From an uncultured bacterium (GTDB lineage Bacteria > Verrucomicrobiota > Verrucomicrobiia > Verrucomicrobiales > DEV007), in assembly GCA_963977015.1 (NCBI GenBank), contig CAXBMO010000015.1:64001-128000 (forward strand): a DNA stretch of 64,000 nucleotides. The letters run 5' to 3'. Positions 1-64,000 of this stretch are shown in pieces. The notes beneath the pieces are model-generated. The model saw only the letters and a program-made list of their open reading frames with translations. It did not search any database and was not told where the DNA came from. Every line of letters begins with the position of its first letter. Positions within the stretch are counted from its first letter, which is position 1. Made by a program: the position numbers and the translations under genes.

Positions 1-1188
1 CTAGCCCCGAAGCAATTCCTGAGCGATGGTCCGCGCGCCATCCTGAGGCACAAAGTTCACGGCTCGCTCTTCGAACGGAAGGTGGGCGAGGCGCTCAAAA
101 TGCTCATTGATCTTGGTGACAATTGCCTTCGGTGAACGGGAAAAATCTCCCAATCCATGTTCCTGGACGAAGCGGACGTTGGGGTATTCCTGGCCCGGCA
201 CAAAATCATAAAGCAGGACATAAGCGCCAACCGTCAACGCTTCCATCAACACGGTCGGACTTGCCTTGATCAGGGCCATGTCGCTCGCCGCGAGCATCTC
301 GGGAAGATTCGAGACAAAACCATGCAGATGAATGTTGTCCCCGAATTTCTGGGCTTCCAACTTTCGCTTCAGCGCCTCGTTCTTTCCGCAGACCAGATGC
401 ACGTCGATCCCTTTCGACACTTTCGCCAACGCCGGAGCAATCCGCTGAATCCCCATCCCATCGGCTCCGCCGACGCAAATCACGGAAGGTCGCTCGAAAC
501 CCAGCTCGTTGCGAAGTTGATTGCGGCGGGCGCGGAGCTCGAAAAGCCGCGAAGCCAGGGGCAGTCCGGTCAGTTGAATCTTTTCCCGAGGAATTTTCTG
601 CTTCAGCGCCCGATTCATCATCGCCTCGGTCGGCACAAAGTAGCGATCCGCGCCATGGGCAAACCAGCTCGCGTGTCCATACACCAAATCGGTCACCACG
701 GTCGCAATCTGTGGACGATTGACCATGCCCTGTACCGTCTTGTAGGTGGCGTAGGTGAGGCAGGGATGCAAAACCACAACCAAATCCGGATCGCCCTCAA
801 CAATCGAGCGGCGCAGCGCATGCTTGCTGAAACGTTGCCAGGGGTAGATCAACGTGTTGGAAAGGCGGCGCCCATTGGTCAGGTAAAACGTGGTGCGCCA
901 GAGATTCCGTTTCTCGCTCCAACGGGTATAGAGTTCCGGCATCCGATGAATCGGAAATCGCCCGGTTTCGCGCAACCCATCAACAATGTCGACATGGAGA
1001 TCCGGCCCCGCCTCGAGCAGAGCATCCCGAAGAGCGGTCGCGCATGCCCGGTGTCCGCCTCCAGTGTCAGAAATAAGCAGCCTAATTCTTCGGATTTCCG
1101 TTGCGCGATTGAGGTCGCGTTTCGAATCACCGAACCATCTTGGCCTTTGAAGTCGGATCATTTCGGGCGAAAGTTTGCGTAAGGTCAA
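1..1188 (-). CDS. MGDG synthase / UgtP-like diacylglycerol glycosyltransferase (GT28)
   Basis: N-terminal SDTGGGH motif, TVVTD, C-terminal ASD..LIKA / PGQE..N. Stop at 1-3. True start may be ATG 1161. Confidence 0.85.
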   Translation of the reverse strand: MTLRKLSPEMIRLQRPRWFGDSKRDLNRATEIRRIRLLISDTGGGHRACATALRDALLEAGPDLHVDIVDGLRETGRFPIHRMPELYTRWSEKRNLWRTTFYLTNGRRLSNTLIYPWQRFSKHALRRSIVEGDPDLVVVLHPCLTYATYKTVQGMVNRPQIATVVTDLVYGHASWFAHGADRYFVPTEAMMNRALKQKIPREKIQLTGLPLASRLFELRARRNQLRNELGFERPSVICVGGADGMGIQRIAPALAKVSKGIDVHLVCGKNEALKRKLEAQKFGDNIHLHGFVSNLPEMLAASDMALIKASPTVLMEALTVGAYVLLYDFVPGQEYPNVRFVQEHGLGDFSRSPKAIVTKINEHFERLAHLPFEERAVNFVPQDGARTIAQELLRG

Positions 1189-1385
1189 AAAATGTCACGA
1201 GCTTTTTGATAGGTTAGGATTCCTGATGCCTAGGTTGCCCGTGAAATCCGGGTATTTTGACGAAAATGTCACCAAGGCAGGGCATCTCGGATGCGATCGC
1301 GCGAGACTTTCCCTAAAAATTGATCGTATTCTCACGATTCTCAGCCAATTTACCGCGTTGCCCCTGATACTGATCCTTTAGATAC

Positions 1386-4190
1386 ATGAATTCCTTTGTT
1401 TCCGCTCGGTTGAACGCCGATCTGCTGGACGAAAAATACGCTCTTTGGAAAAACGACCCACGCTCCGTTGAAACGGATTGGTCCGCCTTTTTCGAAGGGT
1501 TCGAACTTGGAACATCCCAGCTCAAACTCGGGAAAAACGAAGGAACGAAAGCGGATGCGGGCCCTGCCGACGAACTCCAGTTGGCACGCCGTGCCCTGGT
1601 CGTGAGCATGGTCTACAACTACCGTTTGCTCGGGCACACTCAGGCTTGGCTGGATCCCCTGAGCACCTCTGCGCCACGGAACGAACGACTGAGTCTCGAA
1701 ACGCTCGGATTTACGGAAGAGGATTTGGATCGCGAAGTTCAGAGCCAATTTTTCCGCCGCGCCCGGCGGATGACGTTGCGCGCGATGATCGAGGAATTGG
1801 AGTCGATCTATTGCGATAAGATCGGATTCGAGTTCATGCACATCAACAACCACGATGTGCGCCACTGGCTCCGCGATCGGATTGAGGCACGCAATGAGCT
1901 TCCGCCGCCGAAACCCAAGAAGAAAAAGCAGGTCCTGCGCTGGTTGGTCGAGGCAGAGAGCTTTGAGCAATTTCTTCACCACAAGTATGTCGGTCAGAAA
2001 CGCTTCGGACTCGACGGTGGTGAATCCGTGATGGTGGCTCTCGGCGCGATCCTGGAAGGATGCCCTGGTGCCGGAATCGATCACATCGTCATGGGGATGG
2101 CTCACCGTGGACGCCTCAACGTTCTCGCCAACTTTCTTCGCAAGCCCCTCAAGGTGTTGCTCTACGAGTTCAGCGAAAACTATGTCCCGAACGTCGCCAT
2201 GGGCGATGGCGATGTGAAATATCACCTGGGTTTTGAGACGGAACGGAAAACGGAGAACGGCACCGAAATTGGAATTTCGCTCGCCGCGAACCCCAGCCAC
2301 CTCGAAGCGGTGAATGCCGTGGTTGAAGGAAAGGCGCGGGCCCGCCAGCGTCTGGCCAACTATCCGGACGACGACAGTGTCAACCGCGACACGGTGCTGC
2401 CCGTTCTGCTCCATGGTGATGCCGCATTTGCCGGACAGGGTCCGGTGGCGGAGGTCTTGAACCTTTCCAAACTTCCCGGCTATCGCACGGGTGGAACCAT
2501 CCACATCATCATCAACAACCAGATTGGATTCACGACTTCGCCCGAGGACGCCCGTTCATCCGACTATTGCACTGACGTGGCCAAAATGATCGAGGCCCCG
2601 ATTTTTCACGTCAACGGCGACCATCCCATGGAGGTGGCCTTCGTTACCGAATTGGCGTTGGAGTTCCGTCAAAAATACAACACGGATGTGGTTCTGGATA
2701 TCGTGTGTTATCGCCGCCACGGCCACAATGAGGGCGATGAGCCCGCCTTTACCCAGCCGCTTCGCTATCGCGACATTCGCAACCACGATGGCGTCGCCAA
2801 ACTCTTCGAGAAACAGTTGCTCGAGAATCAGGACCTGAGCGAAGAGCAGATCCAAGAGATTCACTCCGAGTTCGAAACCCGGATGAACAACGAATACGAG
2901 GCTCTGAAGGAAAAGGAGAGCAAAGGCGAAGGCCACATTTTCGCCGGTTCCTCAGCCGTGATCCAGCTTCCCTATTCCCACGCGCCATTCGAAACCGGGA
3001 TTGAAGAAGACAAGCTTCGGCACATCGCCAAGCGCCTCGGCGAATTGCCAGAGGGCTTCAAGGCCAACGACAAACTGGATAAGCGTTTTCTCGCCGTCCG
3101 CCGCAAAGCCGCGGAAAAAGGGGGCCCCTTCAACTGGGCTTTTGCCGAAAGCCTCGCCTTTGGCTCGCTCCTCATCGAAGGCTATGCCGTAAGACTTTCC
3201 GGCCAGGATTGCCGCCGCGGAACCTTCAGCCAACGCCACGTCGTCCTTTATGACGTCGAAACTCGCGAGCGCTATTTTCCGTTGAAAAATGTCGCGAAGG
3301 AAGGCGAGGAGCAGGGTCGCTTCTTCGTGTTCAACTCCCTGCTGTCCGAAGCCGCCGTTCTCGGTTTTGAATACGGCTACTCCCTCGTCGCGCAAGACAT
3401 GCTCGTGATGTGGGAAGCTCAGTTTGGCGACTTTGCCAATGGTGCGCAGGTGATTATCGATCAGTTCCTCTCATCGGCCGAATCCAAGTGGCAGCAGCCG
3501 AGCAATGTGGTGATGCTGCTTCCCCACGGCTACGAAGGCATGGGCCCCGAGCACTCCAGCGCCCGATTGGAGCGTTTCCTCCAACTCTGTGCCGACAACA
3601 ACATGCAGGTTTGCAACCTGACAACGCCCGCTCAGTACTTTCACCTTCTCCGTCGCCAGGCGCTGCGCAAACCGCGCAAACCGCTCATCTTGATGACGCC
3701 GAAGAGCTTGCTGAACCATCCGCTCTGCGTCAGCCACGAAGCCGACATGACAGGCGACACCCACTTCCAGGAAGTCATCGATGACGATCAACTGGTTGAT
3801 GATCCGGATCGCGTGACTCGCCTTGTTTTCTGTAGCGGCAAGGTCTACTACGACCTTCTCAAATACCGCAACGAGGAGAAAATCCGCAATGCCGCCATCA
3901 TTCGGTTGGAGCAATTTTACCCCTTCCACAAGGAAGCGATCGCAACGATCGTCGAGCGTTACCCACGGGCGAACAAGAAGTGGGTTTGGGCGCAGGAGGA
4001 ACCGAAGAACATGGGCGGCTGGACCTTTATTGCACCGCGATTGCAGAAAATCGCCGACAAGGTCGCTGGCGGTGATCACGTCAACCTTCGTTACGCCGGT
4101 CGCGACAGTAGCGCGAGCCCTGCTGCTGGAGCGAAGGCGATTCATGTGCGAGAACAGGCGCGGTTGGTTCGCGAAGCGTTCTCCGGTTAA
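1386..4190 (+). CDS. sucA: 2-oxoglutarate dehydrogenase E1 component
   Basis: GMAHRGRLN, GDVKYHLG, LHGDAAFAGQG, WEAQFGDFANGAQ, GPEHSSARLERFLQ motifs. Confidence 0.98.
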   Translation: MNSFVSARLNADLLDEKYALWKNDPRSVETDWSAFFEGFELGTSQLKLGKNEGTKADAGPADELQLARRALVVSMVYNYRLLGHTQAWLDPLSTSAPRNERLSLETLGFTEEDLDREVQSQFFRRARRMTLRAMIEELESIYCDKIGFEFMHINNHDVRHWLRDRIEARNELPPPKPKKKKQVLRWLVEAESFEQFLHHKYVGQKRFGLDGGESVMVALGAILEGCPGAGIDHIVMGMAHRGRLNVLANFLRKPLKVLLYEFSENYVPNVAMGDGDVKYHLGFETERKTENGTEIGISLAANPSHLEAVNAVVEGKARARQRLANYPDDDSVNRDTVLPVLLHGDAAFAGQGPVAEVLNLSKLPGYRTGGTIHIIINNQIGFTTSPEDARSSDYCTDVAKMIEAPIFHVNGDHPMEVAFVTELALEFRQKYNTDVVLDIVCYRRHGHNEGDEPAFTQPLRYRDIRNHDGVAKLFEKQLLENQDLSEEQIQEIHSEFETRMNNEYEALKEKESKGEGHIFAGSSAVIQLPYSHAPFETGIEEDKLRHIAKRLGELPEGFKANDKLDKRFLAVRRKAAEKGGPFNWAFAESLAFGSLLIEGYAVRLSGQDCRRGTFSQRHVVLYDVETRERYFPLKNVAKEGEEQGRFFVFNSLLSEAAVLGFEYGYSLVAQDMLVMWEAQFGDFANGAQVIIDQFLSSAESKWQQPSNVVMLLPHGYEGMGPEHSSARLERFLQLCADNNMQVCNLTTPAQYFHLLRRQALRKPRKPLILMTPKSLLNHPLCVSHEADMTGDTHFQEVIDDDQLVDDPDRVTRLVFCSGKVYYDLLKYRNEEKIRNAAIIRLEQFYPFHKEAIATIVERYPRANKKWVWAQEEPKNMGGWTFIAPRLQKIADKVAGGDHVNLRYAGRDSSASPAAGAKAIHVREQARLVREAFSG

Positions 4191-4228
4191 ACTCACGATC
4201 CACAATCTCATTTTTTTGATTCCTAAAA

Positions 4229-5347
4229 ATGGCTAACGAAATTCGTATCCCTTCCGTCGGAGAATCCATCACGTCCGGCACAATTGCGGAATGGCTGGTG
4301 GAAGATGGTGCTCATGTCGATTCCGGCGATGCCGTGTTGATGTTGGAAACCGACAAGATCTCCACCGAAGTTCCGGCGGAACACGCGGGAATCGTTCGCA
4401 TTCAGGTGGAAGCCGGTGAGGAAGTCGAGATCGGAGCCGTGGTTGGATCGATTGAAGAAGGCGACGCCGCTCCTTCAGCCACCGAATCCGAACCAAAGGA
4501 AGAGCCAAAAGCGGAAGCCAAATCTGAACCCGATCCTGAATCCGCCACCGAAACCAAGCCGGAATCAGAAGCGCCCGAAGAGTCCGAACCGCAGCCTGAG
4601 CTGAAAGTCGTCGAGCCGACTGCTATATCCGTGCCGGATTCGGAACGCGTGACCCGCAAGCGGATGTCTCCGCTTCGCCGCAAGATTGCCTCACACCTCG
4701 TCAACGCGCAGCAAACTGCGGCAATGCTCACGACCTTTAATGAGGTCGATATGAGCGAAGTGATGGATTTGCGCAAACAGCTTCAACCCTGGTTTGTGGA
4801 GAAGTATGGCGTGAAGCTGGGCTTCATGTCGTTTTTCGTGAAAGCCGTTGTCGAGGCTCTCAAATCCGTCCCCGCCGTGAATGGCCGGATCGATGGCGAA
4901 GACGTGATCCAACATCACTTTTATGATATTGGCGTCGCCATCGGCACCGACAAAGGCCTGATGGTTCCGGTCCTGCGGGATTGCGATCAAAAGAGCTTTG
5001 CGGACATTGAGCGCGACATCATCGCCTACGCCGAACGCGCCCGGGCCGGAAAAATCCAATTGGGAGATCTCCAGGGCGGCGTGTTCACAATTTCAAACGG
5101 TGGAATCTATGGATCCGTCCTCAGCACACCGATTCTGAACTTCCCCCAAAGTGCGATTTTGGGAATGCACGCGATTCAACAGCGCCCCATCGCCGTGGAT
5201 GGCGAAGTGGTGATTCGGCCCATGATGAACCTGGCCATGAGCTACGATCACCGCATCATCGATGGAAAAGAAGCGGTCACGTTCCTCGTCCGCATCAAGG
5301 AATGCATCGAGGCTCCCGCTCAAATGATGGTCGCGGCCAACGCCTGA
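4229..5347 (+). CDS. sucB: Dihydrolipoamide succinyltransferase E2 component
   Basis: Lipoyl domain LETDK, catalytic SYDHRIIDG, directly after sucA. Confidence 0.97.
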
Positions 5348-5725
5348 TCAGGCATCGGCAGAAACGGCGGCGCCTTCAAGCTCCAACTCAATGCGGGGAG
5401 CGTCTCCCCACAGGTCTTCGAGCGCGAAATGCCCACGCTTGTCGGTGTGGAAAACGTGAACAATCACGTCCCCGTAATCGAGCACGACCCATTCGCTTTC
5501 CGGCTTTCCATCCGCGGAAGCCGGAGCCACGCCGTGGTCGTTCTTCAGCTTCTCGCGGATTTCGCGTTGGATCGCCTTGAGATGCGGTTTGGACGTTCCC
5601 GTGCAAATCACAAAGTAATCGGTGATGGAAGAAATCCCTTTCAAATCCAAAACCATGATCTCCTCCGCCTGCATGTCATCGGCAAGTGTTGCGGCGGTTT
5701 TGGCTAACTCCAGTCCTTCTATCAA
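5348..5725 (-). CDS. rsfS: Ribosome silencing factor
   Basis: DYFVICTG..., WVVLDYGDVIVHVF...R..F.LE.LW. Confidence 0.95.
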   Translation of the reverse strand: MIEGLELAKTAATLADDMQAEEIMVLDLKGISSITDYFVICTGTSKPHLKAIQREIREKLKNDHGVAPASADGKPESEWVVLDYGDVIVHVFHTDKRGHFALEDLWGDAPRIELELEGAAVSADA

Positions 5726-5818
5726 AATGTGCTCGTGTTAAAAATTCGGACACTAAGAGTACGACCGAACTGAGGAAATGCAATCGGCGTTGTCGGCCGG
5801 ATTCGTTTCCGTTAGACC

Positions 5819-5887
5819 TCGCCGTAAAGCGTGTGGCCGGTCGTCTCGGTAATCTTGACGTCAAACAGCTTCCCGATCAGGCGGTCA
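5819..5887. repeat. 69-bp direct repeat, copy 1 (displaced miaB 3' end; att-like)
   Basis: Identical to 8109-8177. With its flank it reads DRLIGKLFDVKITETTGHTLYGEV* on the minus strand (stop 5812-5814). Confidence 0.95.
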
Positions 5888-5928
5888 CGGTGATGACTTG
5901 GTTCCTAAGTCCACACACCCGTCAGCTC

Positions 5929-6789
5929 TCAATCAAGTCTCAGCTTTTGGAGCAAATTATTGACCTGCCCGAATGCATCTGTTTGCACTTGTTCTGGAGT
6001 CAGTTCCGTGAATTCCGGTGCATCCTCCAGAAACCGTCGGACGGTTGTCGGCCCGAAATCATCGCGGCTACGAAACTTCACTGCTATTTTTCGAAATCCC
6101 TCCAAGGCTATTTCATCAGCCAAAAGGGGTATACATCGTTCGGCCAGAGCAGCAATGCCACCATCAAAATTGCGAACCGAGAAATAGATATCGTAGGCAT
6201 CTTTCATCTTGTCCCGTCCACTGAGCGCATAGCCCTTCATCACCAACGTCGCGGGAATGGTAGCGATTCTCACTTCTACGGAATTCATCCGCCCGTCCGG
6301 CATATAGCCTTCCAAGTGCTTGGTGATGTTGTCTCTGATCGCAATCGAACAACCATCCACAGCTTGCACTCGCAGTCCCTCCACCAATGGTGGCCGATTT
6401 TTTACGTATTTGGCCTCGCGCGGCATCAACAAGTCAACAATCACGGGAACTGGCTCACCTCCATCATCTACGTTAATCAAGCGAAGTAGTTGAAAGGGCT
6501 TCAGGTCATCTCCACGCCGATATCCCTGCTTTTCCAGCGTTTCGACCAACTCGGCGTATTGTCCTTCAGAAAGTCCTTTCGGATTCAACCCAAGATCGAC
6601 ATCCAGGGTGCCGAGATGCGCTGGTCTTGCATGGTTCAACAGCAACCAAGGAACCGAACCGCCAACGAGGACCACATTGTTTCGAAACGGTACCAAAATC
6701 TGCCCGAGTTCGATGATAACCTGAAAAACGGCCCGAACATCCCGGTCATGGTAATCAGTTGCAATAATCGGTTCCTTCATAACTGCCAA
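5929..6789 (-). CDS. Nucleotidyltransferase toxin (AbiEii/DUF1814-like, type IV TA)
   Basis: VLVGGS...HLGTLDVDL (GG...T.D.D NTase motif), MKG...R.K.KDAYDI; overlaps the upstream antitoxin-like gene. Confidence 0.8.
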   Translation of the reverse strand: MAVMKEPIIATDYHDRDVRAVFQVIIELGQILVPFRNNVVLVGGSVPWLLLNHARPAHLGTLDVDLGLNPKGLSEGQYAELVETLEKQGYRRGDDLKPFQLLRLINVDDGGEPVPVIVDLLMPREAKYVKNRPPLVEGLRVQAVDGCSIAIRDNITKHLEGYMPDGRMNSVEVRIATIPATLVMKGYALSGRDKMKDAYDIYFSVRNFDGGIAALAERCIPLLADEIALEGFRKIAVKFRSRDDFGPTTVRRFLEDAPEFTELTPEQVQTDAFGQVNNLLQKLRLD

Positions 6790-7922
6790 TCCTTAATGAT
6801 TTTGTGTTTTAGGAGATGCTCAGCAGCTTCCTGACCCCGTTCGCCGCCAGAAACCAGATCGAGGTAGGTTTGTATTGGGTTGGTTGCCCACAGATCCGGT
6901 GAAACCTGTTCCGCCCTCCAAAAAACGGCCTCATCACGCACTTGCGTAATTACGACATTTTCACCCTCCGGAACTGTCTGCAACTGCATTGCTGCCGCAG
7001 AGTCCTCGAGATACCGAAAGCCTGGATTCAGGGTGCTCACAATATACAGCTCAGTGAATGGTGAACGCCCAAAGGGCGCATACCATTTGGCAGCAGAATA
7101 GGCGGCGTAAACAACTCGTGGCCGACGCAAATCACTATCAGGAGAGCGTTGATCATGAGCCACCTTGGAAAATTGAACGATGGCGTTTTGCAACTCCGCG
7201 CCGTGTAATGGAGTATAGTATCTCTTGGATTCCCGTTTGCCGGACTTGTAAGCCTGCCCCCACGCGATAAGTAAATCCGATGGGTTTGCGATTTGAACTC
7301 CATTCGGCGTATCCACTGCGTAGTTCTCCTCCAACAAACGATGGGTCACTTTCTGCACCATTCCCAAACTCACTCCCGAGGTTACCGCTTCCACCAACTC
7401 CCTTAAACGCCAAGATCGTTTCACATTTTCGGGATGAAGCATGGTTCGCAACACCAACTGAGCCTTCTCACTGGACCACGCAACCTTCCTAGATTCTTCC
7501 ACATACGGATTCGGGATTCCTTCACGGTGATCGTGAAATCCTCGGACGCTGATGTGACAATTGCCCGCCAAGTCGAACCATCCAAGCCCGGCTTGTTCGA
7601 TGACCTCGCCTGCGCGTCTGGAAATCCAGGGTGCTGCTAGCAGTCCGTAGACTGGCGTTTTCTTCGGCAAATTGAGGGCCGTCAGCAATGATGGTTCACA
7701 CCGGTTACGCTCCAACCGTTGCGCAAGTTTGGCAATCTCAGACGGGCGAATCGAAGATTTGCATTCGACAAGAAAAGCAACCCGACCGAGGGGGCCGTGC
7801 ATGACCGCAGCGAGATCGACGCGGTCGTCGAGCGGGAATTCGGAAACGGTTGGGGGCTCCTCCATCCAATGGTGGTTGAGAAGTTCCAGAAGCGTCACCG
7901 ATAATTGGGAAAAATAATCCAT
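6777..7922 (-). CDS. Type IV TA antitoxin-like regulator (AbiEi family, wHTH)
   Basis: GWFDLAGN, wHTH RELVEAVTSGVSLGMV, LL..W...Y, C-terminal NPIQTYLDL...GERGQEAAEHL; directly upstream of the NTase. Confidence 0.75.
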   Translation of the reverse strand: MDYFSQLSVTLLELLNHHWMEEPPTVSEFPLDDRVDLAAVMHGPLGRVAFLVECKSSIRPSEIAKLAQRLERNRCEPSLLTALNLPKKTPVYGLLAAPWISRRAGEVIEQAGLGWFDLAGNCHISVRGFHDHREGIPNPYVEESRKVAWSSEKAQLVLRTMLHPENVKRSWRLRELVEAVTSGVSLGMVQKVTHRLLEENYAVDTPNGVQIANPSDLLIAWGQAYKSGKRESKRYYTPLHGAELQNAIVQFSKVAHDQRSPDSDLRRPRVVYAAYSAAKWYAPFGRSPFTELYIVSTLNPGFRYLEDSAAAMQLQTVPEGENVVITQVRDEAVFWRAEQVSPDLWATNPIQTYLDLVSGGERGQEAAEHLLKHKIIKDWQL

Positions 7923-7931
7923 TTTCGCGGT

Positions 7932-7988
7932 TTGTTCACGTTTTGTTATTGTTCACGCCCATCGTGAACTTCTCCATTTCATGAACAA
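7932..7988. promoter_or_regulatory. Putative autoregulatory operator of the islet TA operon
   Basis: TTGTTCACG at 7932 and 7949, inverted CGTGAAC at 7963 and CATGAACAA at 7980, just upstream of the antitoxin start. Confidence 0.55.
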
Positions 7989-8095
7989 GCGCAACAGATT
8001 TCTGCAGAATCACTTGAAGCGATTTCAGCTCCTCGAATTGAGTTCAGTGCCGGTACGCTAAAATGCCGATCTTTTGGCTATAGAAAAACGAGGCT

Positions 8096-9451
8096 TCAGT
8101 CACTCACTTCGCCGTAAAGCGTGTGGCCGGTCGTCTCGGTAATCTTGACGTCAAACAGCTTCCCGATCAGGCGGTCATCGCCTTCGATGATGACGATCCG
8201 ATTGGTGCTCGTGCGGCCGCTGAGACGTTCGGCATTTCGCTTGCTGGGCCCTTCGCAGAGAATCTGAACGGTCTTGCCAACCAACGCTTCGTTCTTCCGG
8301 ATCGAGATTTCGTCCACCAAACGCAGCAAATCCTGGTTCCTCTCTTCCTTCACCCGCTCCGGCAGTTGCTCGTCCATCTCAGCTGCAGGTGTGTCCTTGC
8401 GTTTGCTGTAGCGGAATACAAATGCGTGATCGAAATCGACCCGCTTCACGACTTCCTTGGTCGCAAGGTAGTCTTCGTCCGTTTCACCAGGAAATCCGAC
8501 GATGACGTCGGTCGAAATCGCGATGTCTGGCCGGGCTTCCTTCATGCGATCGCAGATTTCGATGAACTTTTCGGCTTTGTAAGGCCGATGCATCCGCTTG
8601 AGAATGCGGTCCGATCCGGACTGCATGGGGAAGTGAACGTGGCTCGCCAGCTTTGGCAGGTAAGTGAACGCGTCGATCACGTCCTGCTTGTAACCGACCG
8701 GGTGAGGGGAGGTGAATCGAATCCGCTCTAGGCCATCGACTTCGTGGACCGCTTCCAGCAATTGGGTGAACGGCGTTTTGCCGTCAACCTTTGGAAACTC
8801 ATGGCGACCGTAGAGGTTGACGATCTGGCCAAGCAGCGTCACTTCCTTGGTTCCGCCGTCCACCAGCCGCTTGACCTCATCCACAATCTGCGAAATCGGG
8901 CGCGCCCGCTCCGATCCCCGGGTGTAGGGCACGATGCAGAAGGTGCACTTCATGTTGCAGCCCTGCATGATGCTCACGAATTCGCTGATCCCGTGGTTTT
9001 TGGTCAGGTGATCGCGAATCGTATTCTGCGATTCATCTTCCTCACCGATATCGACAATCGAATGTCGAAGATCGTCCATCTGCGCATCGAGCCGAGGCTT
9101 GAGAATGGCCTCAACATGATCCACGACCTTGTGATACTTCTGCGTTCCGGCAACGAGATCGACGTGCGGCATCTGCTCAACCAATTCGGCACCGCGACTT
9201 TGCGCCATGCAGCCGAGAAAACCGTAGACCACGTGATGCCGTTCACGACGCAACTTACTGAGCCTCGCCATATTGCCGAGTGCCTTCTGCTCTGCCTGAT
9301 CGCGCACACTACAGGTGTTCATCAGTACGACATCCGCCTCCGTCTCGTCCGCCGTCAGGGTATAACCACGCTCGACGAACATCTGCTCCACCTGTTCGGT
9401 ATCGCGAACGTTCATCTGGCAGCCATAGGTGCGAATGTAGACTTTGGGCAT
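8096..9451 (-). CDS. miaB: tRNA-2-methylthio-N6-dimethylallyladenosine synthase
   Basis: TYGCQMN, NTCSVR, GC, radical SAM CNMKCTFC, C-terminal TRAM domain. Confidence 0.96.
   Translation of the reverse strand: MPKVYIRTYGCQMNVRDTEQVEQMFVERGYTLTADETEADVVLMNTCSVRDQAEQKALGNMARLSKLRRERHHVVYGFLGCMAQSRGAELVEQMPHVDLVAGTQKYHKVVDHVEAILKPRLDAQMDDLRHSIVDIGEEDESQNTIRDHLTKNHGISEFVSIMQGCNMKCTFCIVPYTRGSERARPISQIVDEVKRLVDGGTKEVTLLGQIVNLYGRHEFPKVDGKTPFTQLLEAVHEVDGLERIRFTSPHPVGYKQDVIDAFTYLPKLASHVHFPMQSGSDRILKRMHRPYKAEKFIEICDRMKEARPDIAISTDVIVGFPGETDEDYLATKEVVKRVDFDHAFVFRYSKRKDTPAAEMDEQLPERVKEERNQDLLRLVDEISIRKNEALVGKTVQILCEGPSKRNAERLSGRTSTNRIVIIEGDDRLIGKLFDVKITETTGHTLYGEVSD
8109..8177. repeat. 69-bp direct repeat, copy 2 (within the current miaB 3' end)
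   Basis: Identical to 5819-5887. Confidence 0.95.
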
Positions 9452-9570
9452 CGGTAACGGGGGTGCAGACTATGCTCGGAAAATGCCCGGAAACAAGCGG
9501 GGAACCCGATTTCCCGCAAACTCACAGGACTGAATGCAGACGAATCCAAGAACCGTCCGTATCCGCTTCG

Positions 9571-10092
9571 ATGAAGGCAATCTTCACTCAGTCCGTTCTA
9601 CTCTTGGGAATATCGACGCTTTTTTCGGGAGAAAGCAGGGCCGAAGACTTCGATCGCGTCAATGCAACGAAACTGAATGGAGTCACTGCGATTGACCAAT
9701 TCGGAAAAACTCATCGATTTCAGTTTCCCACTCGCCGCCCCGTGCTCGTCACAACGGCGGGACAACGCGGATCCCGGGACATTGAATCCTGGATTCGCCC
9801 AATCGGGGAAGAATTCTACGGCAAGGTCGAGATCATCGGCATCGCTCAACTCGAGGGCGTCCCGGCTTCGCTGCGGGGCCCGCTTCGCAAGCTCATCGCG
9901 ATGCATTCCGCCAACCACCCCGTTCTCCTGGATTGGAATGGCGAGCTTTGCCGACTGTTTCCCTACTCGAAAAACACGGTGTCAGTTTCCCTGCTCGACC
10001 AAAACGGAACCGGCGTCTGGGCGGCAACCGGAAAGGTCACCCCAGCCGAGCTGGAAGAGCTACGCCAGCAGCTGCGGAAAATGGTCCGCTAG
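9571..10092 (+). CDS. Exported hypothetical protein, thioredoxin-like fold
   Basis: Signal peptide from ATG 9571; DQFGKTH...VLLDW.G pattern; no CxxC. Confidence 0.65.
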   Translation: MKAIFTQSVLLLGISTLFSGESRAEDFDRVNATKLNGVTAIDQFGKTHRFQFPTRRPVLVTTAGQRGSRDIESWIRPIGEEFYGKVEIIGIAQLEGVPASLRGPLRKLIAMHSANHPVLLDWNGELCRLFPYSKNTVSVSLLDQNGTGVWAATGKVTPAELEELRQQLRKMVR

Positions 10093-10094
10093 AT

Positions 10095-10943
10095 TTAGTG
10101 CGACAGGAAAAGCGCAACTTTCCCGTAATCAATCAGGCTTGTCGCAAAGCTTCCGACGAAGGCGTCTTTGATGAACTTTCGTGAATGAATGCCGGATACG
10201 ATCAAATCCGCTTTTTCCAGCAACCCTTCTTTTTCGAGCGCTTCGAAGGCTGTGTCTGTCGACGTCACGACGTCAAAATCATTGATGTCGTGAGACCGAA
10301 GGTAACTCGCCGCACTCTCGATCGAATGCTTGGCGTGCTCTTCGTCTTTGTCCGCACAAAACAGTGTGTAGTTGAACTCGAAAGGCTTGGCAAATGCCAC
10401 GAAATCCCTCAGGGCGCGGGCGGAATTGAAACTTCCGTCATAGGCCACGACCACGTTTTTGATCGGGGCGGGCTCGGAATTCGGAACCGCCAAAACCGGT
10501 GTCACGGTTCGATCCAGAATTTTGACGAGGGAGTCGCCGGGAGTGTCGCGGGTCTCAAAATGGAAAAACGTCCGCAACCCCACCACGATCAGATCGAACA
10601 GAGCCGACGCTTCGAGGATCAGGTTGGGAGGCAATCCTTCCACCAGAACTTCCTGGTGAGTGGTATGAAGCGAGTCACACGTTTCCGCAAACCGCTTTTC
10701 AACGTCTTCGATCTCCTCTTTGGCTTCTTCCAGAGCGCTCGACATCGCATCGATCACTGCCGGCCAATTCTGCATCTCCAACGGAGCAATGTAGGAGCGA
10801 ATCTCGGGTGAATCGAGAACGACCAATCCCTCGACTTGGGCGTAATGTGCCTTGGCGACATCGCAGGCTCGCAAGGTTGCGGCAGTCGAATAATCGGACG
10901 GATCAAGGGGAACCAGAATGCGCTGAATGGATGAGTGATTCAT
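10095..10943 (-). CDS. Universal stress protein (tandem USP domains)
   Basis: RILVPLD.S, DLIVVG, VVVAYDGSFNSARAL, FVGS. Confidence 0.9.
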   Translation of the reverse strand: MNHSSIQRILVPLDPSDYSTAATLRACDVAKAHYAQVEGLVVLDSPEIRSYIAPLEMQNWPAVIDAMSSALEEAKEEIEDVEKRFAETCDSLHTTHQEVLVEGLPPNLILEASALFDLIVVGLRTFFHFETRDTPGDSLVKILDRTVTPVLAVPNSEPAPIKNVVVAYDGSFNSARALRDFVAFAKPFEFNYTLFCADKDEEHAKHSIESAASYLRSHDINDFDVVTSTDTAFEALEKEGLLEKADLIVSGIHSRKFIKDAFVGSFATSLIDYGKVALFLSH

Positions 10944-11057
10944 AATCTTAGTGTTCGTAAATTCGGCGTGGGTTGCCTCACGTTGGTAGCGGTTGACGGA
11001 ACAGTCTTTGTCCCACCGATCCCAGTGACGCTCAACTCGTTTTTTTGCATCAAATCA

Positions 11058-11570
11058 TCAGCTACCATAACCTGGAAACTCGGACTTGTATGCGACATCG
11101 AGATACTCCACCAAATCAATTAGCTGCTGTATGGTCATCGACTCCGTCAACTTCGGCATGAACGGCTCAACGTCCTCTGCTCCCGGAGTCTGCTGCAACA
11201 AGGCGCGATAGCGTTCCGTCATCACATGACGCGGATTGGTAATCGCCGTGATCAGATCCTCGTAGCGCTTCACAAACCGCATTTCATCGCCGAGTTGCAA
11301 TTCCAGACGCGCGTCTGCCGGCTGTTTCGCCTCGGAGCCTTTCACCGAATGGCATTGAACGCAGACCAGTTGACTGAATACCATTTCTCCCCGGTCGGGA
11401 TCTCCTCCGAGGAACCGGAACGGAGCATGTTCCTGGGATGGATCGACCAGTTCTTTTTCGCCCGCTTCGGGCCCCGGTGCTGCATTCGCGACGGCCAGCA
11501 CTCCTGTTGAGACAAGTAGAACGAGACGAATGATCGACTTCATCAGCCGGGCAGGGTGGAAGTTTTTCAC
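11058..11570 (-). CDS. Exported c-type cytochrome
   Basis: Signal peptide; GDPDRG...CVQCH. Confidence 0.8.
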   Translation of the reverse strand: MKNFHPARLMKSIIRLVLLVSTGVLAVANAAPGPEAGEKELVDPSQEHAPFRFLGGDPDRGEMVFSQLVCVQCHSVKGSEAKQPADARLELQLGDEMRFVKRYEDLITAITNPRHVMTERYRALLQQTPGAEDVEPFMPKLTESMTIQQLIDLVEYLDVAYKSEFPGYGS

Positions 11571-11574
11571 GGTC

Positions 11575-11922
11575 TTAGCTGGCTTCCTTTTTCTTCTGAC
11601 AATCGATACAGAGCGAAACCGATGGTTTGGCCATTAAACGCTCGATTGGAATCTCGGTTCCACATTGGAGACAATTCTCGTAGGTCCCTTCGACAAGGCG
11701 CTGCAACGCGAGATCAACTTTCGCAATCAGGTAGGCGTCGTCCATGCTCAATTGATGCTCAACGATGCGCTCGGCTTCCAATTCCGCTCGCTCAGCAAAG
11801 TCGGCTCCCACCTCAAAGGTCGTTCGTTCTTCGCGACGACGAAGCGCGCCGATCTCACCCACGATTTCATCGCGTTCCTCAAGGAGTTGCTTTCGAATCT
11901 GGTCTTTCTGCTCTTCAGTCAT
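11575..11922 (-). CDS. TraR/DksA C4 zinc-finger protein
   Basis: ALQRL..GTY..CLQCG..IP.ERL.A.P...LCIDCQ; start taken at ATG 11922. Confidence 0.88.
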   Translation of the reverse strand: MTEEQKDQIRKQLLEERDEIVGEIGALRRREERTTFEVGADFAERAELEAERIVEHQLSMDDAYLIAKVDLALQRLVEGTYENCLQCGTEIPIERLMAKPSVSLCIDCQKKKEAS

Positions 11923-11935
11923 GAATTCGTTTTGC

Positions 11936-12586
11936 TTAAGGTTGGGCATCTGGTTCACCGTCCAGCCGCGTGGTGATGAACGCTGCGATGTTTCTGATAT
12001 CGCGAGGCCGCCAGAGACGCTTGGCCATGGCATGCATCGCGACTGAATCCAAATTTTGTGGATCAGCTTTGCGCTCTCCGCGCCTGAATCGCTGAACCTG
12101 CTCGATCAGGTACCAATCCTGAAAACCGTGAAGCGGCGGACTCTCCTTCGCCGCATTTCCTTCTGCCGCGGAACCATGGCACTCGGCACAGAGATTGGCA
12201 TAAAGAACCTGACCCCGCTCGATATCACCAACAACACTGTGGGCCGCACGACGCGGAGGCAACGCGGCTACGTAGGCTGCCAGATCCCGAAACAACTCGT
12301 CGTCCAGTTCCACAGCCTCGCGATGCATGAAGTAGACGTTTTCATCGTCCGTCCCCCCACGCATGCCTTCACGATACTTGGCGATCTGCTGCATGAAGTA
12401 GTAGTCCGGCAACCCGGCGATGGCGGGTCCTCTGCCTTCGTCATAGCCCTGGCCATCCTGGCCGTGGCAGGACGCACATTCGTTCTTCCAGAAATGGAGC
12501 GTCCGAAACTCCCTCTCGTCGTCATCCTGAGCAACGGTAGGGAGAATGAGGCAGATCCAGAAGAAAAGGAAAACCATTCGCATCAT
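11936..12586 (-). CDS. Di-heme cytochrome c4-like protein
   Basis: Signal peptide; CASCHG and CAECHG. Confidence 0.88.
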   Translation of the reverse strand: MMRMVFLFFWICLILPTVAQDDDEREFRTLHFWKNECASCHGQDGQGYDEGRGPAIAGLPDYYFMQQIAKYREGMRGGTDDENVYFMHREAVELDDELFRDLAAYVAALPPRRAAHSVVGDIERGQVLYANLCAECHGSAAEGNAAKESPPLHGFQDWYLIEQVQRFRRGERKADPQNLDSVAMHAMAKRLWRPRDIRNIAAFITTRLDGEPDAQP

Positions 12587-12682
12587 CTATGAATGACACG
12601 TTTGGCGAACTTTGACTTCACCGCGATTGCGAAGGTATGCGCGAATCTTGCGACTGTTGTCGTCGACGCAATCCCAACAAAA

Positions 12683-12970
12683 TCAGCCAACCGGGTGAAA
12701 AACCCAAATGCGCTTCACGTATTCGCCATACACGACCCAACTCGGCTCCTCGGTCAGCAATTGGGGACGAAGCGCAACGAATTCCAGATCCTCGAATTTC
12801 TTCTCGCGGGATGGAACCTGAACCGAGCCGCCTCCCGGCGCCACGTCCGTATCGGTTTCCATCACCTGGAGTTTAATCACGAACCAAACCGCCACGGCGA
12901 TCGCCAAGGCTGCCAGCTTCGCTTTCCAGTCGTGGAGGAACAGATTCTTCAGAAGGCGTGTCAGTTTCAT
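12683..12970 (-). CDS. Small membrane protein resembling the CdaR/YbbR N-terminus
   Basis: DWKAKLAALAIAVAVW TM helix directly downstream of cdaA; overlaps cdaA. Confidence 0.5.
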   Translation of the reverse strand: MKLTRLLKNLFLHDWKAKLAALAIAVAVWFVIKLQVMETDTDVAPGGGSVQVPSREKKFEDLEFVALRPQLLTEEPSWVVYGEYVKRIWVFHPVG

Positions 12971-13736
12971 TCGGCAATAAAAGTTCGTAAAGGCGACGGT
13001 GGAACGCTTCGTCACTCAAATTCTGTTCGAGCTTGCCATCGACGGCAATGGAAAGATTCCCAGTTTCCTCAGAAACAACCAGGGCAATCGCGTCAGACTC
13101 ATCACTCACGCCCATCGCCGCGCGATGTCGCAATCCAATGCTGCGATCCGAAAGCTCTTTCTGCGAAACCGGAAACACGCAACCCGCACCTTCAATCCGC
13201 TCATCGACCACCCGAAAAATCACACCGCCATCGTGCAGCGCCGCCTTGGGATGAAAAATCGCCAGCATGATCTCCGGCGTCAGCTTTGCATCCAGCTCAA
13301 CCCCAGTATCGAGCAGGTGCTTCAGGCTGATTCCCCGTTCAATCGCGATCAAGGCCCCAATTCGGCGTTTCGAGAGAATCTGGGCGACTTCCGCCAGTTC
13401 GTCGACCGTCTCGCGACGTTGTGCGATCAAAAACGAACTGAATCGGCTTCCCAGCTCCGCCAAACCGCGTCGCAATTCCGGCTGGAACAGGATGATGAGG
13501 GCAATGGCCAGCAAGGCCGAAAAGCTTTTCACCAACCATTCGATGACTTCCAACTGGAGATAGCGCGAAAGCAGCGTCAGTCCGATGATGACGAGAAGCA
13601 GGCCGATCAAGATCCGTGCAGCCCGGGTCGCCCGGAAGTAAATGTACCCCTGGTAAACGATGACCGCGAGAATCAGAATCTCAACCGCGGCACGCCACCA
13701 GTCGGTTTCTTGAAGCAATTCAGCGAAAGGTTCCAT
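12873..13736 (-). CDS. cdaA: Diadenylate cyclase
   Basis: Three N-terminal TM helices, FQPELRR, GALI, LHDGG, GLRHRAA, VVSEETG. Confidence 0.95.
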   Translation of the reverse strand: MEPFAELLQETDWWRAAVEILILAVIVYQGYIYFRATRAARILIGLLLVIIGLTLLSRYLQLEVIEWLVKSFSALLAIALIILFQPELRRGLAELGSRFSSFLIAQRRETVDELAEVAQILSKRRIGALIAIERGISLKHLLDTGVELDAKLTPEIMLAIFHPKAALHDGGVIFRVVDERIEGAGCVFPVSQKELSDRSIGLRHRAAMGVSDESDAIALVVSEETGNLSIAVDGKLEQNLSDEAFHRRLYELLLPNETDTPSEESVPPRLESEAGSLGDRRGGLVRD

Positions 13737-13809
13737 GGAGCACCTGAAGTTTCGCGTCGAGGACGGTTGGGCGCAAGGCGATTATGGATGGATTGGCAAC
13801 TACGGTGAT

Positions 13810-14646
13810 TCAATCCCGCTTCAAGGCCTCCGCCAGCCTCATCGCATCCAGATTTGCCCGGACATCGTGAACGCGATGAATTCGGACGCCGGAAACGCTG
13901 GCCAACGCCGTGGTGGCCACGGTTGGAGCAAAACGGTTGCCCAAATCTGCATCGAGAAGCTTGCCGAAGAAGGACTTTCGGGAAACGCCAAGCAACAGTG
14001 GACGTTCGGCAACGGTCAATCGATCCAAATTGCGCAACAGCTCCAAGTTGTGTTCCAAGGTCTTTCCAAAGCCGATTCCGGGATCAAAAACGATCCGATC
14101 GCGATCAATCCCGGCGTTCTCAGCCACCTCAAGACGCTCGGCAAAGAATTCGCGGACTTCGCCCACAACATCGTCGTAGGCCGGTTCCTGCTGCATGGTC
14201 CGCGGTTGCCCCTGCATGTGCATCAGCACGACCCCGGCGTTGGTTTCCGCCGCGGTTTTCGCCATTTCCGGGTCCCCCCGGAACGCCGTCACGTCATTGA
14301 TGATCACCGCTCCTCGTTCGCAAGCCTGGCGCGCGATGGATGCCTTCGATGTATCAATCGATATCATCACGTTGGAATCATGGCCGCTCAACTGCTCGAT
14401 CACCGGCATCACTCGGCGCGCCTCTTCCTCCGCCGTCACCGCCTCAGCTCCCGGTCGCGTCGATTCTCCACCAATGTCGACAATCGCCGCTCCCTCGGAA
14501 ATCATCTCGTGAGCATGATTGATCGCCGCAACAATTTCCTCAAACCGGCCTCCGTCCGAAAACGAATCCGGAGTCACATTCAAAATGCCCATGATGAGCC
14601 CTTGTTCGGACAAATGGATGGTGTGGTTGCAGCAACGCCAGATCAT
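13810..14646 (-). CDS. folP: Dihydropteroate synthase
   Basis: MGILNVTPDSFSDGG, DIGGESTRPG, DPGIGFGK, SRKSF, RVHDV; start taken at ATG 14646. Confidence 0.96.
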   Translation of the reverse strand: MIWRCCNHTIHLSEQGLIMGILNVTPDSFSDGGRFEEIVAAINHAHEMISEGAAIVDIGGESTRPGAEAVTAEEEARRVMPVIEQLSGHDSNVMISIDTSKASIARQACERGAVIINDVTAFRGDPEMAKTAAETNAGVVLMHMQGQPRTMQQEPAYDDVVGEVREFFAERLEVAENAGIDRDRIVFDPGIGFGKTLEHNLELLRNLDRLTVAERPLLLGVSRKSFFGKLLDADLGNRFAPTVATTALASVSGVRIHRVHDVRANLDAMRLAEALKRD

Positions 14647-14758
14647 TGAAATCACGATAAAGCGCAAAACCTGCGAATTCCCAAAAGAATTAGCCAAAAG
14701 GCTGAAGGAGTTCCGCTTGCTCTTTCGTCGGATAATTTTTACAATGCTGGTCCCGACC

Positions 14759-15415
14759 ATGAAATTCCCTCCCAAAGCTTTCCCTTGCCTGTTCGCAGGA
14801 TTCGTTGCGTTCGTATTCACCGGCGGACCCGTCTGCGCCCAACAGGGAAGCCAGCGCGAAGGGGGACCTTTTGTCCGCATGGTACGCCACAATGACGGCA
14901 GCCGCACCGTGACGGCAAGATCGGAGCTCGACCCCGGCTCCTCTCTCAATCTCGGGAAATCGCAGACGATCTCGACCTACGATCCCGAAGGAGACCTGCG
15001 CCTGAAACGCATTTACCAGCTCAACAAATACGGAAAGCCGGAAACGTTTATCATCTCCGACGGTGCGGGCCGGCCCTTGGTCGAGGGATTGTTCACCTAC
15101 GATTTGCAGAACCGGCTCGAGAAGGAAGAACTCTTCGAATTGCCCTCCAAACGCCCGTTGCGAACCCAGATTCACAGCTACACCGCTGGGAATTACGGAA
15201 CCGTAAGGACCGTGAATCACGGCCCGCTTCCCCCGGAATTGCTGCGTTGGATGGATCCGGACGGAAACGTGGCCGGCGTAAAATCGGAGGAAACCAGTGA
15301 TAGCTGCAGCGTGTGGAACCTGGGGGCACGCAAGAAATCCCAGCAAAACGCAGCGGGAGACGGCAACGAGGATGAAGGCGGACTCTTCAGTCGCTTTCGG
15401 AAGAAGAAGAAATGA
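14759..15415 (+). CDS. Exported hypothetical protein
   Basis: Signal-peptide-like N-terminus; stop overlaps next ATG (ATGA); start uncertain (14744 or 14759). Confidence 0.6.
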   Translation: MKFPPKAFPCLFAGFVAFVFTGGPVCAQQGSQREGGPFVRMVRHNDGSRTVTARSELDPGSSLNLGKSQTISTYDPEGDLRLKRIYQLNKYGKPETFIISDGAGRPLVEGLFTYDLQNRLEKEELFELPSKRPLRTQIHSYTAGNYGTVRTVNHGPLPPELLRWMDPDGNVAGVKSEETSDSCSVWNLGARKKSQQNAAGDGNEDEGGLFSRFRKKKK

Positions 15416-15642
15416 TTTCGGGACCCGCGAGGGATTTGGTCTCGATTCTTCTCGTCGCGATCGCGATTGGCGGATGCTGCTACGGCCTCTATTGGCGCCT
15501 CCAGGCAGGCGCAAACCAGGCCAACGTGAACAACGATCAACAGATCCTCGACCTTTACCGCAAGCTCGAACAGGTCGAAGCGGTCAATGACCGCCTTCTG
15601 GAGCGAATCGCCGAATTGGAGCAGTCCGAACCGGCAAAATAA
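15412..15642 (+). CDS. Small membrane-anchored coiled-coil protein
   Basis: N-terminal TM segment and heptad tail; ATGA-coupled to the upstream ORF. Confidence 0.6.
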   Translation: MISGPARDLVSILLVAIAIGGCCYGLYWRLQAGANQANVNNDQQILDLYRKLEQVEAVNDRLLERIAELEQSEPAK

Positions 15643-15764
15643 GTTTTTGAAATTTCCCCGGATTGATCGCTTTTTGACCGAAAAGGTAATAAATTACGCT
15701 TTCAAAAATCACCATAGGGTCGTATCAATATTCTAACAGGGGGCTTCCATGCACCCATCTTATT

Positions 15765-16346
15765 ATGAATACGATTGATATAGGAGGCTGTGGCAGGCTC
15801 TATCTGTCAAAATCTGGGAAGTGGCTCATTGGGGCTGTTTTACTGGGAATTGGGTTTTCAACTTCAACCGGGTGGGCGCAATCTTCGGAAACGCGCTTTG
15901 GCTTTGTCGAGAGGCAGGCCGGATTCAGCCAGGGATATGGCGTCTATAGCACCACTGCATTCCCTGCGGTAAACACCTACGGCTTTAAACATGCCGCCCT
16001 CGCCGTTGAGAAGGGGAAGAAAGTCGCGTTGCTCAGTAGCAGCGGATCGTCCCTCCCTTCCAGCAACGTCAATACCGGAGCAAGCGTTCCTCCACCAAAC
16101 TTGATGGTGGTTTCCGGCCGATCGGCCAGCTCGGCTTCCCGGGCAGCAACGACGTCGGCACCGCGCCGCAGGTTATTTGCCCGAAACACCGAAAGCGGCG
16201 TCAGCAAGGACGGGTTCTACATCCTTTCCAGAACGAATGGCAACCCGCCGAAATCTCAAACAGCGAACGTTCGTTCCACCACCACTTATTCGGAAAGCCC
16301 GGCTAAAAAGAGACTCGGCCTGAGAAATCTTTTCCGGCGGCGCTAA
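15765..16346 (+). CDS. Exported Ser-rich hypothetical protein
   Basis: Hydrophobic N-terminus; followed by an intrinsic terminator. Confidence 0.55.
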   Translation: MNTIDIGGCGRLYLSKSGKWLIGAVLLGIGFSTSTGWAQSSETRFGFVERQAGFSQGYGVYSTTAFPAVNTYGFKHAALAVEKGKKVALLSSSGSSLPSSNVNTGASVPPPNLMVVSGRSASSASRAATTSAPRRRLFARNTESGVSKDGFYILSRTNGNPPKSQTANVRSTTTYSESPAKKRLGLRNLFRRR

Positions 16347-16376
16347 GTCGCCACGTGTTGTTGACTTGAAGTTTAC

Positions 16377-16410
16377 AAGTGCTGGTAGCGAAAGCTGCCA
16401 GCACTTTTTT
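16377..16410 (+). terminator. Intrinsic terminator
   Basis: AAGTGCTGGTAGC-GAAA-GCTGCCAGCACTT followed by a T-run. Confidence 0.85.
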
Positions 16411-16436
16411 GTTGGGATCTTTGCGAGAGCCTCGTC

Positions 16437-16641
16437 AGAGCATTTAAAGTGAACTTGTAGCCAATGAAAATGACTGGGATCCAGAAAGAGTGCGGCTTCG
16501 CCGAAGGAAGAGTGACAGCGGAATCTTTGGCTTCCTGCTGCGTTCTTGCTCGGTCACAGAGCAAGCTCTGCTCCCTCACAACGCCTTGTAGGAAGCCAAA
16601 TCTCCTCGCTGCATTGGCTACACCTCCACTTGATATGCTCT
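16437..16641. repeat. 205-nt nested palindromic element (MITE/REP-like or structured ncRNA)
   Basis: Nested inverted pairs AGAGCAT/ATGCTCT, TGTAGCCAATG/CATTGGCTACA, TTTGGCTTCCT/AGGAAGCCAAA, CTTGCTC/GAGCAAG. Confidence 0.7.
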
Positions 16642-16672
16642 AATAACCACCAATCCAACTCCAATTCTCCCC

Positions 16673-17335
16673 GTGCCAACATTTGACGCAATCATCTTCG
16701 ATATGGATGGGCTGCTCATCGATACCGAGCGAAAATCGAGAGCCGCCTGGCAATCCGCCGCCACTTCCATTGGGAAAACCCTAACCAATGAGCTCTATCT
16801 CGACATGGTGGGTCGAACCACCCCCAGTTGCCTTCAGGTCCTCGAAGAAGCATTTGGATGCGACCTGAAAAACAGCGGATTTCATCAAAAGGTCGAGCAC
16901 CACTATTACACCAGCATTTTCAAAGAAGGGATCGAAGTCAAAACGGGAGTGCCCTCCCTGCTTCAGGAGCTGCGCATCCGGGAAATCCCGCGTGCGGTTG
17001 CAACTTCGACCAATCGCCAGATTGCGCTCCGCAAGTTGAGAATCACGGAGCTGGACACCTTCTTTGCAGTGGTTTGTTCCGGAGAAGATGTGGCCCGCTC
17101 CAAACCCTTTCCCGATGTCTTTCTCGCCGCTGCGGAAGCGATTGGAGTCGCTCCGGAGCGGTGCCTCGTCCTGGAAGATTCCTTCGCCGGAGTTCGAGCC
17201 GCTCATGCCGCCGGGATGGCACCGATCATGATCCCGGATCTGCGCCAACCCGATTCAGAAATCGAAGCCCTGGCTTTCCACATCTTTCCGACCATGAGCG
17301 CGGCGGCTGACACGATTGTTGAGCTGGTGACCTAA
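16673..17335 (+). CDS. HAD-family phosphatase (beta-PGM-like)
   Basis: FDMDGLLIDTE, ATST, KPFPDVF, LEDS..GV.AA. Confidence 0.92.
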   Translation: MPTFDAIIFDMDGLLIDTERKSRAAWQSAATSIGKTLTNELYLDMVGRTTPSCLQVLEEAFGCDLKNSGFHQKVEHHYYTSIFKEGIEVKTGVPSLLQELRIREIPRAVATSTNRQIALRKLRITELDTFFAVVCSGEDVARSKPFPDVFLAAAEAIGVAPERCLVLEDSFAGVRAAHAAGMAPIMIPDLRQPDSEIEALAFHIFPTMSAAADTIVELVT

Positions 17336-17349
17336 CTCGGTGCGGAGCG

Positions 17350-17889
17350 CTATGCTTCCTTTTCCTCAAGCCGCGCAAGCAACCAACAAACATCCGACAA
17401 CCGGTTCAGGTGTTGTAGGATGGAGATGTTTTTGAAATCACCTTCGTCGATCCGCTCCGCAACGTGACGTTCGGCACGGCGACAGGCGGTTCTGGCGACA
17501 TCCAATGCGGCTCCGGCCGGCGATCCGGCTGCGCCAGGCACGGCCCAGGTCATAAAGCTGATTTCGTATTTTCCTTCCAACTCGGCCACCCAGGCATCCA
17601 GCTTCTCCACTGCGGCTTGCGTGATTCGTTGAAAGCCTTTTTCATCGAATTGTGGCAAGTCTTCGTCCAGGGTCGCGATTTCCCCCATCATAATTACGAG
17701 GTCGGCCTGGGTCTCGGCAATGCATTCGCCGGTCCAGGGATGCGTCGCGGCAACCCGGGCCATGCCCAACGCGGCGTTCAACTCATCAATAGCACCATTC
17801 GTCACCACCCGTGGATGGGTTTTGGAGACGCGGCGTCCAAACATCAGTCCGGTCTCGCCGGCGTCGCCTGTTCTCGTGGAAATGGACAT
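17350..17889 (-). CDS. ATP:cob(I)alamin adenosyltransferase (PduO type)
   Basis: MSISTRTGDAGETGL, G.IDELN, ART.CRRAER, LNRLSD. Confidence 0.93.
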   Translation of the reverse strand: MSISTRTGDAGETGLMFGRRVSKTHPRVVTNGAIDELNAALGMARVAATHPWTGECIAETQADLVIMMGEIATLDEDLPQFDEKGFQRITQAAVEKLDAWVAELEGKYEISFMTWAVPGAAGSPAGAALDVARTACRRAERHVAERIDEGDFKNISILQHLNRLSDVCWLLARLEEKEA

Positions 17890-17900
17890 TGGGCAGCTCG

Positions 17901-19280
17901 TTAGACGGTCAATTTGGAGAGCATCATCGATGCGAGATTGAGTACGAGGAAGAACCCGCACATGTCGGTCGCCGTTGTCAAAATGGGACCCGATGCTAGG
18001 GCCGGGTCGATTTTGAAACGTTTCAGAATGAGCGGGACCATCCCTCCAAGAAGAACGGACAGCATCGTATTGAGCGTGAGCGCGCCACCAACCACCAGCC
18101 CCAACCAGACATTGCTTTTCCAAAGCCCGGCGATGCTTCCGAGAATGAGGCCGAGAATCAATCCGTTGATGATCCCGAGAACGCCCTCCTTGAACACAAT
18201 CCGAAGATACTCCGTGGGTCGAATCAGGCCAAGCGTCAGTTCCCGAATGCTCACCGCGACTGCCTGGTTTCCTGAACACCCGCTCATGTCGGAAATGATC
18301 GGCAAAAAGATCGCCAGTGCGATCACTGCCTGCAGCGTATCTTCATGCATCGCAATGACACTCGCGGCAACCAGGTTGAGCACGATGTTTGGCGCAAGCC
18401 AGGCCAGCCGTCGGCGGGAGCGGAGAAACATCGGCATGCTCCGGAGTTCCTCACCCCCCACAATTCCGCTGACGTGAAGGTAGTCCTCGGTCTGGTGGTG
18501 CGCCGTCGCGTCAATCACCGACTGATGACTGATAACGCCTTTCAACACCTTCTCTCCATCGACGACGGGTAGACCAATGTAGGACTTCTCTTCAAAAATC
18601 GTCTTCAAGGCTTCAAAACTGTCGCTCACCGACGCAAAACTTGGGTTGGGCAGCATGATCTTCGTCACGGCGCGGTCTCCCGGGGTCATCACCAGATCCC
18701 GCAGTCGCAGGACGCCCTTGAGTTCCCCTTCATCCCCGACCACATACACATACTGCACGTCCAAGTCTTTGTAGCGGTCTGCGTTCTTGCCCAATTCCTT
18801 CACCACATCTGCAACCGTCAGGCTATCGCGAACCGCGGCATAGGAATCCGACATGAGTCCGCCCGCGGTATCCCAAGGGTAGTTGGAACGTTCGCGAAGA
18901 TTGTCCGCCTCGACCGAATCGTCCATCTCCGCGAGAAGCGCTTCGGAGTCGTCGTTGTCCATCTCGCGCAGGAGATCGGCCCCAACGTCATCGGGCAGTT
19001 GCTCAACGATGTCGGCAGCTGCGGAAGCCGCAATGTCTTCAAGAATGTCCTTCGCCTGAACTTCGGGAAGGTGCTCCAGAAGTTCTGCGGCAACCTCCGG
19101 TTCCAGCAACTCAACCAGTTGATTCCGGCTTTCATCGTTGAGGTGAGCGATCAGGTGGCGTTGATCCTCCGCAGAAAGCCCCTCCAGAATCTCAGTGATC
19201 CGGAATTGATCATCGCTCTCTACAAGTTTGGTGAGTTCATCCCAGAGGCGAACCTCTTCATGTTCGGTGGCAGTCGGCAT
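17901..19280 (-). CDS. mgtE: Magnesium transporter MgtE
   Basis: Acidic N-domain, tandem CBS (TAGGLM), TM domain with SG.SGNQ and DPALASGP..TT..D. Confidence 0.95.
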   Translation of the reverse strand: MPTATEHEEVRLWDELTKLVESDDQFRITEILEGLSAEDQRHLIAHLNDESRNQLVELLEPEVAAELLEHLPEVQAKDILEDIAASAAADIVEQLPDDVGADLLREMDNDDSEALLAEMDDSVEADNLRERSNYPWDTAGGLMSDSYAAVRDSLTVADVVKELGKNADRYKDLDVQYVYVVGDEGELKGVLRLRDLVMTPGDRAVTKIMLPNPSFASVSDSFEALKTIFEEKSYIGLPVVDGEKVLKGVISHQSVIDATAHHQTEDYLHVSGIVGGEELRSMPMFLRSRRRLAWLAPNIVLNLVAASVIAMHEDTLQAVIALAIFLPIISDMSGCSGNQAVAVSIRELTLGLIRPTEYLRIVFKEGVLGIINGLILGLILGSIAGLWKSNVWLGLVVGGALTLNTMLSVLLGGMVPLILKRFKIDPALASGPILTTATDMCGFFLVLNLASMMLSKLTV

Positions 19281-19492
19281 CGTGTTCGAAGGGCAAAAAG
19301 CTCAAGCGCGTGGGCTCCCATCGGGTTGAACCAAGCCATCGCGCTCATTTGGCTGTGCTACGTTGCACGAACATCCCGGCGATTCCAACGAATCAGCCGA
19401 CGGATTCCTCCCCCTGTTGCCGGGAGAGCTGGCGCGTGTTTTGGCTTCTCACTTGCACCTCCGGTTCGCCTGTTCATAGTTCGCGGCTCATC

Positions 19493-20743
19493 ATGGCACT
19501 GATCGTCCAGAAATACGGCGGCACCTCCGTTGGCACAGCGGAGCGCATCCGCAATGTGGCGCGACGCATCCTGGAAACCCAGAAAGCGGGCAACCAGGTC
19601 GTGGCCGTCGTTTCGGCAATGAGCGGCGAAACCAACCGAATGGTGGCATTGGCCGATGAAGTGAGCGGCGGCAATCCCACGGAACGCGAAGTCGATGTGC
19701 TTCTTGCGACCGGTGAACAGGCGAGCATCGCGTTGACGGCAATGGCGATCAACTCGATGGGCGGCAAAGCGGCTTCGATGACCGGTTCCCAAGCTGGAAT
19801 TTCAACCGATGGCGTTCACACCAAGGCGCGAATCGACACCATTAATCCCGTGCGCGTCCACGAGCTGCTCGAGAGCGGTCATATCGTGATTTTGGCGGGA
19901 TTTCAGGGAACGACGAGCGACGGACGCATCACCACGCTGGGCAGGGGAGGGTCCGACCTGACCGCAATTGCGATGGCCGCGGCAACCAAAGCGGATCTCT
20001 GCCAGATTTTCACGGACGTCGATGGCGTCTACACCTGCGACCCGCGCATCGTCAAAGATGCGACCAAACTCGATGAAATCGCCTACGATGAGTTGTTGGA
20101 AATGGCCAGCAGCGGCACCAAGGTGATGCAATCGCGATCGGTCGAGTTCGCGAAAAAGTATGGAGTGGTTTTCGAAGTTCGAAGCAGCCTCAACAACAAC
20201 CCCGGAACCCTTGTCAAAGAAGAAGATATGAGCATGGAAGCCGTCGTCATCCGCGGCGTCAGTCTGGAACGCGATCAGGCGAAAGTCACGATCAGCAACG
20301 TCAAAGACACGCCCGGCATCGCTACGAAAATCTTCGCCCCACTCGCTGAAGCCCAGCTGATCGTGGATATGATTGTGCAAAACGTCTCCACGACCAAGGA
20401 AAAGGGCGTGACCGACATTTCGTTCACCCTGAACAAGGCTGAACTCGCCAAAGCGGAAGCCGCCTTGGAACCACTCCTGGAGTCGCTCGGCGATGAAGTC
20501 GATGTTTTGGCAACGGACGGCATCGCGAAATTGAGCGTCGTGGGTATCGGCATGCGCTCACACTCCGGAGTCGCTTCCCAGATGTTCGACGCGCTGGCCA
20601 AGGCTGGAGTCAACATTCAGATGATCTCAACCTCAGAGATCAAAACCGCCGTGATCATTGACGAAGCGGACATCGAAAGAGCCGCCAACGTGGTTCACGA
20701 AGCGTTTGGCCTCTCCGGAAAACCGGTTGACGAAACGGCCTAG
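19493..20743 (+). CDS. lysC: Aspartate kinase
   Basis: MALIVQKYGGTSVG, TTLGRGGSD, TDVDGVYT.DP, two ACT domains (MISTSEIK). Confidence 0.96.
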   Translation: MALIVQKYGGTSVGTAERIRNVARRILETQKAGNQVVAVVSAMSGETNRMVALADEVSGGNPTEREVDVLLATGEQASIALTAMAINSMGGKAASMTGSQAGISTDGVHTKARIDTINPVRVHELLESGHIVILAGFQGTTSDGRITTLGRGGSDLTAIAMAAATKADLCQIFTDVDGVYTCDPRIVKDATKLDEIAYDELLEMASSGTKVMQSRSVEFAKKYGVVFEVRSSLNNNPGTLVKEEDMSMEAVVIRGVSLERDQAKVTISNVKDTPGIATKIFAPLAEAQLIVDMIVQNVSTTKEKGVTDISFTLNKAELAKAEAALEPLLESLGDEVDVLATDGIAKLSVVGIGMRSHSGVASQMFDALAKAGVNIQMISTSEIKTAVIIDEADIERAANVVHEAFGLSGKPVDETA

Positions 20744-20860
20744 GATTTTCACCAATCCGGCTTTGAACGTTCCCAAATCCCATTTGTCTGCTTTTTGCGC
20801 GGAAAGTCACGCTGCAGCACGTGATTTCGCCATCCTATCGCGCTCAAACTCCCCAATTTC

Positions 20861-23473
20861 ATGATGACATCCCGAACTCTCGTTTTCCTCGCCCTCCTGC
20901 CGCTATCACTCGCATTCGCGCAAAAAGGCGACCGCAAAGGTCACGTGATGACGCCTCCGCCTGAGGAATGGAACATCCCGTCACCGGTTTTGGAGCCTGC
21001 CGACGCGCTGAAGTCGTTCCAATTCGGCGAACCCGGATTCACCCTCGAGATCGTCGCAACCGAGCCGCTGATTCGCAATCCCGTCTGCATCACGTTTGAT
21101 GGCAACGGTCGCCCCTGGGTTTGTGAAATGCGTTCCTACATGCCGAACATCGATGGAACCGGCGAAGATGCCCGGCTCGGCCGAATCACCATTCTTGAAG
21201 ACACCGATGGAGACGGTCAGGCGGATGAAGCGAAGGTCTTTCTCGACAATCTGCTTTTGCCTCGCGCCCTTCAGTTCGTTGATGGCGGTATCCTTTGGGC
21301 CGATCAGGAGAAACTTTATTTTACGGAGCGCAACGGCGACGAGGCTGGCGAAACCACCGTGATCGATCCCGATTGGGCTCCCAGCGGCAATGTGGAGCAC
21401 AAATCAAACGGGCTGCTCTACGGCATGGACAACTGGCTTTACAACGCCAAGAGCGACATGCGATACCGCAAGGTCGATGGGGAATGGATCAAGGAAAAGA
21501 TCCAGTTCCGCGGACAATGGGGCATCTCGCAGGATGATTTTGGCCGCATTGTCACCAACACCAACTCGAACCTGTTGGCCATGGAAACCGTTCCGCCGGG
21601 CTACGTGAAGCGCAATCCCAATCACAGCTTTCAAACCAACACCGTCGCCAAGATGGACAACCGCGTCTACCCGATCCGCATCACCTGCGGCGTGAACCGC
21701 GGTTACATGAAAGGCACGTTGAACGAAAACGGCTTCCTCGCCAAGGCGACGGGCACCTGCGGGATGACGATCTATCGCGGCGACAATTTTCCTGAGGAAT
21801 ACCAGGGCAATGCCTTCATTCCCGAGCCATGCGGGCTGTTGGTGAAGCGGGCGATTCTTTCCGAAACCGATGGCAAAATTTCAGCGCGACCCGCCTATGA
21901 AGGCCGGGAATTTCTCGGAAGCCTGGATGAGCGGAACCGCTTCGTGAACAGCTACACGGCTCCTGACGGAACCCTCTACCTCGTCGATATCTACCACGGC
22001 ATCATCCAGCACAAGACCTACGTCACCAGCTATCTTCGCAAGCAGCTGGTTGAACGCGGGATCGACAAAAACAACAACGATCGCGGACGCATTTATCGCG
22101 TGCGCTGGAGCGAGAATCCCCGCAGCGAACTTCCAACCATGGAGGACGCCTCCAGCTCCGATCTCGTCGCTCACCTCGATCACCCCAATGGCTGGTGGCG
22201 CGATACCGCACAGCGGCTGATTGTTCAGCGTGGCGATGATGCCTGCGTCCCAGCCCTTCGCGCCTCCCTGCAAACCGCCGGACCGAAAGGCCAAATGCAT
22301 GCGTTGTGGACCTTGGAAGGCCTCGGGCAGCTTTCGATTTCCGATCTCGAAATCGCCGCTGGCAGCAGCGAACCCAAGTTGCTGGCGACCGTCGCTCGCG
22401 TCGCAGAAAGCTTTCAGAACACCGACGATGAAGCTGCCGCCGCCAAGGTGCTGGGTTCGATCGCGAGCCACTCACCGGGCCTGGAGGTCGATCGCTACCT
22501 CGCCGCCGCGCTGGCCACGTTTCAATCCTCCGGTCAGGCCGTCTCCCAGCAATTGCTGGCCGACATCCTCATGCACCACAACGGTGACGGCGATAGGCTA
22601 ATTCGCGACATGGCCATGAGTGGGCTTTCCGGCCGCGAACTGGAATTCGCCAAAATCGCGCTGCGCGATAATTTGGAAATCACGACCGATCTCGTCCGCG
22701 CAATCGTCAATTCCGGCAAACCGGAGCTTACCAAGCAACTCATCGCCTTGGTAACGGATGATTCCGTCGATCCCTCACGCCAATCCAAGCTGATTCATGA
22801 AATTGCCCGGAGCGCCGTTGCCAAGCGTAGTGCCGGAATTACCGCTGATTTGCTCGTCCTGGCTACGGAAGATTCCCGGCGCAAACCCATTCTCGATGGG
22901 ATGATTTCGGGTGGTAAAACCAAGGGGTTCAAGCAAATCGCCATGAACGCCGCCCTTCCGGAATTCCTCACCGACGTCGATTCGGCGGAGAACAAGCAAT
23001 ACGCCTCCGTCGTCAAGCTGTTCGACACGTCCGGTCAATCGGAGAAGAATTACATTCAAACCGCAGAGCAGAAGCGGCTCTACGCGCTTGGCAAAACGGA
23101 ATACGCCAAGCTCTGCATTGCCTGCCACCAGCCCCATGGCCAGGGCATGGCGCCACTGGCCCCACCGCTCGTCGATTCGGAATGGGTGACCGGACCGGAG
23201 CGCCGGTTGATCGCGATCACGATGGAAGGAATGATGGGACCGCTGACCGTGAACGGGACTCTCTATCAGGCGCCCGACATCCAGCCGGTCATGCCCGGAA
23301 TCCGGGTCAATCCCGAGATCAACGACGAGGAACTCGCCGCGATTCTCACCTACGTGCGCAACACCTGGGGCAATCACGCTCCCCCGGTTTCGGCCAAGGC
23401 CGTTGCCGAGTGGCGCAATGAGGAAAGCCCGCGTGCGCCGTTTACCGAGAAAGAGGCACGTTCGATCAAGTAG
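20861..23473 (+). CDS. PVC-type membrane-bound dehydrogenase / heme-binding protein
   Basis: Signal peptide, beta-propeller (DTDGDG), HEAT-like repeats, C-terminal CIACH. Confidence 0.8.
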   Translation: MMTSRTLVFLALLPLSLAFAQKGDRKGHVMTPPPEEWNIPSPVLEPADALKSFQFGEPGFTLEIVATEPLIRNPVCITFDGNGRPWVCEMRSYMPNIDGTGEDARLGRITILEDTDGDGQADEAKVFLDNLLLPRALQFVDGGILWADQEKLYFTERNGDEAGETTVIDPDWAPSGNVEHKSNGLLYGMDNWLYNAKSDMRYRKVDGEWIKEKIQFRGQWGISQDDFGRIVTNTNSNLLAMETVPPGYVKRNPNHSFQTNTVAKMDNRVYPIRITCGVNRGYMKGTLNENGFLAKATGTCGMTIYRGDNFPEEYQGNAFIPEPCGLLVKRAILSETDGKISARPAYEGREFLGSLDERNRFVNSYTAPDGTLYLVDIYHGIIQHKTYVTSYLRKQLVERGIDKNNNDRGRIYRVRWSENPRSELPTMEDASSSDLVAHLDHPNGWWRDTAQRLIVQRGDDACVPALRASLQTAGPKGQMHALWTLEGLGQLSISDLEIAAGSSEPKLLATVARVAESFQNTDDEAAAAKVLGSIASHSPGLEVDRYLAAALATFQSSGQAVSQQLLADILMHHNGDGDRLIRDMAMSGLSGRELEFAKIALRDNLEITTDLVRAIVNSGKPELTKQLIALVTDDSVDPSRQSKLIHEIARSAVAKRSAGITADLLVLATEDSRRKPILDGMISGGKTKGFKQIAMNAALPEFLTDVDSAENKQYASVVKLFDTSGQSEKNYIQTAEQKRLYALGKTEYAKLCIACHQPHGQGMAPLAPPLVDSEWVTGPERRLIAITMEGMMGPLTVNGTLYQAPDIQPVMPGIRVNPEINDEELAAILTYVRNTWGNHAPPVSAKAVAEWRNEESPRAPFTEKEARSIK

Positions 23474-23496
23474 CCTCCCAAGCGTGGACTGACTCC

Positions 23497-24150
23497 GTGA
23501 ATTCGAAACCCATGATCGAGCTTCGCGGAATCGGTCTCGATTTTGGGGAACGGTCCGTCCTCGACGATTTCAACCTTTCCATTTCGGAAGGCGAAAAGGT
23601 CGTGATTCGGGGAAAGTCCGGGACCGGCAAATCGTCGCTCCTGCGATTGGTGCTCGGCTTTGTCCAACCATCGAGAGGGGAGGTGAGCTATCGTGGCCAG
23701 CCGCTTTCGCCGGAAATCGCCTGGTCCCTGCGCCGCGAGGTCGCCTACGTGAATCAAGGCGTGGACCTGGAATCGGGAACGGTCGCAACCGCGCTTTCCG
23801 CCATCTGTCGGCTTCGCTCCTGCGATGCACCTCCCGAAACCGCCGCGATGAAGGAAGCGCTCGCCGTCTTCGAGTTCGACGCCTCACAGTTGTCCCAGAA
23901 AACTTCAGAGCTCTCCGGTGGCGAACAGCAGCGGATCGCCCTCGCGGCAGCCCTGCTCCTGCAACGGGAGATCGTCATTCTCGATGAACCAACCGCTTCC
24001 CTTGATGAGGGTCTCACCAACGTGGTCGCGCAGTATTTTCTGGAGACCTATCCCGGAACCACGTTGGTCGTGAGTCATGACGACGCCTGGTTCCAGCCAG
24101 AGCGCGCAACGATCGTGAACTTCGACACGCTTAAATCGATCGCCGCATGA
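23497..24150 (+). CDS. ABC transporter ATP-binding protein (FetA/YbbL-like)
   Basis: GKSGTGKS, LSGGEQQR, LDEPT; coupled to a FetB-like permease. Confidence 0.9.
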   Translation: MNSKPMIELRGIGLDFGERSVLDDFNLSISEGEKVVIRGKSGTGKSSLLRLVLGFVQPSRGEVSYRGQPLSPEIAWSLRREVAYVNQGVDLESGTVATALSAICRLRSCDAPPETAAMKEALAVFEFDASQLSQKTSELSGGEQQRIALAAALLLQREIVILDEPTASLDEGLTNVVAQYFLETYPGTTLVVSHDDAWFQPERATIVNFDTLKSIAA

Positions 24151-24938
24151 GTGGTGCCACCGACCTTTCCATCGGGTCGCTCGTCGCTGCGTTTGCCCTG
24201 CTTTCGATCCCGATCGCGTTCAGCATAACCTTGAAGCTGGGTATCGTTCGCGAATCCATCATCGCGTCGATCCGGATGGGGGTTCAGCTGTTCCTCGCCG
24301 GGCTCTATCTCACGTGGCTTTTCAAGATCAACAACCCGGCGCTCAACATCATCTGGATTCTCTTCATGATGCTGGTCGCCTCCCTCACCACGGTTCAGAA
24401 AAGCGATTTGCGTCCCCGCTACCTGCTCGGTCCGGTTTGCGTTGCCACGTTTGTCGCGACCATCGGCGTCGTTCTCTACTTCAACGGTTTCATCGCCCGG
24501 GTCGATCGCCTTTTTGAGGCCCGATACCTCGTTGTGATCGGAGGGATGGTGTTGGGAAACTCGCTTCACGGTAACATTGTCAGTTTGACCCATTTTTACA
24601 GCGCGCTCCGCGATCGCGAAGAACGCTTTCTCTACTTCCTCGGCAACGGCGCGACGCTGCAGGAAGCGGTTCGTCCCTTCTTTCGGGAATCGATGATTCG
24701 GGCGCTCAAACCGACCCTGGCGAGCATGGCAACAATCGGACTGGTCGCGCTTCCCGGCATGATGACCGGTCAAATGCTCGGGGGCTCCGATCCCCTCGTT
24801 GCGATCAAGTACCAGATCGCGATCATGCTCACCATTTTTTCATCGGTCACCGTGAGCACCGCTTTGGCGATCTACCTGAGCAGTCGTTCCGCCTTCGATC
24901 GCTACGGTATTTTGCGACCGAAGATCTTTCGCGATTGA
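24147..24938 (+). CDS. ABC transporter permease (FetB/YbbM, UPF0014)
   Basis: R...QL, GMVLGN, GLVALPGMMTGQML.G..P..A..YQI. Confidence 0.9.
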   Translation: MSGATDLSIGSLVAAFALLSIPIAFSITLKLGIVRESIIASIRMGVQLFLAGLYLTWLFKINNPALNIIWILFMMLVASLTTVQKSDLRPRYLLGPVCVATFVATIGVVLYFNGFIARVDRLFEARYLVVIGGMVLGNSLHGNIVSLTHFYSALRDREERFLYFLGNGATLQEAVRPFFRESMIRALKPTLASMATIGLVALPGMMTGQMLGGSDPLVAIKYQIAIMLTIFSSVTVSTALAIYLSSRSAFDRYGILRPKIFRD

Positions 24939-24944
24939 GTCGGC

Positions 24945-25712
24945 TCAATCCGCTTCCAAATCCTGCAACGCCGGAAATTCGTCTCGCCACGCCTGAAGTT
25001 TGGTCGCTGAAATGTCAGTCACAAGGACTCCTTCCTCTTCGCCGGCATCCGCAATGACTTCGCCCAGTTCATCGATCACCAACGAACGTCCGGGATAGTG
25101 ATAGGCCGGATCATCGCCGCAACGATTGACGCCAATCACCACGGCCAGGTTCTCAATCGCCCGAGCACGCAGCAGGGTCATCCAATGCTCAACGCGCGTC
25201 GCCGGCCAACTCGCAATGACCACAAAGAGATTGGCGCCTCGCTTGGTTCCCCGGCGGAAGAGTTCCGGAAATCGTAGGTCGTAGCAAATGAACGGGCACA
25301 CCGAAAAATCACCAACTGCGGAAACCAACAACTCGCGGCCCGAATCATAATGCTCGGTCTCGCCGGTGTAGCGAAAGCAGCGGTTCTTCTGATAACGGCC
25401 CGTGATTTCGCCGACGGGATTGACGATCGCGAGTTCGTTGCGACCACGGCCATTCTCACTGCGAAATACCAAGCCAGCGATAACCCAACTTTGATACCGG
25501 GTCGCCAATTCCTGCAGGAACTTCTCACTTGATGAAGGAGACGCTTCGGCGATTCGCTCCACATCCATGCTGAATCCGCTGGAGAACATCTCCGGCAGGA
25601 CAATCAACGCGCCCGGCAAGATCTCCTTTGCTTCGAGGAGCTTGCGAATCTTGCGGAAATTGCCCTCGCGGTCTTCCCAGAGAATGTCGTACTGGCAGGC
25701 GATGACTTGCAT
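24945..25712 (-). CDS. Carbon-nitrogen hydrolase (nitrilase family)
   Basis: LPEMF, Y.K, ICYDLRFPE, ARAIEN (E-K-C triad). Confidence 0.92.
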   Translation of the reverse strand: MQVIACQYDILWEDREGNFRKIRKLLEAKEILPGALIVLPEMFSSGFSMDVERIAEASPSSSEKFLQELATRYQSWVIAGLVFRSENGRGRNELAIVNPVGEITGRYQKNRCFRYTGETEHYDSGRELLVSAVGDFSVCPFICYDLRFPELFRRGTKRGANLFVVIASWPATRVEHWMTLLRARAIENLAVVIGVNRCGDDPAYHYPGRSLVIDELGEVIADAGEEEGVLVTDISATKLQAWRDEFPALQDLEAD

Positions 25713-25716
25713 CGCC

Positions 25717-27543
25717 CTAGGAAGAAAGGACCTTGCCGACCACGCTCACCAGCTCGTGAGGTTCGTAGGGCTTAGGTAACACATCCGCGAAGCCAAAATC
25801 GTGCGGCTGAGACATCGCCGGGTCGTCACTGTATCCGCTCGACACAATGCCACGGGCAGCCGGGTCAATCGCTTTGATCCGATTCATCGTCTCAATTCCG
25901 CCCATCCCACGTTCAATCGTGAGATCCATGATCAAGAGGTTGAACGGATCGCCGCTCGCTACAGCTTGTTGATAGGCTTCGATGGTTTGCTCGCCATCGC
26001 GGGTTTCGATCACCTCATAACCCGCTTGGCTAAGAGTGGCTTTGATCAACCGGCTGACCAATTCTTCGTCTTCAAGAACGAGAATTCGTCCGCTCCCGCC
26101 TGCCGCGGAATCTGAGGATGCGTTTGGAGTGCTCATGGTATGCTCTTCGGTAACAAGAGGCAGTCGCACCGTCGCGATGGTGCCTTCTGTGGGAGTTGAA
26201 ACGAGGTCGACAGAGCCGCCGTGGGCCTGGGCAATCGATTCGCAAACCGTGAGGCCCAACCCGCTGGCGTTCCGGTCGCCTCGCGTGGTGAAGAAAGGTT
26301 CAAATGCTTGATCCCTCACAGCAGGATCCAAGCCATGCCCAGAGTCAATGATCTCGAGAAGCAGCATCGTCTCCTCGATCTCGCCACGAAGAAAAATCGT
26401 GCCTTCGTTCATGGCCTGCTCCGCATTGAGCAACAAGTTCTCGATCAGTCGCCGAATTTGCTTCGGGTCGGCATGAATGATGGCATCCGGAAACCCGGAA
26501 ATCCATTCGTAACGCAGACCGCTGCGTTGATCGCGCTCCGCCACAATCATGGCAAGGAGGCCCTTCGCCGCAACCGGTCCCTTCACGGGAGCCCCGCCCC
26601 GGGCAAAGGTCATCAACTGCTGCACCAATCCCTGGGCTTTGAGCGTGGCGCCGGTCGCCAGTTCCAGCTCATAGAGCAACTCCGGATCGTCGATCACGCG
26701 ACCTTGCGCCATCGACAAATTCCCAAGCAAAATGGTTAAAAGATTGTTGAAGTCATGAGCAAACCCCCGGGCCAGGGAACTCAGCCCTTCCAGTTTCTGA
26801 TTCCGGCTTTCCAGTTTCGAACTCGCCTTTCGTTCCTGGAACACGGTCGCGATTCCGCTGAGACCTCCATCCGGATTTTCGAGCGGAACCGTCTCCACTT
26901 CGATTGCGATTTCTCGACCGTCTCGACGTTTCAACGCGGTTTTACCCACTCCCTGAAACACCTCACTGAGCGACTCGCCCGCCGCTTCATTCAAACTCCA
27001 TCCCGTCAGTTCTTCCGCCTGACGGTTTAAAAAAGCCACGTTTCCCGCCAGGTCCGACACGATCACGCCTTGCGACAGACTCGCGAGCGTTTGGTGCAGG
27101 GTGTGCGTCTTGAGCGGGGCGCCGGTGCAAGGCCGCCCCACATCCAACGCCGCATCGAGCGCAAGCTTCAACCCCTCTTCGTTCACCGGCCGGGTAATGT
27201 GGCCGCAGAGAAAGGGGACTTTGGTGAGCGAAAGATCCGTTCCCGCATCCGCCAGAAACACGATCGGAATTCCAAACCGTTCATGAATCCACGTTCCGGT
27301 GCGAATCGCACCACGCGATTGCGCATCAATCAGAACCAGGTCCGGCTGCAAGTCGTCGACCTTCTCCAGCGCTTCGCCGCCAGGACGCGTCAACGAGGGA
27401 ACGCTGTAACCCAACCCCACCAGCAGGGATTGCAATTCGCGTCCGGAGTCGCGCTGGTCTTGCACTAGCAAGATTCTGGACGCTGAAGCGATCCGTCTCA
27501 CAATCGGTAAGCTAGCTGATCGATAGGTCGTTGGCCACCGCAA
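25717..27543 (-). CDS. Hybrid sensor histidine kinase (REC-PAS-HisKA-HATPase-REC)
   Basis: AHDFNNLL, FEPFFTT, GLGL, C-terminal receiver IMDLT...SSGYS; start may be GTG 27501. Confidence 0.9.
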   Translation of the reverse strand: MRWPTTYRSASLPIVRRIASASRILLVQDQRDSGRELQSLLVGLGYSVPSLTRPGGEALEKVDDLQPDLVLIDAQSRGAIRTGTWIHERFGIPIVFLADAGTDLSLTKVPFLCGHITRPVNEEGLKLALDAALDVGRPCTGAPLKTHTLHQTLASLSQGVIVSDLAGNVAFLNRQAEELTGWSLNEAAGESLSEVFQGVGKTALKRRDGREIAIEVETVPLENPDGGLSGIATVFQERKASSKLESRNQKLEGLSSLARGFAHDFNNLLTILLGNLSMAQGRVIDDPELLYELELATGATLKAQGLVQQLMTFARGGAPVKGPVAAKGLLAMIVAERDQRSGLRYEWISGFPDAIIHADPKQIRRLIENLLLNAEQAMNEGTIFLRGEIEETMLLLEIIDSGHGLDPAVRDQAFEPFFTTRGDRNASGLGLTVCESIAQAHGGSVDLVSTPTEGTIATVRLPLVTEEHTMSTPNASSDSAAGGSGRILVLEDEELVSRLIKATLSQAGYEVIETRDGEQTIEAYQQAVASGDPFNLLIMDLTIERGMGGIETMNRIKAIDPAARGIVSSGYSDDPAMSQPHDFGFADVLPKPYEPHELVSVVGKVLSS

Positions 27544-27562
27544 ATCGCGATGGAACCAGAGG

Positions 27563-28525
27563 CTACCACTTGTTCGCCTGGATGAATTCGCCCTCGCCCG
27601 TGAGGAACGCGATCAGGTTGTTCGTTGCCTTGGAGGCTTGGCGCACGACGCTTTCATAGGTGCGGGAACCAATGTGGGAAGTGACGACGCAGTTGGGAGC
27701 GGTGAGCAACGGATGATCCGACGGTGGCGGCTCCTCGTCGAGCACGTCGGTTCCGTACCCACCAATTTTGCCGTCTTCCAACGCCTTGGCCATGTCCTTC
27801 GCCACGACCAGCTCCCCGCGCGCGCAGTTGAGAACCACCGCATCATCCTTCATCTCGGCAATCTTCGCGGCGTTGATCATGTCGCGCGTCTTGTCGTCGA
27901 GAAAGCAATGGAGCGAAATGACATCGGCCTGATGCAACACCTCATCCATCGAATCACAGCGCGTGATTCCGTGTTCTTCGGCAAATGCTTCATCCCAGTA
28001 GATGTCATAAGCGATCACGGGCATGCCAAAGGCTTTGGCGCGAATCGCGACTTCCTTGCCAATGCGTCCCAATCCGATGATTCCCATGGTTCGACCCATG
28101 ATTTCATGACCGGTGACCCGTTTCCACTCGCCCTGGCGCGCGGCCGCACCAACCGTCACCAGGTGCTTGGAGAGACAGAGCAGAAGGCCGAAGGTGTGCT
28201 CGGCCACCGTGGTGTGGTTCACTCCCGGAGTGAACAAGACCGGCAACTTCTTACTCGTGGCATATTCGACATCGATCTTGTCGAGCCCGATTCCGTATTT
28301 GGAGATGACCTTGAGCCGGGGAGCCGATTTCTCGATCACGGCCTGGGTGATGGCGTCGTCTCCACAGAGAAAGGCATCAAACTCGCCCGCCAGTTCCAGC
28401 ATCTTCGCTTCGGGCAACGGTCCACGCTCGCGAACGATTTCCCAACCCTGGCTTTCGAGCAGGTCGTGATGAGGGCCGGGAGTGTCTTGATACGAAGTGG
28501 TGGTTAATAGGATTCGGGTTGTCAT
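27563..28525 (-). CDS. D-isomer 2-hydroxyacid dehydrogenase (phosphoglycerate dehydrogenase family)
   Basis: GIIGLGRIG, LNCARG, DV...EP, SHIG. Confidence 0.9.
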   Translation of the reverse strand: MTTRILLTTTSYQDTPGPHHDLLESQGWEIVRERGPLPEAKMLELAGEFDAFLCGDDAITQAVIEKSAPRLKVISKYGIGLDKIDVEYATSKKLPVLFTPGVNHTTVAEHTFGLLLCLSKHLVTVGAAARQGEWKRVTGHEIMGRTMGIIGLGRIGKEVAIRAKAFGMPVIAYDIYWDEAFAEEHGITRCDSMDEVLHQADVISLHCFLDDKTRDMINAAKIAEMKDDAVVLNCARGELVVAKDMAKALEDGKIGGYGTDVLDEEPPPSDHPLLTAPNCVVTSHIGSRTYESVVRQASKATNNLIAFLTGEGEFIQANKW

Positions 28526-28576
28526 GGGCTGGCGGAAGACTTAGCGATGGGGAGCACGTTTGCAACCCCGCATAAT

Positions 28577-28840
28577 ATGGCGAATCCCTCGAATTCCGAC
28601 TCAAATTCCAGCATGGACGCTGGTATTCAGCCCCTCGATGCCCTGCTCACGAAGCTGGAGCTCAGTTCGCACGATCTGGTGGCGGCATCGACCGAGCAAA
28701 TCACCCACAAAATGGTGACCAAGGGGCGAAAAGGCCGAAAACTGACCGCCAACCTCCAGGGCAAGATCACTCGAGCCCTCAGCGCGGCGGCCAATCAGCA
28801 ATTTGAGCCGGGCGAGCTCTTCAATTACGACGGCCGATGA
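28577..28840 (+). CDS. Small hypothetical protein
   Basis: Compact ORF, ATGA-coupled to the downstream oxidoreductase. Confidence 0.7.
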   Translation: MANPSNSDSNSSMDAGIQPLDALLTKLELSSHDLVAASTEQITHKMVTKGRKGRKLTANLQGKITRALSAAANQQFEPGELFNYDGR

Positions 28841-29835
28841 GGGAGGTTGATTACCTCGTAATCGGGCAGGGAATCGCCGGAACGCTGTTTGCGTGGCAGG
28901 CGCTCGAACGCGGAAAACGCGTCTTGGTCATCGATCGCGAGGAAGCCGTGACCTGCTCGCGCGTCGCCGCCGGAATCATCAACCCCATCACCGGAAGCCG
29001 TCTCGCCAAATCCTGGCGCCTGGATGAGCTTTGGCCAGCGGCGACCGCGTTTTACGCGACTCACGGCGCGGAATTTTTCCAACCTCGCCACGTGCTTCGC
29101 CTTCTCCACGATCCCGAGCAAATCTCGCGCTGGAGCAAACGCCGTTCTGATCCGGAATATCAAGCGCTCTGCCAACCTGGCAAACTCGTAGTGGATCCGG
29201 AAAAGATTCAGCCCCATGCCGACGCCTTTGAAACGACAATTGGAGGCTGGCTGAATTTGCCGGATTTTCTCGACCACGCCAAACGCCACTTCCACGACCA
29301 AAACGCCTTTCAGTGCGGCGAGTCCGTTCCCCCCGACGTTCAGGCGCGCCACACGATCTGGTGCCAGGGCCATGAATCGGCGAAATCCGGGGTGTTCGAT
29401 TGGGTCCCGATCCGGGCCGGGAAAGGACAGATTCTCGACCTCACCATTCCCAGGTTGGAAGAAACCCGGATCCTGAATCGCCGCAAATGGCTGCTCCCGC
29501 TCGATGGAGACCGCTACCGGGCCGGGGCCACATTTGAATGGGATGAAGCGGATGTCAGCCCAACGGCGGAAGGCCGCGCCGAAGTCGAGTCCGCCCTTCG
29601 CCAAACCATTCGGCTTCCGTTCGAAGTGACGGGGCACCAAGCCGCGTTTCGCCCCATGGCCCAACAAGGTCGCCCCATTCTCGGTCGCCATCCCGCGCGT
29701 CCCGAGCACATCATCTTCAACGGCCTTGGCTCAAAAGGTGTCCTGCTGGCTCCGTTTTTCGCGAACCACCTGCTCGAACATCTCGAAACCGGATCGCCGA
29801 TTGATCCCGAAGTCGACGTTCGCCGTTTTTGGTAG
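28837..29835 (+). CDS. FAD-dependent oxidoreductase (DAO family)
   Basis: VIGQGIAG, SRVAAG, KGQIL, RP...GRP, NGLGSKG. Confidence 0.9.
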   Translation: MREVDYLVIGQGIAGTLFAWQALERGKRVLVIDREEAVTCSRVAAGIINPITGSRLAKSWRLDELWPAATAFYATHGAEFFQPRHVLRLLHDPEQISRWSKRRSDPEYQALCQPGKLVVDPEKIQPHADAFETTIGGWLNLPDFLDHAKRHFHDQNAFQCGESVPPDVQARHTIWCQGHESAKSGVFDWVPIRAGKGQILDLTIPRLEETRILNRRKWLLPLDGDRYRAGATFEWDEADVSPTAEGRAEVESALRQTIRLPFEVTGHQAAFRPMAQQGRPILGRHPARPEHIIFNGLGSKGVLLAPFFANHLLEHLETGSPIDPEVDVRRFW

Positions 29836-29906
29836 GATGGATCGCTGATCCATCACCAATGGCTTCGTTTCTCAGGCAATGCAGACGGATCGGCGATCCA
29901 TCCTAC
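29832..29906. repeat. GTAG-type REP doublet (inverted pair)
   Basis: GTAGGATGGATCGCTGATCCATC (29832-29854) and inverted GACGGATCGGCGATCCATCCTAC (29884-29906), each internally palindromic. Confidence 0.8.
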
Positions 29907-31072
29907 GTCAGACCGCGTCGTCCCAGTTCGGCCAAGGTCCAACGATACTCGTTCTCCAGCTGATCCACGACATCGGCGGAACGCATCTCCTCGGGCAGAA
30001 CCTCCCACGTATAAGTCTCCATCTCCAGGTGCTGACACAGGTCCGGCTGCTTCGCCAACACATCGAGCGTGCTGTGCAGATGCTCGCGGGTGTCGCCAAA
30101 CGGAGGGAGTGGCTGAGCATGAAGCGGCACGTGAAAATGAACCCGCCATTCTTCACCAACATCATCCGGCAAGTCCGTCGCCATCATCAAGGCCGCGTCC
30201 AGATCCCGGTAACGCCGCAACTCACCGTTCGCCTCGCGAATCACGACCTGATGCAGATACACGTCTTCCTGAAAATCGGCCAACCGCTTCAACGCAGCTT
30301 CGGTCGGAGTCAAACTCAGGGCGGAACTGAGGTGCAGCTTGCTGATCCGGATTCCGGCATCCTTGAGCCGGCCCAGAGCTTCACCCGCCTCTTCATATTC
30401 CACGCCCAAATGGCAGGTGTCGTAGTTAACGCCGATGTTTTGCAAAATTTGAGCCTTGTCGTCGGCACGTTCGAGCAATTTTTCGAAGAACGCGACCGTC
30501 TCCGTGCTCGTCTCGAACAAGCCGAGCGGTTCCGGCTCCAAACCCAGATGCAGATCCCGTCCCGTTTTCTGGCGCAACTTTTCAATGTATTGCGAACAGG
30601 CAATCAGGTGGTCGCAAATTAGGTCGATCTGGGATTCGCTCTCGATGAATTCCTTGAATGAACCGGGCAACGTGCTGACGCTTCCCGCCTCGCCTTCCGG
30701 TGCCAATTCCGCGATCAAATCGAAAAGCCGGCTGGTGTAGAGGAGCCGCTCGGGCTTGGTCCAATCCGGAGCGTAAACCTGCTCCTTCACCCGCGTCCCA
30801 TGAAACTTGCCATAGGGGAAGCCATTGATCGTGAACACGTAGCTGTTTTCGTCAGCGAGCCAGCTTCGAAATTCCTCAAGGTTCGCGGGTTTGGCCAGAT
30901 CCGCCGCCGCATCCGCGCCCAAACGCAACCCAATCCCATACGGCTGATCCTTGCTCACCCGATCGCGCACGGCCATGGTGTAATCGCGCAACGTTTGAAA
31001 CGTTTCCGACCACGTTTCGCCGCGGTGAATATTCGTGCAATAACCGAGATGGATGTTGTTCGCGAGCTTCAT
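29903..31072 (-). CDS. eboE: Metabolite traffic protein EboE (TIM barrel)
   Basis: HLGYCTNIH.GE, TINGFPYG.FH...VKE.VY.PDW, LEPEP, YLHQV, WRVHFHVP, HLE.ETYTW. Confidence 0.92.
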   Translation of the reverse strand: MKLANNIHLGYCTNIHRGETWSETFQTLRDYTMAVRDRVSKDQPYGIGLRLGADAAADLAKPANLEEFRSWLADENSYVFTINGFPYGKFHGTRVKEQVYAPDWTKPERLLYTSRLFDLIAELAPEGEAGSVSTLPGSFKEFIESESQIDLICDHLIACSQYIEKLRQKTGRDLHLGLEPEPLGLFETSTETVAFFEKLLERADDKAQILQNIGVNYDTCHLGVEYEEAGEALGRLKDAGIRISKLHLSSALSLTPTEAALKRLADFQEDVYLHQVVIREANGELRRYRDLDAALMMATDLPDDVGEEWRVHFHVPLHAQPLPPFGDTREHLHSTLDVLAKQPDLCQHLEMETYTWEVLPEEMRSADVVDQLENEYRWTLAELGRRGLT

Positions 31073-31180
31073 AACAGGGGCTGAGTCGCCACTTTCGCGA
31101 GAAGGGAAGCGAAATCAAGAAAACCGGGCGGCTCGATTTCCAAGTTGCCCCGTGGCCGGAAGCACCCAATCGGTGAAGTG

Positions 31181-33622
31181 ATGAAACCCCTGATCGTTCT
31201 TTTTTTTCTGATTTTGACGCCAAACCTCTTGGCGATTGAGGTTCCCCCGAAGGTGCCCCACGCGGTCAAGGCCTTGCAACCGGGGGTGAAAGTGACCTTG
31301 TTGGCCGAGCACCCGGATTTGGTGACGCCAACCGGAATTGACGTGGATGATGAGGGACAACTCTGGGTCGTCTCAAGCCACACGCATTTTCGGCCCGAAG
31401 GCTACGAGGGTCCGGAAAAGGACGAGATTCTGGTGTTTGACGCGGATGGCTCGAATCGGCGGGTGTTTGCGACTTCAACCGTCGCGACGATGGATCTGGA
31501 GCTCGGAAAAGACGGCTGGGTTTATCTGGCGGAGCGTGACCGCATCTTCCGAATCCGCGATTCCAACGGGGACGGCAAAGCCGATCAGGAAGAGAACCTG
31601 GCGACGCTCGAAACCGAGGCCGATTATCCGCACAATGGCTTGGCCGGACTTGCCTGGCATCCGTCCGGCGACCTGGTTTTCGCGTTGGGAGAGAACTTCT
31701 GGACGCCGTGGACGCTCACCGATGTCGGAGGTTCCAACGTCATGGGAACCGGTGAAGGCGGAATCTTCCGGATGACGGCCGATGGCAAAAACCTTCGCCG
31801 AATCGCCCAGGGATTCTGGAATCCATTCGGGATTTGCGTGCGCGAGGACGGCGAGATTTTCGCGGCGGAAAACGATCCGGGAGCACGACCGCCCTGTCGC
31901 CTGATTCACGTCGTCGAGGGAGGCGACTACGGTTATCAGCGACGTTATGGCAACGCGCCTTTCCATCCCTTTGTCGCCTGGAATGGCGAGTTGCGCGGCA
32001 CGCTTCCGATGATCCACGCCACGGGAGAAGCCCCCTGTGCAATTCTTCCGCTTGGAGGCGGCGTCATGGTTCCATCCTGGAGCGACAACCGCATCGATTT
32101 CTTCCCGCTTCATCCCAAGGGCGCGAGCTACACGTCCGAGCGAATCGAACTGGTTCGCGGCAGCACCCATTTTCGGCCGACCTGTTTCGCGGAAGGGGAG
32201 GATGGAGTGTTCTACTTCACCGACTGGGTCTTCACCGCCTACACGCTTCACCAGCGGGGCCGGCTCTGGAAACTGAAGATCGATTGCAAAGCCGAGTGGC
32301 TCAAACCTGAAACACCAGCGGCTCCAACCAGCGGGAGGCAGTTGGCGAATGCGCTTAGAAACGGAGCGCCCGATCGAAGCCTCGATGATGTTCTCAGTTT
32401 CGCCCGTTCCCAGGATCCGTTTCTGGCGAGGGCTGCCCTGATGGAGTTGGCGCGACGACCTGAGTTGCAGGACCTGAAGTGGTTTTCCCAGTTGGGTGAG
32501 GCCGATCGAATCAACGCGGTTCTCGCCGCGAAGCTCAGTAACGTCGATCGGCAAGCCTGGGTCAAAACCGCGTTGGCGGATCCCAGCGACGAGGTGCGCT
32601 TCGAAACGCTGCGTTGGATTGCTGATGAGGATCTGACCGCGTTTCGTCCCGACATCGACCAGCTCTTTCTGAAGGATTCGCTCGACTATCGCTCGTTCGA
32701 AGCCCTCCTCGCCGCGGCCAACACGCTGGACGGAAATCCGCGGGCCGGTGTGGCCGATTCCAAAATGCTGATGGCGCGGATTCAGGATCAAAACGTGGCG
32801 GCCCAGGTTCGCGCATTTGCCTTGCGTCTTTTTCCGGCCAAAGACAAACAACTCAAGCTCTCCCTCCTCAACGAACTGATCGCGTTGGGTCACGACGAAC
32901 TGACATTTGAAGCCATTCGCAGCTTGAACGCGAAAAATTCGCCGGAAGCCCGCGGCATTCTCGCGAAGCTGGCCCAAGACGAGAAACTCCCGATTCGCAG
33001 TCGCGCGGAAGCGATTCTCGGCCTCGCTGCGGATCCCGGCTCACACCGCGAAGTTCTCGCCGGGTTGGCCCAATCCAAACACCTGGCGATTCGCGATGAA
33101 GCTCGCCGCGCGTCTCCAGCCAACGCGATGAATCTCAGCGGGATTCCGCCCTTCACCGACACCGCCGCCTGGCAAAGCCGGATCGATTCCGCACCGGGAA
33201 ACGCCGATCGCGAAGCGGGGCGCCGTCTGTTCTTCCACCCGCGTCTGACGCGTTGCCACACCTGCCATCGCCATTCCGGCCGCGGAGCCGTCGTCGGCCC
33301 GGATTTGAGCGCGGTGGCGGATCGCAGCGACCCGACTTGGCTGTTGCAGTCGATTCTCGAGCCAAGCCGCGAAGTCGCGCCGCAATACTATTCCTGGCAG
33401 CTCTCGCTGACCGATGGCGCCACGTTCACGGGCATCGCGCTCCGCCAGGGCGGAAACAGCGGCAAAGTGTATTACCGCGACATCACCGGCGCGGAACAAA
33501 GCTTCGTCAAAACCGACATTCACCATCGCCAGGAGCTGCAGACGTCCCTCATGCCCGGCGGGTTGATGTTAGCGCTGACTCCGGCTGAATTGCGCGATCT
33601 GATCGCGTTTCTGTCGGAATAA
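31181..33622 (+). CDS. PVC-type heme-binding CxxCH protein
   Basis: Signal peptide, propeller (GFWNPFG), HEAT repeats, CHTCH...GPDL, SLMP.G. Confidence 0.82.
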   Translation: MKPLIVLFFLILTPNLLAIEVPPKVPHAVKALQPGVKVTLLAEHPDLVTPTGIDVDDEGQLWVVSSHTHFRPEGYEGPEKDEILVFDADGSNRRVFATSTVATMDLELGKDGWVYLAERDRIFRIRDSNGDGKADQEENLATLETEADYPHNGLAGLAWHPSGDLVFALGENFWTPWTLTDVGGSNVMGTGEGGIFRMTADGKNLRRIAQGFWNPFGICVREDGEIFAAENDPGARPPCRLIHVVEGGDYGYQRRYGNAPFHPFVAWNGELRGTLPMIHATGEAPCAILPLGGGVMVPSWSDNRIDFFPLHPKGASYTSERIELVRGSTHFRPTCFAEGEDGVFYFTDWVFTAYTLHQRGRLWKLKIDCKAEWLKPETPAAPTSGRQLANALRNGAPDRSLDDVLSFARSQDPFLARAALMELARRPELQDLKWFSQLGEADRINAVLAAKLSNVDRQAWVKTALADPSDEVRFETLRWIADEDLTAFRPDIDQLFLKDSLDYRSFEALLAAANTLDGNPRAGVADSKMLMARIQDQNVAAQVRAFALRLFPAKDKQLKLSLLNELIALGHDELTFEAIRSLNAKNSPEARGILAKLAQDEKLPIRSRAEAILGLAADPGSHREVLAGLAQSKHLAIRDEARRASPANAMNLSGIPPFTDTAAWQSRIDSAPGNADREAGRRLFFHPRLTRCHTCHRHSGRGAVVGPDLSAVADRSDPTWLLQSILEPSREVAPQYYSWQLSLTDGATFTGIALRQGGNSGKVYYRDITGAEQSFVKTDIHHRQELQTSLMPGGLMLALTPAELRDLIAFLSE

Positions 33623-33659
33623 CGGGTTTCAAGAGAAGCTCCGTCTTTCCGGTTTCTAT

Positions 33660-33695
33660 TTGGTAAACAAAGGTAAACGACTTTCTGTTTACCAA
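33660..33695. terminator. Hairpin between convergent genes, possible bidirectional terminator
   Basis: TTGGTAAACA ... TGTTTACCAA inverted repeat. Confidence 0.4.
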
Positions 33696-33704
33696 TTGCT
33701 TCTT

Positions 33705-36251
33705 CTATTCTTGGAACCGGAACGACTCTGAGGAAAAAATGCCGAGGCAAACCCGGCTCCAGGCATCGCGTTCCGAAAGCTTTTCGTTCGATCGCAGATG
33801 CGCGAGGTAGGCCTGGGTTTTGGCGATCGTTCCAGCTTGGGGGCGTTTTCCCAAGGCGATCCGGAATGCGGCGGCGATCCTTTCCGGCTCGTCCCGTTCC
33901 TTCATCGCGAGCAGGCGGTCGGCAAACTGATCGGCGTAATGTTTGGGCAGCGGATTGTTGAGCCAGAACAAGGCCTGGGCCGGCGTTTCCGACTGGGAAC
34001 GCTCGCTCATCGGAACGCCGGATTCGTCGAAACCGAACAGCGGGAACATCTTGCGAATTTCCAGTCCCAACCCCAACGGCGAACGACCGGAAGTCAGGAT
34101 GTAGAGCGCGCGATCTTTCGAGAGATCGGGATGGAGCGGTTCTCCCGATTCCTGAATTGGCAACACTCCCGCGGCAACCAACATCGAATCGTAAATCGCC
34201 TCCGCCTCCAGACGATAACGCGGAAACCGCCAATGAAGCTGGCTGTCCGGATCGATGAGCGCATTTCGTTCTTCCGTTTCACTGCTGAGTCGGTAGGTCG
34301 CGCTAGTCATGATTTTGCGATGCAGTTCCTTGATCGACCATCCGTTTGCGATGAACTCCGAAGCTAACCACTCAAGTAACTCCGGATGGGAAGGTTCGGC
34401 GCCCAATTCGCCAAACTCCGAGGTGGTCGCGACAATGCCCCGGCCAAAATGCCAATGCCAAACCCGATTCACGAAAACCCGCGCCGGAAGCGGATTCGCC
34501 GGGTTCGTCAGCCATTCGGCGAGTTGTTTGCGACCGCTTGCCGAAGTGGGAACTTGGGGTGTTCCCAGCTTCCCTAACGTGGGAACTCCGCGAGGGACCA
34601 ATTCTTCTTCCGTCTGATAAACCTGGCCCCCAATGTGGATGGGAACGTCCTGCGGTTGATCTTCCGCCACCTTCAATGCGACCGGCCGATTGCGCAGCTG
34701 TTCCCGCAATTCCTGGATTTCGCGGTCGAGTTTTTCCAGCTGACTGGAGGGAGATATCAACCATTCGGTTTCGGCGACACTCGGCGGCCAGGCCTCGGGA
34801 TGACTGCGTCGAAACTCCAGAATTTTCGGATCGAGAGAAAGAGCCTCGCCGCGTTCCGGTTCCAACTCGTTGACACGAATCAACTTCAACCGATCCAGCC
34901 GCGGAAACCATTCGTGCCGTTGTGCGAGCAGCCGGATGAGGTTTCTGCCGCGGTGCAAGGTGTAGCTTCCCGCCGAAACCCAGCCCTGGTGCGCTTCGTC
35001 CCAACCTCCGGTCGCTGCGGTGATGGCCGCCTCACCTTTGAGCTTCCCGTTGATCTCGACGTTCGTCGAAACCGGCTCGTCGGCGGCATAACGAACCTGC
35101 AAGGCGTAGGAACCCGCTTCCGGCACGTCCACATAGTATTTTGCCCACTGGTCCTGACGTTTTCGCGTTCCAATCGTCGGGCCATTCTCGTCCGGATATC
35201 CCCGCAGATTCCGTTGTCCCGCATAATCCTCCGCCTCAAACTTGGCGGTGATCAGTTGGGGAAGGCTGTGCAAAGCCGCCTGATATTCCGACTCCCGCTG
35301 CGAGACTCGGGAAACCAGTTGCTCGCGTTCGCGGCTGAGAATCCGCCAGCGTTCCTCGAGTTTTTGACTGAGAATCCGGGCTTCCGAAGAACCCAAATCA
35401 TCCACCAAAGGCTGGATCAATCGGGGCCGGCCATCGCGCCATTCCTCCGAAAAACGGCTCGTGATCCGGGTGCTGCGAAAAATCCCCGCCAGTGCGTAAT
35501 AATCGCGGGTCGGGATCGGGTCGAATTTATGATCGTGGCAACGGGCACAGGCGAAATCGAGCCCGAGGACCGCCTTCGTCAGCGTCGAAATCTGTTCGTC
35601 GATGATGTCGAGTCGGAGCTTGTTGGGATCCGTGCATTCGTCGAACCACGGCCCGATCGCCAAAAACGCGGGCGCGACCTTTTGATCGAGCTTCGCGGTT
35701 TCGTTCTCGGATTCAGGAAGCAGATCTCCCGCGACCTGCTCCGTCAAAAAGCGGTCATACGGTTTGTCCTGGTTGAAGGCGCGAACCACGTAATCGCGAT
35801 AGGGCGCGGCGAGATCGATTTGATCGACTCCATCCACCTTGATCGTCCCCTGGATGTAGCGCGCCACATCAAGCCAATGCCTTCCCCAACGTTCTCCGTA
35901 GTGCGGAGACACCAACAGACGATCGACCAATCGCTCATAGGCGTCGGGCGAATCATCGGCGAGAAAAGCATCGATTTCCTCAATGGTCGGGGGCAACCCA
36001 ATCAATGCGAGGCTGGCTCGCCGAATCAGCGCTTCGCGATCCGCCGACTCGACGGGTTTCACGTCATTGCGCTCCATGTTCGCGAGGATGAAGCGATCGA
36101 TCTCGTTTTTCACCCAAACGCGGTCTTCGACCTGCGGCAAATCCGGACTCGTCAGCGGTTGATACGACCAATGCGGGCTTTCTTCCGCCACACCGGCCAT
36201 GCGGCACAGGAGGAGGAAGAGCAACATCGCTGGGGAGATCCAAGATCGCAT
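33705..36251 (-). CDS. DUF1549/DUF1553 (PSD1-type) protein with CBM-like insertion
   Basis: HWSYQP, N.ID.FI, YGERWGRHWLDVARY, CARCHDHKFDP, ARV.VNRVW..HFGRGIV, PSHPELL; start taken at ATG 36251. Confidence 0.88.
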   Translation of the reverse strand: MRSWISPAMLLFLLLCRMAGVAEESPHWSYQPLTSPDLPQVEDRVWVKNEIDRFILANMERNDVKPVESADREALIRRASLALIGLPPTIEEIDAFLADDSPDAYERLVDRLLVSPHYGERWGRHWLDVARYIQGTIKVDGVDQIDLAAPYRDYVVRAFNQDKPYDRFLTEQVAGDLLPESENETAKLDQKVAPAFLAIGPWFDECTDPNKLRLDIIDEQISTLTKAVLGLDFACARCHDHKFDPIPTRDYYALAGIFRSTRITSRFSEEWRDGRPRLIQPLVDDLGSSEARILSQKLEERWRILSREREQLVSRVSQRESEYQAALHSLPQLITAKFEAEDYAGQRNLRGYPDENGPTIGTRKRQDQWAKYYVDVPEAGSYALQVRYAADEPVSTNVEINGKLKGEAAITAATGGWDEAHQGWVSAGSYTLHRGRNLIRLLAQRHEWFPRLDRLKLIRVNELEPERGEALSLDPKILEFRRSHPEAWPPSVAETEWLISPSSQLEKLDREIQELREQLRNRPVALKVAEDQPQDVPIHIGGQVYQTEEELVPRGVPTLGKLGTPQVPTSASGRKQLAEWLTNPANPLPARVFVNRVWHWHFGRGIVATTSEFGELGAEPSHPELLEWLASEFIANGWSIKELHRKIMTSATYRLSSETEERNALIDPDSQLHWRFPRYRLEAEAIYDSMLVAAGVLPIQESGEPLHPDLSKDRALYILTSGRSPLGLGLEIRKMFPLFGFDESGVPMSERSQSETPAQALFWLNNPLPKHYADQFADRLLAMKERDEPERIAAAFRIALGKRPQAGTIAKTQAYLAHLRSNEKLSERDAWSRVCLGIFSSESFRFQE

Positions 36252-36282
36252 TCCGGCAACTTGCCTCCTCTCCAGCCACCTC

Positions 36283-37317
36283 TCAAGCAGCTTCGGAAAG
36301 GAGATGCCGGGGGACAAAAAGCTGGACCGTTCCCTGGCGAGGCCGAAGCAGAACGTGTTGGGCGGTAATGCTTTGCGCGACATTGGGTTCACTGAGCAGA
36401 TACAACAGTTCCTCGTCGGCCGGATTTCGATCCGTGCCCGTTTTCGCGAAATAATCGCGAATGTAATCGTAACGACGGCAGGTGGTTTCGTAGATCTCGA
36501 GCGATGCGACCGTGGAGCGCTTGTTTTCGAGCATCCGGTAGTCGTTCGTGGTGATCAGCACTTCATCCGGCTTCGCCCATCGCAAGGCATGTCGCCGCGG
36601 GCTTCGCTCGATCACGACGCGTTCGTCGTTTTCCGTTCCCACCAGGGTCAGCAGTCCGGGAGCGATCATCCTAGTGTCGCGCAGCATCTTCAGGGCATCC
36701 TCAAAGCCTCGCGCCTCCTCCAACACCCGCCGAATCAGGAGCAGAACCGGATAACCGGTTTTGCAGGTCGGCTCGCTGCCCATCACCGCATTCAAAATCA
36801 CGGCAAACCCGTTGGCGGATTGCCCGGTCACCACGCCGGAGAACCCCGGCCAACCCGCGTTGGTGAAACAGGCGCGCTCGTTGTTGCGGTAGTGCACGAG
36901 GCAGCTGGCCTGAGCCAGGGCATGCTCCGGAAACCAATCCATGTTTCGCGCGATAACGGGACCATTCGGAGTCGGGATCGAGATCGTGGAGCATCCCAGC
37001 TGCAGGATCATGAGATCGTAGGACACGTTTGCGATCGCCACTTTTCGCCAATCCTGATCGACCAGTTTCGCAAATGCCCGGATTTCGCCGTGAAAGCGGC
37101 CTCCGGTTCGCATTCTGAGCAGATCGGCGACGAGATCGAGGCCCGTGGGAATCTCCGAAATGATCTCACCAAGCAGCCTCCGCGAACCTGAGATCAGGGG
37201 ATCCGCGAGACTCGAGAATCGCTCCGATACGGGGATGGAGAGATCAACAACGGCGGAAGGCGTTTCCACCCATGGCGGGTTGGGAGATGGCATCAAAGGG
37301 TTGGGCTTAGGGTTCAA
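36283..37317 (-). CDS. C45-family / acid ceramidase-like Ntn hydrolase
   Basis: GCST nucleophile, ARNMDW, G..G..TG, TNDY. Confidence 0.8.
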   Translation of the reverse strand: MNPKPNPLMPSPNPPWVETPSAVVDLSIPVSERFSSLADPLISGSRRLLGEIISEIPTGLDLVADLLRMRTGGRFHGEIRAFAKLVDQDWRKVAIANVSYDLMILQLGCSTISIPTPNGPVIARNMDWFPEHALAQASCLVHYRNNERACFTNAGWPGFSGVVTGQSANGFAVILNAVMGSEPTCKTGYPVLLLIRRVLEEARGFEDALKMLRDTRMIAPGLLTLVGTENDERVVIERSPRRHALRWAKPDEVLITTNDYRMLENKRSTVASLEIYETTCRRYDYIRDYFAKTGTDRNPADEELLYLLSEPNVAQSITAQHVLLRPRQGTVQLFVPRHLLSEAA

Positions 37318-37484
37318 ACGTTAGACGAAAACTGCGACATTTTCTCAACTTTTCCGAGGATCCACCTCCAACAAAAAGCCGATCCGGTGACGATTCCATT
37401 TTCAAATGAGATCTCTTTCCTCTGTAGTCCCGGCCCGAAAACGGACTGGTCTAAGTTGGAATTTCCGCTAGGGTCCTCGCAAGC

Positions 37485-40247
37485 ATGGTCGTTTTTCAGT
37501 CCCCCCAATGGTTTTTCCTCATCCCGGCCCTGGCCGCGGTGGGTTGGTATTGGAAAGAACTGAAGTTCTGGTCGCCATTTCGCTTTCTGGCCCTGCTTTT
37601 CGTGGTCTTGACCCTCGCTGATCCCCAGATTCGCCAATTGAAACGCGGCATGGATCTCTGGGTTCTCGTCGATCGCTCGGAATCGGCTCTCGCCATCGTC
37701 GACCAGAATTTCGAGGAATGGAAGCGCCTCCTCACCCGCTCAAAACCGACACGCTATGATACGCTGCGTTTCGTCAATTTTGCCGGGGAAGTCGTGGAGC
37801 AAACCGGACCGGAAACGATGAAATACGCGGGAACCCCGGACTACACCCGGACGCGGCTCGCGCTGGAAAGCACCATCGCGATGCTCGAACCGGACCGCCA
37901 TGCCCGCGTCCTCATGTTCACCGATGGTTACGGAACCGAGCCCCTCGGCGACGCCGGCAACAAGTTGGCGGATTTGGGCGTCCCGCTCGACTACCGAATG
38001 CTTCGGGCGGAGGACGAAACCGATTACCAGGTCGTGAGCGTGAAGGTGCCGACCCGCAAACGCTTGGGGGAACCGTTTTTGGTCGAGATCGTGGTGCGCG
38101 GGACCGATGACGGACCCGTTGATGTCGAGATTTCGCGCGATGGCGGCGCGCCGGTCACGGAAACGGTCGAAATTGCCAAGGGACAGGGCTCACTCCAGTT
38201 CGCCACCCGGATCGGAAGTCCGGGAGCACACAAATACCGCGTCGAGCTTCCCATCAACGACGCCTACAAGGGCAACAACGACTTTGAAAGCTGGATCGAG
38301 ATCACAGCCGGTCCGCGGGTCGTGCTCGCCAGCAAATACATTGATGATCCCATCGCTCCGATCCTCCAGACCCAAGGTTTCGACGTCCAGATTGTTTCCG
38401 ACCCGACCAAACTCCAGGTCGGGATGTTGACCGGGGCCAAGGTTCTGATTCTGAACAACGTTCCCGCCTACGAGATTCCCCAGGATTTCCTCGCGGCGGT
38501 CGATTTCTTCGTCCGCAGCCAGGGTGGGGGACTGCTCATGGTCGGTGGTCAACAGAGTTTTGCCTCGGGCGGTTACTTCGAATCGTCGATCGACGAATTG
38601 CTGCCCGTCTCGATGGAGCTCAAGGCGGAGCATCGCAAGCTGGCCGTAGCCATGGGCATCGTGATGGATCGCTCCGGTTCCATGAGCATGACCGTTCCCA
38701 GCGGCCAGACCAAGATGGATCTCGCCAACGAAGGTTCGGCTCGCGCGGTCGAGCTCCTCGGCCACTTTGATCAAATCACCGTGTTCGCGATCGACAGCAG
38801 CGCGCATCAGGAAGTTCCGCTGATGCCGGTCGGCCCGAAGCGCAAAGAGATCATTCAACGCATTCGCCGGATTGGAAGCATGGGCGGCGGAATCTTCGTC
38901 TACACCGGGATGAAAGCGTGTTGGGATTCGTTGAAGAAGTCGGAGGTCGGCCAACGCCACATCATCCTGTTTTCCGATGCGGCGGACTCCGAGGAACCCG
39001 GAAACTACAAGGCGTTGCTCAAGGAAATGGTCGAAGACGGAGCGACGACCGTCAGTGTGATCGGCTTGGGAACGCCTGCGGACAGCGACGCCGCCTTTCT
39101 CGAAGACATCGCCTCGCGCGGCAACGGCCGCATGTTTTTCACGGAAGACGCGACCACGATTCCGAACATCTTCGCCCAGGAAACGGTCACCGTGGCGCGA
39201 TCGCTCTTTGTCGAAGATTCGGTCGCGACGGAAACGACCGGCCAATGGCTGGAAATCTCCCGCAACAATTTCGATTGGCTCACCAGTGTTGACGGTTACA
39301 ACCTGAGTTATGCGCGTCCCGAGGCCTCGGTCGCTCTGGTCAGTCAGGACGAATACACCGCGCCGATGGTTTCCTTCGTGCAACGCGGGATTGGTCGTTC
39401 CGCCGCGGTTTCGTTTCCGATGGGCGGAAAGTTCTCCGATTCGGTCCGCGCCTGGCCCAAGATTGGCGATTTCGTCCAAACCATGACCCGCTGGCTCATG
39501 GGAGAAACCCTGCCCCCGGGAATCGGCATCCGGACGAGCCTGGATGGAACCGAGTTCACCCTCGACCTGCTTCATGATGATCAATGGACGAAACGGCTCG
39601 CCGAACCACCCCGCATCTTTTTGGCGCAGGAGAAAGCGACGCTGATTGATGGGAAATTCACCAACATCCGCGAGATCACCTGGCGGCGACTCGCTCCCGG
39701 CCATTTTCGAGCCACGACCCAGCTCGAGCACGGTCGCATGGTTCGCGGCGCCATCCAGATTGGCGGGCTTGCGCTTCCCTTCGGGCCGATTGTGGTCGGT
39801 GGCAGTCCGGAATGGGCGTTTGATCCGGTTCGGGTGGAAGAGCTGAAACAGGCGGCAGCGGTCAGCGGAGGTCAGGAGCTCGTCGACCTCTCCAAGGCCT
39901 GGACGCAACCCGAAGTGAAGGAGTTTGCCTCGATCCAGCCCTGGCTGCTCACGATTTTGCTTTGCGCGGTGATTCTCGATGCGTTGTTCACGCGGATGGG
40001 TTGGCAGATGCCGGTGTTCGCCGGGTTGCCCAAAGTTCTGGCGAATCTCAAACCCAGGGCGCGTGCGAAATCGGCTCCCAAGGCGAAATCCATTTCGAAA
40101 GCGACTCCACCGGCGGTCCCAGGCAGTTCGGAAACGGAAATTCCGGAGCCACCCAGGGTTCCCGACGCTCCCGAGAAACCGGAAATCACGCCCGACACCA
40201 GCGAGCAGCGTCGTTCCCGGTTCGATCGGGCCAAGCGCCGACGTTAG
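37485..40247 (+). CDS. Membrane-anchored VWA-domain protein with glutamine-amidotransferase-like domain
   Basis: DRSES and DRSGSM MIDAS motifs, GGGLLMVGG..SF..GGY, terminal TM segments. Confidence 0.85.
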   Translation: MVVFQSPQWFFLIPALAAVGWYWKELKFWSPFRFLALLFVVLTLADPQIRQLKRGMDLWVLVDRSESALAIVDQNFEEWKRLLTRSKPTRYDTLRFVNFAGEVVEQTGPETMKYAGTPDYTRTRLALESTIAMLEPDRHARVLMFTDGYGTEPLGDAGNKLADLGVPLDYRMLRAEDETDYQVVSVKVPTRKRLGEPFLVEIVVRGTDDGPVDVEISRDGGAPVTETVEIAKGQGSLQFATRIGSPGAHKYRVELPINDAYKGNNDFESWIEITAGPRVVLASKYIDDPIAPILQTQGFDVQIVSDPTKLQVGMLTGAKVLILNNVPAYEIPQDFLAAVDFFVRSQGGGLLMVGGQQSFASGGYFESSIDELLPVSMELKAEHRKLAVAMGIVMDRSGSMSMTVPSGQTKMDLANEGSARAVELLGHFDQITVFAIDSSAHQEVPLMPVGPKRKEIIQRIRRIGSMGGGIFVYTGMKACWDSLKKSEVGQRHIILFSDAADSEEPGNYKALLKEMVEDGATTVSVIGLGTPADSDAAFLEDIASRGNGRMFFTEDATTIPNIFAQETVTVARSLFVEDSVATETTGQWLEISRNNFDWLTSVDGYNLSYARPEASVALVSQDEYTAPMVSFVQRGIGRSAAVSFPMGGKFSDSVRAWPKIGDFVQTMTRWLMGETLPPGIGIRTSLDGTEFTLDLLHDDQWTKRLAEPPRIFLAQEKATLIDGKFTNIREITWRRLAPGHFRATTQLEHGRMVRGAIQIGGLALPFGPIVVGGSPEWAFDPVRVEELKQAAAVSGGQELVDLSKAWTQPEVKEFASIQPWLLTILLCAVILDALFTRMGWQMPVFAGLPKVLANLKPRARAKSAPKAKSISKATPPAVPGSSETEIPEPPRVPDAPEKPEITPDTSEQRRSRFDRAKRRR

Positions 40248-40311
40248 CGGCCTGCCGCTGTGTCGGTTCTGTCACTTGCGGCCAATCTGGGCCTGACTTA
40301 GCAGGGCCGGA

Positions 40312-41514
40312 TTGATGAATCGAGTTCTGGAAGTTTTCGTGGTTTTTCTGCGCCTGGGTTTCACCTCCTTCGGCGGTCCGGTCGCCCACCTCGCCTTTTT
40401 TCACGACGCCTTCGTCAAGCGGCTGAAGTGGCTGGACGAGGAAACCTACAGCGACACGCTCGCCCTTTGCCAGTTTCTCCCGGGGCCGGGAAGTTCGCAG
40501 CTGGGGTTCGCGATCGGCTACCTGCGGGCCGGGATTCCTGGCGCCTTTGCCGCGTTTGTCGGCTTCACCGTCCCGTCGGCCGCGTTGATGATCGGCTTCG
40601 GCATGGGGATGCTCCATATTTCACCCGATGCCGACGCGCCCTGGCTGCAAGGTCTCAAGATCGCGGTGGTGGTGGTCGTGGCGAAAGCCGTTTGGGGAAT
40701 GGCGAAGCAGCTTTGTCCCGACCGATCCCGCATCACCCTGGCGATCGCCTGCGCGGTGACGATGTTGGCGCTGGGAATCGCCTGGGCTCAAGTCGCGGTG
40801 ATCGTGATCGGCGGAGTTTTTGGAGCGATGATCTTTCGCTCGAAAGACGACGCGCCAATCCCAACCAAGGCTGCGGAAATCGGGAAGCAGGAGAGCCGGC
40901 TCAAGTCGAGCTTCTGGCTCGTGCTGTTCTTCGTAATGTTGATTGGGTTGCCTTCCGCCGCGAACATTTTCGGCTGGGAAGAGGCGACGTTCTTCTCCGG
41001 ATTTTTCCAAGCTGGCTCCCTCGTTTTTGGGGGCGGTCACGTGATCTTGCCGTTGCTGCGGGATTTCGTGGTGCCAAACGGTTGGATGACGGACGATGCC
41101 TTCATGGCGGGATACGGTGCGGCCCAAGCGATGCCCGGCCCCCTGTTTACCATTGCGGCCTACCTCGGAACGGTTGCGCAGGATGCGCCATTTGGCGGGA
41201 TTGTTGGGGGCATCGTCGCCCTGCTCGCCATCTTCGTTCCATCCTGGCTCCTTGTGCTCGGCGCTCTTCCATTCTGGAAACGCATGCGGGGAAACCCCGT
41301 CTTCGCCGCCGCATTGAAAGGCGCAAACGCGGCGGTGGTCGGAATTTTGATCGCGGCGCTCTATCAACCGGTTTGGCTTGCCGGAATCCGGGAGCCGAGG
41401 CATTTCATCATCGGGCTGATTCTCTTTGGCCTCGTGATGTTCTGGAAACTCCCACCGTGGGCATCCGTCATCCTGGCCGCGGGACTCGGCTACGGCATTC
41501 TTGGCCTCACTTGA
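40312..41514 (+). CDS. chrA: Chromate efflux transporter
   Basis: LGFTSFGGP.AH, QFLPGPGSSQ, FGGGHV.LP, AQAMPGPLF. Confidence 0.93.
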   Translation: MMNRVLEVFVVFLRLGFTSFGGPVAHLAFFHDAFVKRLKWLDEETYSDTLALCQFLPGPGSSQLGFAIGYLRAGIPGAFAAFVGFTVPSAALMIGFGMGMLHISPDADAPWLQGLKIAVVVVVAKAVWGMAKQLCPDRSRITLAIACAVTMLALGIAWAQVAVIVIGGVFGAMIFRSKDDAPIPTKAAEIGKQESRLKSSFWLVLFFVMLIGLPSAANIFGWEEATFFSGFFQAGSLVFGGGHVILPLLRDFVVPNGWMTDDAFMAGYGAAQAMPGPLFTIAAYLGTVAQDAPFGGIVGGIVALLAIFVPSWLLVLGALPFWKRMRGNPVFAAALKGANAAVVGILIAALYQPVWLAGIREPRHFIIGLILFGLVMFWKLPPWASVILAAGLGYGILGLT

Positions 41515-42889
41515 CCGGGTTTCCGTAGGCGTCGACCTCGGTCAAGGCCGCCGGCGAGAGGGGAGGCTGGAGGTAGCGATTGATGGTCGCGAGGAGCTTT
41601 TCGCGGGCTTGCTGCGCTTCCGGCGAGAGGTTGTCGAATTCCAGCGGTTCCTCGCGCAGTCCCAATCCCGCAATGTCGTAGAATTTATCGTCGAGCAACG
41701 AGAGCTTGTAGGAATGATCGAGCGCAAAAATGTGGCGGCCATAAGCCATCTTGTCCCAACCGGGACGGGGATCATACCAGAAGAAGGCGACCTCCCGTGG
41801 TGTCGCGGGTTTGCCGAGCAGGCGCGGCGCAAAACTGATTCCATCCACAAGGCCCCAATCGTCGGGCAAGGATTTTCCGGCCAAATCCACCAACGTCGGT
41901 AGGAAGTCCGAGGCATCGACCAAGTCGTCGGTTACCAGTCCGGAGACCGGGCTTTTCGGCCAATTCACGATCAAGGGAACGCGAATTCCAGCTTGAATCG
42001 GCAACGCCTTTCCGCCCTGAACCGGCTTTCCGTTCAAGGTCGAGGTAATGCGTCGATCCGTTCCGTTATCGCCGTAAAACAGAATCATCGTATCCTCGCG
42101 CAACCCCAGTTCATCGAGCTTCGCCATCAAATTCCCCACAATCTTGTCCATGTATTCGACCATGTCCTTGAAGTAACGGGTATCTTCCTCAAACCGGCGG
42201 CTTGGATCCTTCCATTCCTCGGAATCCGGCGTGGGAACCATCGGCCAATGCGGAAGCGCCATCGGGTAGTAGACGAACATTCGTTCCTCCCGATTCCGCT
42301 TCATGAAATCCGCAATGTAGTCGATCGTCATGTCTTCCCCGTACTTCCCTTCATCGGTCCTGAGCACTCCGTTCTGGAGATAGGTCGGATCAGCATATCG
42401 CGACCCTTTATCCTCCGTTTCCTCAGCATGAAACAGCGAGTATTCGTCAAATCCCGCGTCTTTGGGATGCGTGCCGGTTCCGCGTCGTTTTTCGGCACCG
42501 GGAAAATCGGGCGGGTCGTAGGACGTCAGTTGCCACTTGCCCGCGATGCAGGTTTTGAATCCAAAATCGCTCATCAAGTGTCCGAACGTTTTTTCTCCCT
42601 GTCGCAAGATTCCAAAATACTGCCAATTCCGGTGGTTGTATTTCCCCGTCATGATCTGAACCCGCGTAGGCGTGCAGAGCGGTTGGGAATACGCGTGACT
42701 GAACCGAACGCCCGTCTTCGCCAAACCATCGAGAACCGGCGTTTTGTAGTCGGAACCGCCGTAACAGCCAATCCCGTCAATTCCGATGTCATCCGCGAGG
42801 ATTAGAATGATGTTTTTCGGTCCTTCATCGGCCAGAATTCCACCGGTGAGAAAGGCCAGAAAGAGGAGGGTTTGTTTGGCAAGGGGCAT
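41507..42889 (-). CDS. Sulfatase (formylglycine-dependent)
   Basis: NIILILADD, CTPTR, GKWQL, PH.P, GDNG; signal peptide; start taken at ATG 42889. Confidence 0.92.
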   Translation of the reverse strand: MPLAKQTLLFLAFLTGGILADEGPKNIILILADDIGIDGIGCYGGSDYKTPVLDGLAKTGVRFSHAYSQPLCTPTRVQIMTGKYNHRNWQYFGILRQGEKTFGHLMSDFGFKTCIAGKWQLTSYDPPDFPGAEKRRGTGTHPKDAGFDEYSLFHAEETEDKGSRYADPTYLQNGVLRTDEGKYGEDMTIDYIADFMKRNREERMFVYYPMALPHWPMVPTPDSEEWKDPSRRFEEDTRYFKDMVEYMDKIVGNLMAKLDELGLREDTMILFYGDNGTDRRITSTLNGKPVQGGKALPIQAGIRVPLIVNWPKSPVSGLVTDDLVDASDFLPTLVDLAGKSLPDDWGLVDGISFAPRLLGKPATPREVAFFWYDPRPGWDKMAYGRHIFALDHSYKLSLLDDKFYDIAGLGLREEPLEFDNLSPEAQQAREKLLATINRYLQPPLSPAALTEVDAYGNPVK

Positions 42890-43156
42890 GGCGGAAATCC
42901 TAATCCGGTTGAGTTCCAAATTGCAAACCAAGCTCCCGCAAGTTTGCGAAAAGTTTTGCCGAAAACGATTGCGCATTGCTAGGAACGCCTCGATTTTGCG
43001 GCTAGCCGATAATTCAGGTGCGCTAAAGATTAACCCACCACTAACCTTGAGTTGCTGATTTCTATCCCGGCCCACTTTTCTCTTCTCTGAAGGAATCAGT
43101 AGCCAACCACTGGAACTCTCAACTCTATCGGCTCTTAAAAAAATAAGTGTAGTTCA

Positions 43157-43576
43157 ATGAAATTGTATATTGGGAATATCCCCTATGAAGCCACGGAACT
43201 TGAGTTGCGTGAATTGGTCGGCCAACATGGTGAAGTTGTCGATCTCTACTATCCCACCGACCCAGAGACAGGAAGCCACAAAGGTTTTGCCTTTGCGACT
43301 CTAGACAGCAAGGAAGCAGGAACCGCTGCGATGGCAGCGATCAACGGCGCCGAGATCGGCGGACGTGAACTGCGTTGTAACGAAGCGGAAGAACGCCGAA
43401 AACCTCAACGCAACTTCGGTGGCGGTGGTGGCGGAGGAGGAGATCGCCGTGGCGGCGGTGGTGGTGGCTACCGTGGTGGTGGCGGAGGAGATCGTCGCGG
43501 TGGCGGCGGTGGTGGTGGACGCGATCGTCGCGGTGGCGGCGGACGTGATCGACGCCGAAACGATTGGGACGATTAA
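43157..43576 (+). CDS. RRM RNA-binding protein with Gly/Arg-rich tail
   Basis: RNP2 LYIGNI, RNP1 KGFAFA, GGGG-DRR repeats. Confidence 0.93.
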   Translation: MKLYIGNIPYEATELELRELVGQHGEVVDLYYPTDPETGSHKGFAFATLDSKEAGTAAMAAINGAEIGGRELRCNEAEERRKPQRNFGGGGGGGGDRRGGGGGGYRGGGGGDRRGGGGGGGRDRRGGGGRDRRRNDWDD

Positions 43577-43606
43577 ACCCGGGTCCAGAACCCAAAAAAT
43601 TTGATC

Positions 43607-43641
43607 AGAGCGGCTTCGAGAAATCGGAGCCGCTCTTTTTT
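43607..43641 (+). terminator. Intrinsic terminator
   Basis: AGAGCGGCTTCGA-GAAA-TCGGAGCCGCTCT followed by a T-run. Confidence 0.88.
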
Positions 43642-43668
43642 GCATCCACTCTTCAGAAGCGACAGAGG

Positions 43669-44949
43669 CTAAACGCCTTCGAGCCACAACGCACCGCCTT
43701 GGCCACCCCCAACGCAGAGGCTAACCAACGCGCGTTTTCCCCCGGTCCGGCGGAGTTCGCGAAGCGCGGTCAGCACCAGGCGTGAGCCACTCGCCCCCAC
43801 CGGATGTCCCAGCGCAATCGCGCCTCCGTTGGGGTTGAGCGATTCCCGGCGGACTGCTCCAATCGCTCCCTCAAGACCCATGCGTTTCGCGAAATCCTCG
43901 CTTTCCAAACACTTCAACGTCGCGAGAACCTGAACGGCAAATGCCTCGTTGATTTCGACAACCTCCGCGTCTTCCGGGCAAAGTCCGGTCTTCTTCTTCA
44001 ACTCACCAATCGCATAGGCCGGCCCCAGCCCCATGCGCGCCGGATCACACCCGCTGTAATGATAATCCGTGATCCGTCCCAAAGGCTTCAAACCCAGTTG
44101 TTCCGCTCGTGCTTCACTCATCACGAGGAGCGCCACCGCTCCATCGGTGATTTGCGAGGAATTGCCGGCGGTGACCGTTCCGTGGTTGCGGGCAAAGACC
44201 GGGCGAAGCTTCGAAAGGGATTCGAGACTCTGTTTTTCGCGAACTCCGTTGTCCTGTTGAACGCAGGATTTTTCCAGGAAAACCGGCGCGATTTCGCCCT
44301 GGAGTCGTTCCCTCGCCAGGGCCGCCTTTTGGTGACTCTTCAACGCGAACTCGTCCTGTTCGCCGCGCGAAATATCAAATTCCCTGGCCAACAGTTCTGC
44401 CGTATCGCCCATCGATAGCGAGACAACCGGATCCGTTAGCCCGAGTTTCAGTCCGATGACGGGAGAAAAGTCCTGAATCCGAAAGCGCGACATCGCGGCG
44501 AATCGTTGACCTGTGGTTCTTGCCCGCGAGAGCGCCGCAAACTTCGCCGCCGCCGCAAAACTGTAGAGCAGCGGCACCTGGGACATGTTTTCGGTTCCGC
44601 CCACCACGAAGATCTCCCCCCGGCCTGCCGCCATTCGCTCATAAGCGGTCGTCAGGGACTCAAATCCCGAGGCGCAGTTGCGATGCACCGTCGCTGCGGG
44701 TTTCGATTCCGGGATTCCGGATCTCAGGGCAATCACGCGCGCGATGTTTCCGGCATCAGCCGGTTGGCACACATTTCCAATGATGGTCTCATCAACCAGC
44801 TCAGGATCCAAACCCGTTCGGGTGAGAAGCGCATTCACTGCCGTTCTTCCCAATTCGACCGCGCTTGTTCGGGCGAAATCAGTGCCCATTTTGGAAAACG
44901 GAGTTCTCACTCCATCGACAATCACGAGTTTGGAATTCGAGACATTCAT
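43669..44949 (-). CDS. Acetyl-CoA C-acyltransferase (thiolase)
   Basis: RTPF, NCASG, TAGNSS..TDGA, NEAFA, GGAIALGHPVGASG, CVGGGQG. Confidence 0.95.
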   Translation of the reverse strand: MNVSNSKLVIVDGVRTPFSKMGTDFARTSAVELGRTAVNALLTRTGLDPELVDETIIGNVCQPADAGNIARVIALRSGIPESKPAATVHRNCASGFESLTTAYERMAAGRGEIFVVGGTENMSQVPLLYSFAAAAKFAALSRARTTGQRFAAMSRFRIQDFSPVIGLKLGLTDPVVSLSMGDTAELLAREFDISRGEQDEFALKSHQKAALARERLQGEIAPVFLEKSCVQQDNGVREKQSLESLSKLRPVFARNHGTVTAGNSSQITDGAVALLVMSEARAEQLGLKPLGRITDYHYSGCDPARMGLGPAYAIGELKKKTGLCPEDAEVVEINEAFAVQVLATLKCLESEDFAKRMGLEGAIGAVRRESLNPNGGAIALGHPVGASGSRLVLTALRELRRTGGKRALVSLCVGGGQGGALWLEGV

Positions 44950-45081
44950 TGGATAAATTGTCATACAATCAGACAGGAATCCACCACTTTCCGGGCTCCT
45001 GAAATTCTCACGATTCCGGCTTCTCTAACCTTTCGGCTTTCCTCATTCTGCAACTTCGCGTATCTTCCCCCCTTCACCATC

Positions 45082-45774
45082 GTGCTCCGTTTTCTCTCTC
45101 ACAGGTTGGTTTTTGCGTCGCTCGGAGCCTTCGCAATCGGGATCAGCCTCAGCTCCTGCTCCAAAATGTCCGATACCCAAACCCATTCCATATCAACGGT
45201 CGACGAGGTGAAAGCTCACTTCTCTAAACTCGACAAAGTGGTGCTGACCTTTGTTGGGTATTCCGGTCTCGGCTATGAAGATGAGGAGGCCCTGGAGAAA
45301 ATCGTGATCAATCGCTTTCTCAAAACCCTCGACCCCAAGAAGACGCTCATCAATGTGGGCGTCACGCCTGATGGCATTGGCGCCGTTTATGAGTGGGCCA
45401 GCAAAATGGGATTCGAAACGACCGGGATCGTCTCGAGCCAGGCTCTCGAATATGGCGTTGATGTTTCTCCCTTTGTGAAAAATGGGACCTTCTTCATCGA
45501 AGACGAAACCTGGGGCGGATATCTGGAGGGAACTGAGAAGCTTTCCCCGACCTCGGAAGCGATGGTCTCGGTTAGCCATCAGATGATTGCGATTGGTGGT
45601 GGCGAGGTGGCGCTCGATGAAATGCGGGAGATGAAGAAGCGAAACAAGACGATCACCTACATTCCCGCGGAGATGAATCACGAAAAAGCGCAGGCCAAGG
45701 CGGCCAAGAAAGGGGATCCTGCACCCACCAGTTTTTGGGGGCCGCTAGAGTCCGAGTTTGAAGCGTCTCTTTGA
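45082..45774 (+). CDS. Hypothetical protein, SLOG-like fold, possible lipoprotein
   Basis: LTFVGYSG, G.TPDGIG, IAIGGGEVALDE; LSSC lipobox if GTG 45082 is the start. Confidence 0.6.
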   Translation: MLRFLSHRLVFASLGAFAIGISLSSCSKMSDTQTHSISTVDEVKAHFSKLDKVVLTFVGYSGLGYEDEEALEKIVINRFLKTLDPKKTLINVGVTPDGIGAVYEWASKMGFETTGIVSSQALEYGVDVSPFVKNGTFFIEDETWGGYLEGTEKLSPTSEAMVSVSHQMIAIGGGEVALDEMREMKKRNKTITYIPAEMNHEKAQAKAAKKGDPAPTSFWGPLESEFEASL

Positions 45775-45775
45775 G

Positions 45776-46099
45776 ATGAAGATGTTCTTGCTCGGCGGTT
45801 TGGCCGTTCTTCTTACCAGTCTCTCCGGATCAGCGCCGGTCGATTCGAGTTGTTCGCTCTCAAAGGACGAACTCTCGAAAATTCGGGGCAAAATTCAGTT
45901 CGTCGACAGTTTTCCCGACTACAAGGTCAAGGTCGTGACCTCATTTCCAGACCTCAAGGTGAAAAAAGTCACCAGCTTTCCGGACTCGCCGGGCGAATGG
46001 CAAATCGTCAATAGTTTCCCGGACTACAAAATCCAGATCGTGTCTTCGTTCCCGGATTTCACGATTGAATATGTCGACTCGTTTCCCGGCGTTCCGTGA
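45776..46099 (+). CDS. Small exported protein with six V-x-SFP(D/G) repeats
   Basis: Signal peptide followed by six ~11-aa repeats. Confidence 0.8.
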   Translation: MKMFLLGGLAVLLTSLSGSAPVDSSCSLSKDELSKIRGKIQFVDSFPDYKVKVVTSFPDLKVKKVTSFPDSPGEWQIVNSFPDYKIQIVSSFPDFTIEYVDSFPGVP

Positions 46100-46672
46100 T
46101 CAGGAATCCAGCCGCGCCTTAACCGTTGCCAGAACCTCAACGAAGGCTTCGGATCTCATGGCCGGTTTGAGATCCTGTTTCCAGGTTTTGGGCAAACCTT
46201 CGTCTTCCGGCATTCCGAGCCACGAACGGCATCCGCCAAATCCTTTTCGATTCGCCAGTTCCCAAGGTTCGCCCAGTTGGTAAACTCTGACGACGGCCAG
46301 GCTGATGCCGTTGTTCTCTCCCCAACCGAACCGGTCTTCGATCACGGACGGCTTCCAGATGTGGAGATCCTGGAAGCCCTTCGCCAGTTCGAGATCGGTG
46401 ATCTCCGCAGTAAACTCGATCTTCGCGTATTGCCGAATCTCGATGGTCTCACGTTCCTTGGTCGGCATTTCCGCCGTTTTATCGGCTTCGTCGAGCTGCA
46501 ACTGCACTTCCTGCTCGTGAAAATAGGTCGGAAAGAGAAAAAATTCGCGATGCAGCCATTGAAATCCGTGCTTGCCCTCGGAAATTCCGCCCTTCCGCAA
46601 AATTAGGCTCTGTTCACCGCGTTCCATCGCGTCGCACACCAGTTTCCATTCTTTAAAGCCAAAAGCTGACAT
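46100..46672 (-). CDS. DUF1802 family protein
   Basis: FKEW..VC.A...G.Q..ILRKGGI.E, FFLFPT..H, GGCRSW. Confidence 0.88.
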   Translation of the reverse strand: MSAFGFKEWKLVCDAMERGEQSLILRKGGISEGKHGFQWLHREFFLFPTYFHEQEVQLQLDEADKTAEMPTKERETIEIRQYAKIEFTAEITDLELAKGFQDLHIWKPSVIEDRFGWGENNGISLAVVRVYQLGEPWELANRKGFGGCRSWLGMPEDEGLPKTWKQDLKPAMRSEAFVEVLATVKARLDS

Positions 46673-46772
46673 AGTTGCAAGCTAACGCCGAAACCAGTCA
46701 ATTTCGAATTGCAAATCTGGATGAACGCCCCTAAGATTCCCGCCCGAATGCCTTACCGGCAAAAAATCGGAT

Positions 46773-46849
46773 GGTGACCGTAGCTCAGTTGGTAGAGCCC
46801 CAGTTTGTGGTATTGGTTGTCGCGGGTTCGAGCCCCGTCGGTCACCCCA
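46773..46849 (+). tRNA. tRNA-His (GTG)
   Basis: Cloverleaf with G-1, acceptor GTGACCG/CGGTCAC, anticodon arm CCAGT-TT[GTG]GT-ATTGG, TTCGA loop, encoded CCA. Confidence 0.97.
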
Positions 46850-46897
46850 TTTTCCCTTTGCAAGTAGGCCCAAGTGAAGATTTCTTGTACCCTTCAC

Positions 46898-47593
46898 ATG
46901 GTTTCGTTGGAAGATAAAGTCGGTTACAAGTTTCGCAATTCGCTCCTCCTTGCGGAGGCGCTCACGCATCCCAGCCTCGCCTACGAAACTCAAAAGCCGC
47001 ACTTCGACAATCAGCGGCTCGAATTTCTCGGTGACGCGGTGCTCCAGCTCATTTTGACGGAAGAGCTTTACAATCTGTTTCCGACGTTCGGGGAAGGCCG
47101 GCTCACGAAACTCCGTTCCCGTCTGGTTTCCCGTTCCGCGCTGAAAGTCTACGCGCTTGAGATTGGCCTGGGCCAATATCTCATGTTGGGCAAAGGCGAA
47201 GAAGCCAGTGGTGGCCGGAACCGGTCCTCAACCCTGGCAGATGCCTTTGAGGCTCTGGTGGGTGCCGTCTATTTGGATGGCGGCTTTGAAGCGGCGCAGG
47301 AATTCCTTGCCGCCCATTGTCGCAAATCGATGGAAGTGATTGAGGCGATGCCGGCCGAAGTGAATCCCAAAGGCCAGCTCCAGGAAATCCTTCAGGCGAT
47401 TTCATCATCAAGCCCCAGATACATCGTTCTCTCTCAAAAAGGGCCCGATCACAAAAAGACCTTCATTTGTGGCGTGGAATGGAACGGCATCAAGTTGGGT
47501 GAAGGAAAGGGATCCAGTAAAAAGGAGGCCGAAGCGAACGCCGCTTCCACCGCACTGGAGAGCCGGATTTGGGAAGAAGAAACCGGGACCTGA
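46898..47593 (+). CDS. rnc: Ribonuclease III
   Basis: ALTHPS, NQRLEFLGDAVL, AD.FEAL.GA.YLD, dsRBD NPK..LQE...G.SKKEAE. Confidence 0.97.
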   Translation: MVSLEDKVGYKFRNSLLLAEALTHPSLAYETQKPHFDNQRLEFLGDAVLQLILTEELYNLFPTFGEGRLTKLRSRLVSRSALKVYALEIGLGQYLMLGKGEEASGGRNRSSTLADAFEALVGAVYLDGGFEAAQEFLAAHCRKSMEVIEAMPAEVNPKGQLQEILQAISSSSPRYIVLSQKGPDHKKTFICGVEWNGIKLGEGKGSSKKEAEANAASTALESRIWEEETGT

Positions 47594-47599
47594 AATCCT

Positions 47600-47880
47600 G
47601 ACAAATTCCCTATTCCCAACAGCCTGGAATTGAGTGTGAATAGTGCGTGGATGACGGTCTATGACTTGTGAAAATGTGAAGAAGTTTGAGACTTATTCGC
47701 GAGACGGTCGGATATTCACATCCATTGTTCACACGAATGTTTGCGCTACGACTCATTGATCGTAAGAGGGTTGCGAAAGTTATCGGGACTTATTCACGGA
47801 TCTAAGAAGAAGAAATAATTTAAAATTTTATTCCCTTCTATCTCTCCAAAAGCGCGTGTTTTAAAAAATCCACGCTTTCA
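47600..47880. other. Candidate chromosomal replication origin (oriC)
   Basis: Cluster of degenerate DnaA-box-like 9-mers followed by a trinucleotide run and AT-rich tract, in an ORF-free gap between convergent genes. Confidence 0.5.
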
Positions 47881-47962
47881 GTTGTAGGCTTGTTAGAGAC
47901 ATGTTAGCGAGTCCCTTCCTGAAACCAAAACCTGCCCTGACAGAACCACAAACCCGCTCTCT

Positions 47963-48739
47963 CTAGCGAATGATTCCGCGCTCACTGCCTGCCACAAAAT
48001 CCGCCAACGTCTTGAGGACGTTTTCCGGTGAATCCTCCATGGCGCGAATCTCCTCGAGAGCTTGGGAAACGTTCAGGTTTTTCCGATACAACAGGCGGTG
48101 GGCCTTTTTGAGGACAGTGACCGATTCTTCGCTGAAGCCACGACGCTGCAGTCCCACGATGTTGACGGAGCGGACTTCTGCCGGATTCCCATCGGCAATC
48201 ATGAAGGGAGGTACGTCTTGAACGATCTTGGTACAACCTCCAGTGATCGCGTGAGTGCCAACCCGGCAAAACTGGTGAACCGCGCTCAAACCGCCCAGAA
48301 TCGCGAAATCCTGGACCTCAACGTGACCGGCAAGCGTCCCGTTGTTGGAAAAAATCACGTCGTCTCCAACCGAGCATTCGTGGGCAATGTGGCTGTAGGC
48401 GAGAAAGTTGTTTCGGCTGCCGATCCGGGTCACCTCCTGGTCGTTGGTGCTGCGATGGATCGTGATGAACTCGCGAAAGGTGTTGTCGTCGCCAATTTCG
48501 CAAAACGTGGGCTCACCCTTGTATTTCAAGTCCTGCGTCTGCTGGCCAATCGAGCCGTAGGCGAAAAAGCGATTGTTGGATCCAATCTTGGTTGGCCCGG
48601 CAATGGTGACGTGGTTCTGCAGCCAGGTTCCTGAGCCTATTTCCACATTCTCGTGGATCACGCAGTAGGGACCGATTTCGACGTCCTCTGCGAGTTTCGC
48701 AGAGTCATGGATGATTGCTGTTGGGTGGATTTTTGACAT
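47963..48739 (-). CDS. lpxA: UDP-N-acetylglucosamine O-acyltransferase
   Basis: IHPTAII hexapeptide repeats, QDLKY.GE, HIAHEC, LAGHV, VHQF. Confidence 0.96.
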   Translation of the reverse strand: MSKIHPTAIIHDSAKLAEDVEIGPYCVIHENVEIGSGTWLQNHVTIAGPTKIGSNNRFFAYGSIGQQTQDLKYKGEPTFCEIGDDNTFREFITIHRSTNDQEVTRIGSRNNFLAYSHIAHECSVGDDVIFSNNGTLAGHVEVQDFAILGGLSAVHQFCRVGTHAITGGCTKIVQDVPPFMIADGNPAEVRSVNIVGLQRRGFSEESVTVLKKAHRLLYRKNLNVSQALEEIRAMEDSPENVLKTLADFVAGSERGIIR

Positions 48740-48761
48740 AACGCCCGCCCTCTAACCTTCC

Positions 48762-50081
48762 TCAACGATCCAGAAGCGCAAACTTCAGTTCGCCAGAAGA
48801 CGCGACATCGCCATTGACGATGCAGCGACATCTCGCCTGGCCGATGTTTCGCTTCACCTTCAAAAACTCGGCTTCAATGAAAAGGGTATCACCCGGCATC
48901 ACCGGACGGCGAAATTTCACGGAATCCGCACTCACAAAATAGCCGATCTTGCCCTGATTCTCGGGTTTGCGGAGCATGATGATGCTGGCGACTTGCGCCA
49001 TCGCCTCAACCTGGAGAACGCCAGGCATGACGGGATGGCCCGGGAAGTGGCCCTGGAAGTATGGCTCGTTGATCGTCACCTGCTTCACCCCGGTACACTT
49101 CATGTCGCCTTCGAAATCGACGATGCGGTCGACCATGAGGAAGGGATAGCGATGAGGAAGAATCTTCATCACCTCGTTCACGTCGAGCACGCCTTTGCCG
49201 GTCGGGATATTGAGCGGCTTCGGCGCCGCGGCTTCCACTTCCTTAAAGGCATTGTTCAGGCGTTGGGCCATCAGGGTGTTTGGCCGATGCCCGGGTTTGA
49301 TCGCGATGACGTGGCCCATGATGCGGCGTCCGCTCAGCATCAAATCGCCGATGAGATCGAGAATTTTGTGCCGCACAAATTCTTCCTTAAAGCGCATCGC
49401 TTCCTTGCTCATCACTTCTTCACCGCGAATCACCACTGCATTTTCGAGACTTCCGCCCTGAATCAGCCCCTTGTCCATCAGCGGCTTCACGTCCTCGTAG
49501 TAAACAAAGGTGCGCGCCGCGGCGATTTCCTTTTCGTAGGTCTCCGGATTGATCTCGAGACTCTTGTATTGGGTGAACCGGCCGTCGGGCCCTTCCTGGG
49601 TGCAGGAAATCCGGAACTTCTTGTCGGGAACGACCGTGATAATCGAACCATTGGTTTCGAGATGGATCGGTTCGCGGACCTCATAAACCTTGCGGAGTTG
49701 ATCCTGCTTTTCGAGCCCCGCCTTTTTCACCAGTTCCACGAAAGGACGCGAACTGCCGTCACCGATGGGAGGTTCGTTGGCGTCCATCTCGACAATCGCA
49801 TTATCGACGCCCATTCCGGTGAGAGCGGAGATAACGTGCTCGACGGTGTGCACTTTCACGCTGCCTTCCGCGATGGTGGTGGCCCGCTCGACTTCCTGAA
49901 CCTTGCTAACGTGTGCATCGAGAAATGGCTTATCTTCCAAGTCAACACGGCGGAACTTGATCCCGTGATCGGTGGGAGCCGGTTGCAGCGTTAGAGAAAC
50001 TTTTTCACCGGTATGAAGGGAAGTCCCCGCAAGGGTCGCGGATTTGGCAAGAGTATGTTGGTATTCGATTGGGCCAGCCAT
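48762..50081 (-). CDS. lpxC: Bifunctional LpxC / FabZ
   Basis: TVEH, PIGDGS, ARTF, RHKILD.IGD, then FabZ LPHRYPFL.VD and FQGHFP..PVMPGVL. Confidence 0.96.
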   Translation of the reverse strand: MAGPIEYQHTLAKSATLAGTSLHTGEKVSLTLQPAPTDHGIKFRRVDLEDKPFLDAHVSKVQEVERATTIAEGSVKVHTVEHVISALTGMGVDNAIVEMDANEPPIGDGSSRPFVELVKKAGLEKQDQLRKVYEVREPIHLETNGSIITVVPDKKFRISCTQEGPDGRFTQYKSLEINPETYEKEIAAARTFVYYEDVKPLMDKGLIQGGSLENAVVIRGEEVMSKEAMRFKEEFVRHKILDLIGDLMLSGRRIMGHVIAIKPGHRPNTLMAQRLNNAFKEVEAAAPKPLNIPTGKGVLDVNEVMKILPHRYPFLMVDRIVDFEGDMKCTGVKQVTINEPYFQGHFPGHPVMPGVLQVEAMAQVASIIMLRKPENQGKIGYFVSADSVKFRRPVMPGDTLFIEAEFLKVKRNIGQARCRCIVNGDVASSGELKFALLDR

Positions 50082-50166
50082 AGCAGCGCACCTCTAAAAG
50101 GGTTTTTGATCGGCGTCCAGCTTTTTGACTCGCGTGAGGAGCGATGATCAGCAATCACTTACCGTC

Positions 50167-50628
50167 ATGGCCCGAATTCTCTCCATCGATCACGGTGACG
50201 CACGCGTTGGTTTGGCGTTGAGCGATGAGCTGGAGATGTTGGCTCACCCGTTCGAGACCGTTCACGTCGCGAAAACCGATCCCATTGAGCGGATCGTCGA
50301 GGTAATTCGGGAGCATCACATTTCGACCGTGGTTTTGGGAATGCCGTTCCGGATGGATGGTAGTGAAGGGACGGCCGTCGAAAAAGTGCGGGCTTTTGCC
50401 GCGGACCTGGGCTCGAAAGTGGAGGGAGTGGAATTTGTCGAAGTCGATGAGCGGCTCACCACCGTCACGGCTCAATCGCAACTTCACGCCTCCGGCAAGA
50501 AAACGCGGGACACCCGAAACATCATCGACCAAGCGGCGGCAACCGTGATTCTCCAGGATTACCTGGATTCGAAGCAAGGGATGGCAGAACTGCCTCCCGA
50601 TGAGGATTGGGACGATTTCGAAGATTAA
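50167..50628 (+). CDS. ruvX: Holliday junction resolvase RuvX / YqgF
   Basis: ILSIDHG..RVGLALSD, VLGMP..MDG, VDERLTT, IDQ.AA..IL. Confidence 0.93.
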   Translation: MARILSIDHGDARVGLALSDELEMLAHPFETVHVAKTDPIERIVEVIREHHISTVVLGMPFRMDGSEGTAVEKVRAFAADLGSKVEGVEFVEVDERLTTVTAQSQLHASGKKTRDTRNIIDQAAATVILQDYLDSKQGMAELPPDEDWDDFED

Positions 50629-50727
50629 GGCCCCAGACTCATATATAATTATCACAATTTAGATAATAATTAAATTTGCGGGAATTGTCGCGTCATCGTA
50701 GCTTTCTGAAACTCTGCGCCAAATCTT

Positions 50728-51327
50728 ATGGAAGCTTCCAATTCCCAACCTTTCTCCAAAGACAACGATCTCACCGAACTCCAGAGAATCCGCCAAGCTC
50801 TCTTTGGCGAGGATCTCTGCCGGATAAATCTCCGCCTCAAAAAAATGGAGGAGCAACTTGAGACTTCGATCAACGGGTTTTCAGAATACATTGGTCACTT
50901 GGAGCGCAAGCTGACGACGCGGCTCGAAGAGTTGGAACGCTCCATGGAGACCGAGTTCCAGACCCGTGATGAGCAAGTCAGAGGCCTTCAAGTTTCGATC
51001 GCCGGAATGCAGAAACTCTACGGAACCTCTCTCGAACAGGTGAAGATTGACCTGGTCGATACGCAAACCGAGCTTCGTGGCGAAATCAAAGGAGCTGAAA
51101 CCGCGTTGGCCAAACAGATTCAGGAAACCAGCGACTCCTTCCAATTAGTGGTTGAAGGTCAACACACGAAATTCACCCAGGGCCAGGAGGATCTGGGCGA
51201 ACTCCTCGTCACCTTGGGCGCCAAATTCAAAACCGTGCCCACGGCGGACCCCGAAGAGCCGATCTTCAAAAAGACCAATGGTCACAACGCTTCCGACAAC
51301 GATTTCGCAAACTACGTGAACAACTGA
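50728..51327 (+). CDS. Coiled-coil hypothetical protein
   Basis: Heptad-rich ORF with IRQALFG motif; AT-rich promoter-like region upstream. Confidence 0.7.
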   Translation: MEASNSQPFSKDNDLTELQRIRQALFGEDLCRINLRLKKMEEQLETSINGFSEYIGHLERKLTTRLEELERSMETEFQTRDEQVRGLQVSIAGMQKLYGTSLEQVKIDLVDTQTELRGEIKGAETALAKQIQETSDSFQLVVEGQHTKFTQGQEDLGELLVTLGAKFKTVPTADPEEPIFKKTNGHNASDNDFANYVNN

Positions 51328-51404
51328 GCTGTGTTGGTTCGAAACTGAGCCACGAAGCTTGTCTTCTTCGGTTGGCAAATGCCGCCTGATGGATAGTTTG
51401 CCGC

Positions 51405-52679
51405 ATGTTAGATATTCGCATTGTCCGGGACGACCCGGAAATGGTCAAAAAGCGCGTCGCGACCCGTGGTGGGGATGCACACGCTTTGGTCGATGAAGTG
51501 TTGGCGTGTGACGAAACGCGCCGGTCCGCCGAAACCGAAAAGCAGAAGCTGCAAAGCGAGCGCAAGAGCGAGTCCAAAATGATTGGTCAGCTCAAGGGCA
51601 AGGGCGAAGACACTTCCGAAGTCGAAGCAAAGGTCCGGGCGATTGGCGATCGGATCAAAGAAATCGGGGAAACCGCCGACGCGGCGGACGAGCGCCAACG
51701 CGAGCTTCTTCTCCAGATACCCAATTTGCCACACGAAGCGTGCCCGGTCGGGCTCGACGAAACCGCGAATCCAGAAGTCCGGGTTTGGGGGGAGAAACCC
51801 GTGTTTGACGGTTTTGAGCCGAAAGATCACCTGGAACTGGGCAACGCGCTCGGAATGCTCGATTTCGAGGCCGGAACCAAGATCAGCACCGGTGGATTTT
51901 CGGTCTTCCGCGGCCCCGGCGCCCGGTTGGAACGCAGCTTGATCAATTTCATGCTCAACCTCCACACCGGCGAGCACGGCTACACCGAAATCAGCCCGCC
52001 GTTCATCATCAATCGCGATTGCATGTTCGGCACCGGCCAGCTTCCCAAATTTGAGGACGACATGTATGGAATCGAGGACAACAAGTTTTTCCTCGCGCCA
52101 ACGGCCGAAGTTCCCGTCACCAACTTATGGCGAGACATGATCGTGAAGCAGGAAGAACTCCCGATCAAAGCGACTGCCTACACCCCGTGTTTCCGCCGCG
52201 AAGCCGGAGCTGCCGGTCGCGAAAATCGCGGCCTCATCCGCATGCACCAATTTGACAAGGTGGAGCTGGTCCGGATCGTCGACCCGGCAGAATCCACCGC
52301 CGCCTTGGAGGAACTGACCGCTGAAGCGGAGAAAGTGCTTCAGCTGCTGGGTCTCCACTATCGCGTGATCGAGCTTTGCACTGGCGATCTCGGCTTCAGC
52401 TCCGCCAAGACCTACGACATTGAAGTCTGGGCACCGGGCCAAAACGCCTATCTGGAAGTCTCCAGCTGCAGCAACTTTGTCGACTACCAGGCCCGCCGCA
52501 TGAATCTCCGCTACAAGGACGAGAACGGGAAAAACCGCGTCTGCCATACCCTGAACGGTTCAGGAACCGCCTTGCCCCGGATCTACGTCGCCCTGATGGA
52601 AACCTATCAACAGGCGGATGGATCGATTGAGATCCCGGAAGCGTTGCGGGGAATTTTTGGGTCGGATCGGATTTCGTGA
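51405..52679 (+). CDS. serS: Serine--tRNA ligase
   Basis: [51 protein letters not shown]. Confidence 0.98.
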
Positions 52680-52865
52680 CGCCTGAAAAATTGGTAAAAT
52701 CGGTGATAGTCTACTCCTGTGAAATCCAACGCTGACGAGTTGACCCACTCAGTCGTCAATCTCGAAGAGACGATTTTGGGATCGAAAAGAACGATTTGAC
52801 CTTTCGCTCCAGACGACCGGGGACTTCATGAACCGCGGATGTCGAAAATGCGTTTCTGAGGCTTT

Positions 52866-52895
52866 ATCTGCGCCCATCTGCGAAATCTGCGGTTC
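52866..52895. repeat. 30-bp element, left boundary of defence island
   Basis: ATCTGCGCCCATCTGCGAAATCTGCGGTTC; 26/30 inverted match to 60213-60242. Confidence 0.7.
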
Positions 52896-53065
52896 CAATA
52901 GATGCATCCGTTGCACCCTCCCGCGTTGAGATAATCAACTTGGGCAATTTGCCGTAAAACCGCGTTTCAGGACATAAAGACGGCTTTTCTGTCGCGTATT
53001 TACCGTTTTCGCGACAGTTCCGCTCAAATCTGTCTGTCGGATCATCGTCCGGTCTTCGTCAAAAG

Positions 53066-53318
53066 TCACCCTGCCTGATACTTCTTAAAGTTCTCCGCTT
53101 GCTCGAAGATCTCCTTGTAAACTTCATCGCGATCGACTGATCTCCTGCAGCTTGCTGTTGTCCAGGATCACCTTGGCGGCCCGACCTTCGTAAACGATGG
53201 GCACTTTGATCTCGTCGGCCACCGATTCGGTCATCGTGTAGCTGTCCACAACCTCGCCGAAAACATCCAAGGTCGCATCGATGGGCGTGCAGGTGAAGCC
53301 CACATAGGTCGTGTTCGG
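53066..53318 (-). pseudogene. hsdR: Type I R-M HsdR remnants (internal and C-terminal fragments)
   Basis: PNTTYVGFTCTPID...YTMTESVADE...IVYEGRAAKV (53318-53139) joined out of frame to VDRDEVYKEIFEQAENFKKYQAG* (53137-53066). Confidence 0.8.
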
Positions 53319-53396
53319 CTCGATCGATCCTTCCCGCCCAAAATGCGGCAAAGCCGCACAGCAAATTCAAAACTCCGCTCTACTATGTTTAATTCA

Positions 53397-54308
53397 TCAC
53401 TCATCATTCGAATCTTCAGGTTCGCCTGCCTGCCAGTTTCCCGATGGCGTCCACTGATGGTTGCTGACTTCCTTCCTGATCACAGGAAGGAGAAACCGGG
53501 AAAGATCGTTGACCACTTCATCCAATGGCCGGGGAGCGAGCCTTCCTTTGCGCAGGAAGGCATTCCATTGAACTAGTTTCTGATCGTCATTGTAAAACTC
53601 CCCGGTGAACACGATGGGAGTTTGTTTCGGAATCCCGGTTCCGCGTCTTGCGAATGTATTGACGACGGCTTCTGTCAGGACCGCTCCATCGAAGTTCAGG
53701 TGGGATTGCAGCCAGTGAAGGTCGAAGAAATCCTTCATGCGGCTGTTGTCGATCCCAAGAGAAACTGCTGCTTCCAATTTCTCGGCGATCACGGTATCAG
53801 GAGGATAGACGAGAAGACTGGCACTGGGAAAATCGAGTAGTTCGTGCCATTCCTTTTCCACCGCTTTGGGAGTAATGGCGTCGCCGAATCCAACATCGAT
53901 CTGAATGTGGAGGCGAGCTCCCGCTAGTTGAGCGTCCACTTTAGCCCGAATCCCTCCGTATTCCACATCATCACGAATGGATGCCACGGCCACTTTTCCC
54001 CACTCAAGACCATCGACGGGATCAATGTCCATCTGAGTCAGCTTGGTGAATATGCTTTGAATGGCTTCTTCCGTGGCTTCCCCGTATCCGAGGAGGTCCA
54101 GATCGCGGGTCGGCCGATGTTTCTCCGCCTCCCAAATTCGGAACAGTTGAGCCCCTTTCAGCACAAAGCGCTCCCGATACTGGCTCTCGGAAAGTCGATA
54201 GAGGAATCGCCCGGTGGCATACTGCTCCATCAAGGCATTGAGCGGCACACCCTCAGCACGTGAAAGGTTGAGGAGCTTGGCGCGAACGGAAGCAGCTACG
54301 TTCTTCAG
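53397..54308 (-). CDS. AbiEii nucleotidyltransferase toxin (type IV TA)
   Basis: KNVAASVRAKL, RFLYRL, FVLKGA, RPTRDLD, DVGFGD, IAEKLEA...NSRMKDFFD; start uncertain (CTG 54308). Confidence 0.92.
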   Translation of the reverse strand: MKNVAASVRAKLLNLSRAEGVPLNALMEQYATGRFLYRLSESQYRERFVLKGAQLFRIWEAEKHRPTRDLDLLGYGEATEEAIQSIFTKLTQMDIDPVDGLEWGKVAVASIRDDVEYGGIRAKVDAQLAGARLHIQIDVGFGDAITPKAVEKEWHELLDFPSASLLVYPPDTVIAEKLEAAVSLGIDNSRMKDFFDLHWLQSHLNFDGAVLTEAVVNTFARRGTGIPKQTPIVFTGEFYNDDQKLVQWNAFLRKGRLAPRPLDEVVNDLSRFLLPVIRKEVSNHQWTPSGNWQAGEPEDSNDE

Positions 54309-54910
54309 ATCATCGCCTCCAGATAAGGTTTTATCACGTTGCCGACTCGGAGAAGCCGGGCCATTTCGCTCATTTCGCCGATCGTCGCCTTTCGGGCGTT
54401 CAGCGTTTCCCTCAGTGCCTCCACGCAGACGTCGATTCCCAGCTTGTTGCGGTGCTTGAAACAATCCGCCACCGTCCGTGCCGGCGTCGTGATGGCGACT
54501 TCAGTCCCGCCAAGGTGGTGATGCTCCACCCCCTCAGTCTGAAGTGCTTTCACCCGTGTCCTAATGACCCGGATCGTGGGCCAGTCGATCTTGGGAACCC
54601 GGGTCTGTGCGGGGAGCTGAATCCAAACCTCATAAGCTTGCTGGGTGCCGATCTCGTGAAATCTCAGGGCGCTGATCAGGACGATCACAGCGCGGGAGGC
54701 ACTCTTGCGGACCTGGATCAGGTCATGAAACTCGCTGGTCGGAGAGTCCGCATGCTGATAGATTCCACGCCGCACACGCACCAGCGTTCCCTGGTCGACG
54801 AGCCGGGTGATGCTCTGGTCAGAAATGCCAGCGTCCAGAAGCTGCGCCGTCGTCAGCACCTCGTGATCTGAGACGAGAGATGAGAGCTTCTTCTGGAGAA
54901 TAGACGACAT
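54305..54910 (-). CDS. AbiEi antitoxin (type IV TA)
   Basis: wHTH RLV..G.LVRVRRGIY, SAL.FH, T.PARTVADCFK.RNK.G, V..VIKPYLE. Confidence 0.92.
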   Translation of the reverse strand: MSSILQKKLSSLVSDHEVLTTAQLLDAGISDQSITRLVDQGTLVRVRRGIYQHADSPTSEFHDLIQVRKSASRAVIVLISALRFHEIGTQQAYEVWIQLPAQTRVPKIDWPTIRVIRTRVKALQTEGVEHHHLGGTEVAITTPARTVADCFKHRNKLGIDVCVEALRETLNARKATIGEMSEMARLLRVGNVIKPYLEAMI

Positions 54911-54921
54911 GGGTTTGTCGG

Positions 54922-54961
54922 TAAATGTCACACATTATAGATTAAGTGTAACATTTAGCAA
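54922..54961 (-). promoter_or_regulatory. Sigma70-like promoter with overlapping inverted-repeat operator for the AbiE operon
   Basis: Minus strand TTGCTA (54961-54956), 16-nt spacer, TATAAT (54939-54934); inverted repeat TAAATGTCACAC / GTGTAACATTTA. Confidence 0.7.
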
Positions 54962-54990
54962 TGATGAAATTGGCGTTCGGCCGACGCGTT

Positions 54991-56163
54991 TCACGGCAGT
55001 TGATCCGTGGTAACCGATTCGAAAGAATGCGCTTTCAGGTGCTGGCCTACCTCGATAATCGGCCCTTTGAACGAGGCCTCCAGCTTTGGAACATAGTTTT
55101 TGAACCAATTGATCATATCCTCCCAATTCTGTTCATCATAACCGTCGAAGGGCTTCGTGAAACAAATCCGACAGGCTTTTTTCCCCGGTAACAGTTGCCA
55201 ATCCAGAGGCTCTCCGAAAGCACGCTCGATTTCGTCTTTCTTTTCCAGGAGCCGCTTAAAGGCAAACGTGTTCTCATCCGCGTTGCTTCGGGAAAAATAG
55301 AGTTCTACCCGCACCTCCTTTTTGCCGAAAATCAAATTGTAGGCCACACCTGACAAACCCGAGCCCGCACCAATCCAGTGATCCTTTCCCGGATTGATGT
55401 TATTGAAAAGGGAACAAGGGTTGCCTTTAAACGCTGTGAGCAACTGCTCCCAGAAAGCAAGCCGCAGGCGAAAACGCTTTTTCACCTCTTTGCTCACCGC
55501 CTTTTCCTCCGCCTCCTTGGCAGCCATCCCGATCATGAACTCAGTGGACTCCGGGGTTGGGATGATCTGTTCGACATTCAAAAAAAGTTCAGTGCCGGCA
55601 AGATAAGGCGTCAGCTTGAAACATTGGCAGGAAATCCCGTGACCAATCAACCAGAGCGCGGTGTTCGTCACCTCCTTGCGGAATCGTGCCGCGACAAACA
55701 TCACCCGCTGGGTTTGACTCTTATTCAAGGTGACCTCATCGAAGTCTGCCGCTTCAAGAAATTCGACAATGCTCTCTCGGGCATCCAGCGGATCATCCGG
55801 TGACGGTTTCGCCGCTTTGTTCAGAAACTCCTGATAAATTTCGACCACCTGACCCTTGCTTAAATTTGAGCAATACCCCGCATATTTCAACGCTTGCCAA
55901 ACCACATCCCGACCGCTGTCATCCAGCTTATTCTCGATTATCACCAGATTGCCGTCTTTATCCAGCGCTAAAAGATCGAGTCGCTCCTTGGTATCATCAA
56001 AGCCATCAAACTCTTTCTGAATAATTAAGAGTTCCTCGCCGAGCGCATCGGGTGCATGTGCCAGCCACTCTTGGAGGTGATGCCTTTCCGTGAACCCCAA
56101 GTCACTGAAACTCCTCTCGGCCAAGGGTGCGATCCGGTTCGAATCTTTATCAATTTTATACAT
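54991..56163 (-). CDS. NucS-like PD-(D/E)XK nuclease with C-terminal DUF4268-like domain
   Basis: ERHHLQEW, RLDLLALD..GNLVIIENK, QALKY; C-terminal FW...WI...K.EIE..FG..L.W. Confidence 0.8.
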   Translation of the reverse strand: MYKIDKDSNRIAPLAERSFSDLGFTERHHLQEWLAHAPDALGEELLIIQKEFDGFDDTKERLDLLALDKDGNLVIIENKLDDSGRDVVWQALKYAGYCSNLSKGQVVEIYQEFLNKAAKPSPDDPLDARESIVEFLEAADFDEVTLNKSQTQRVMFVAARFRKEVTNTALWLIGHGISCQCFKLTPYLAGTELFLNVEQIIPTPESTEFMIGMAAKEAEEKAVSKEVKKRFRLRLAFWEQLLTAFKGNPCSLFNNINPGKDHWIGAGSGLSGVAYNLIFGKKEVRVELYFSRSNADENTFAFKRLLEKKDEIERAFGEPLDWQLLPGKKACRICFTKPFDGYDEQNWEDMINWFKNYVPKLEASFKGPIIEVGQHLKAHSFESVTTDQLP

Positions 56164-56178
56164 TCAATGTTTCCTTGG

Positions 56179-56367
56179 TTAGGGTTTCGGCTTCGGGAGG
56201 AGGGTGTCGTCGTTGGCATACTGCTCGGCCAGAAAGGCGTGTAGGTCGGACTTGATGAGGACTACCTGCGGCTGGCCCTCAATCGCCTCGCCCAACATGT
56301 GCGGGTAGCCCTCGGCGTCGAGAAGCTCGATGATGGCGGATTCGAGTTGGGCTTCGGTGAATTTCAT
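56179..56367 (-). pseudogene. hsdR: Type I R-M HsdR N-terminal stub
   Basis: MKFTEAQLESAIIELL...GY...VLIK.DL..FL...Y resembles an HsdR N-terminus; ends after 62 aa. Confidence 0.75.
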
Positions 56368-58707
56368 CTATGCCGAGTAACGATTGACCAATTCCAATAC
56401 CCGTGAACGTTGCACTTTCATGACAGACCCCTTAAAGACGATTTCGTTTTCGTCGATGCTCTCAACGTGTGGGGCGATTTCATCCATCTCGTCCAACGTG
56501 AACCCGTATCGCAGCAAAAAAATCTCGTTCTCGTCAGCGGTGCCGTATCTCATGTAGTTTGCGAACCGTGCCGCTCTGGGGTCACCTTCCTTTTCATAGA
56601 ACAGGGTGAAAGCGGCGACATACACATCGGTTAGGGAAAATGAGATTACCTTGTCGAGGTAATCGTAGGTGTCATAAACAAGCCGATCGTACTCCAGGTC
56701 TTCCACGCCTATGCCTTTGAACTCGTTGTAGGAATGCGTGAGTTTCTTGTTTGGCAATGTGTGAGGCGGCATGGAGAAGCCCACTTTCATTTCAGATAAT
56801 CGAGAGGAATATTCCTCGTCATCGATCTCTCCTTCTTCAAGTTGCTGCGCAAGCTTCTGGCGCTCTGAGAGTTTCGTGATGTAATTGTATCGAATCGCCA
56901 AAATTTCCTTGAAGCTGCGCCCCTGAACTCTCATTAGGAGGATTGTAATCCCTGCCGACAGAACCCCTTTTTCCCCTGCCTCCAATGGACGATTTATAGA
57001 GTGTGCAAAAATTAGATGGAATGCGTCCTTCAATTTTTTTCGAATTGGCACCTCCAGCTTGCTGTACTCTCCGGAAGTCAAAATATCGTCTTCAGGTAAC
57101 AGGATGCTCAATACGGTTCTAACCGCATCCATCACCGCCTCCCCATTCAAGCGCTCGACTTGGGATTCCGGGAGGTTTAGGTCTTCATTGATGTTTTCTT
57201 TCTTTACAGCCTCTATGAATTCTCGCCAGTCCTCTGGGATTGCGGCCTGATCTCGATCAAGAACTGATTGAGCTGTAATCAGGCTTTTCTCTTGGAATCT
57301 CTCCGTGAAGGACCGTGCATTCTTCACGATCACGAACCCGTAATCGAACTCATTGGTGTTTTGGCTAGTTCGTCCCGCTCGGCCAATGAGGTTCTTAAGT
57401 CCTAGCGCCTTATCTTCCTGAGAGCCATGAAACGCAAAATTGTGGACCCAAACAACCTTGAAAGGCATATTTACACCTTGAGCCAATGTCGACGTGGCAA
57501 AACAAATTCTCGCAAGCCCCAAACGGGTAAACCTCTCAATCAAAGCCCTAACGGTAAGAGGTATCGAACCGTGGTGAATGACGACGCCCTTCCGCATCTG
57601 AGATACTAGATCCGAATCACGGTCTTCTGCTCCTATTAAGTCCTCAATCTCGTCGATAATCTTGACGCCATCTTCATCAGTGACCTCATCGCACAGGTCC
57701 AAGTAATCCGAGAATTCCTCTTTGTACTTCCCTGAGATGATGGAGGCCTTGGATGTGAACACGAGCAGGCTCTCACCGTCCCCAATTGCAGCTGCGGCTT
57801 GATCGGTTTCATTTAGAAAACAATTCGCCAGCCTATGACCTCCATCGAGGTGCGGAGAAAAAAGATACTGATTTCCGTTGGTGTGGATCTGGATGAATAG
57901 CTTTCCTACGCTGCCCTGGCGGTAGTTCTCTGAGGTGGCATGATCGGTGAAATCGTGCTTACCCAGCTGAGCTGAAGGATTCTCTACAAATGGGTGAGCA
58001 AAGATCTTCTTCGCACCAGGGAAAAGGGAATCAGCCCTACGGACAAATGTGTCGAACCCAATGCCGCGAATCTCTTCTTCGGAAATTTGCGCTTCATCGA
58101 AGATGATCAATCCTACATCAGAGACGGTGTTGGACTTTGTTGCTTCCAGTGCCCGCTCAGGAGTCACCACAAAGACTCTCTTACGTGTTCGGTTGAGGTT
58201 GATGTAGTCAATAAATTGGAGAATCAGAACACTGGGGTCATTAGCAAAAATACTGTAAACTTCGGCTAGATATTCCGCGATCAATGCCCTTGAAGGGACG
58301 ACAATGATCACGTCGCTCGCTTCATCGCGCAATATCTCTCGAAGGAGGTAGGACTTGCCAGCGCTAGTAGGAGCGGAAAAGGAAAAGTAGCGGTTTTCTA
58401 GAATTTTCTGCCGGATGCTGGCCTGTACGGGTGTGAGGAAGTGACCCGTCTCATCTTTTATCTCATCCCTATACTGGCTATAGACGAACGAAATAAAGTC
58501 GTCGGGAGGCTCCGTTTTGTAAAATAGACCCAAAAGGTACATTAGCTTGGGCTCTACTTTCCGAAGCTCCTCCGGGTGGAAGATCTTGAAGCACGCAAGT
58601 TCATACAGGTCTTGTTGGTCCACGGGGCCGTCAGCATGGATTCGCGCGAGGATCTTAGAGATACCGGCCATTGGGTCTTGAGCCCCCTGTATTTCTTTTG
58701 GGCTCAT
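56368..58707 (-). CDS. Ski2-like SF2 helicase (Hachiman HamB-like)
   Basis: LTPVQ, SAPTSAGKS, VVPSRAL, TPER, DEAQ, HHG, ATSTLAQGVN, NLIGRAGR. Confidence 0.85.
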   Translation of the reverse strand: MSPKEIQGAQDPMAGISKILARIHADGPVDQQDLYELACFKIFHPEELRKVEPKLMYLLGLFYKTEPPDDFISFVYSQYRDEIKDETGHFLTPVQASIRQKILENRYFSFSAPTSAGKSYLLREILRDEASDVIIVVPSRALIAEYLAEVYSIFANDPSVLILQFIDYINLNRTRKRVFVVTPERALEATKSNTVSDVGLIIFDEAQISEEEIRGIGFDTFVRRADSLFPGAKKIFAHPFVENPSAQLGKHDFTDHATSENYRQGSVGKLFIQIHTNGNQYLFSPHLDGGHRLANCFLNETDQAAAAIGDGESLLVFTSKASIISGKYKEEFSDYLDLCDEVTDEDGVKIIDEIEDLIGAEDRDSDLVSQMRKGVVIHHGSIPLTVRALIERFTRLGLARICFATSTLAQGVNMPFKVVWVHNFAFHGSQEDKALGLKNLIGRAGRTSQNTNEFDYGFVIVKNARSFTERFQEKSLITAQSVLDRDQAAIPEDWREFIEAVKKENINEDLNLPESQVERLNGEAVMDAVRTVLSILLPEDDILTSGEYSKLEVPIRKKLKDAFHLIFAHSINRPLEAGEKGVLSAGITILLMRVQGRSFKEILAIRYNYITKLSERQKLAQQLEEGEIDDEEYSSRLSEMKVGFSMPPHTLPNKKLTHSYNEFKGIGVEDLEYDRLVYDTYDYLDKVISFSLTDVYVAAFTLFYEKEGDPRAARFANYMRYGTADENEIFLLRYGFTLDEMDEIAPHVESIDENEIVFKGSVMKVQRSRVLELVNRYSA

Positions 58708-59405
58708 GATCTAATTCCGATGATGTACAGAGCGATAGCATCTTCCGACAACCGGATTACGTCGGAATTGGCGAGGGCATTTACGAGGATTTGCTCGAGG
58801 TCAGCGCTATTGACTGAAAACGCTAGGCAAAATCCCCGTTCTCTATTGTCCACGAGTTTGTTAACGGCAACTTCGCTGGCGAAGTGGGGTAGATGCGGGA
58901 GATCAACGAGATCTTTCTCGTCGTCAATAAATTCACAAACCTGCCTCGCAGCAGATCCATAAGCGTTGGCATTGCTATTGAATTTTGCCTCTCCGCAATT
59001 TATTAAATTGCCTGTGCACTCTGTGTAGTAGTCAAAGCCGTGATTGCCAGTAAGCTTCTCCTTCCAAATCTCCGAAAGAGGCAAATTGGTGTGCCCTAAT
59101 TCGTCTACTAGCGTTTGAGCAGCGGAAAGGGAAACCATGAATTCTCCGAAATCTCTTGAAATCTGCCCGTTCGTTGAATTGAAGATCTCAACTAGGGCTG
59201 CAATTGTTCGAATGGCGGTCGCCTCGTAAGAGGCCTTTCCTAAAGGGTTCAGCTTTTGAATCCAGTTAGTGTCGCTTACGATTGAGACCATTTCTTCTGC
59301 GAACGCATTGACATCGTCAACATCGACACCCAAGAGGTGAATCTGGGCTTGCGCGTTGTCTGGCATCTCATCCGAGGTTGGCTGCCTGTTTACAATGACA
59401 TTCAT
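58704..59405 (-). CDS. PD-(D/E)XK nuclease-like protein (Hachiman HamA-like)
   Basis: DFGE ... WKEK..GNHGFD ... GEAK; ATGA-coupled to the helicase. Confidence 0.65.
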   Translation of the reverse strand: MNVIVNRQPTSDEMPDNAQAQIHLLGVDVDDVNAFAEEMVSIVSDTNWIQKLNPLGKASYEATAIRTIAALVEIFNSTNGQISRDFGEFMVSLSAAQTLVDELGHTNLPLSEIWKEKLTGNHGFDYYTECTGNLINCGEAKFNSNANAYGSAARQVCEFIDDEKDLVDLPHLPHFASEVAVNKLVDNRERGFCLAFSVNSADLEQILVNALANSDVIRLSEDAIALYIIGIRS

Positions 59406-59409
59406 TTGA

Positions 59410-60108
59410 TCACGCGTTTCTCGGGTAGGTATCCTCGGGGATCTCAAGATTTCCGGAAATGAGCTTAGGCTGGAGTGTCTCGCGAAGTTTAGTTAGACTC
59501 AGGAACTCGATGGCATTCCGATTGATTTTTTCGAATAGAGTCCCGGCAATTTCGGTGAATCTAGAGACAACAGCATCAGCTGGTAGATGCTGACTGATGT
59601 TGCTATTGTGGTTGCGATTTAGGGTTGCAACTGCAGATCCTGCATTATAACGCTCCAATCCAACGGTCTTAGGAAGGAAGTATGCGTGGTAGGGGGAGGA
59701 TCGTTTGTATTCCTTCACCCATAGTGTGGTATTAAGGGGCCAGAAATCTTGGTGCACGAAGGACACAACGCTCAATTTTCCGCTTCGGCCTGTAGCAACG
59801 GCGGGGAAGAGTGATTTGGGATCAGACAGGGTTGGGTGGTCGATGGAACCCTGTTGGGGGGTGCCGTTGGCAAGGGCTTGGCGGCGGACTTCGGCGCGGG
59901 GAGAGAGTTCGTCGGGGATCGGAATGCCGACTTCGAGGGCATTGTCGATCACCGGGTCAAAGTCCACAAACCAGCTTTTGAAGAGCGCCTGCGCCATCCC
60001 TTCCAGCTTCGCATTCTTCCGTCGATTCAACTCAATCTTGTCATCCAAGGTGTCCCAGAGGGTTTCCTCGAAGGATTTCGTGGGTTTTTTTGGGGAAACG
60101 TTCGCCAT
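59410..60108 (-). pseudogene. hsdS: HsdM N-terminus fused in frame to an internally deleted HsdS
   Basis: [10 protein letters not shown] (HsdM-like start) followed by [29 protein letters not shown] and C-terminal [12 protein letters not shown] (HsdS conserved regions). Confidence 0.75.
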
Positions 60109-60212
60109 TCTTGCTGCCTTTGCCGTGGATTCGCTCACTGAGTGGAGTTATTCACAACCCTGACTGACGTTCAATCCATTTATTTTGGAAATCTAAAGGA
60201 TTTGGGGAGCGT

Positions 60213-60242
60213 GAATCGTAGATTCGGCAGATGGGCGCAGAT
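60213..60242. repeat. 30-bp element, right boundary of defence island
   Basis: GAATCGTAGATTCGGCAGATGGGCGCAGAT; inverted 26/30 match to 52866-52895. Confidence 0.7.
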
Positions 60243-60479
60243 CCTTTGGGAGGTGGTTGCCGAAAGGGTTGAGTTGGGCATGCCGATCGCCCGCGCCACA
60301 GGTCCGGGTTGGGTTGGGTTGCCCGAAGCGCGCTTTTGATGGCAAATCGCGACATTTTGGAGGTGGTCGTCAAACACTCGAAGTCTCTGATTCTTTTATA
60401 TATACAAATAATTGTGGAAAACTAAATTATGGAAATTATAATCTGCCATGCTTGCTCATTCTTTTGATGACCAGGAACC

Positions 60480-62150
60480 ATGAAAACTACTTTCACTCCC
60501 CAGCGGACCACAGAAATTCTCAAGGAAGTCTATTCCAAGGCATCACTCGACGAAGTCACGGATCGCATCTTGAAGGCTGCCTGCGAAATCAGCAATTGCG
60601 TTCACGGCTCGTTTATCCGCGTTTGTTGGAAAACTCGCCTTCTCAGTATTGAATCGACAATCGGCCCGCACTGGAATGAGAACTTGCGAGCGCAGAAAAT
60701 TCCTCTCGGTGAGGGGATCACCGGACATTGTGCCTTAACCGGCCAAACCTACGTCTGCAATGATGCCCAGAACGATCCCAACTACATTCAGCTTTTTCCC
60801 TTCATTCAAAGCGAACTCGCTGTCCCGGTCGAAGTCGAAGGCAAAGTCTGGGGCATCATCAATTTGGATGGAATGAACGTCCATGAATACGGCCGGGAAG
60901 TGGTCGCTGAAATTGAAATGTTTGCTGGCTTGATCGCCGCTGCGATCGAGTACCGGCTGAAGAACGAAAACGATCGTCAGATTCATTTGCGCCTCGCTCA
61001 AGCGGAGAAACTCTCCACGGCTGGCGAGCTGTTGGCGGGAATCGCGCATGAGGTGAACAACCCATTGGCGGCCATCTTGGGAACGTCTTCGATGCTGGCC
61101 ACGGAGTTGACGGATCCTGAGCACTACGAAGCGGCGAAGCTCATCGAAAAACAAGCTCAGCGGGCCGGCAATCTGATTCACCAATTGCTTGCCTTCTCCC
61201 GCAAATCCGAAGGCGACAACCGGAAGGAAGACAACTTGATCGATGTCGTTCGCGAATCGATCGAATTTGTCCGTCCCCAACTTCGGCTCAAACGTTCGAC
61301 CCTGGAGTTCACCCTGCCGGATGGTTCGGAGCTGCGTTCCAAGTTGAATCGCGTTCAAATCCAACAGGTTTTGGTCAACCTGATGACCAATGCTCAACAC
61401 GCGATCGCCGATCGGGGGGAGGACGGCAGAATCTCCGTCAGCATTGAGAGTGATCAATCGAACGCCTACGTGGTTGTGCAGGACAACGGCACAGGAATGA
61501 GCCGCGAAGTTCGGAACAAGCTCTTTCAGCCGTTCTTCACCACCAAGGAAGAGGGTTCAGGAACGGGCCTGGGGCTTTCCATCTGTCAGGACATCGCGAA
61601 TCGCCACCTCGGGACGCTCGAATGCACCAGCACGGAGGGTAGGGGATCGTCCTTTCAGTTTCGGCTTCCTCTCAACGAGCCTGACGGAGGTAGTGAATCG
61701 ACTGCACCCGCCCAACTCCCTTCAGTCCCGTCAGAAAAATCGCGATCCAAGTCGGATCAGCATTTTGCGATTCTGATTGTGGAAGATGAGGACTCCATCC
61801 GCTGGATGTTGGCGAAACTCTTCCGCAAAATCAGCGAGGATGTTTCCGTTGCGGCCTCGGCAGAGGAAGCGCTTGAACTGTGCCAACAACAAGACTTTGA
61901 CATCATTGTCAGCGACATGCATATGCCGGGTCTCAGCGGGGTTGAGCTCTTCCACCGAATCCATCAGCAGAATGCGGCACAACATCCGAATTTCGTGCTC
62001 ATCACCGGCGACATCTCGGATCCGAAAATCCAGCAGCTTGCGTCGGAATCTGAGATCGAGGTCGTCAACAAGCCGTTTTCACCAATCGACCTCTTGGAGC
62101 ACATCAATCGGGTTCGCGAAGCTCCTTCGGCACTGCGATTGGCAGCGTGA
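60480..62150 (+). CDS. GAF-domain hybrid sensor histidine kinase / response regulator
   Basis: GEGITG...SELAVP (GAF), GIAHEVNNPL, QVLVNL..NA, DNG.GM, FFTTK..G.GTGLGL, receiver SDMHMPG. Confidence 0.93.
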   Translation: MKTTFTPQRTTEILKEVYSKASLDEVTDRILKAACEISNCVHGSFIRVCWKTRLLSIESTIGPHWNENLRAQKIPLGEGITGHCALTGQTYVCNDAQNDPNYIQLFPFIQSELAVPVEVEGKVWGIINLDGMNVHEYGREVVAEIEMFAGLIAAAIEYRLKNENDRQIHLRLAQAEKLSTAGELLAGIAHEVNNPLAAILGTSSMLATELTDPEHYEAAKLIEKQAQRAGNLIHQLLAFSRKSEGDNRKEDNLIDVVRESIEFVRPQLRLKRSTLEFTLPDGSELRSKLNRVQIQQVLVNLMTNAQHAIADRGEDGRISVSIESDQSNAYVVVQDNGTGMSREVRNKLFQPFFTTKEEGSGTGLGLSICQDIANRHLGTLECTSTEGRGSSFQFRLPLNEPDGGSESTAPAQLPSVPSEKSRSKSDQHFAILIVEDEDSIRWMLAKLFRKISEDVSVAASAEEALELCQQQDFDIIVSDMHMPGLSGVELFHRIHQQNAAQHPNFVLITGDISDPKIQQLASESEIEVVNKPFSPIDLLEHINRVREAPSALRLAA

Positions 62151-62299
62151 CGATTTGAGAATTTCGAGCAGCCGGTCCCACCGGCAGTGGCAGGGGATTC
62201 CATCATGAACCGGATCCCCGGCCTTTTGCCCACTGTGGTCGCCTAACCGCAGGTCTGGAATTGCTTGAGTCTTTCCCTGAGCCAGGTAATTAGAGCGGC

Positions 62300-63904
62300 A
62301 TGAAAACCGCCTCCGCCTACTCGTTCCTCTTCCTGTTGATCCTGTTCACCGGAGGCGTCGCCCGGCTTGAGGCGGGCGATCTGGTTCGTCCGGACGGCCG
62401 CATTGTATTCATCGGGGACAGCATTACGGGGCAGGGCGGTCGCGGAACGAACGGATGGATGGCGTTGATCGGCCGGGCATTGCAGGAGACGAATCCGGCG
62501 AATCAGCAGACGCTGGTGCCCCTGGGTGGAAGCGGGCACCGGGTGGGTTCGTGGGCAAACGTGGAACGGAAGAGCCGGGAAGCGGATGTCTTTCTGGATA
62601 TCAAGGAGTTCAACGTGCGCGAAGAACTGGACCAACCCGCCGGAATCGTGGTGATCATGTTGGGAATGAATGATGTCTTGTCAGCCGGGTTGGCAGACAC
62701 AGACGAAGGCTTGGAAAATTGGAAGGAGGCTTATCGCGGCCTGATCCAGGCGGTGCGCAAACGGGCCACGCCCCGGGTGCTGGCGTTGGCCACACCGACT
62801 CCCTGCACGGAGGATCCCGCGTCTCCCAAGAACCGGGTCATGGACCGGATGGTGGAAAAAATGACGATCCTGGCAGGGGAAGAGAACTGCCTCCTGCTTC
62901 CGACCCGCGCAGTGGCCTGGGAAATCCTGGATGCGGGGCGTGGGCGGAACTCGAACTTTCACATCACCAGCGATCAGGTGCATCCCAACAGAGCCGGACA
63001 CGCCATGATTGCCGCGGGAATGCTACGGGGACTCGGCGAGAAAGCGGCGTCCGATTGGGCACGGCAACTGGCCATTCCCTCGAATCCGGAGTCCCTCACC
63101 GCGACATTTACGCCGCTGGTTGGGGAGAACCCGGCTGAGCCGGCACGTTACCAGGTGACGGTGTCTCATCCCGAGGATGGCCAGGTTTCGTTGGAGCTTC
63201 CGGAAGGCTGGAAATCGATCAGCCGCGAAACAGGCGACGGTGAATCGGCTTACGTCATTGAGGAGGCTGAGGACGGCGGGCCGGCGCAACGAAGGCTGGT
63301 GGTTCGCCAGGGCGAGGCGAGTTGCGCGCTGCAAATCCCGGCCCCGTGGCTTGTCGGGTTCGGCAACGCGGGTGCTCAGGGTTGGAAGGGAGGGAAGTTC
63401 GAGGTGGAAACCGGTCGGCTCCCCAGCGACGAGTTCGTGAGAACAGGATCTGGAATCCGGGAGGCGATCGTGGCGGGGATGGAGCTGAGTTCCGGGGCGC
63501 CAGTGGCCTGGCAGCGGTTCACGGGGAATCTCAACTACGGCGGAGGCGGTGCTCCGGAGGTGGTCGATTTTGCGGCCCTGACCTATTTCCGCTCCGGGCA
63601 CACCGGATACGGAATGCGTTGGATTCACAGTCCCGCAGAGCAGCCGGTGCTGGTTCGCGTTTCGAGACCCGGGTTTGCCGGTGTGACTCACGCGGAGGTC
63701 TGGCTGAACGGTGCAACCGTCTACAGCGGTCCGCCGGAGAAGGCCAACAAGCAGGATTTCCCGGCTACGTTGCAGAGCGGCTGGAATCTGGTCTCGTTCA
63801 AAAGCAACTTCCTCCAGTGGCAATGGCAGTTGTCGGTCGGCGTGGTTGGTGCCGATGGGGAGGAACTGGACGGGCTGCGTTACGCGATTCTGCCGGCGCG
63901 GTAG
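62300..63904 (+). CDS. Exported SGNH/GDSL hydrolase with C-terminal extension
   Basis: Signal peptide, IVFIGDSIT, MLGMND, DQVHPN..GH. Confidence 0.87.
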   Translation: MKTASAYSFLFLLILFTGGVARLEAGDLVRPDGRIVFIGDSITGQGGRGTNGWMALIGRALQETNPANQQTLVPLGGSGHRVGSWANVERKSREADVFLDIKEFNVREELDQPAGIVVIMLGMNDVLSAGLADTDEGLENWKEAYRGLIQAVRKRATPRVLALATPTPCTEDPASPKNRVMDRMVEKMTILAGEENCLLLPTRAVAWEILDAGRGRNSNFHITSDQVHPNRAGHAMIAAGMLRGLGEKAASDWARQLAIPSNPESLTATFTPLVGENPAEPARYQVTVSHPEDGQVSLELPEGWKSISRETGDGESAYVIEEAEDGGPAQRRLVVRQGEASCALQIPAPWLVGFGNAGAQGWKGGKFEVETGRLPSDEFVRTGSGIREAIVAGMELSSGAPVAWQRFTGNLNYGGGGAPEVVDFAALTYFRSGHTGYGMRWIHSPAEQPVLVRVSRPGFAGVTHAEVWLNGATVYSGPPEKANKQDFPATLQSGWNLVSFKSNFLQWQWQLSVGVVGADGEELDGLRYAILPAR

Positions 63905-63949
63905 GATATCGTCGCAGAATTCGACGCAGTTTAAGGAACGATCGAACGA

Positions 63950-63985
63950 AAAATCCCGACCCCAACGAATTGGGATCGGGATTTT
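63950..63985. terminator. Hairpin, probable bidirectional intrinsic terminator
   Basis: AAAATCCCGA...TCGGGATTTT stem with inner CCCAA/TTGGG pairing. Confidence 0.7.
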
Positions 63986-64000
63986 CACGTGTCTTGAATG

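Follow-up and report, generated by a model that had tools for sequence, protein, structure and literature searches.

The locus described here is probably an eroded type I restriction-modification (R-M) operon that carried several cargo defence systems, and from which R-M sequence was later deleted while the cargo was kept. In transcription order, it comprised an hsdM head fused to hsdS, hamA, hamB, an hsdR head, PDC-S11, abiEi, abiEii, an hsdR middle and an hsdR end, all on the minus strand of the window, i.e., of the whole 64 kb stretch of DNA analysed (Table 1). All pieces listed in the initial annotation were found on that strand, with coordinates exact or off by a few bases, and the hsdR, hsdM and hsdS pieces were all placed on homologues (76 full-length HsdR proteins for hsdR, P0324 for hsdS). 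That R-M was selectively lost and the cargo retained, one of two readings proposed initially, was the best-supported interpretation of the locus: about five deletion joints lay in R-M sequence, and all five cargo open reading frames (ORFs) were complete. None of HsdM, HsdS and HsdR retained what a functional type I system requires.

Table 1. Features of the locus in transcription order (positions are those of the window)
Feature	Positions	Strand	Evidence
hsdM head, start codon plus ~19 codons	60052..60108	-	13-residue HsdM match; in-frame fusion to hsdS
hsdS remnant	59410..60051	-	PADLOC Specificity_I 2e-46; P0324 alignment
hamA, Hachiman nuclease subunit, 233 aa, intact	58704..59405	-	neighbour conservation, alignment, fold match
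hamB, Hachiman helicase, 779 aa, intact	56368..58707	-	PADLOC HamB1 5.7e-56
hsdR head, codons 1-54/55	56206..56367	-	76/76 HsdR match, 85% identity, E 1e-21
hsdR head::hsdS tail mini-ORF, 62 aa	56179-56367	-	head plus tail remnant
Second hsdS tail remnant	56162..56208	-	two short collinear hsdS matches
PDC-S11 candidate defence gene, 390 aa, intact	54991..56163	-	PADLOC PDC-S11 1.4e-169
abiEi antitoxin/regulator, intact	54305..54931	-	PADLOC AbiEi 5.5e-66, positions 4-197 of 198
abiEii toxin, body intact	53397..54464	-	PADLOC 5.4e-102; Pfam AbiEii 9e-44
hsdR middle, codons ~454-515	53139..53318	-	HsdR matches 90-93%, E 6e-28, at 53318..53133
hsdR end, last 22 codons plus stop	53066..53137	-	95-100% identity, E 5e-8, at 53137..53072

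Of HsdM, an N6-adenine methyltransferase, only ~19 N-terminal codons were left, and no methyltransferase domain was matched in any ORF of the region (Pfam, NCBIfam, PADLOC). Thirteen of the encoded residues matched HsdM residues 8-20 of a Klebsiella pneumoniae plasmid homologue (L001; E 0.06, weak alone); the match stood at the beginning of the ORF, preceded hsdS and was correctly oriented. The joint to hsdS was in frame, at a Leu-Trp common to both proteins (P0324 compared). The hsdS remnant corresponded to residues 164-248 (central conserved region plus linker) and 310-433 (distal target-recognition domain 2 and C-terminal conserved helix) of P0324, the closest full-length HsdS (443 aa), with 60% identity in both blocks. 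The first recognition domain was absent relative to P0324, and because about 61 residues of the second were also absent between the two matching blocks, hsdS had one extra in-frame deletion, with its joint near 59800-59805. The initial observation that breaks were confined to R-M genes was borne out, this deletion being added to those first listed. The fused ORF encoded 232 aa, occurred in the database as a predicted protein (P0323), and stopped 4 nt upstream of the hamA ATG.

The ATG of the hsdR head followed the hamB stop codon immediately, and the head matched REase_I positions 4-54 (PADLOC). The mini-ORF of which it formed most began at the hamB stop, ended 15 nt upstream of the PDC-S11 ATG, and was present on three database contigs, the longest of 275,136 nt. 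Behind the head, the remnant of a second hsdS tail read DTLLPK, then had a deletion of ~8 codons and a frameshift at a repeated CCGAAG, and then read PEAETLTKETLNV, the stop codon of which overlapped the PDC-S11 start. Neither block of this remnant was significant alone (E 1.9 and 0.098); they were collinear, lay at the expected place, and shared 16/18 bases with the hsdS tail DNA of a related locus described below (L013). The joint between head and tail had ~4 nt of microhomology. At the DNA level, no extended homology of hsdR heads with hsdS tails was found; their longest local match was 13 nt.

The HsdR reference set consisted of 76 full-length homologues (1040-1100 aa) from 120 proteins listed, and 76/76 gave the same three pieces and no further significant match in the window. 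Instead of one ORF with nuclease, helicase and C-terminal parts, ~140 of ~1072 codons were found, in three pieces and three frames. The middle piece covered the helicase motif III region (Pfam SWI2_SNF2 1e-13), with the motif GFTGTP changed to GFTCTP. Middle and end were in different frames, and ~537 codons were lost at their joint near 53138. Besides the deletion joints, 5 substitutions among 89 near-invariant HsdR positions, the change in GFTGTP being one of them, were consistent with relaxed constraint on R-M. The middle and end, located after the last cargo gene and mutually out of frame, appear to be plain debris.

The initial annotation had treated the hsdR pieces as one gene with three intact genes in between, which is probably wrong. 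The hsdR head is probably the junction scar of two stacked cargo-bearing type I operons, and would belong to another gene than the middle and end. Judged from sequence, two different hsdR genes most likely were the source of the head and of the middle and end, because the head was joined to an hsdS tail, and because plasmid DUF4268/PDC-S11 genes stood directly behind hsdS. Of four loci inspected with plasmid homologues of PDC-S11, three had the order hsdM-hsdS-DUF4268-hsdR and the fourth had no R-M.

The first cargo block was a predicted Hachiman system (HamAB), composed of a Ski2-like helicase beside a DUF1837-type nuclease. A hamA homologue was directly upstream of hamB in 80/80 loci, and the hamB ATG overlapped the hamA stop (ATGA). 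Residues D125, E139 and K141 of HamA were conserved, the D, E and K being invariant in the family alignment. The AF2 model of HamA (pLDDT 93.6) had E. coli HamA (8vxy_A) as its best PDB match (E 2.8e-4), the match being moderate (TM 0.47). HamA of the window had no Pfam or PADLOC match, and sequence models alone would miss it; Pfam HamA was reached, weakly, by 3/26 members of its family. Compared with the Hachiman of E. coli (8vx9, 8vxy), the window shared the pair of overlapping nuclease and helicase genes, the PD-(D/E)xK-type D...ExK triad and the Ski2-like helicase, but HamA was too diverged for existing models. HamB covered 100% of homologues of 779-780 aa, with a top identity of 87%, and its Walker A and DExx columns were invariant in the alignment. 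Among relatives on contigs of more than 4 kb, the closest to it (P0123, 84%) came from a 9014-nt contig equal in size to that of P0026, a full HsdR. Only 2/80 HamB loci (L013, L017) were clearly inside a type I operon, and 67/80 had no hsd gene nearby.

PDC-S11 was covered over its whole length (model positions 1-372 of 375), and consisted of a NucS-like N-terminal part and DUF4268 (Pfam 9e-37). It was followed by abiEi (Pfam AbiEi_4 4e-12), with a promoter-like site ahead at 54961-54934 (consensus match only), and by abiEii, in the order AbiEi regulator then AbiEii nucleotidyltransferase and with overlapping gene ends, as in AbiE type IV toxin-antitoxin systems. The toxin covered model positions 4-298 of 299 from its residue 52. 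Unlike other AbiE toxins, it had CTG at its expected start (54308), where homologues would have a start codon; the nearest ATG, GTG or TTG was a TTG 156 nt upstream at 54464, inside abiEi, from where the ORF was open. The initial statement that all cargo was intact held for the completeness of the five ORFs, but the start of abiEii was uncertain.

The ancestor of the locus would have read, on the minus strand, hsdM - hsdS - hamA - hamB - [hsdR head::hsdS tail scar] - PDC-S11 - abiEi - abiEii - hsdR. It may have arisen by stacking of two type I operons of the same family, each with cargo between hsdS and hsdR, through an illegitimate joint at the ~4 nt of microhomology, by which hsdR of the first operon ran from codon 55 straight into the final hsdS codons of the second. 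The incoming DNA would most likely have been anchored at its opposite end by hsdR homology, and the product would have had a single R-M set and two cargo blocks with the 62-aa chimeric mini-ORF between them. Erosion would have followed through five deletions of R-M sequence, the joints of which were present and the order of which is conjectural: from hsdM codon 20 to hsdS codon 163, in frame; of 61 codons within hsdS, in frame; of ~8 codons of the hsdS tail scar; and of codons 1-453 and codons 516-1052 of hsdR. When five deletions of the observed sizes were placed randomly on the inferred ancestral operon, all spared the cargo in 0.5% of trials, a figure that overstates significance because the locus was chosen for exactly such a pattern. 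Selection against deletions that reached into the cargo presumably explains its survival, and the AbiE pair may penalise its own loss. At the joints upstream of cargo, short ORFs ended ≤15 nt from the next start codon; the hsd pieces there may hold the operon start region and sustain translation as far as the start of the following cargo gene.

A locus of the same family and design with full-length hsdM, hsdS and hsdR ORFs was found on an Opitutaceae MAG contig (L013; JBPOFZ010000047.1). Its order was hsdM, PDC-S22, hsdS, hamA, hamB, hsdR head codons 2-31, PDC-S26, hsdR head codons 1-35, a SIR2-like gene, a 30-nt hsdR head, AbiEi/AbiEii and an hsdR of 1281 aa, so that three hsdR-head stubs stood between Hachiman, PDC-S26, SIR2-like and AbiE cargo. 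The window shared with it the HsdM and HsdR family (68% and 81% to reference proteins) and the order from hsdS, hamA, hamB and hsdR head through further cargo to AbiE and hsdR, with stubs between cargo blocks. L013 differed in its full-length R-M genes, in its cargo (PDC-S22, PDC-S26, SIR2-like), in a HamB just 45% identical, and in that its joints had no hsdS-tail remnants. Its head stubs were 96.6-100% identical to one another; identity was lower to the window stub (83-84%) and to the head of the resident hsdR (79-80%). Intactness of R-M in L013 refers to uninterrupted ORFs and does not imply activity, because the contig is a short-read MAG contig and the hsdR ORF has a 486-nt in-frame insertion, which had 44-nt inverted repeats at its flanks.

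Short proteins resembling the window stub numbered 82 in the database (34-109 aa). With the window's own left out, 9/81 were chimeras of HsdR residues 1 to ~38 with an HsdS tail, and the hsdS-tail motif occurred in residues 29-110 of 0/76 full HsdR. Chimera tails were 77-83% identical to genuine hsdS C-termini, and the junction E-[IV]-L-T-[KN]-L-R-D was common to diverged sequences of the chimera family. Equal sizes of the longest contigs suggested co-location of a stub with a full HsdR in four pairs (P0242/P0002, P0251/P0055, P0309/P0043 and P0313/P0096). No head stub was found in plasmids of the window's R-M family (8 records).

The three hsdR pieces fitted the same HsdR family about equally, and no recognisable hsdR head lay between abiEii and codon 454; both observations also agree with a single resident hsdR in which a cassette of hsdS tail, PDC-S11, abiEi and abiEii replaced codons 56-453 and killed R-M. 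Head, middle and end would then be one gene, broken by one event with two illegitimate joints, and the other deletions would have come afterwards. This account, which needs one hsdR event fewer for the locus taken alone, is possible but doubtful. A joint that relies on one homologous anchor forms far more often than one made by double illegitimate recombination. With the anchor in hsdR, the cassette should be followed by a complete hsdR, a state that L013 shows three times and that the four contig-size pairs of stub ORFs with full-length HsdR also point to. An assembly artefact, i.e., a chimeric contig in which several type I loci present in one community were merged, is very unlikely. The window may be metagenomic, and mis-joins are favoured by the wide distribution and high conservation of the hsd family; but the joints were in unique sequence away from repeats, two of them were in frame, adjacent ORFs overlapped or abutted at stop and start codons, the 62-aa stub ORF recurred on database contigs, and the 232-aa fusion was present there as a predicted protein. 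Equally slight is the chance of a new function for the hsdM'-'hsdS fusion or the head::tail mini-protein, which might, e.g., regulate type I enzymes or serve as their decoy. Both ORFs were uninterrupted and head::tail mini-ORFs were recurrent, but the fusion was missing the methyltransferase, the whole of one recognition domain and a third of the other one, and the tails of recurring stubs were heterogeneous, many resembling frameshift products.

The initial annotation also suggested that the stubs act as homology arms, and support for this was real but indirect. That they are working, integrase-free recombination arms, kept for gain, loss and exchange of cassettes between type I operons, is rather improbable. 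In its favour, head stubs separated the cassettes of L013, bounding every cargo block downstream of hamB, and recurred as short ORFs in the database; the greater likeness of the L013 stubs to one another than to the resident head fits gene conversion or a shared source; the chimeras had one common junction across diverged sequences; and cargo abutted the next head as closely as it would a real hsdR. Integrase, transposase or recombinase domains were absent from 51 scanned of the 52 large ORFs of the window (Pfam) and no flanking direct repeats were found at the locus, which sets it apart from an integron or an integrase-borne island. The window would lack a direct repeat because the partner hsdR head was deleted, and it had no second head as a pairing partner. 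Joints at varied codons (10, 31, 35, ~38 and 55) indicate illegitimate joining and not a defined site, head and tail DNA had no extended homology, and the same cassette was not seen in two backgrounds. Moreover, selection cannot preserve sequence for future exchange, and persistence would be at most a by-product.

Stacking followed by erosion, the preferred reading, has a parallel in homology-facilitated illegitimate recombination, which is known from Acinetobacter and pneumococcal transformation. One anchor and one microhomology joint would likewise yield a recipient hsdR head, foreign cargo and a complete hsdR, although its application to hsd loci is our inference. Tentatively, the first 10-55 hsdR codons of this widespread R-M family, sometimes with an hsdS end, might form a standard boundary between nested cassettes, made whenever one cargo-bearing operon recombines with another and later acting as short direct repeats and translation relays for integrase-free stacking, loop-out and movement; the window would then represent the final stage of an array of this kind.

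The embedding of defence systems in type I R-M operons is already known (Payne, Hughes, Fineran and Jackson 2024, bioRxiv 10.1101/2024.01.29.577857), further examples being PrrC in EcoprrI and TgvAB in Vibrio cholerae VPI-2 (PMC11411939), and the candidate defence family PDC-S11 was itself defined through embedding (10.1101/2024.01.29.577857). BREX and similar operons are likewise documented hosts of nested defence genes. As in the systems of Payne et al., cargo of the window was nested among hsd genes in the same orientation, and AbiE and Hachiman fit as cargo; but the flanking host genes were remnants, the full state being found in L013. Because the host R-M genes are mere fragments, a PADLOC-style definition would not call the window cargo embedded. 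The accessible text of these sources (10.1101/2024.01.29.577857, PMC11411939) mentioned no embedding mechanism and no hsdR-head or head::tail scars, and on how cargo arrives, the discussion of Payne et al. put forward only the "genomic sink" idea (10.1101/2024.01.29.577857). The E. coli immigration control region and other hsd-centred islands, as far as described in PMC12707154, also occupy a fixed place in the chromosome, vary in the defence content near their type I genes and have no integrase, but their anchors are flanking housekeeping genes, whereas the recurring boundaries of the window are pieces of hsd genes. Integron cassette arrays work alike in having promoterless units in the same orientation, one promoter and recurring boundary sequences; unlike them, the window had neither an integrase nor an attC-like folded site, and its boundaries were truncated coding sequence with variable breaks. 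The hsdR head as a probable stacking scar, and the recurrence of such scars, are what is new here.

An hsdR head, sometimes with an hsdS tail, is a signature by which genomes can be screened, and could serve to count and order stacking events and to test movement of cassettes as units. Annotation pipelines would give such a locus as unrelated "solo" systems and hypothetical mini-ORFs. The window would represent the other end of the life cycle, in which the host can be lost piecemeal and its passengers retain the promoter region and continuity of reading frames. If the boundary reading is true, the array of the window would be a free-standing defence operon driven from the old hsdM start region.

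Between serS and a GAF-histidine-kinase-receiver gene, the window carried a single minus-strand string of genes (Table), with a G+C content of 47-53% vs. 55-65% in the flanks. Six joints were observed in the string, all of them in hsd-derived sequence, together with five complete ORFs of cargo, i.e., of nested defence genes. The initial annotation had confined the breakpoints to restriction-modification (R-M) genes and had proposed, as one of two readings, selective loss of R-M with retention of cargo, and both points agreed with this pattern. A domain scan of 51 of the 52 large ORFs of the window detected no integrase, transposase or recombinase domain. Promoter and terminator consensus sites in the region were no commoner than in shuffled sequence, and direct repeats within the region were at chance level only. 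The remainder of the window consisted of housekeeping genes, including those for 2-oxoglutarate dehydrogenase, folP, lpxA, an lpxC-fabZ fusion and ruvX. Between rsfS and a radical-SAM/TRAM gene, in core-gene surroundings, lay a further and diverged pair of AbiE-like genes (window 5929-7922, minus strand).

Table. Positions of the features discussed (window coordinates).
Feature	Position	Strand	Remark
AbiEii-like ORF	5929-6789	-	Weak match, 9.6e-6
AbiEi_2-like ORF	6777-7922	-	Weak match, 5.6e-6
DUF7133-cytochrome c proteins (two)	20861-23473 and 31145-33622		Planctomycetes-Verrucomicrobia pointer
PSCyt2/PSD1 protein	33705-36392		Typical of Planctomycetes-Verrucomicrobia group
lpxC-fabZ fusion	48762-50081		Planctomycetes-Verrucomicrobia pointer
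serS	51405-52679	+	One border of string
232-aa ORF (ATG at 60108)	60108-59410	-	hsdM'-'hsdS fusion, first in transcription order
hamA	59405-58704	-	Second in string
hamB	58707-56368	-	Third in string
62-aa ORF	56367-56179	-	hsdR head + hsdS-tail remnant
PDC-S11	56163-54991	-	After 62-aa ORF
abiEi	54931-54305	-	After PDC-S11
abiEii	Body down to 53397	-	After abiEi
hsdR fragments (two, short)	53318-53139 and 53137-53066	-	Last in string
GAF-histidine-kinase-receiver gene	60480-62150	+	Other border of string

HsdR relatives were gathered with the 75-aa middle fragment, and the 76 full-length ones were then searched against the window. All of them (76/76) matched the same three places, with no further significant match in the 64 kb: codons 1-54 (85% identity), codons 454-515 (90-93%) and the last 22 codons (95-100%). 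Near 53138 the middle fragment met the end fragment in another frame, which puts the loss from hsdR at about 537 codons. The HsdS part of the 232-aa ORF corresponded to residues 164-248 and 310-433 of P0324, the closest full HsdS (443 aa, 60% identity), and these two blocks following an hsdM start therefore imply two in-frame joints. The first 13 residues of the ORF matched the HsdM N-terminus of a same-family plasmid operon, a match that is weak on its own, and the hsdM head gave no Pfam, NCBIfam or PADLOC match; the hsdM::hsdS joint sat on a Leu-Trp common to both parents. The stubs of hsdM, hsdS and hsdR originally described were thus recovered, and the joints named for them were present, but the list of breakpoints was short by one in-frame hsdS joint. 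Five of 89 near-invariant HsdR positions were altered in the stubs, the motif III glycine among them, and drift is evidently under way. An hsdR-head remnant was sought by eye just 3' of abiEii, where the resemblance (TGATGAATTAAAC) was too weak to claim. Many HsdR and stub relatives bore verrucomicrobial names, in agreement with the Planctomycetes-Verrucomicrobia-type proteins of the window; this gives a lead as to affiliation and no taxonomic assignment.

The cargo, annotated from the outset as intact, proved complete. HamB covered 100% of its 779-780-aa homologues (nearest 87% identity), and PDC-S11, AbiEi and AbiEii matched their PADLOC profiles end to end. The hamA product (233 aa) matched nothing in Pfam, NCBIfam or PADLOC, and its identification is therefore from synteny and fold: a hamA homologue lay 5' of hamB in 80/80 HamB loci, the structure model was confident (pLDDT 93.6), the best solved-structure match was E. 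coli HamA (8vxy_A; E 2.8e-4, TM 0.47), and the D...ExK residues were invariant in the family alignment. One caveat concerned abiEii, with CTG at the expected start overlapping the abiEi stop (CTGA vs. the usual ATGA; window 54305-54311). The toxin may be translated weakly, or from a TTG that lies 156 nt upstream, within abiEi.

The segment taken in the initial annotation for the start of the same split hsdR was instead found to run into a probable second hsdS tail overlapping the start of PDC-S11. After hsdR codon 55 the 62-aa ORF read TLLPKPKP and a stop, and the adjacent frame read PEAETLTKETLNV and a stop 8 nt inside PDC-S11. Taken in order and with a gap, the TLLPK string and PEAETLTKETLNV made up the conserved HsdS C-terminus (which contains LRDTLLPKLISGELRIPEAEQLTEE); about 8 codons were missing between two CCGAAG repeats. 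A PDC-S11 homologue stood directly 3' of hsdS and 5' of hsdR in three of four inspected plasmid loci, the fourth being without R-M. The "hsdR start" is therefore probably a junction scar in which an hsdR head (the first hsdR codons) was joined to a second hsdS tail, and the hsdS tail and the plasmid gene order argue that the PDC-S11-AbiE block derived from a second type I operon, bringing the end codons of its hsdS.

Comparable scars were found elsewhere. A database search with the 62-aa ORF, restricted to proteins of 34-109 aa, gave 82 matches, including the window's own (found on 3 contigs). These were a mixture of contig-end fragments, probable frameshift products and heads that ended at codons 30-39 and continued into unrelated tails, and nine of them were HsdR(1 to about 38)::HsdS-tail chimeras. 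The chimera tails were 77-83% identical to genuine hsdS ends, and the HsdS-tail motif was absent from the corresponding region of full HsdR (0/76). Because all nine have the same junction, they may come from one event; the codon-55 joint of the window is a separate one. Also among the 82 was P0253, a 98-aa ORF on 3 contigs that joins HsdR residues 1-56, in frame, with about 40 residues from the HsdR end; it is an independent case of an hsdR gutted to head and tail. The longest contigs of four stub proteins were exactly equal in size to those of full-length HsdR (stub/full pairs P0242/P0002, P0251/P0055, P0309/P0043 and P0313/P0096), which suggests that these stubs share a contig with an intact hsdR. 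When HsdR homologues were ranked on their identity with the head stub, P0026, a possible neighbour of the closest HamB relative, did not stand out. In plasmids, the hsdR head occurred in 8 records, once each and always at the resident hsdR, with no stubs. Two plasmids with remnants of this hsdR family were rejected as analogues of the window locus: L087, where an annotated transposase gene adjoined the hsdR remnant and no cargo was annotated, and L088, whose hsdR remnant was without annotated neighbours. In E. coli, a related head was present in 862 of 5426 complete genomes at 887 places; for one of the 25 extra places, in a two-place genome, the arrangement was plain hsdM-hsdS-hsdR. An HsdR relative with 64% identity lay between yjiA and symE, the classical immigration control region, in E. 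coli CP054241.1 (L089).

A genome-contig profile search with HamB (profile of 33 sequences) gave 80 loci, none from the species of the window (best identity 49%). For nine query proteins, flanking hsd genes were absent from 67 loci and present in 13, and in two (L013 and L017) hsdS and hsdR enclosed hamAB, with all these genes on the same strand. The locus in an Opitutaceae MAG (L013, JBPOFZ010000047.1) had an R-M system of the same family as the window's, in the order hsdM, PDC-S22, hsdS, hamA, hamB, hsdR head (codons 2-31), PDC-S26, hsdR head (codons 1-35), SIR2-like gene, 30-nt hsdR head, AbiEi/AbiEii, 145-aa ORF and 1281-aa hsdR. DNA identity among its heads was 96.6-100%, vs. 79-80% with the head of the resident hsdR and 83-84% with the head in the window. 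In both loci, cargo genes abutted the next head as tightly as they would a real hsdR. As L013 is a MAG contig, full-length hsd there refers to ORFs, and the hsdR ORF contained a 486-nt in-frame insertion (18799-19285) between 44-nt inverted repeats (18796-18839 and 19242-19285). The hsdM gene (6094-6131) and an earlier part of hsdR (18276-18313) had related 38-nt motifs, and the insertion looks like a small repeat element in coding sequence that left the frame open. A 387-nt direct repeat (93.5% identity; 3613-3999 and 4355-4741) lay 5' of hsdM. In seven Gastranaerophilales/Melainabacteria MAG loci (L023, L024, L026, L030, L031, L080 and L086), hamAB adjoined a distant hsdR-/hsdM-like pair in divergent orientation, so Hachiman is adjacent to, and not nested in, an R-M-like system there.

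The window locus probably originated by the joining of two cargo-bearing type I operons, hsdR codon 55 to hsdS tail, at a microhomology of about 4 nt (GACA). The other end of the incoming DNA would most simply have been anchored by homology in hsdR, in which case a complete hsdR would be expected behind AbiE, as in L013. Piecemeal deletion of R-M genes would have come afterwards. With random placement of deletions of the observed sizes, all missed the cargo in 0.5% of trials, a figure that overstates significance because the locus was chosen for exactly that pattern. Both joints 5' of hamA were in frame, and the ORF that contains them stopped 4 nt short of the hamA ATG; the 62-aa mini-ORF started at the hamB stop and ended 15 nt before PDC-S11; and the hsdR fragments 3' of the last cargo gene were out of frame. 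This arrangement would fit a polycistronic message from the old hsdM start region, with its continued translation kept by selection.

Defence genes nested within type I operons, and the PDC families, are already published (Payne et al. 2024, bioRxiv 10.1101/2024.01.29.577857), as are PrrC and TgvAB as embedded systems (Payne et al. 2024; PMC11411939) and hsd-centred defence islands (PMC12707154). Neither hsdR-head nor head::tail scars turned up in the open-access full-text literature searched. The erosion in the window is ordinary pseudogene decay, and the recurring scar is the part that deserves follow-up.
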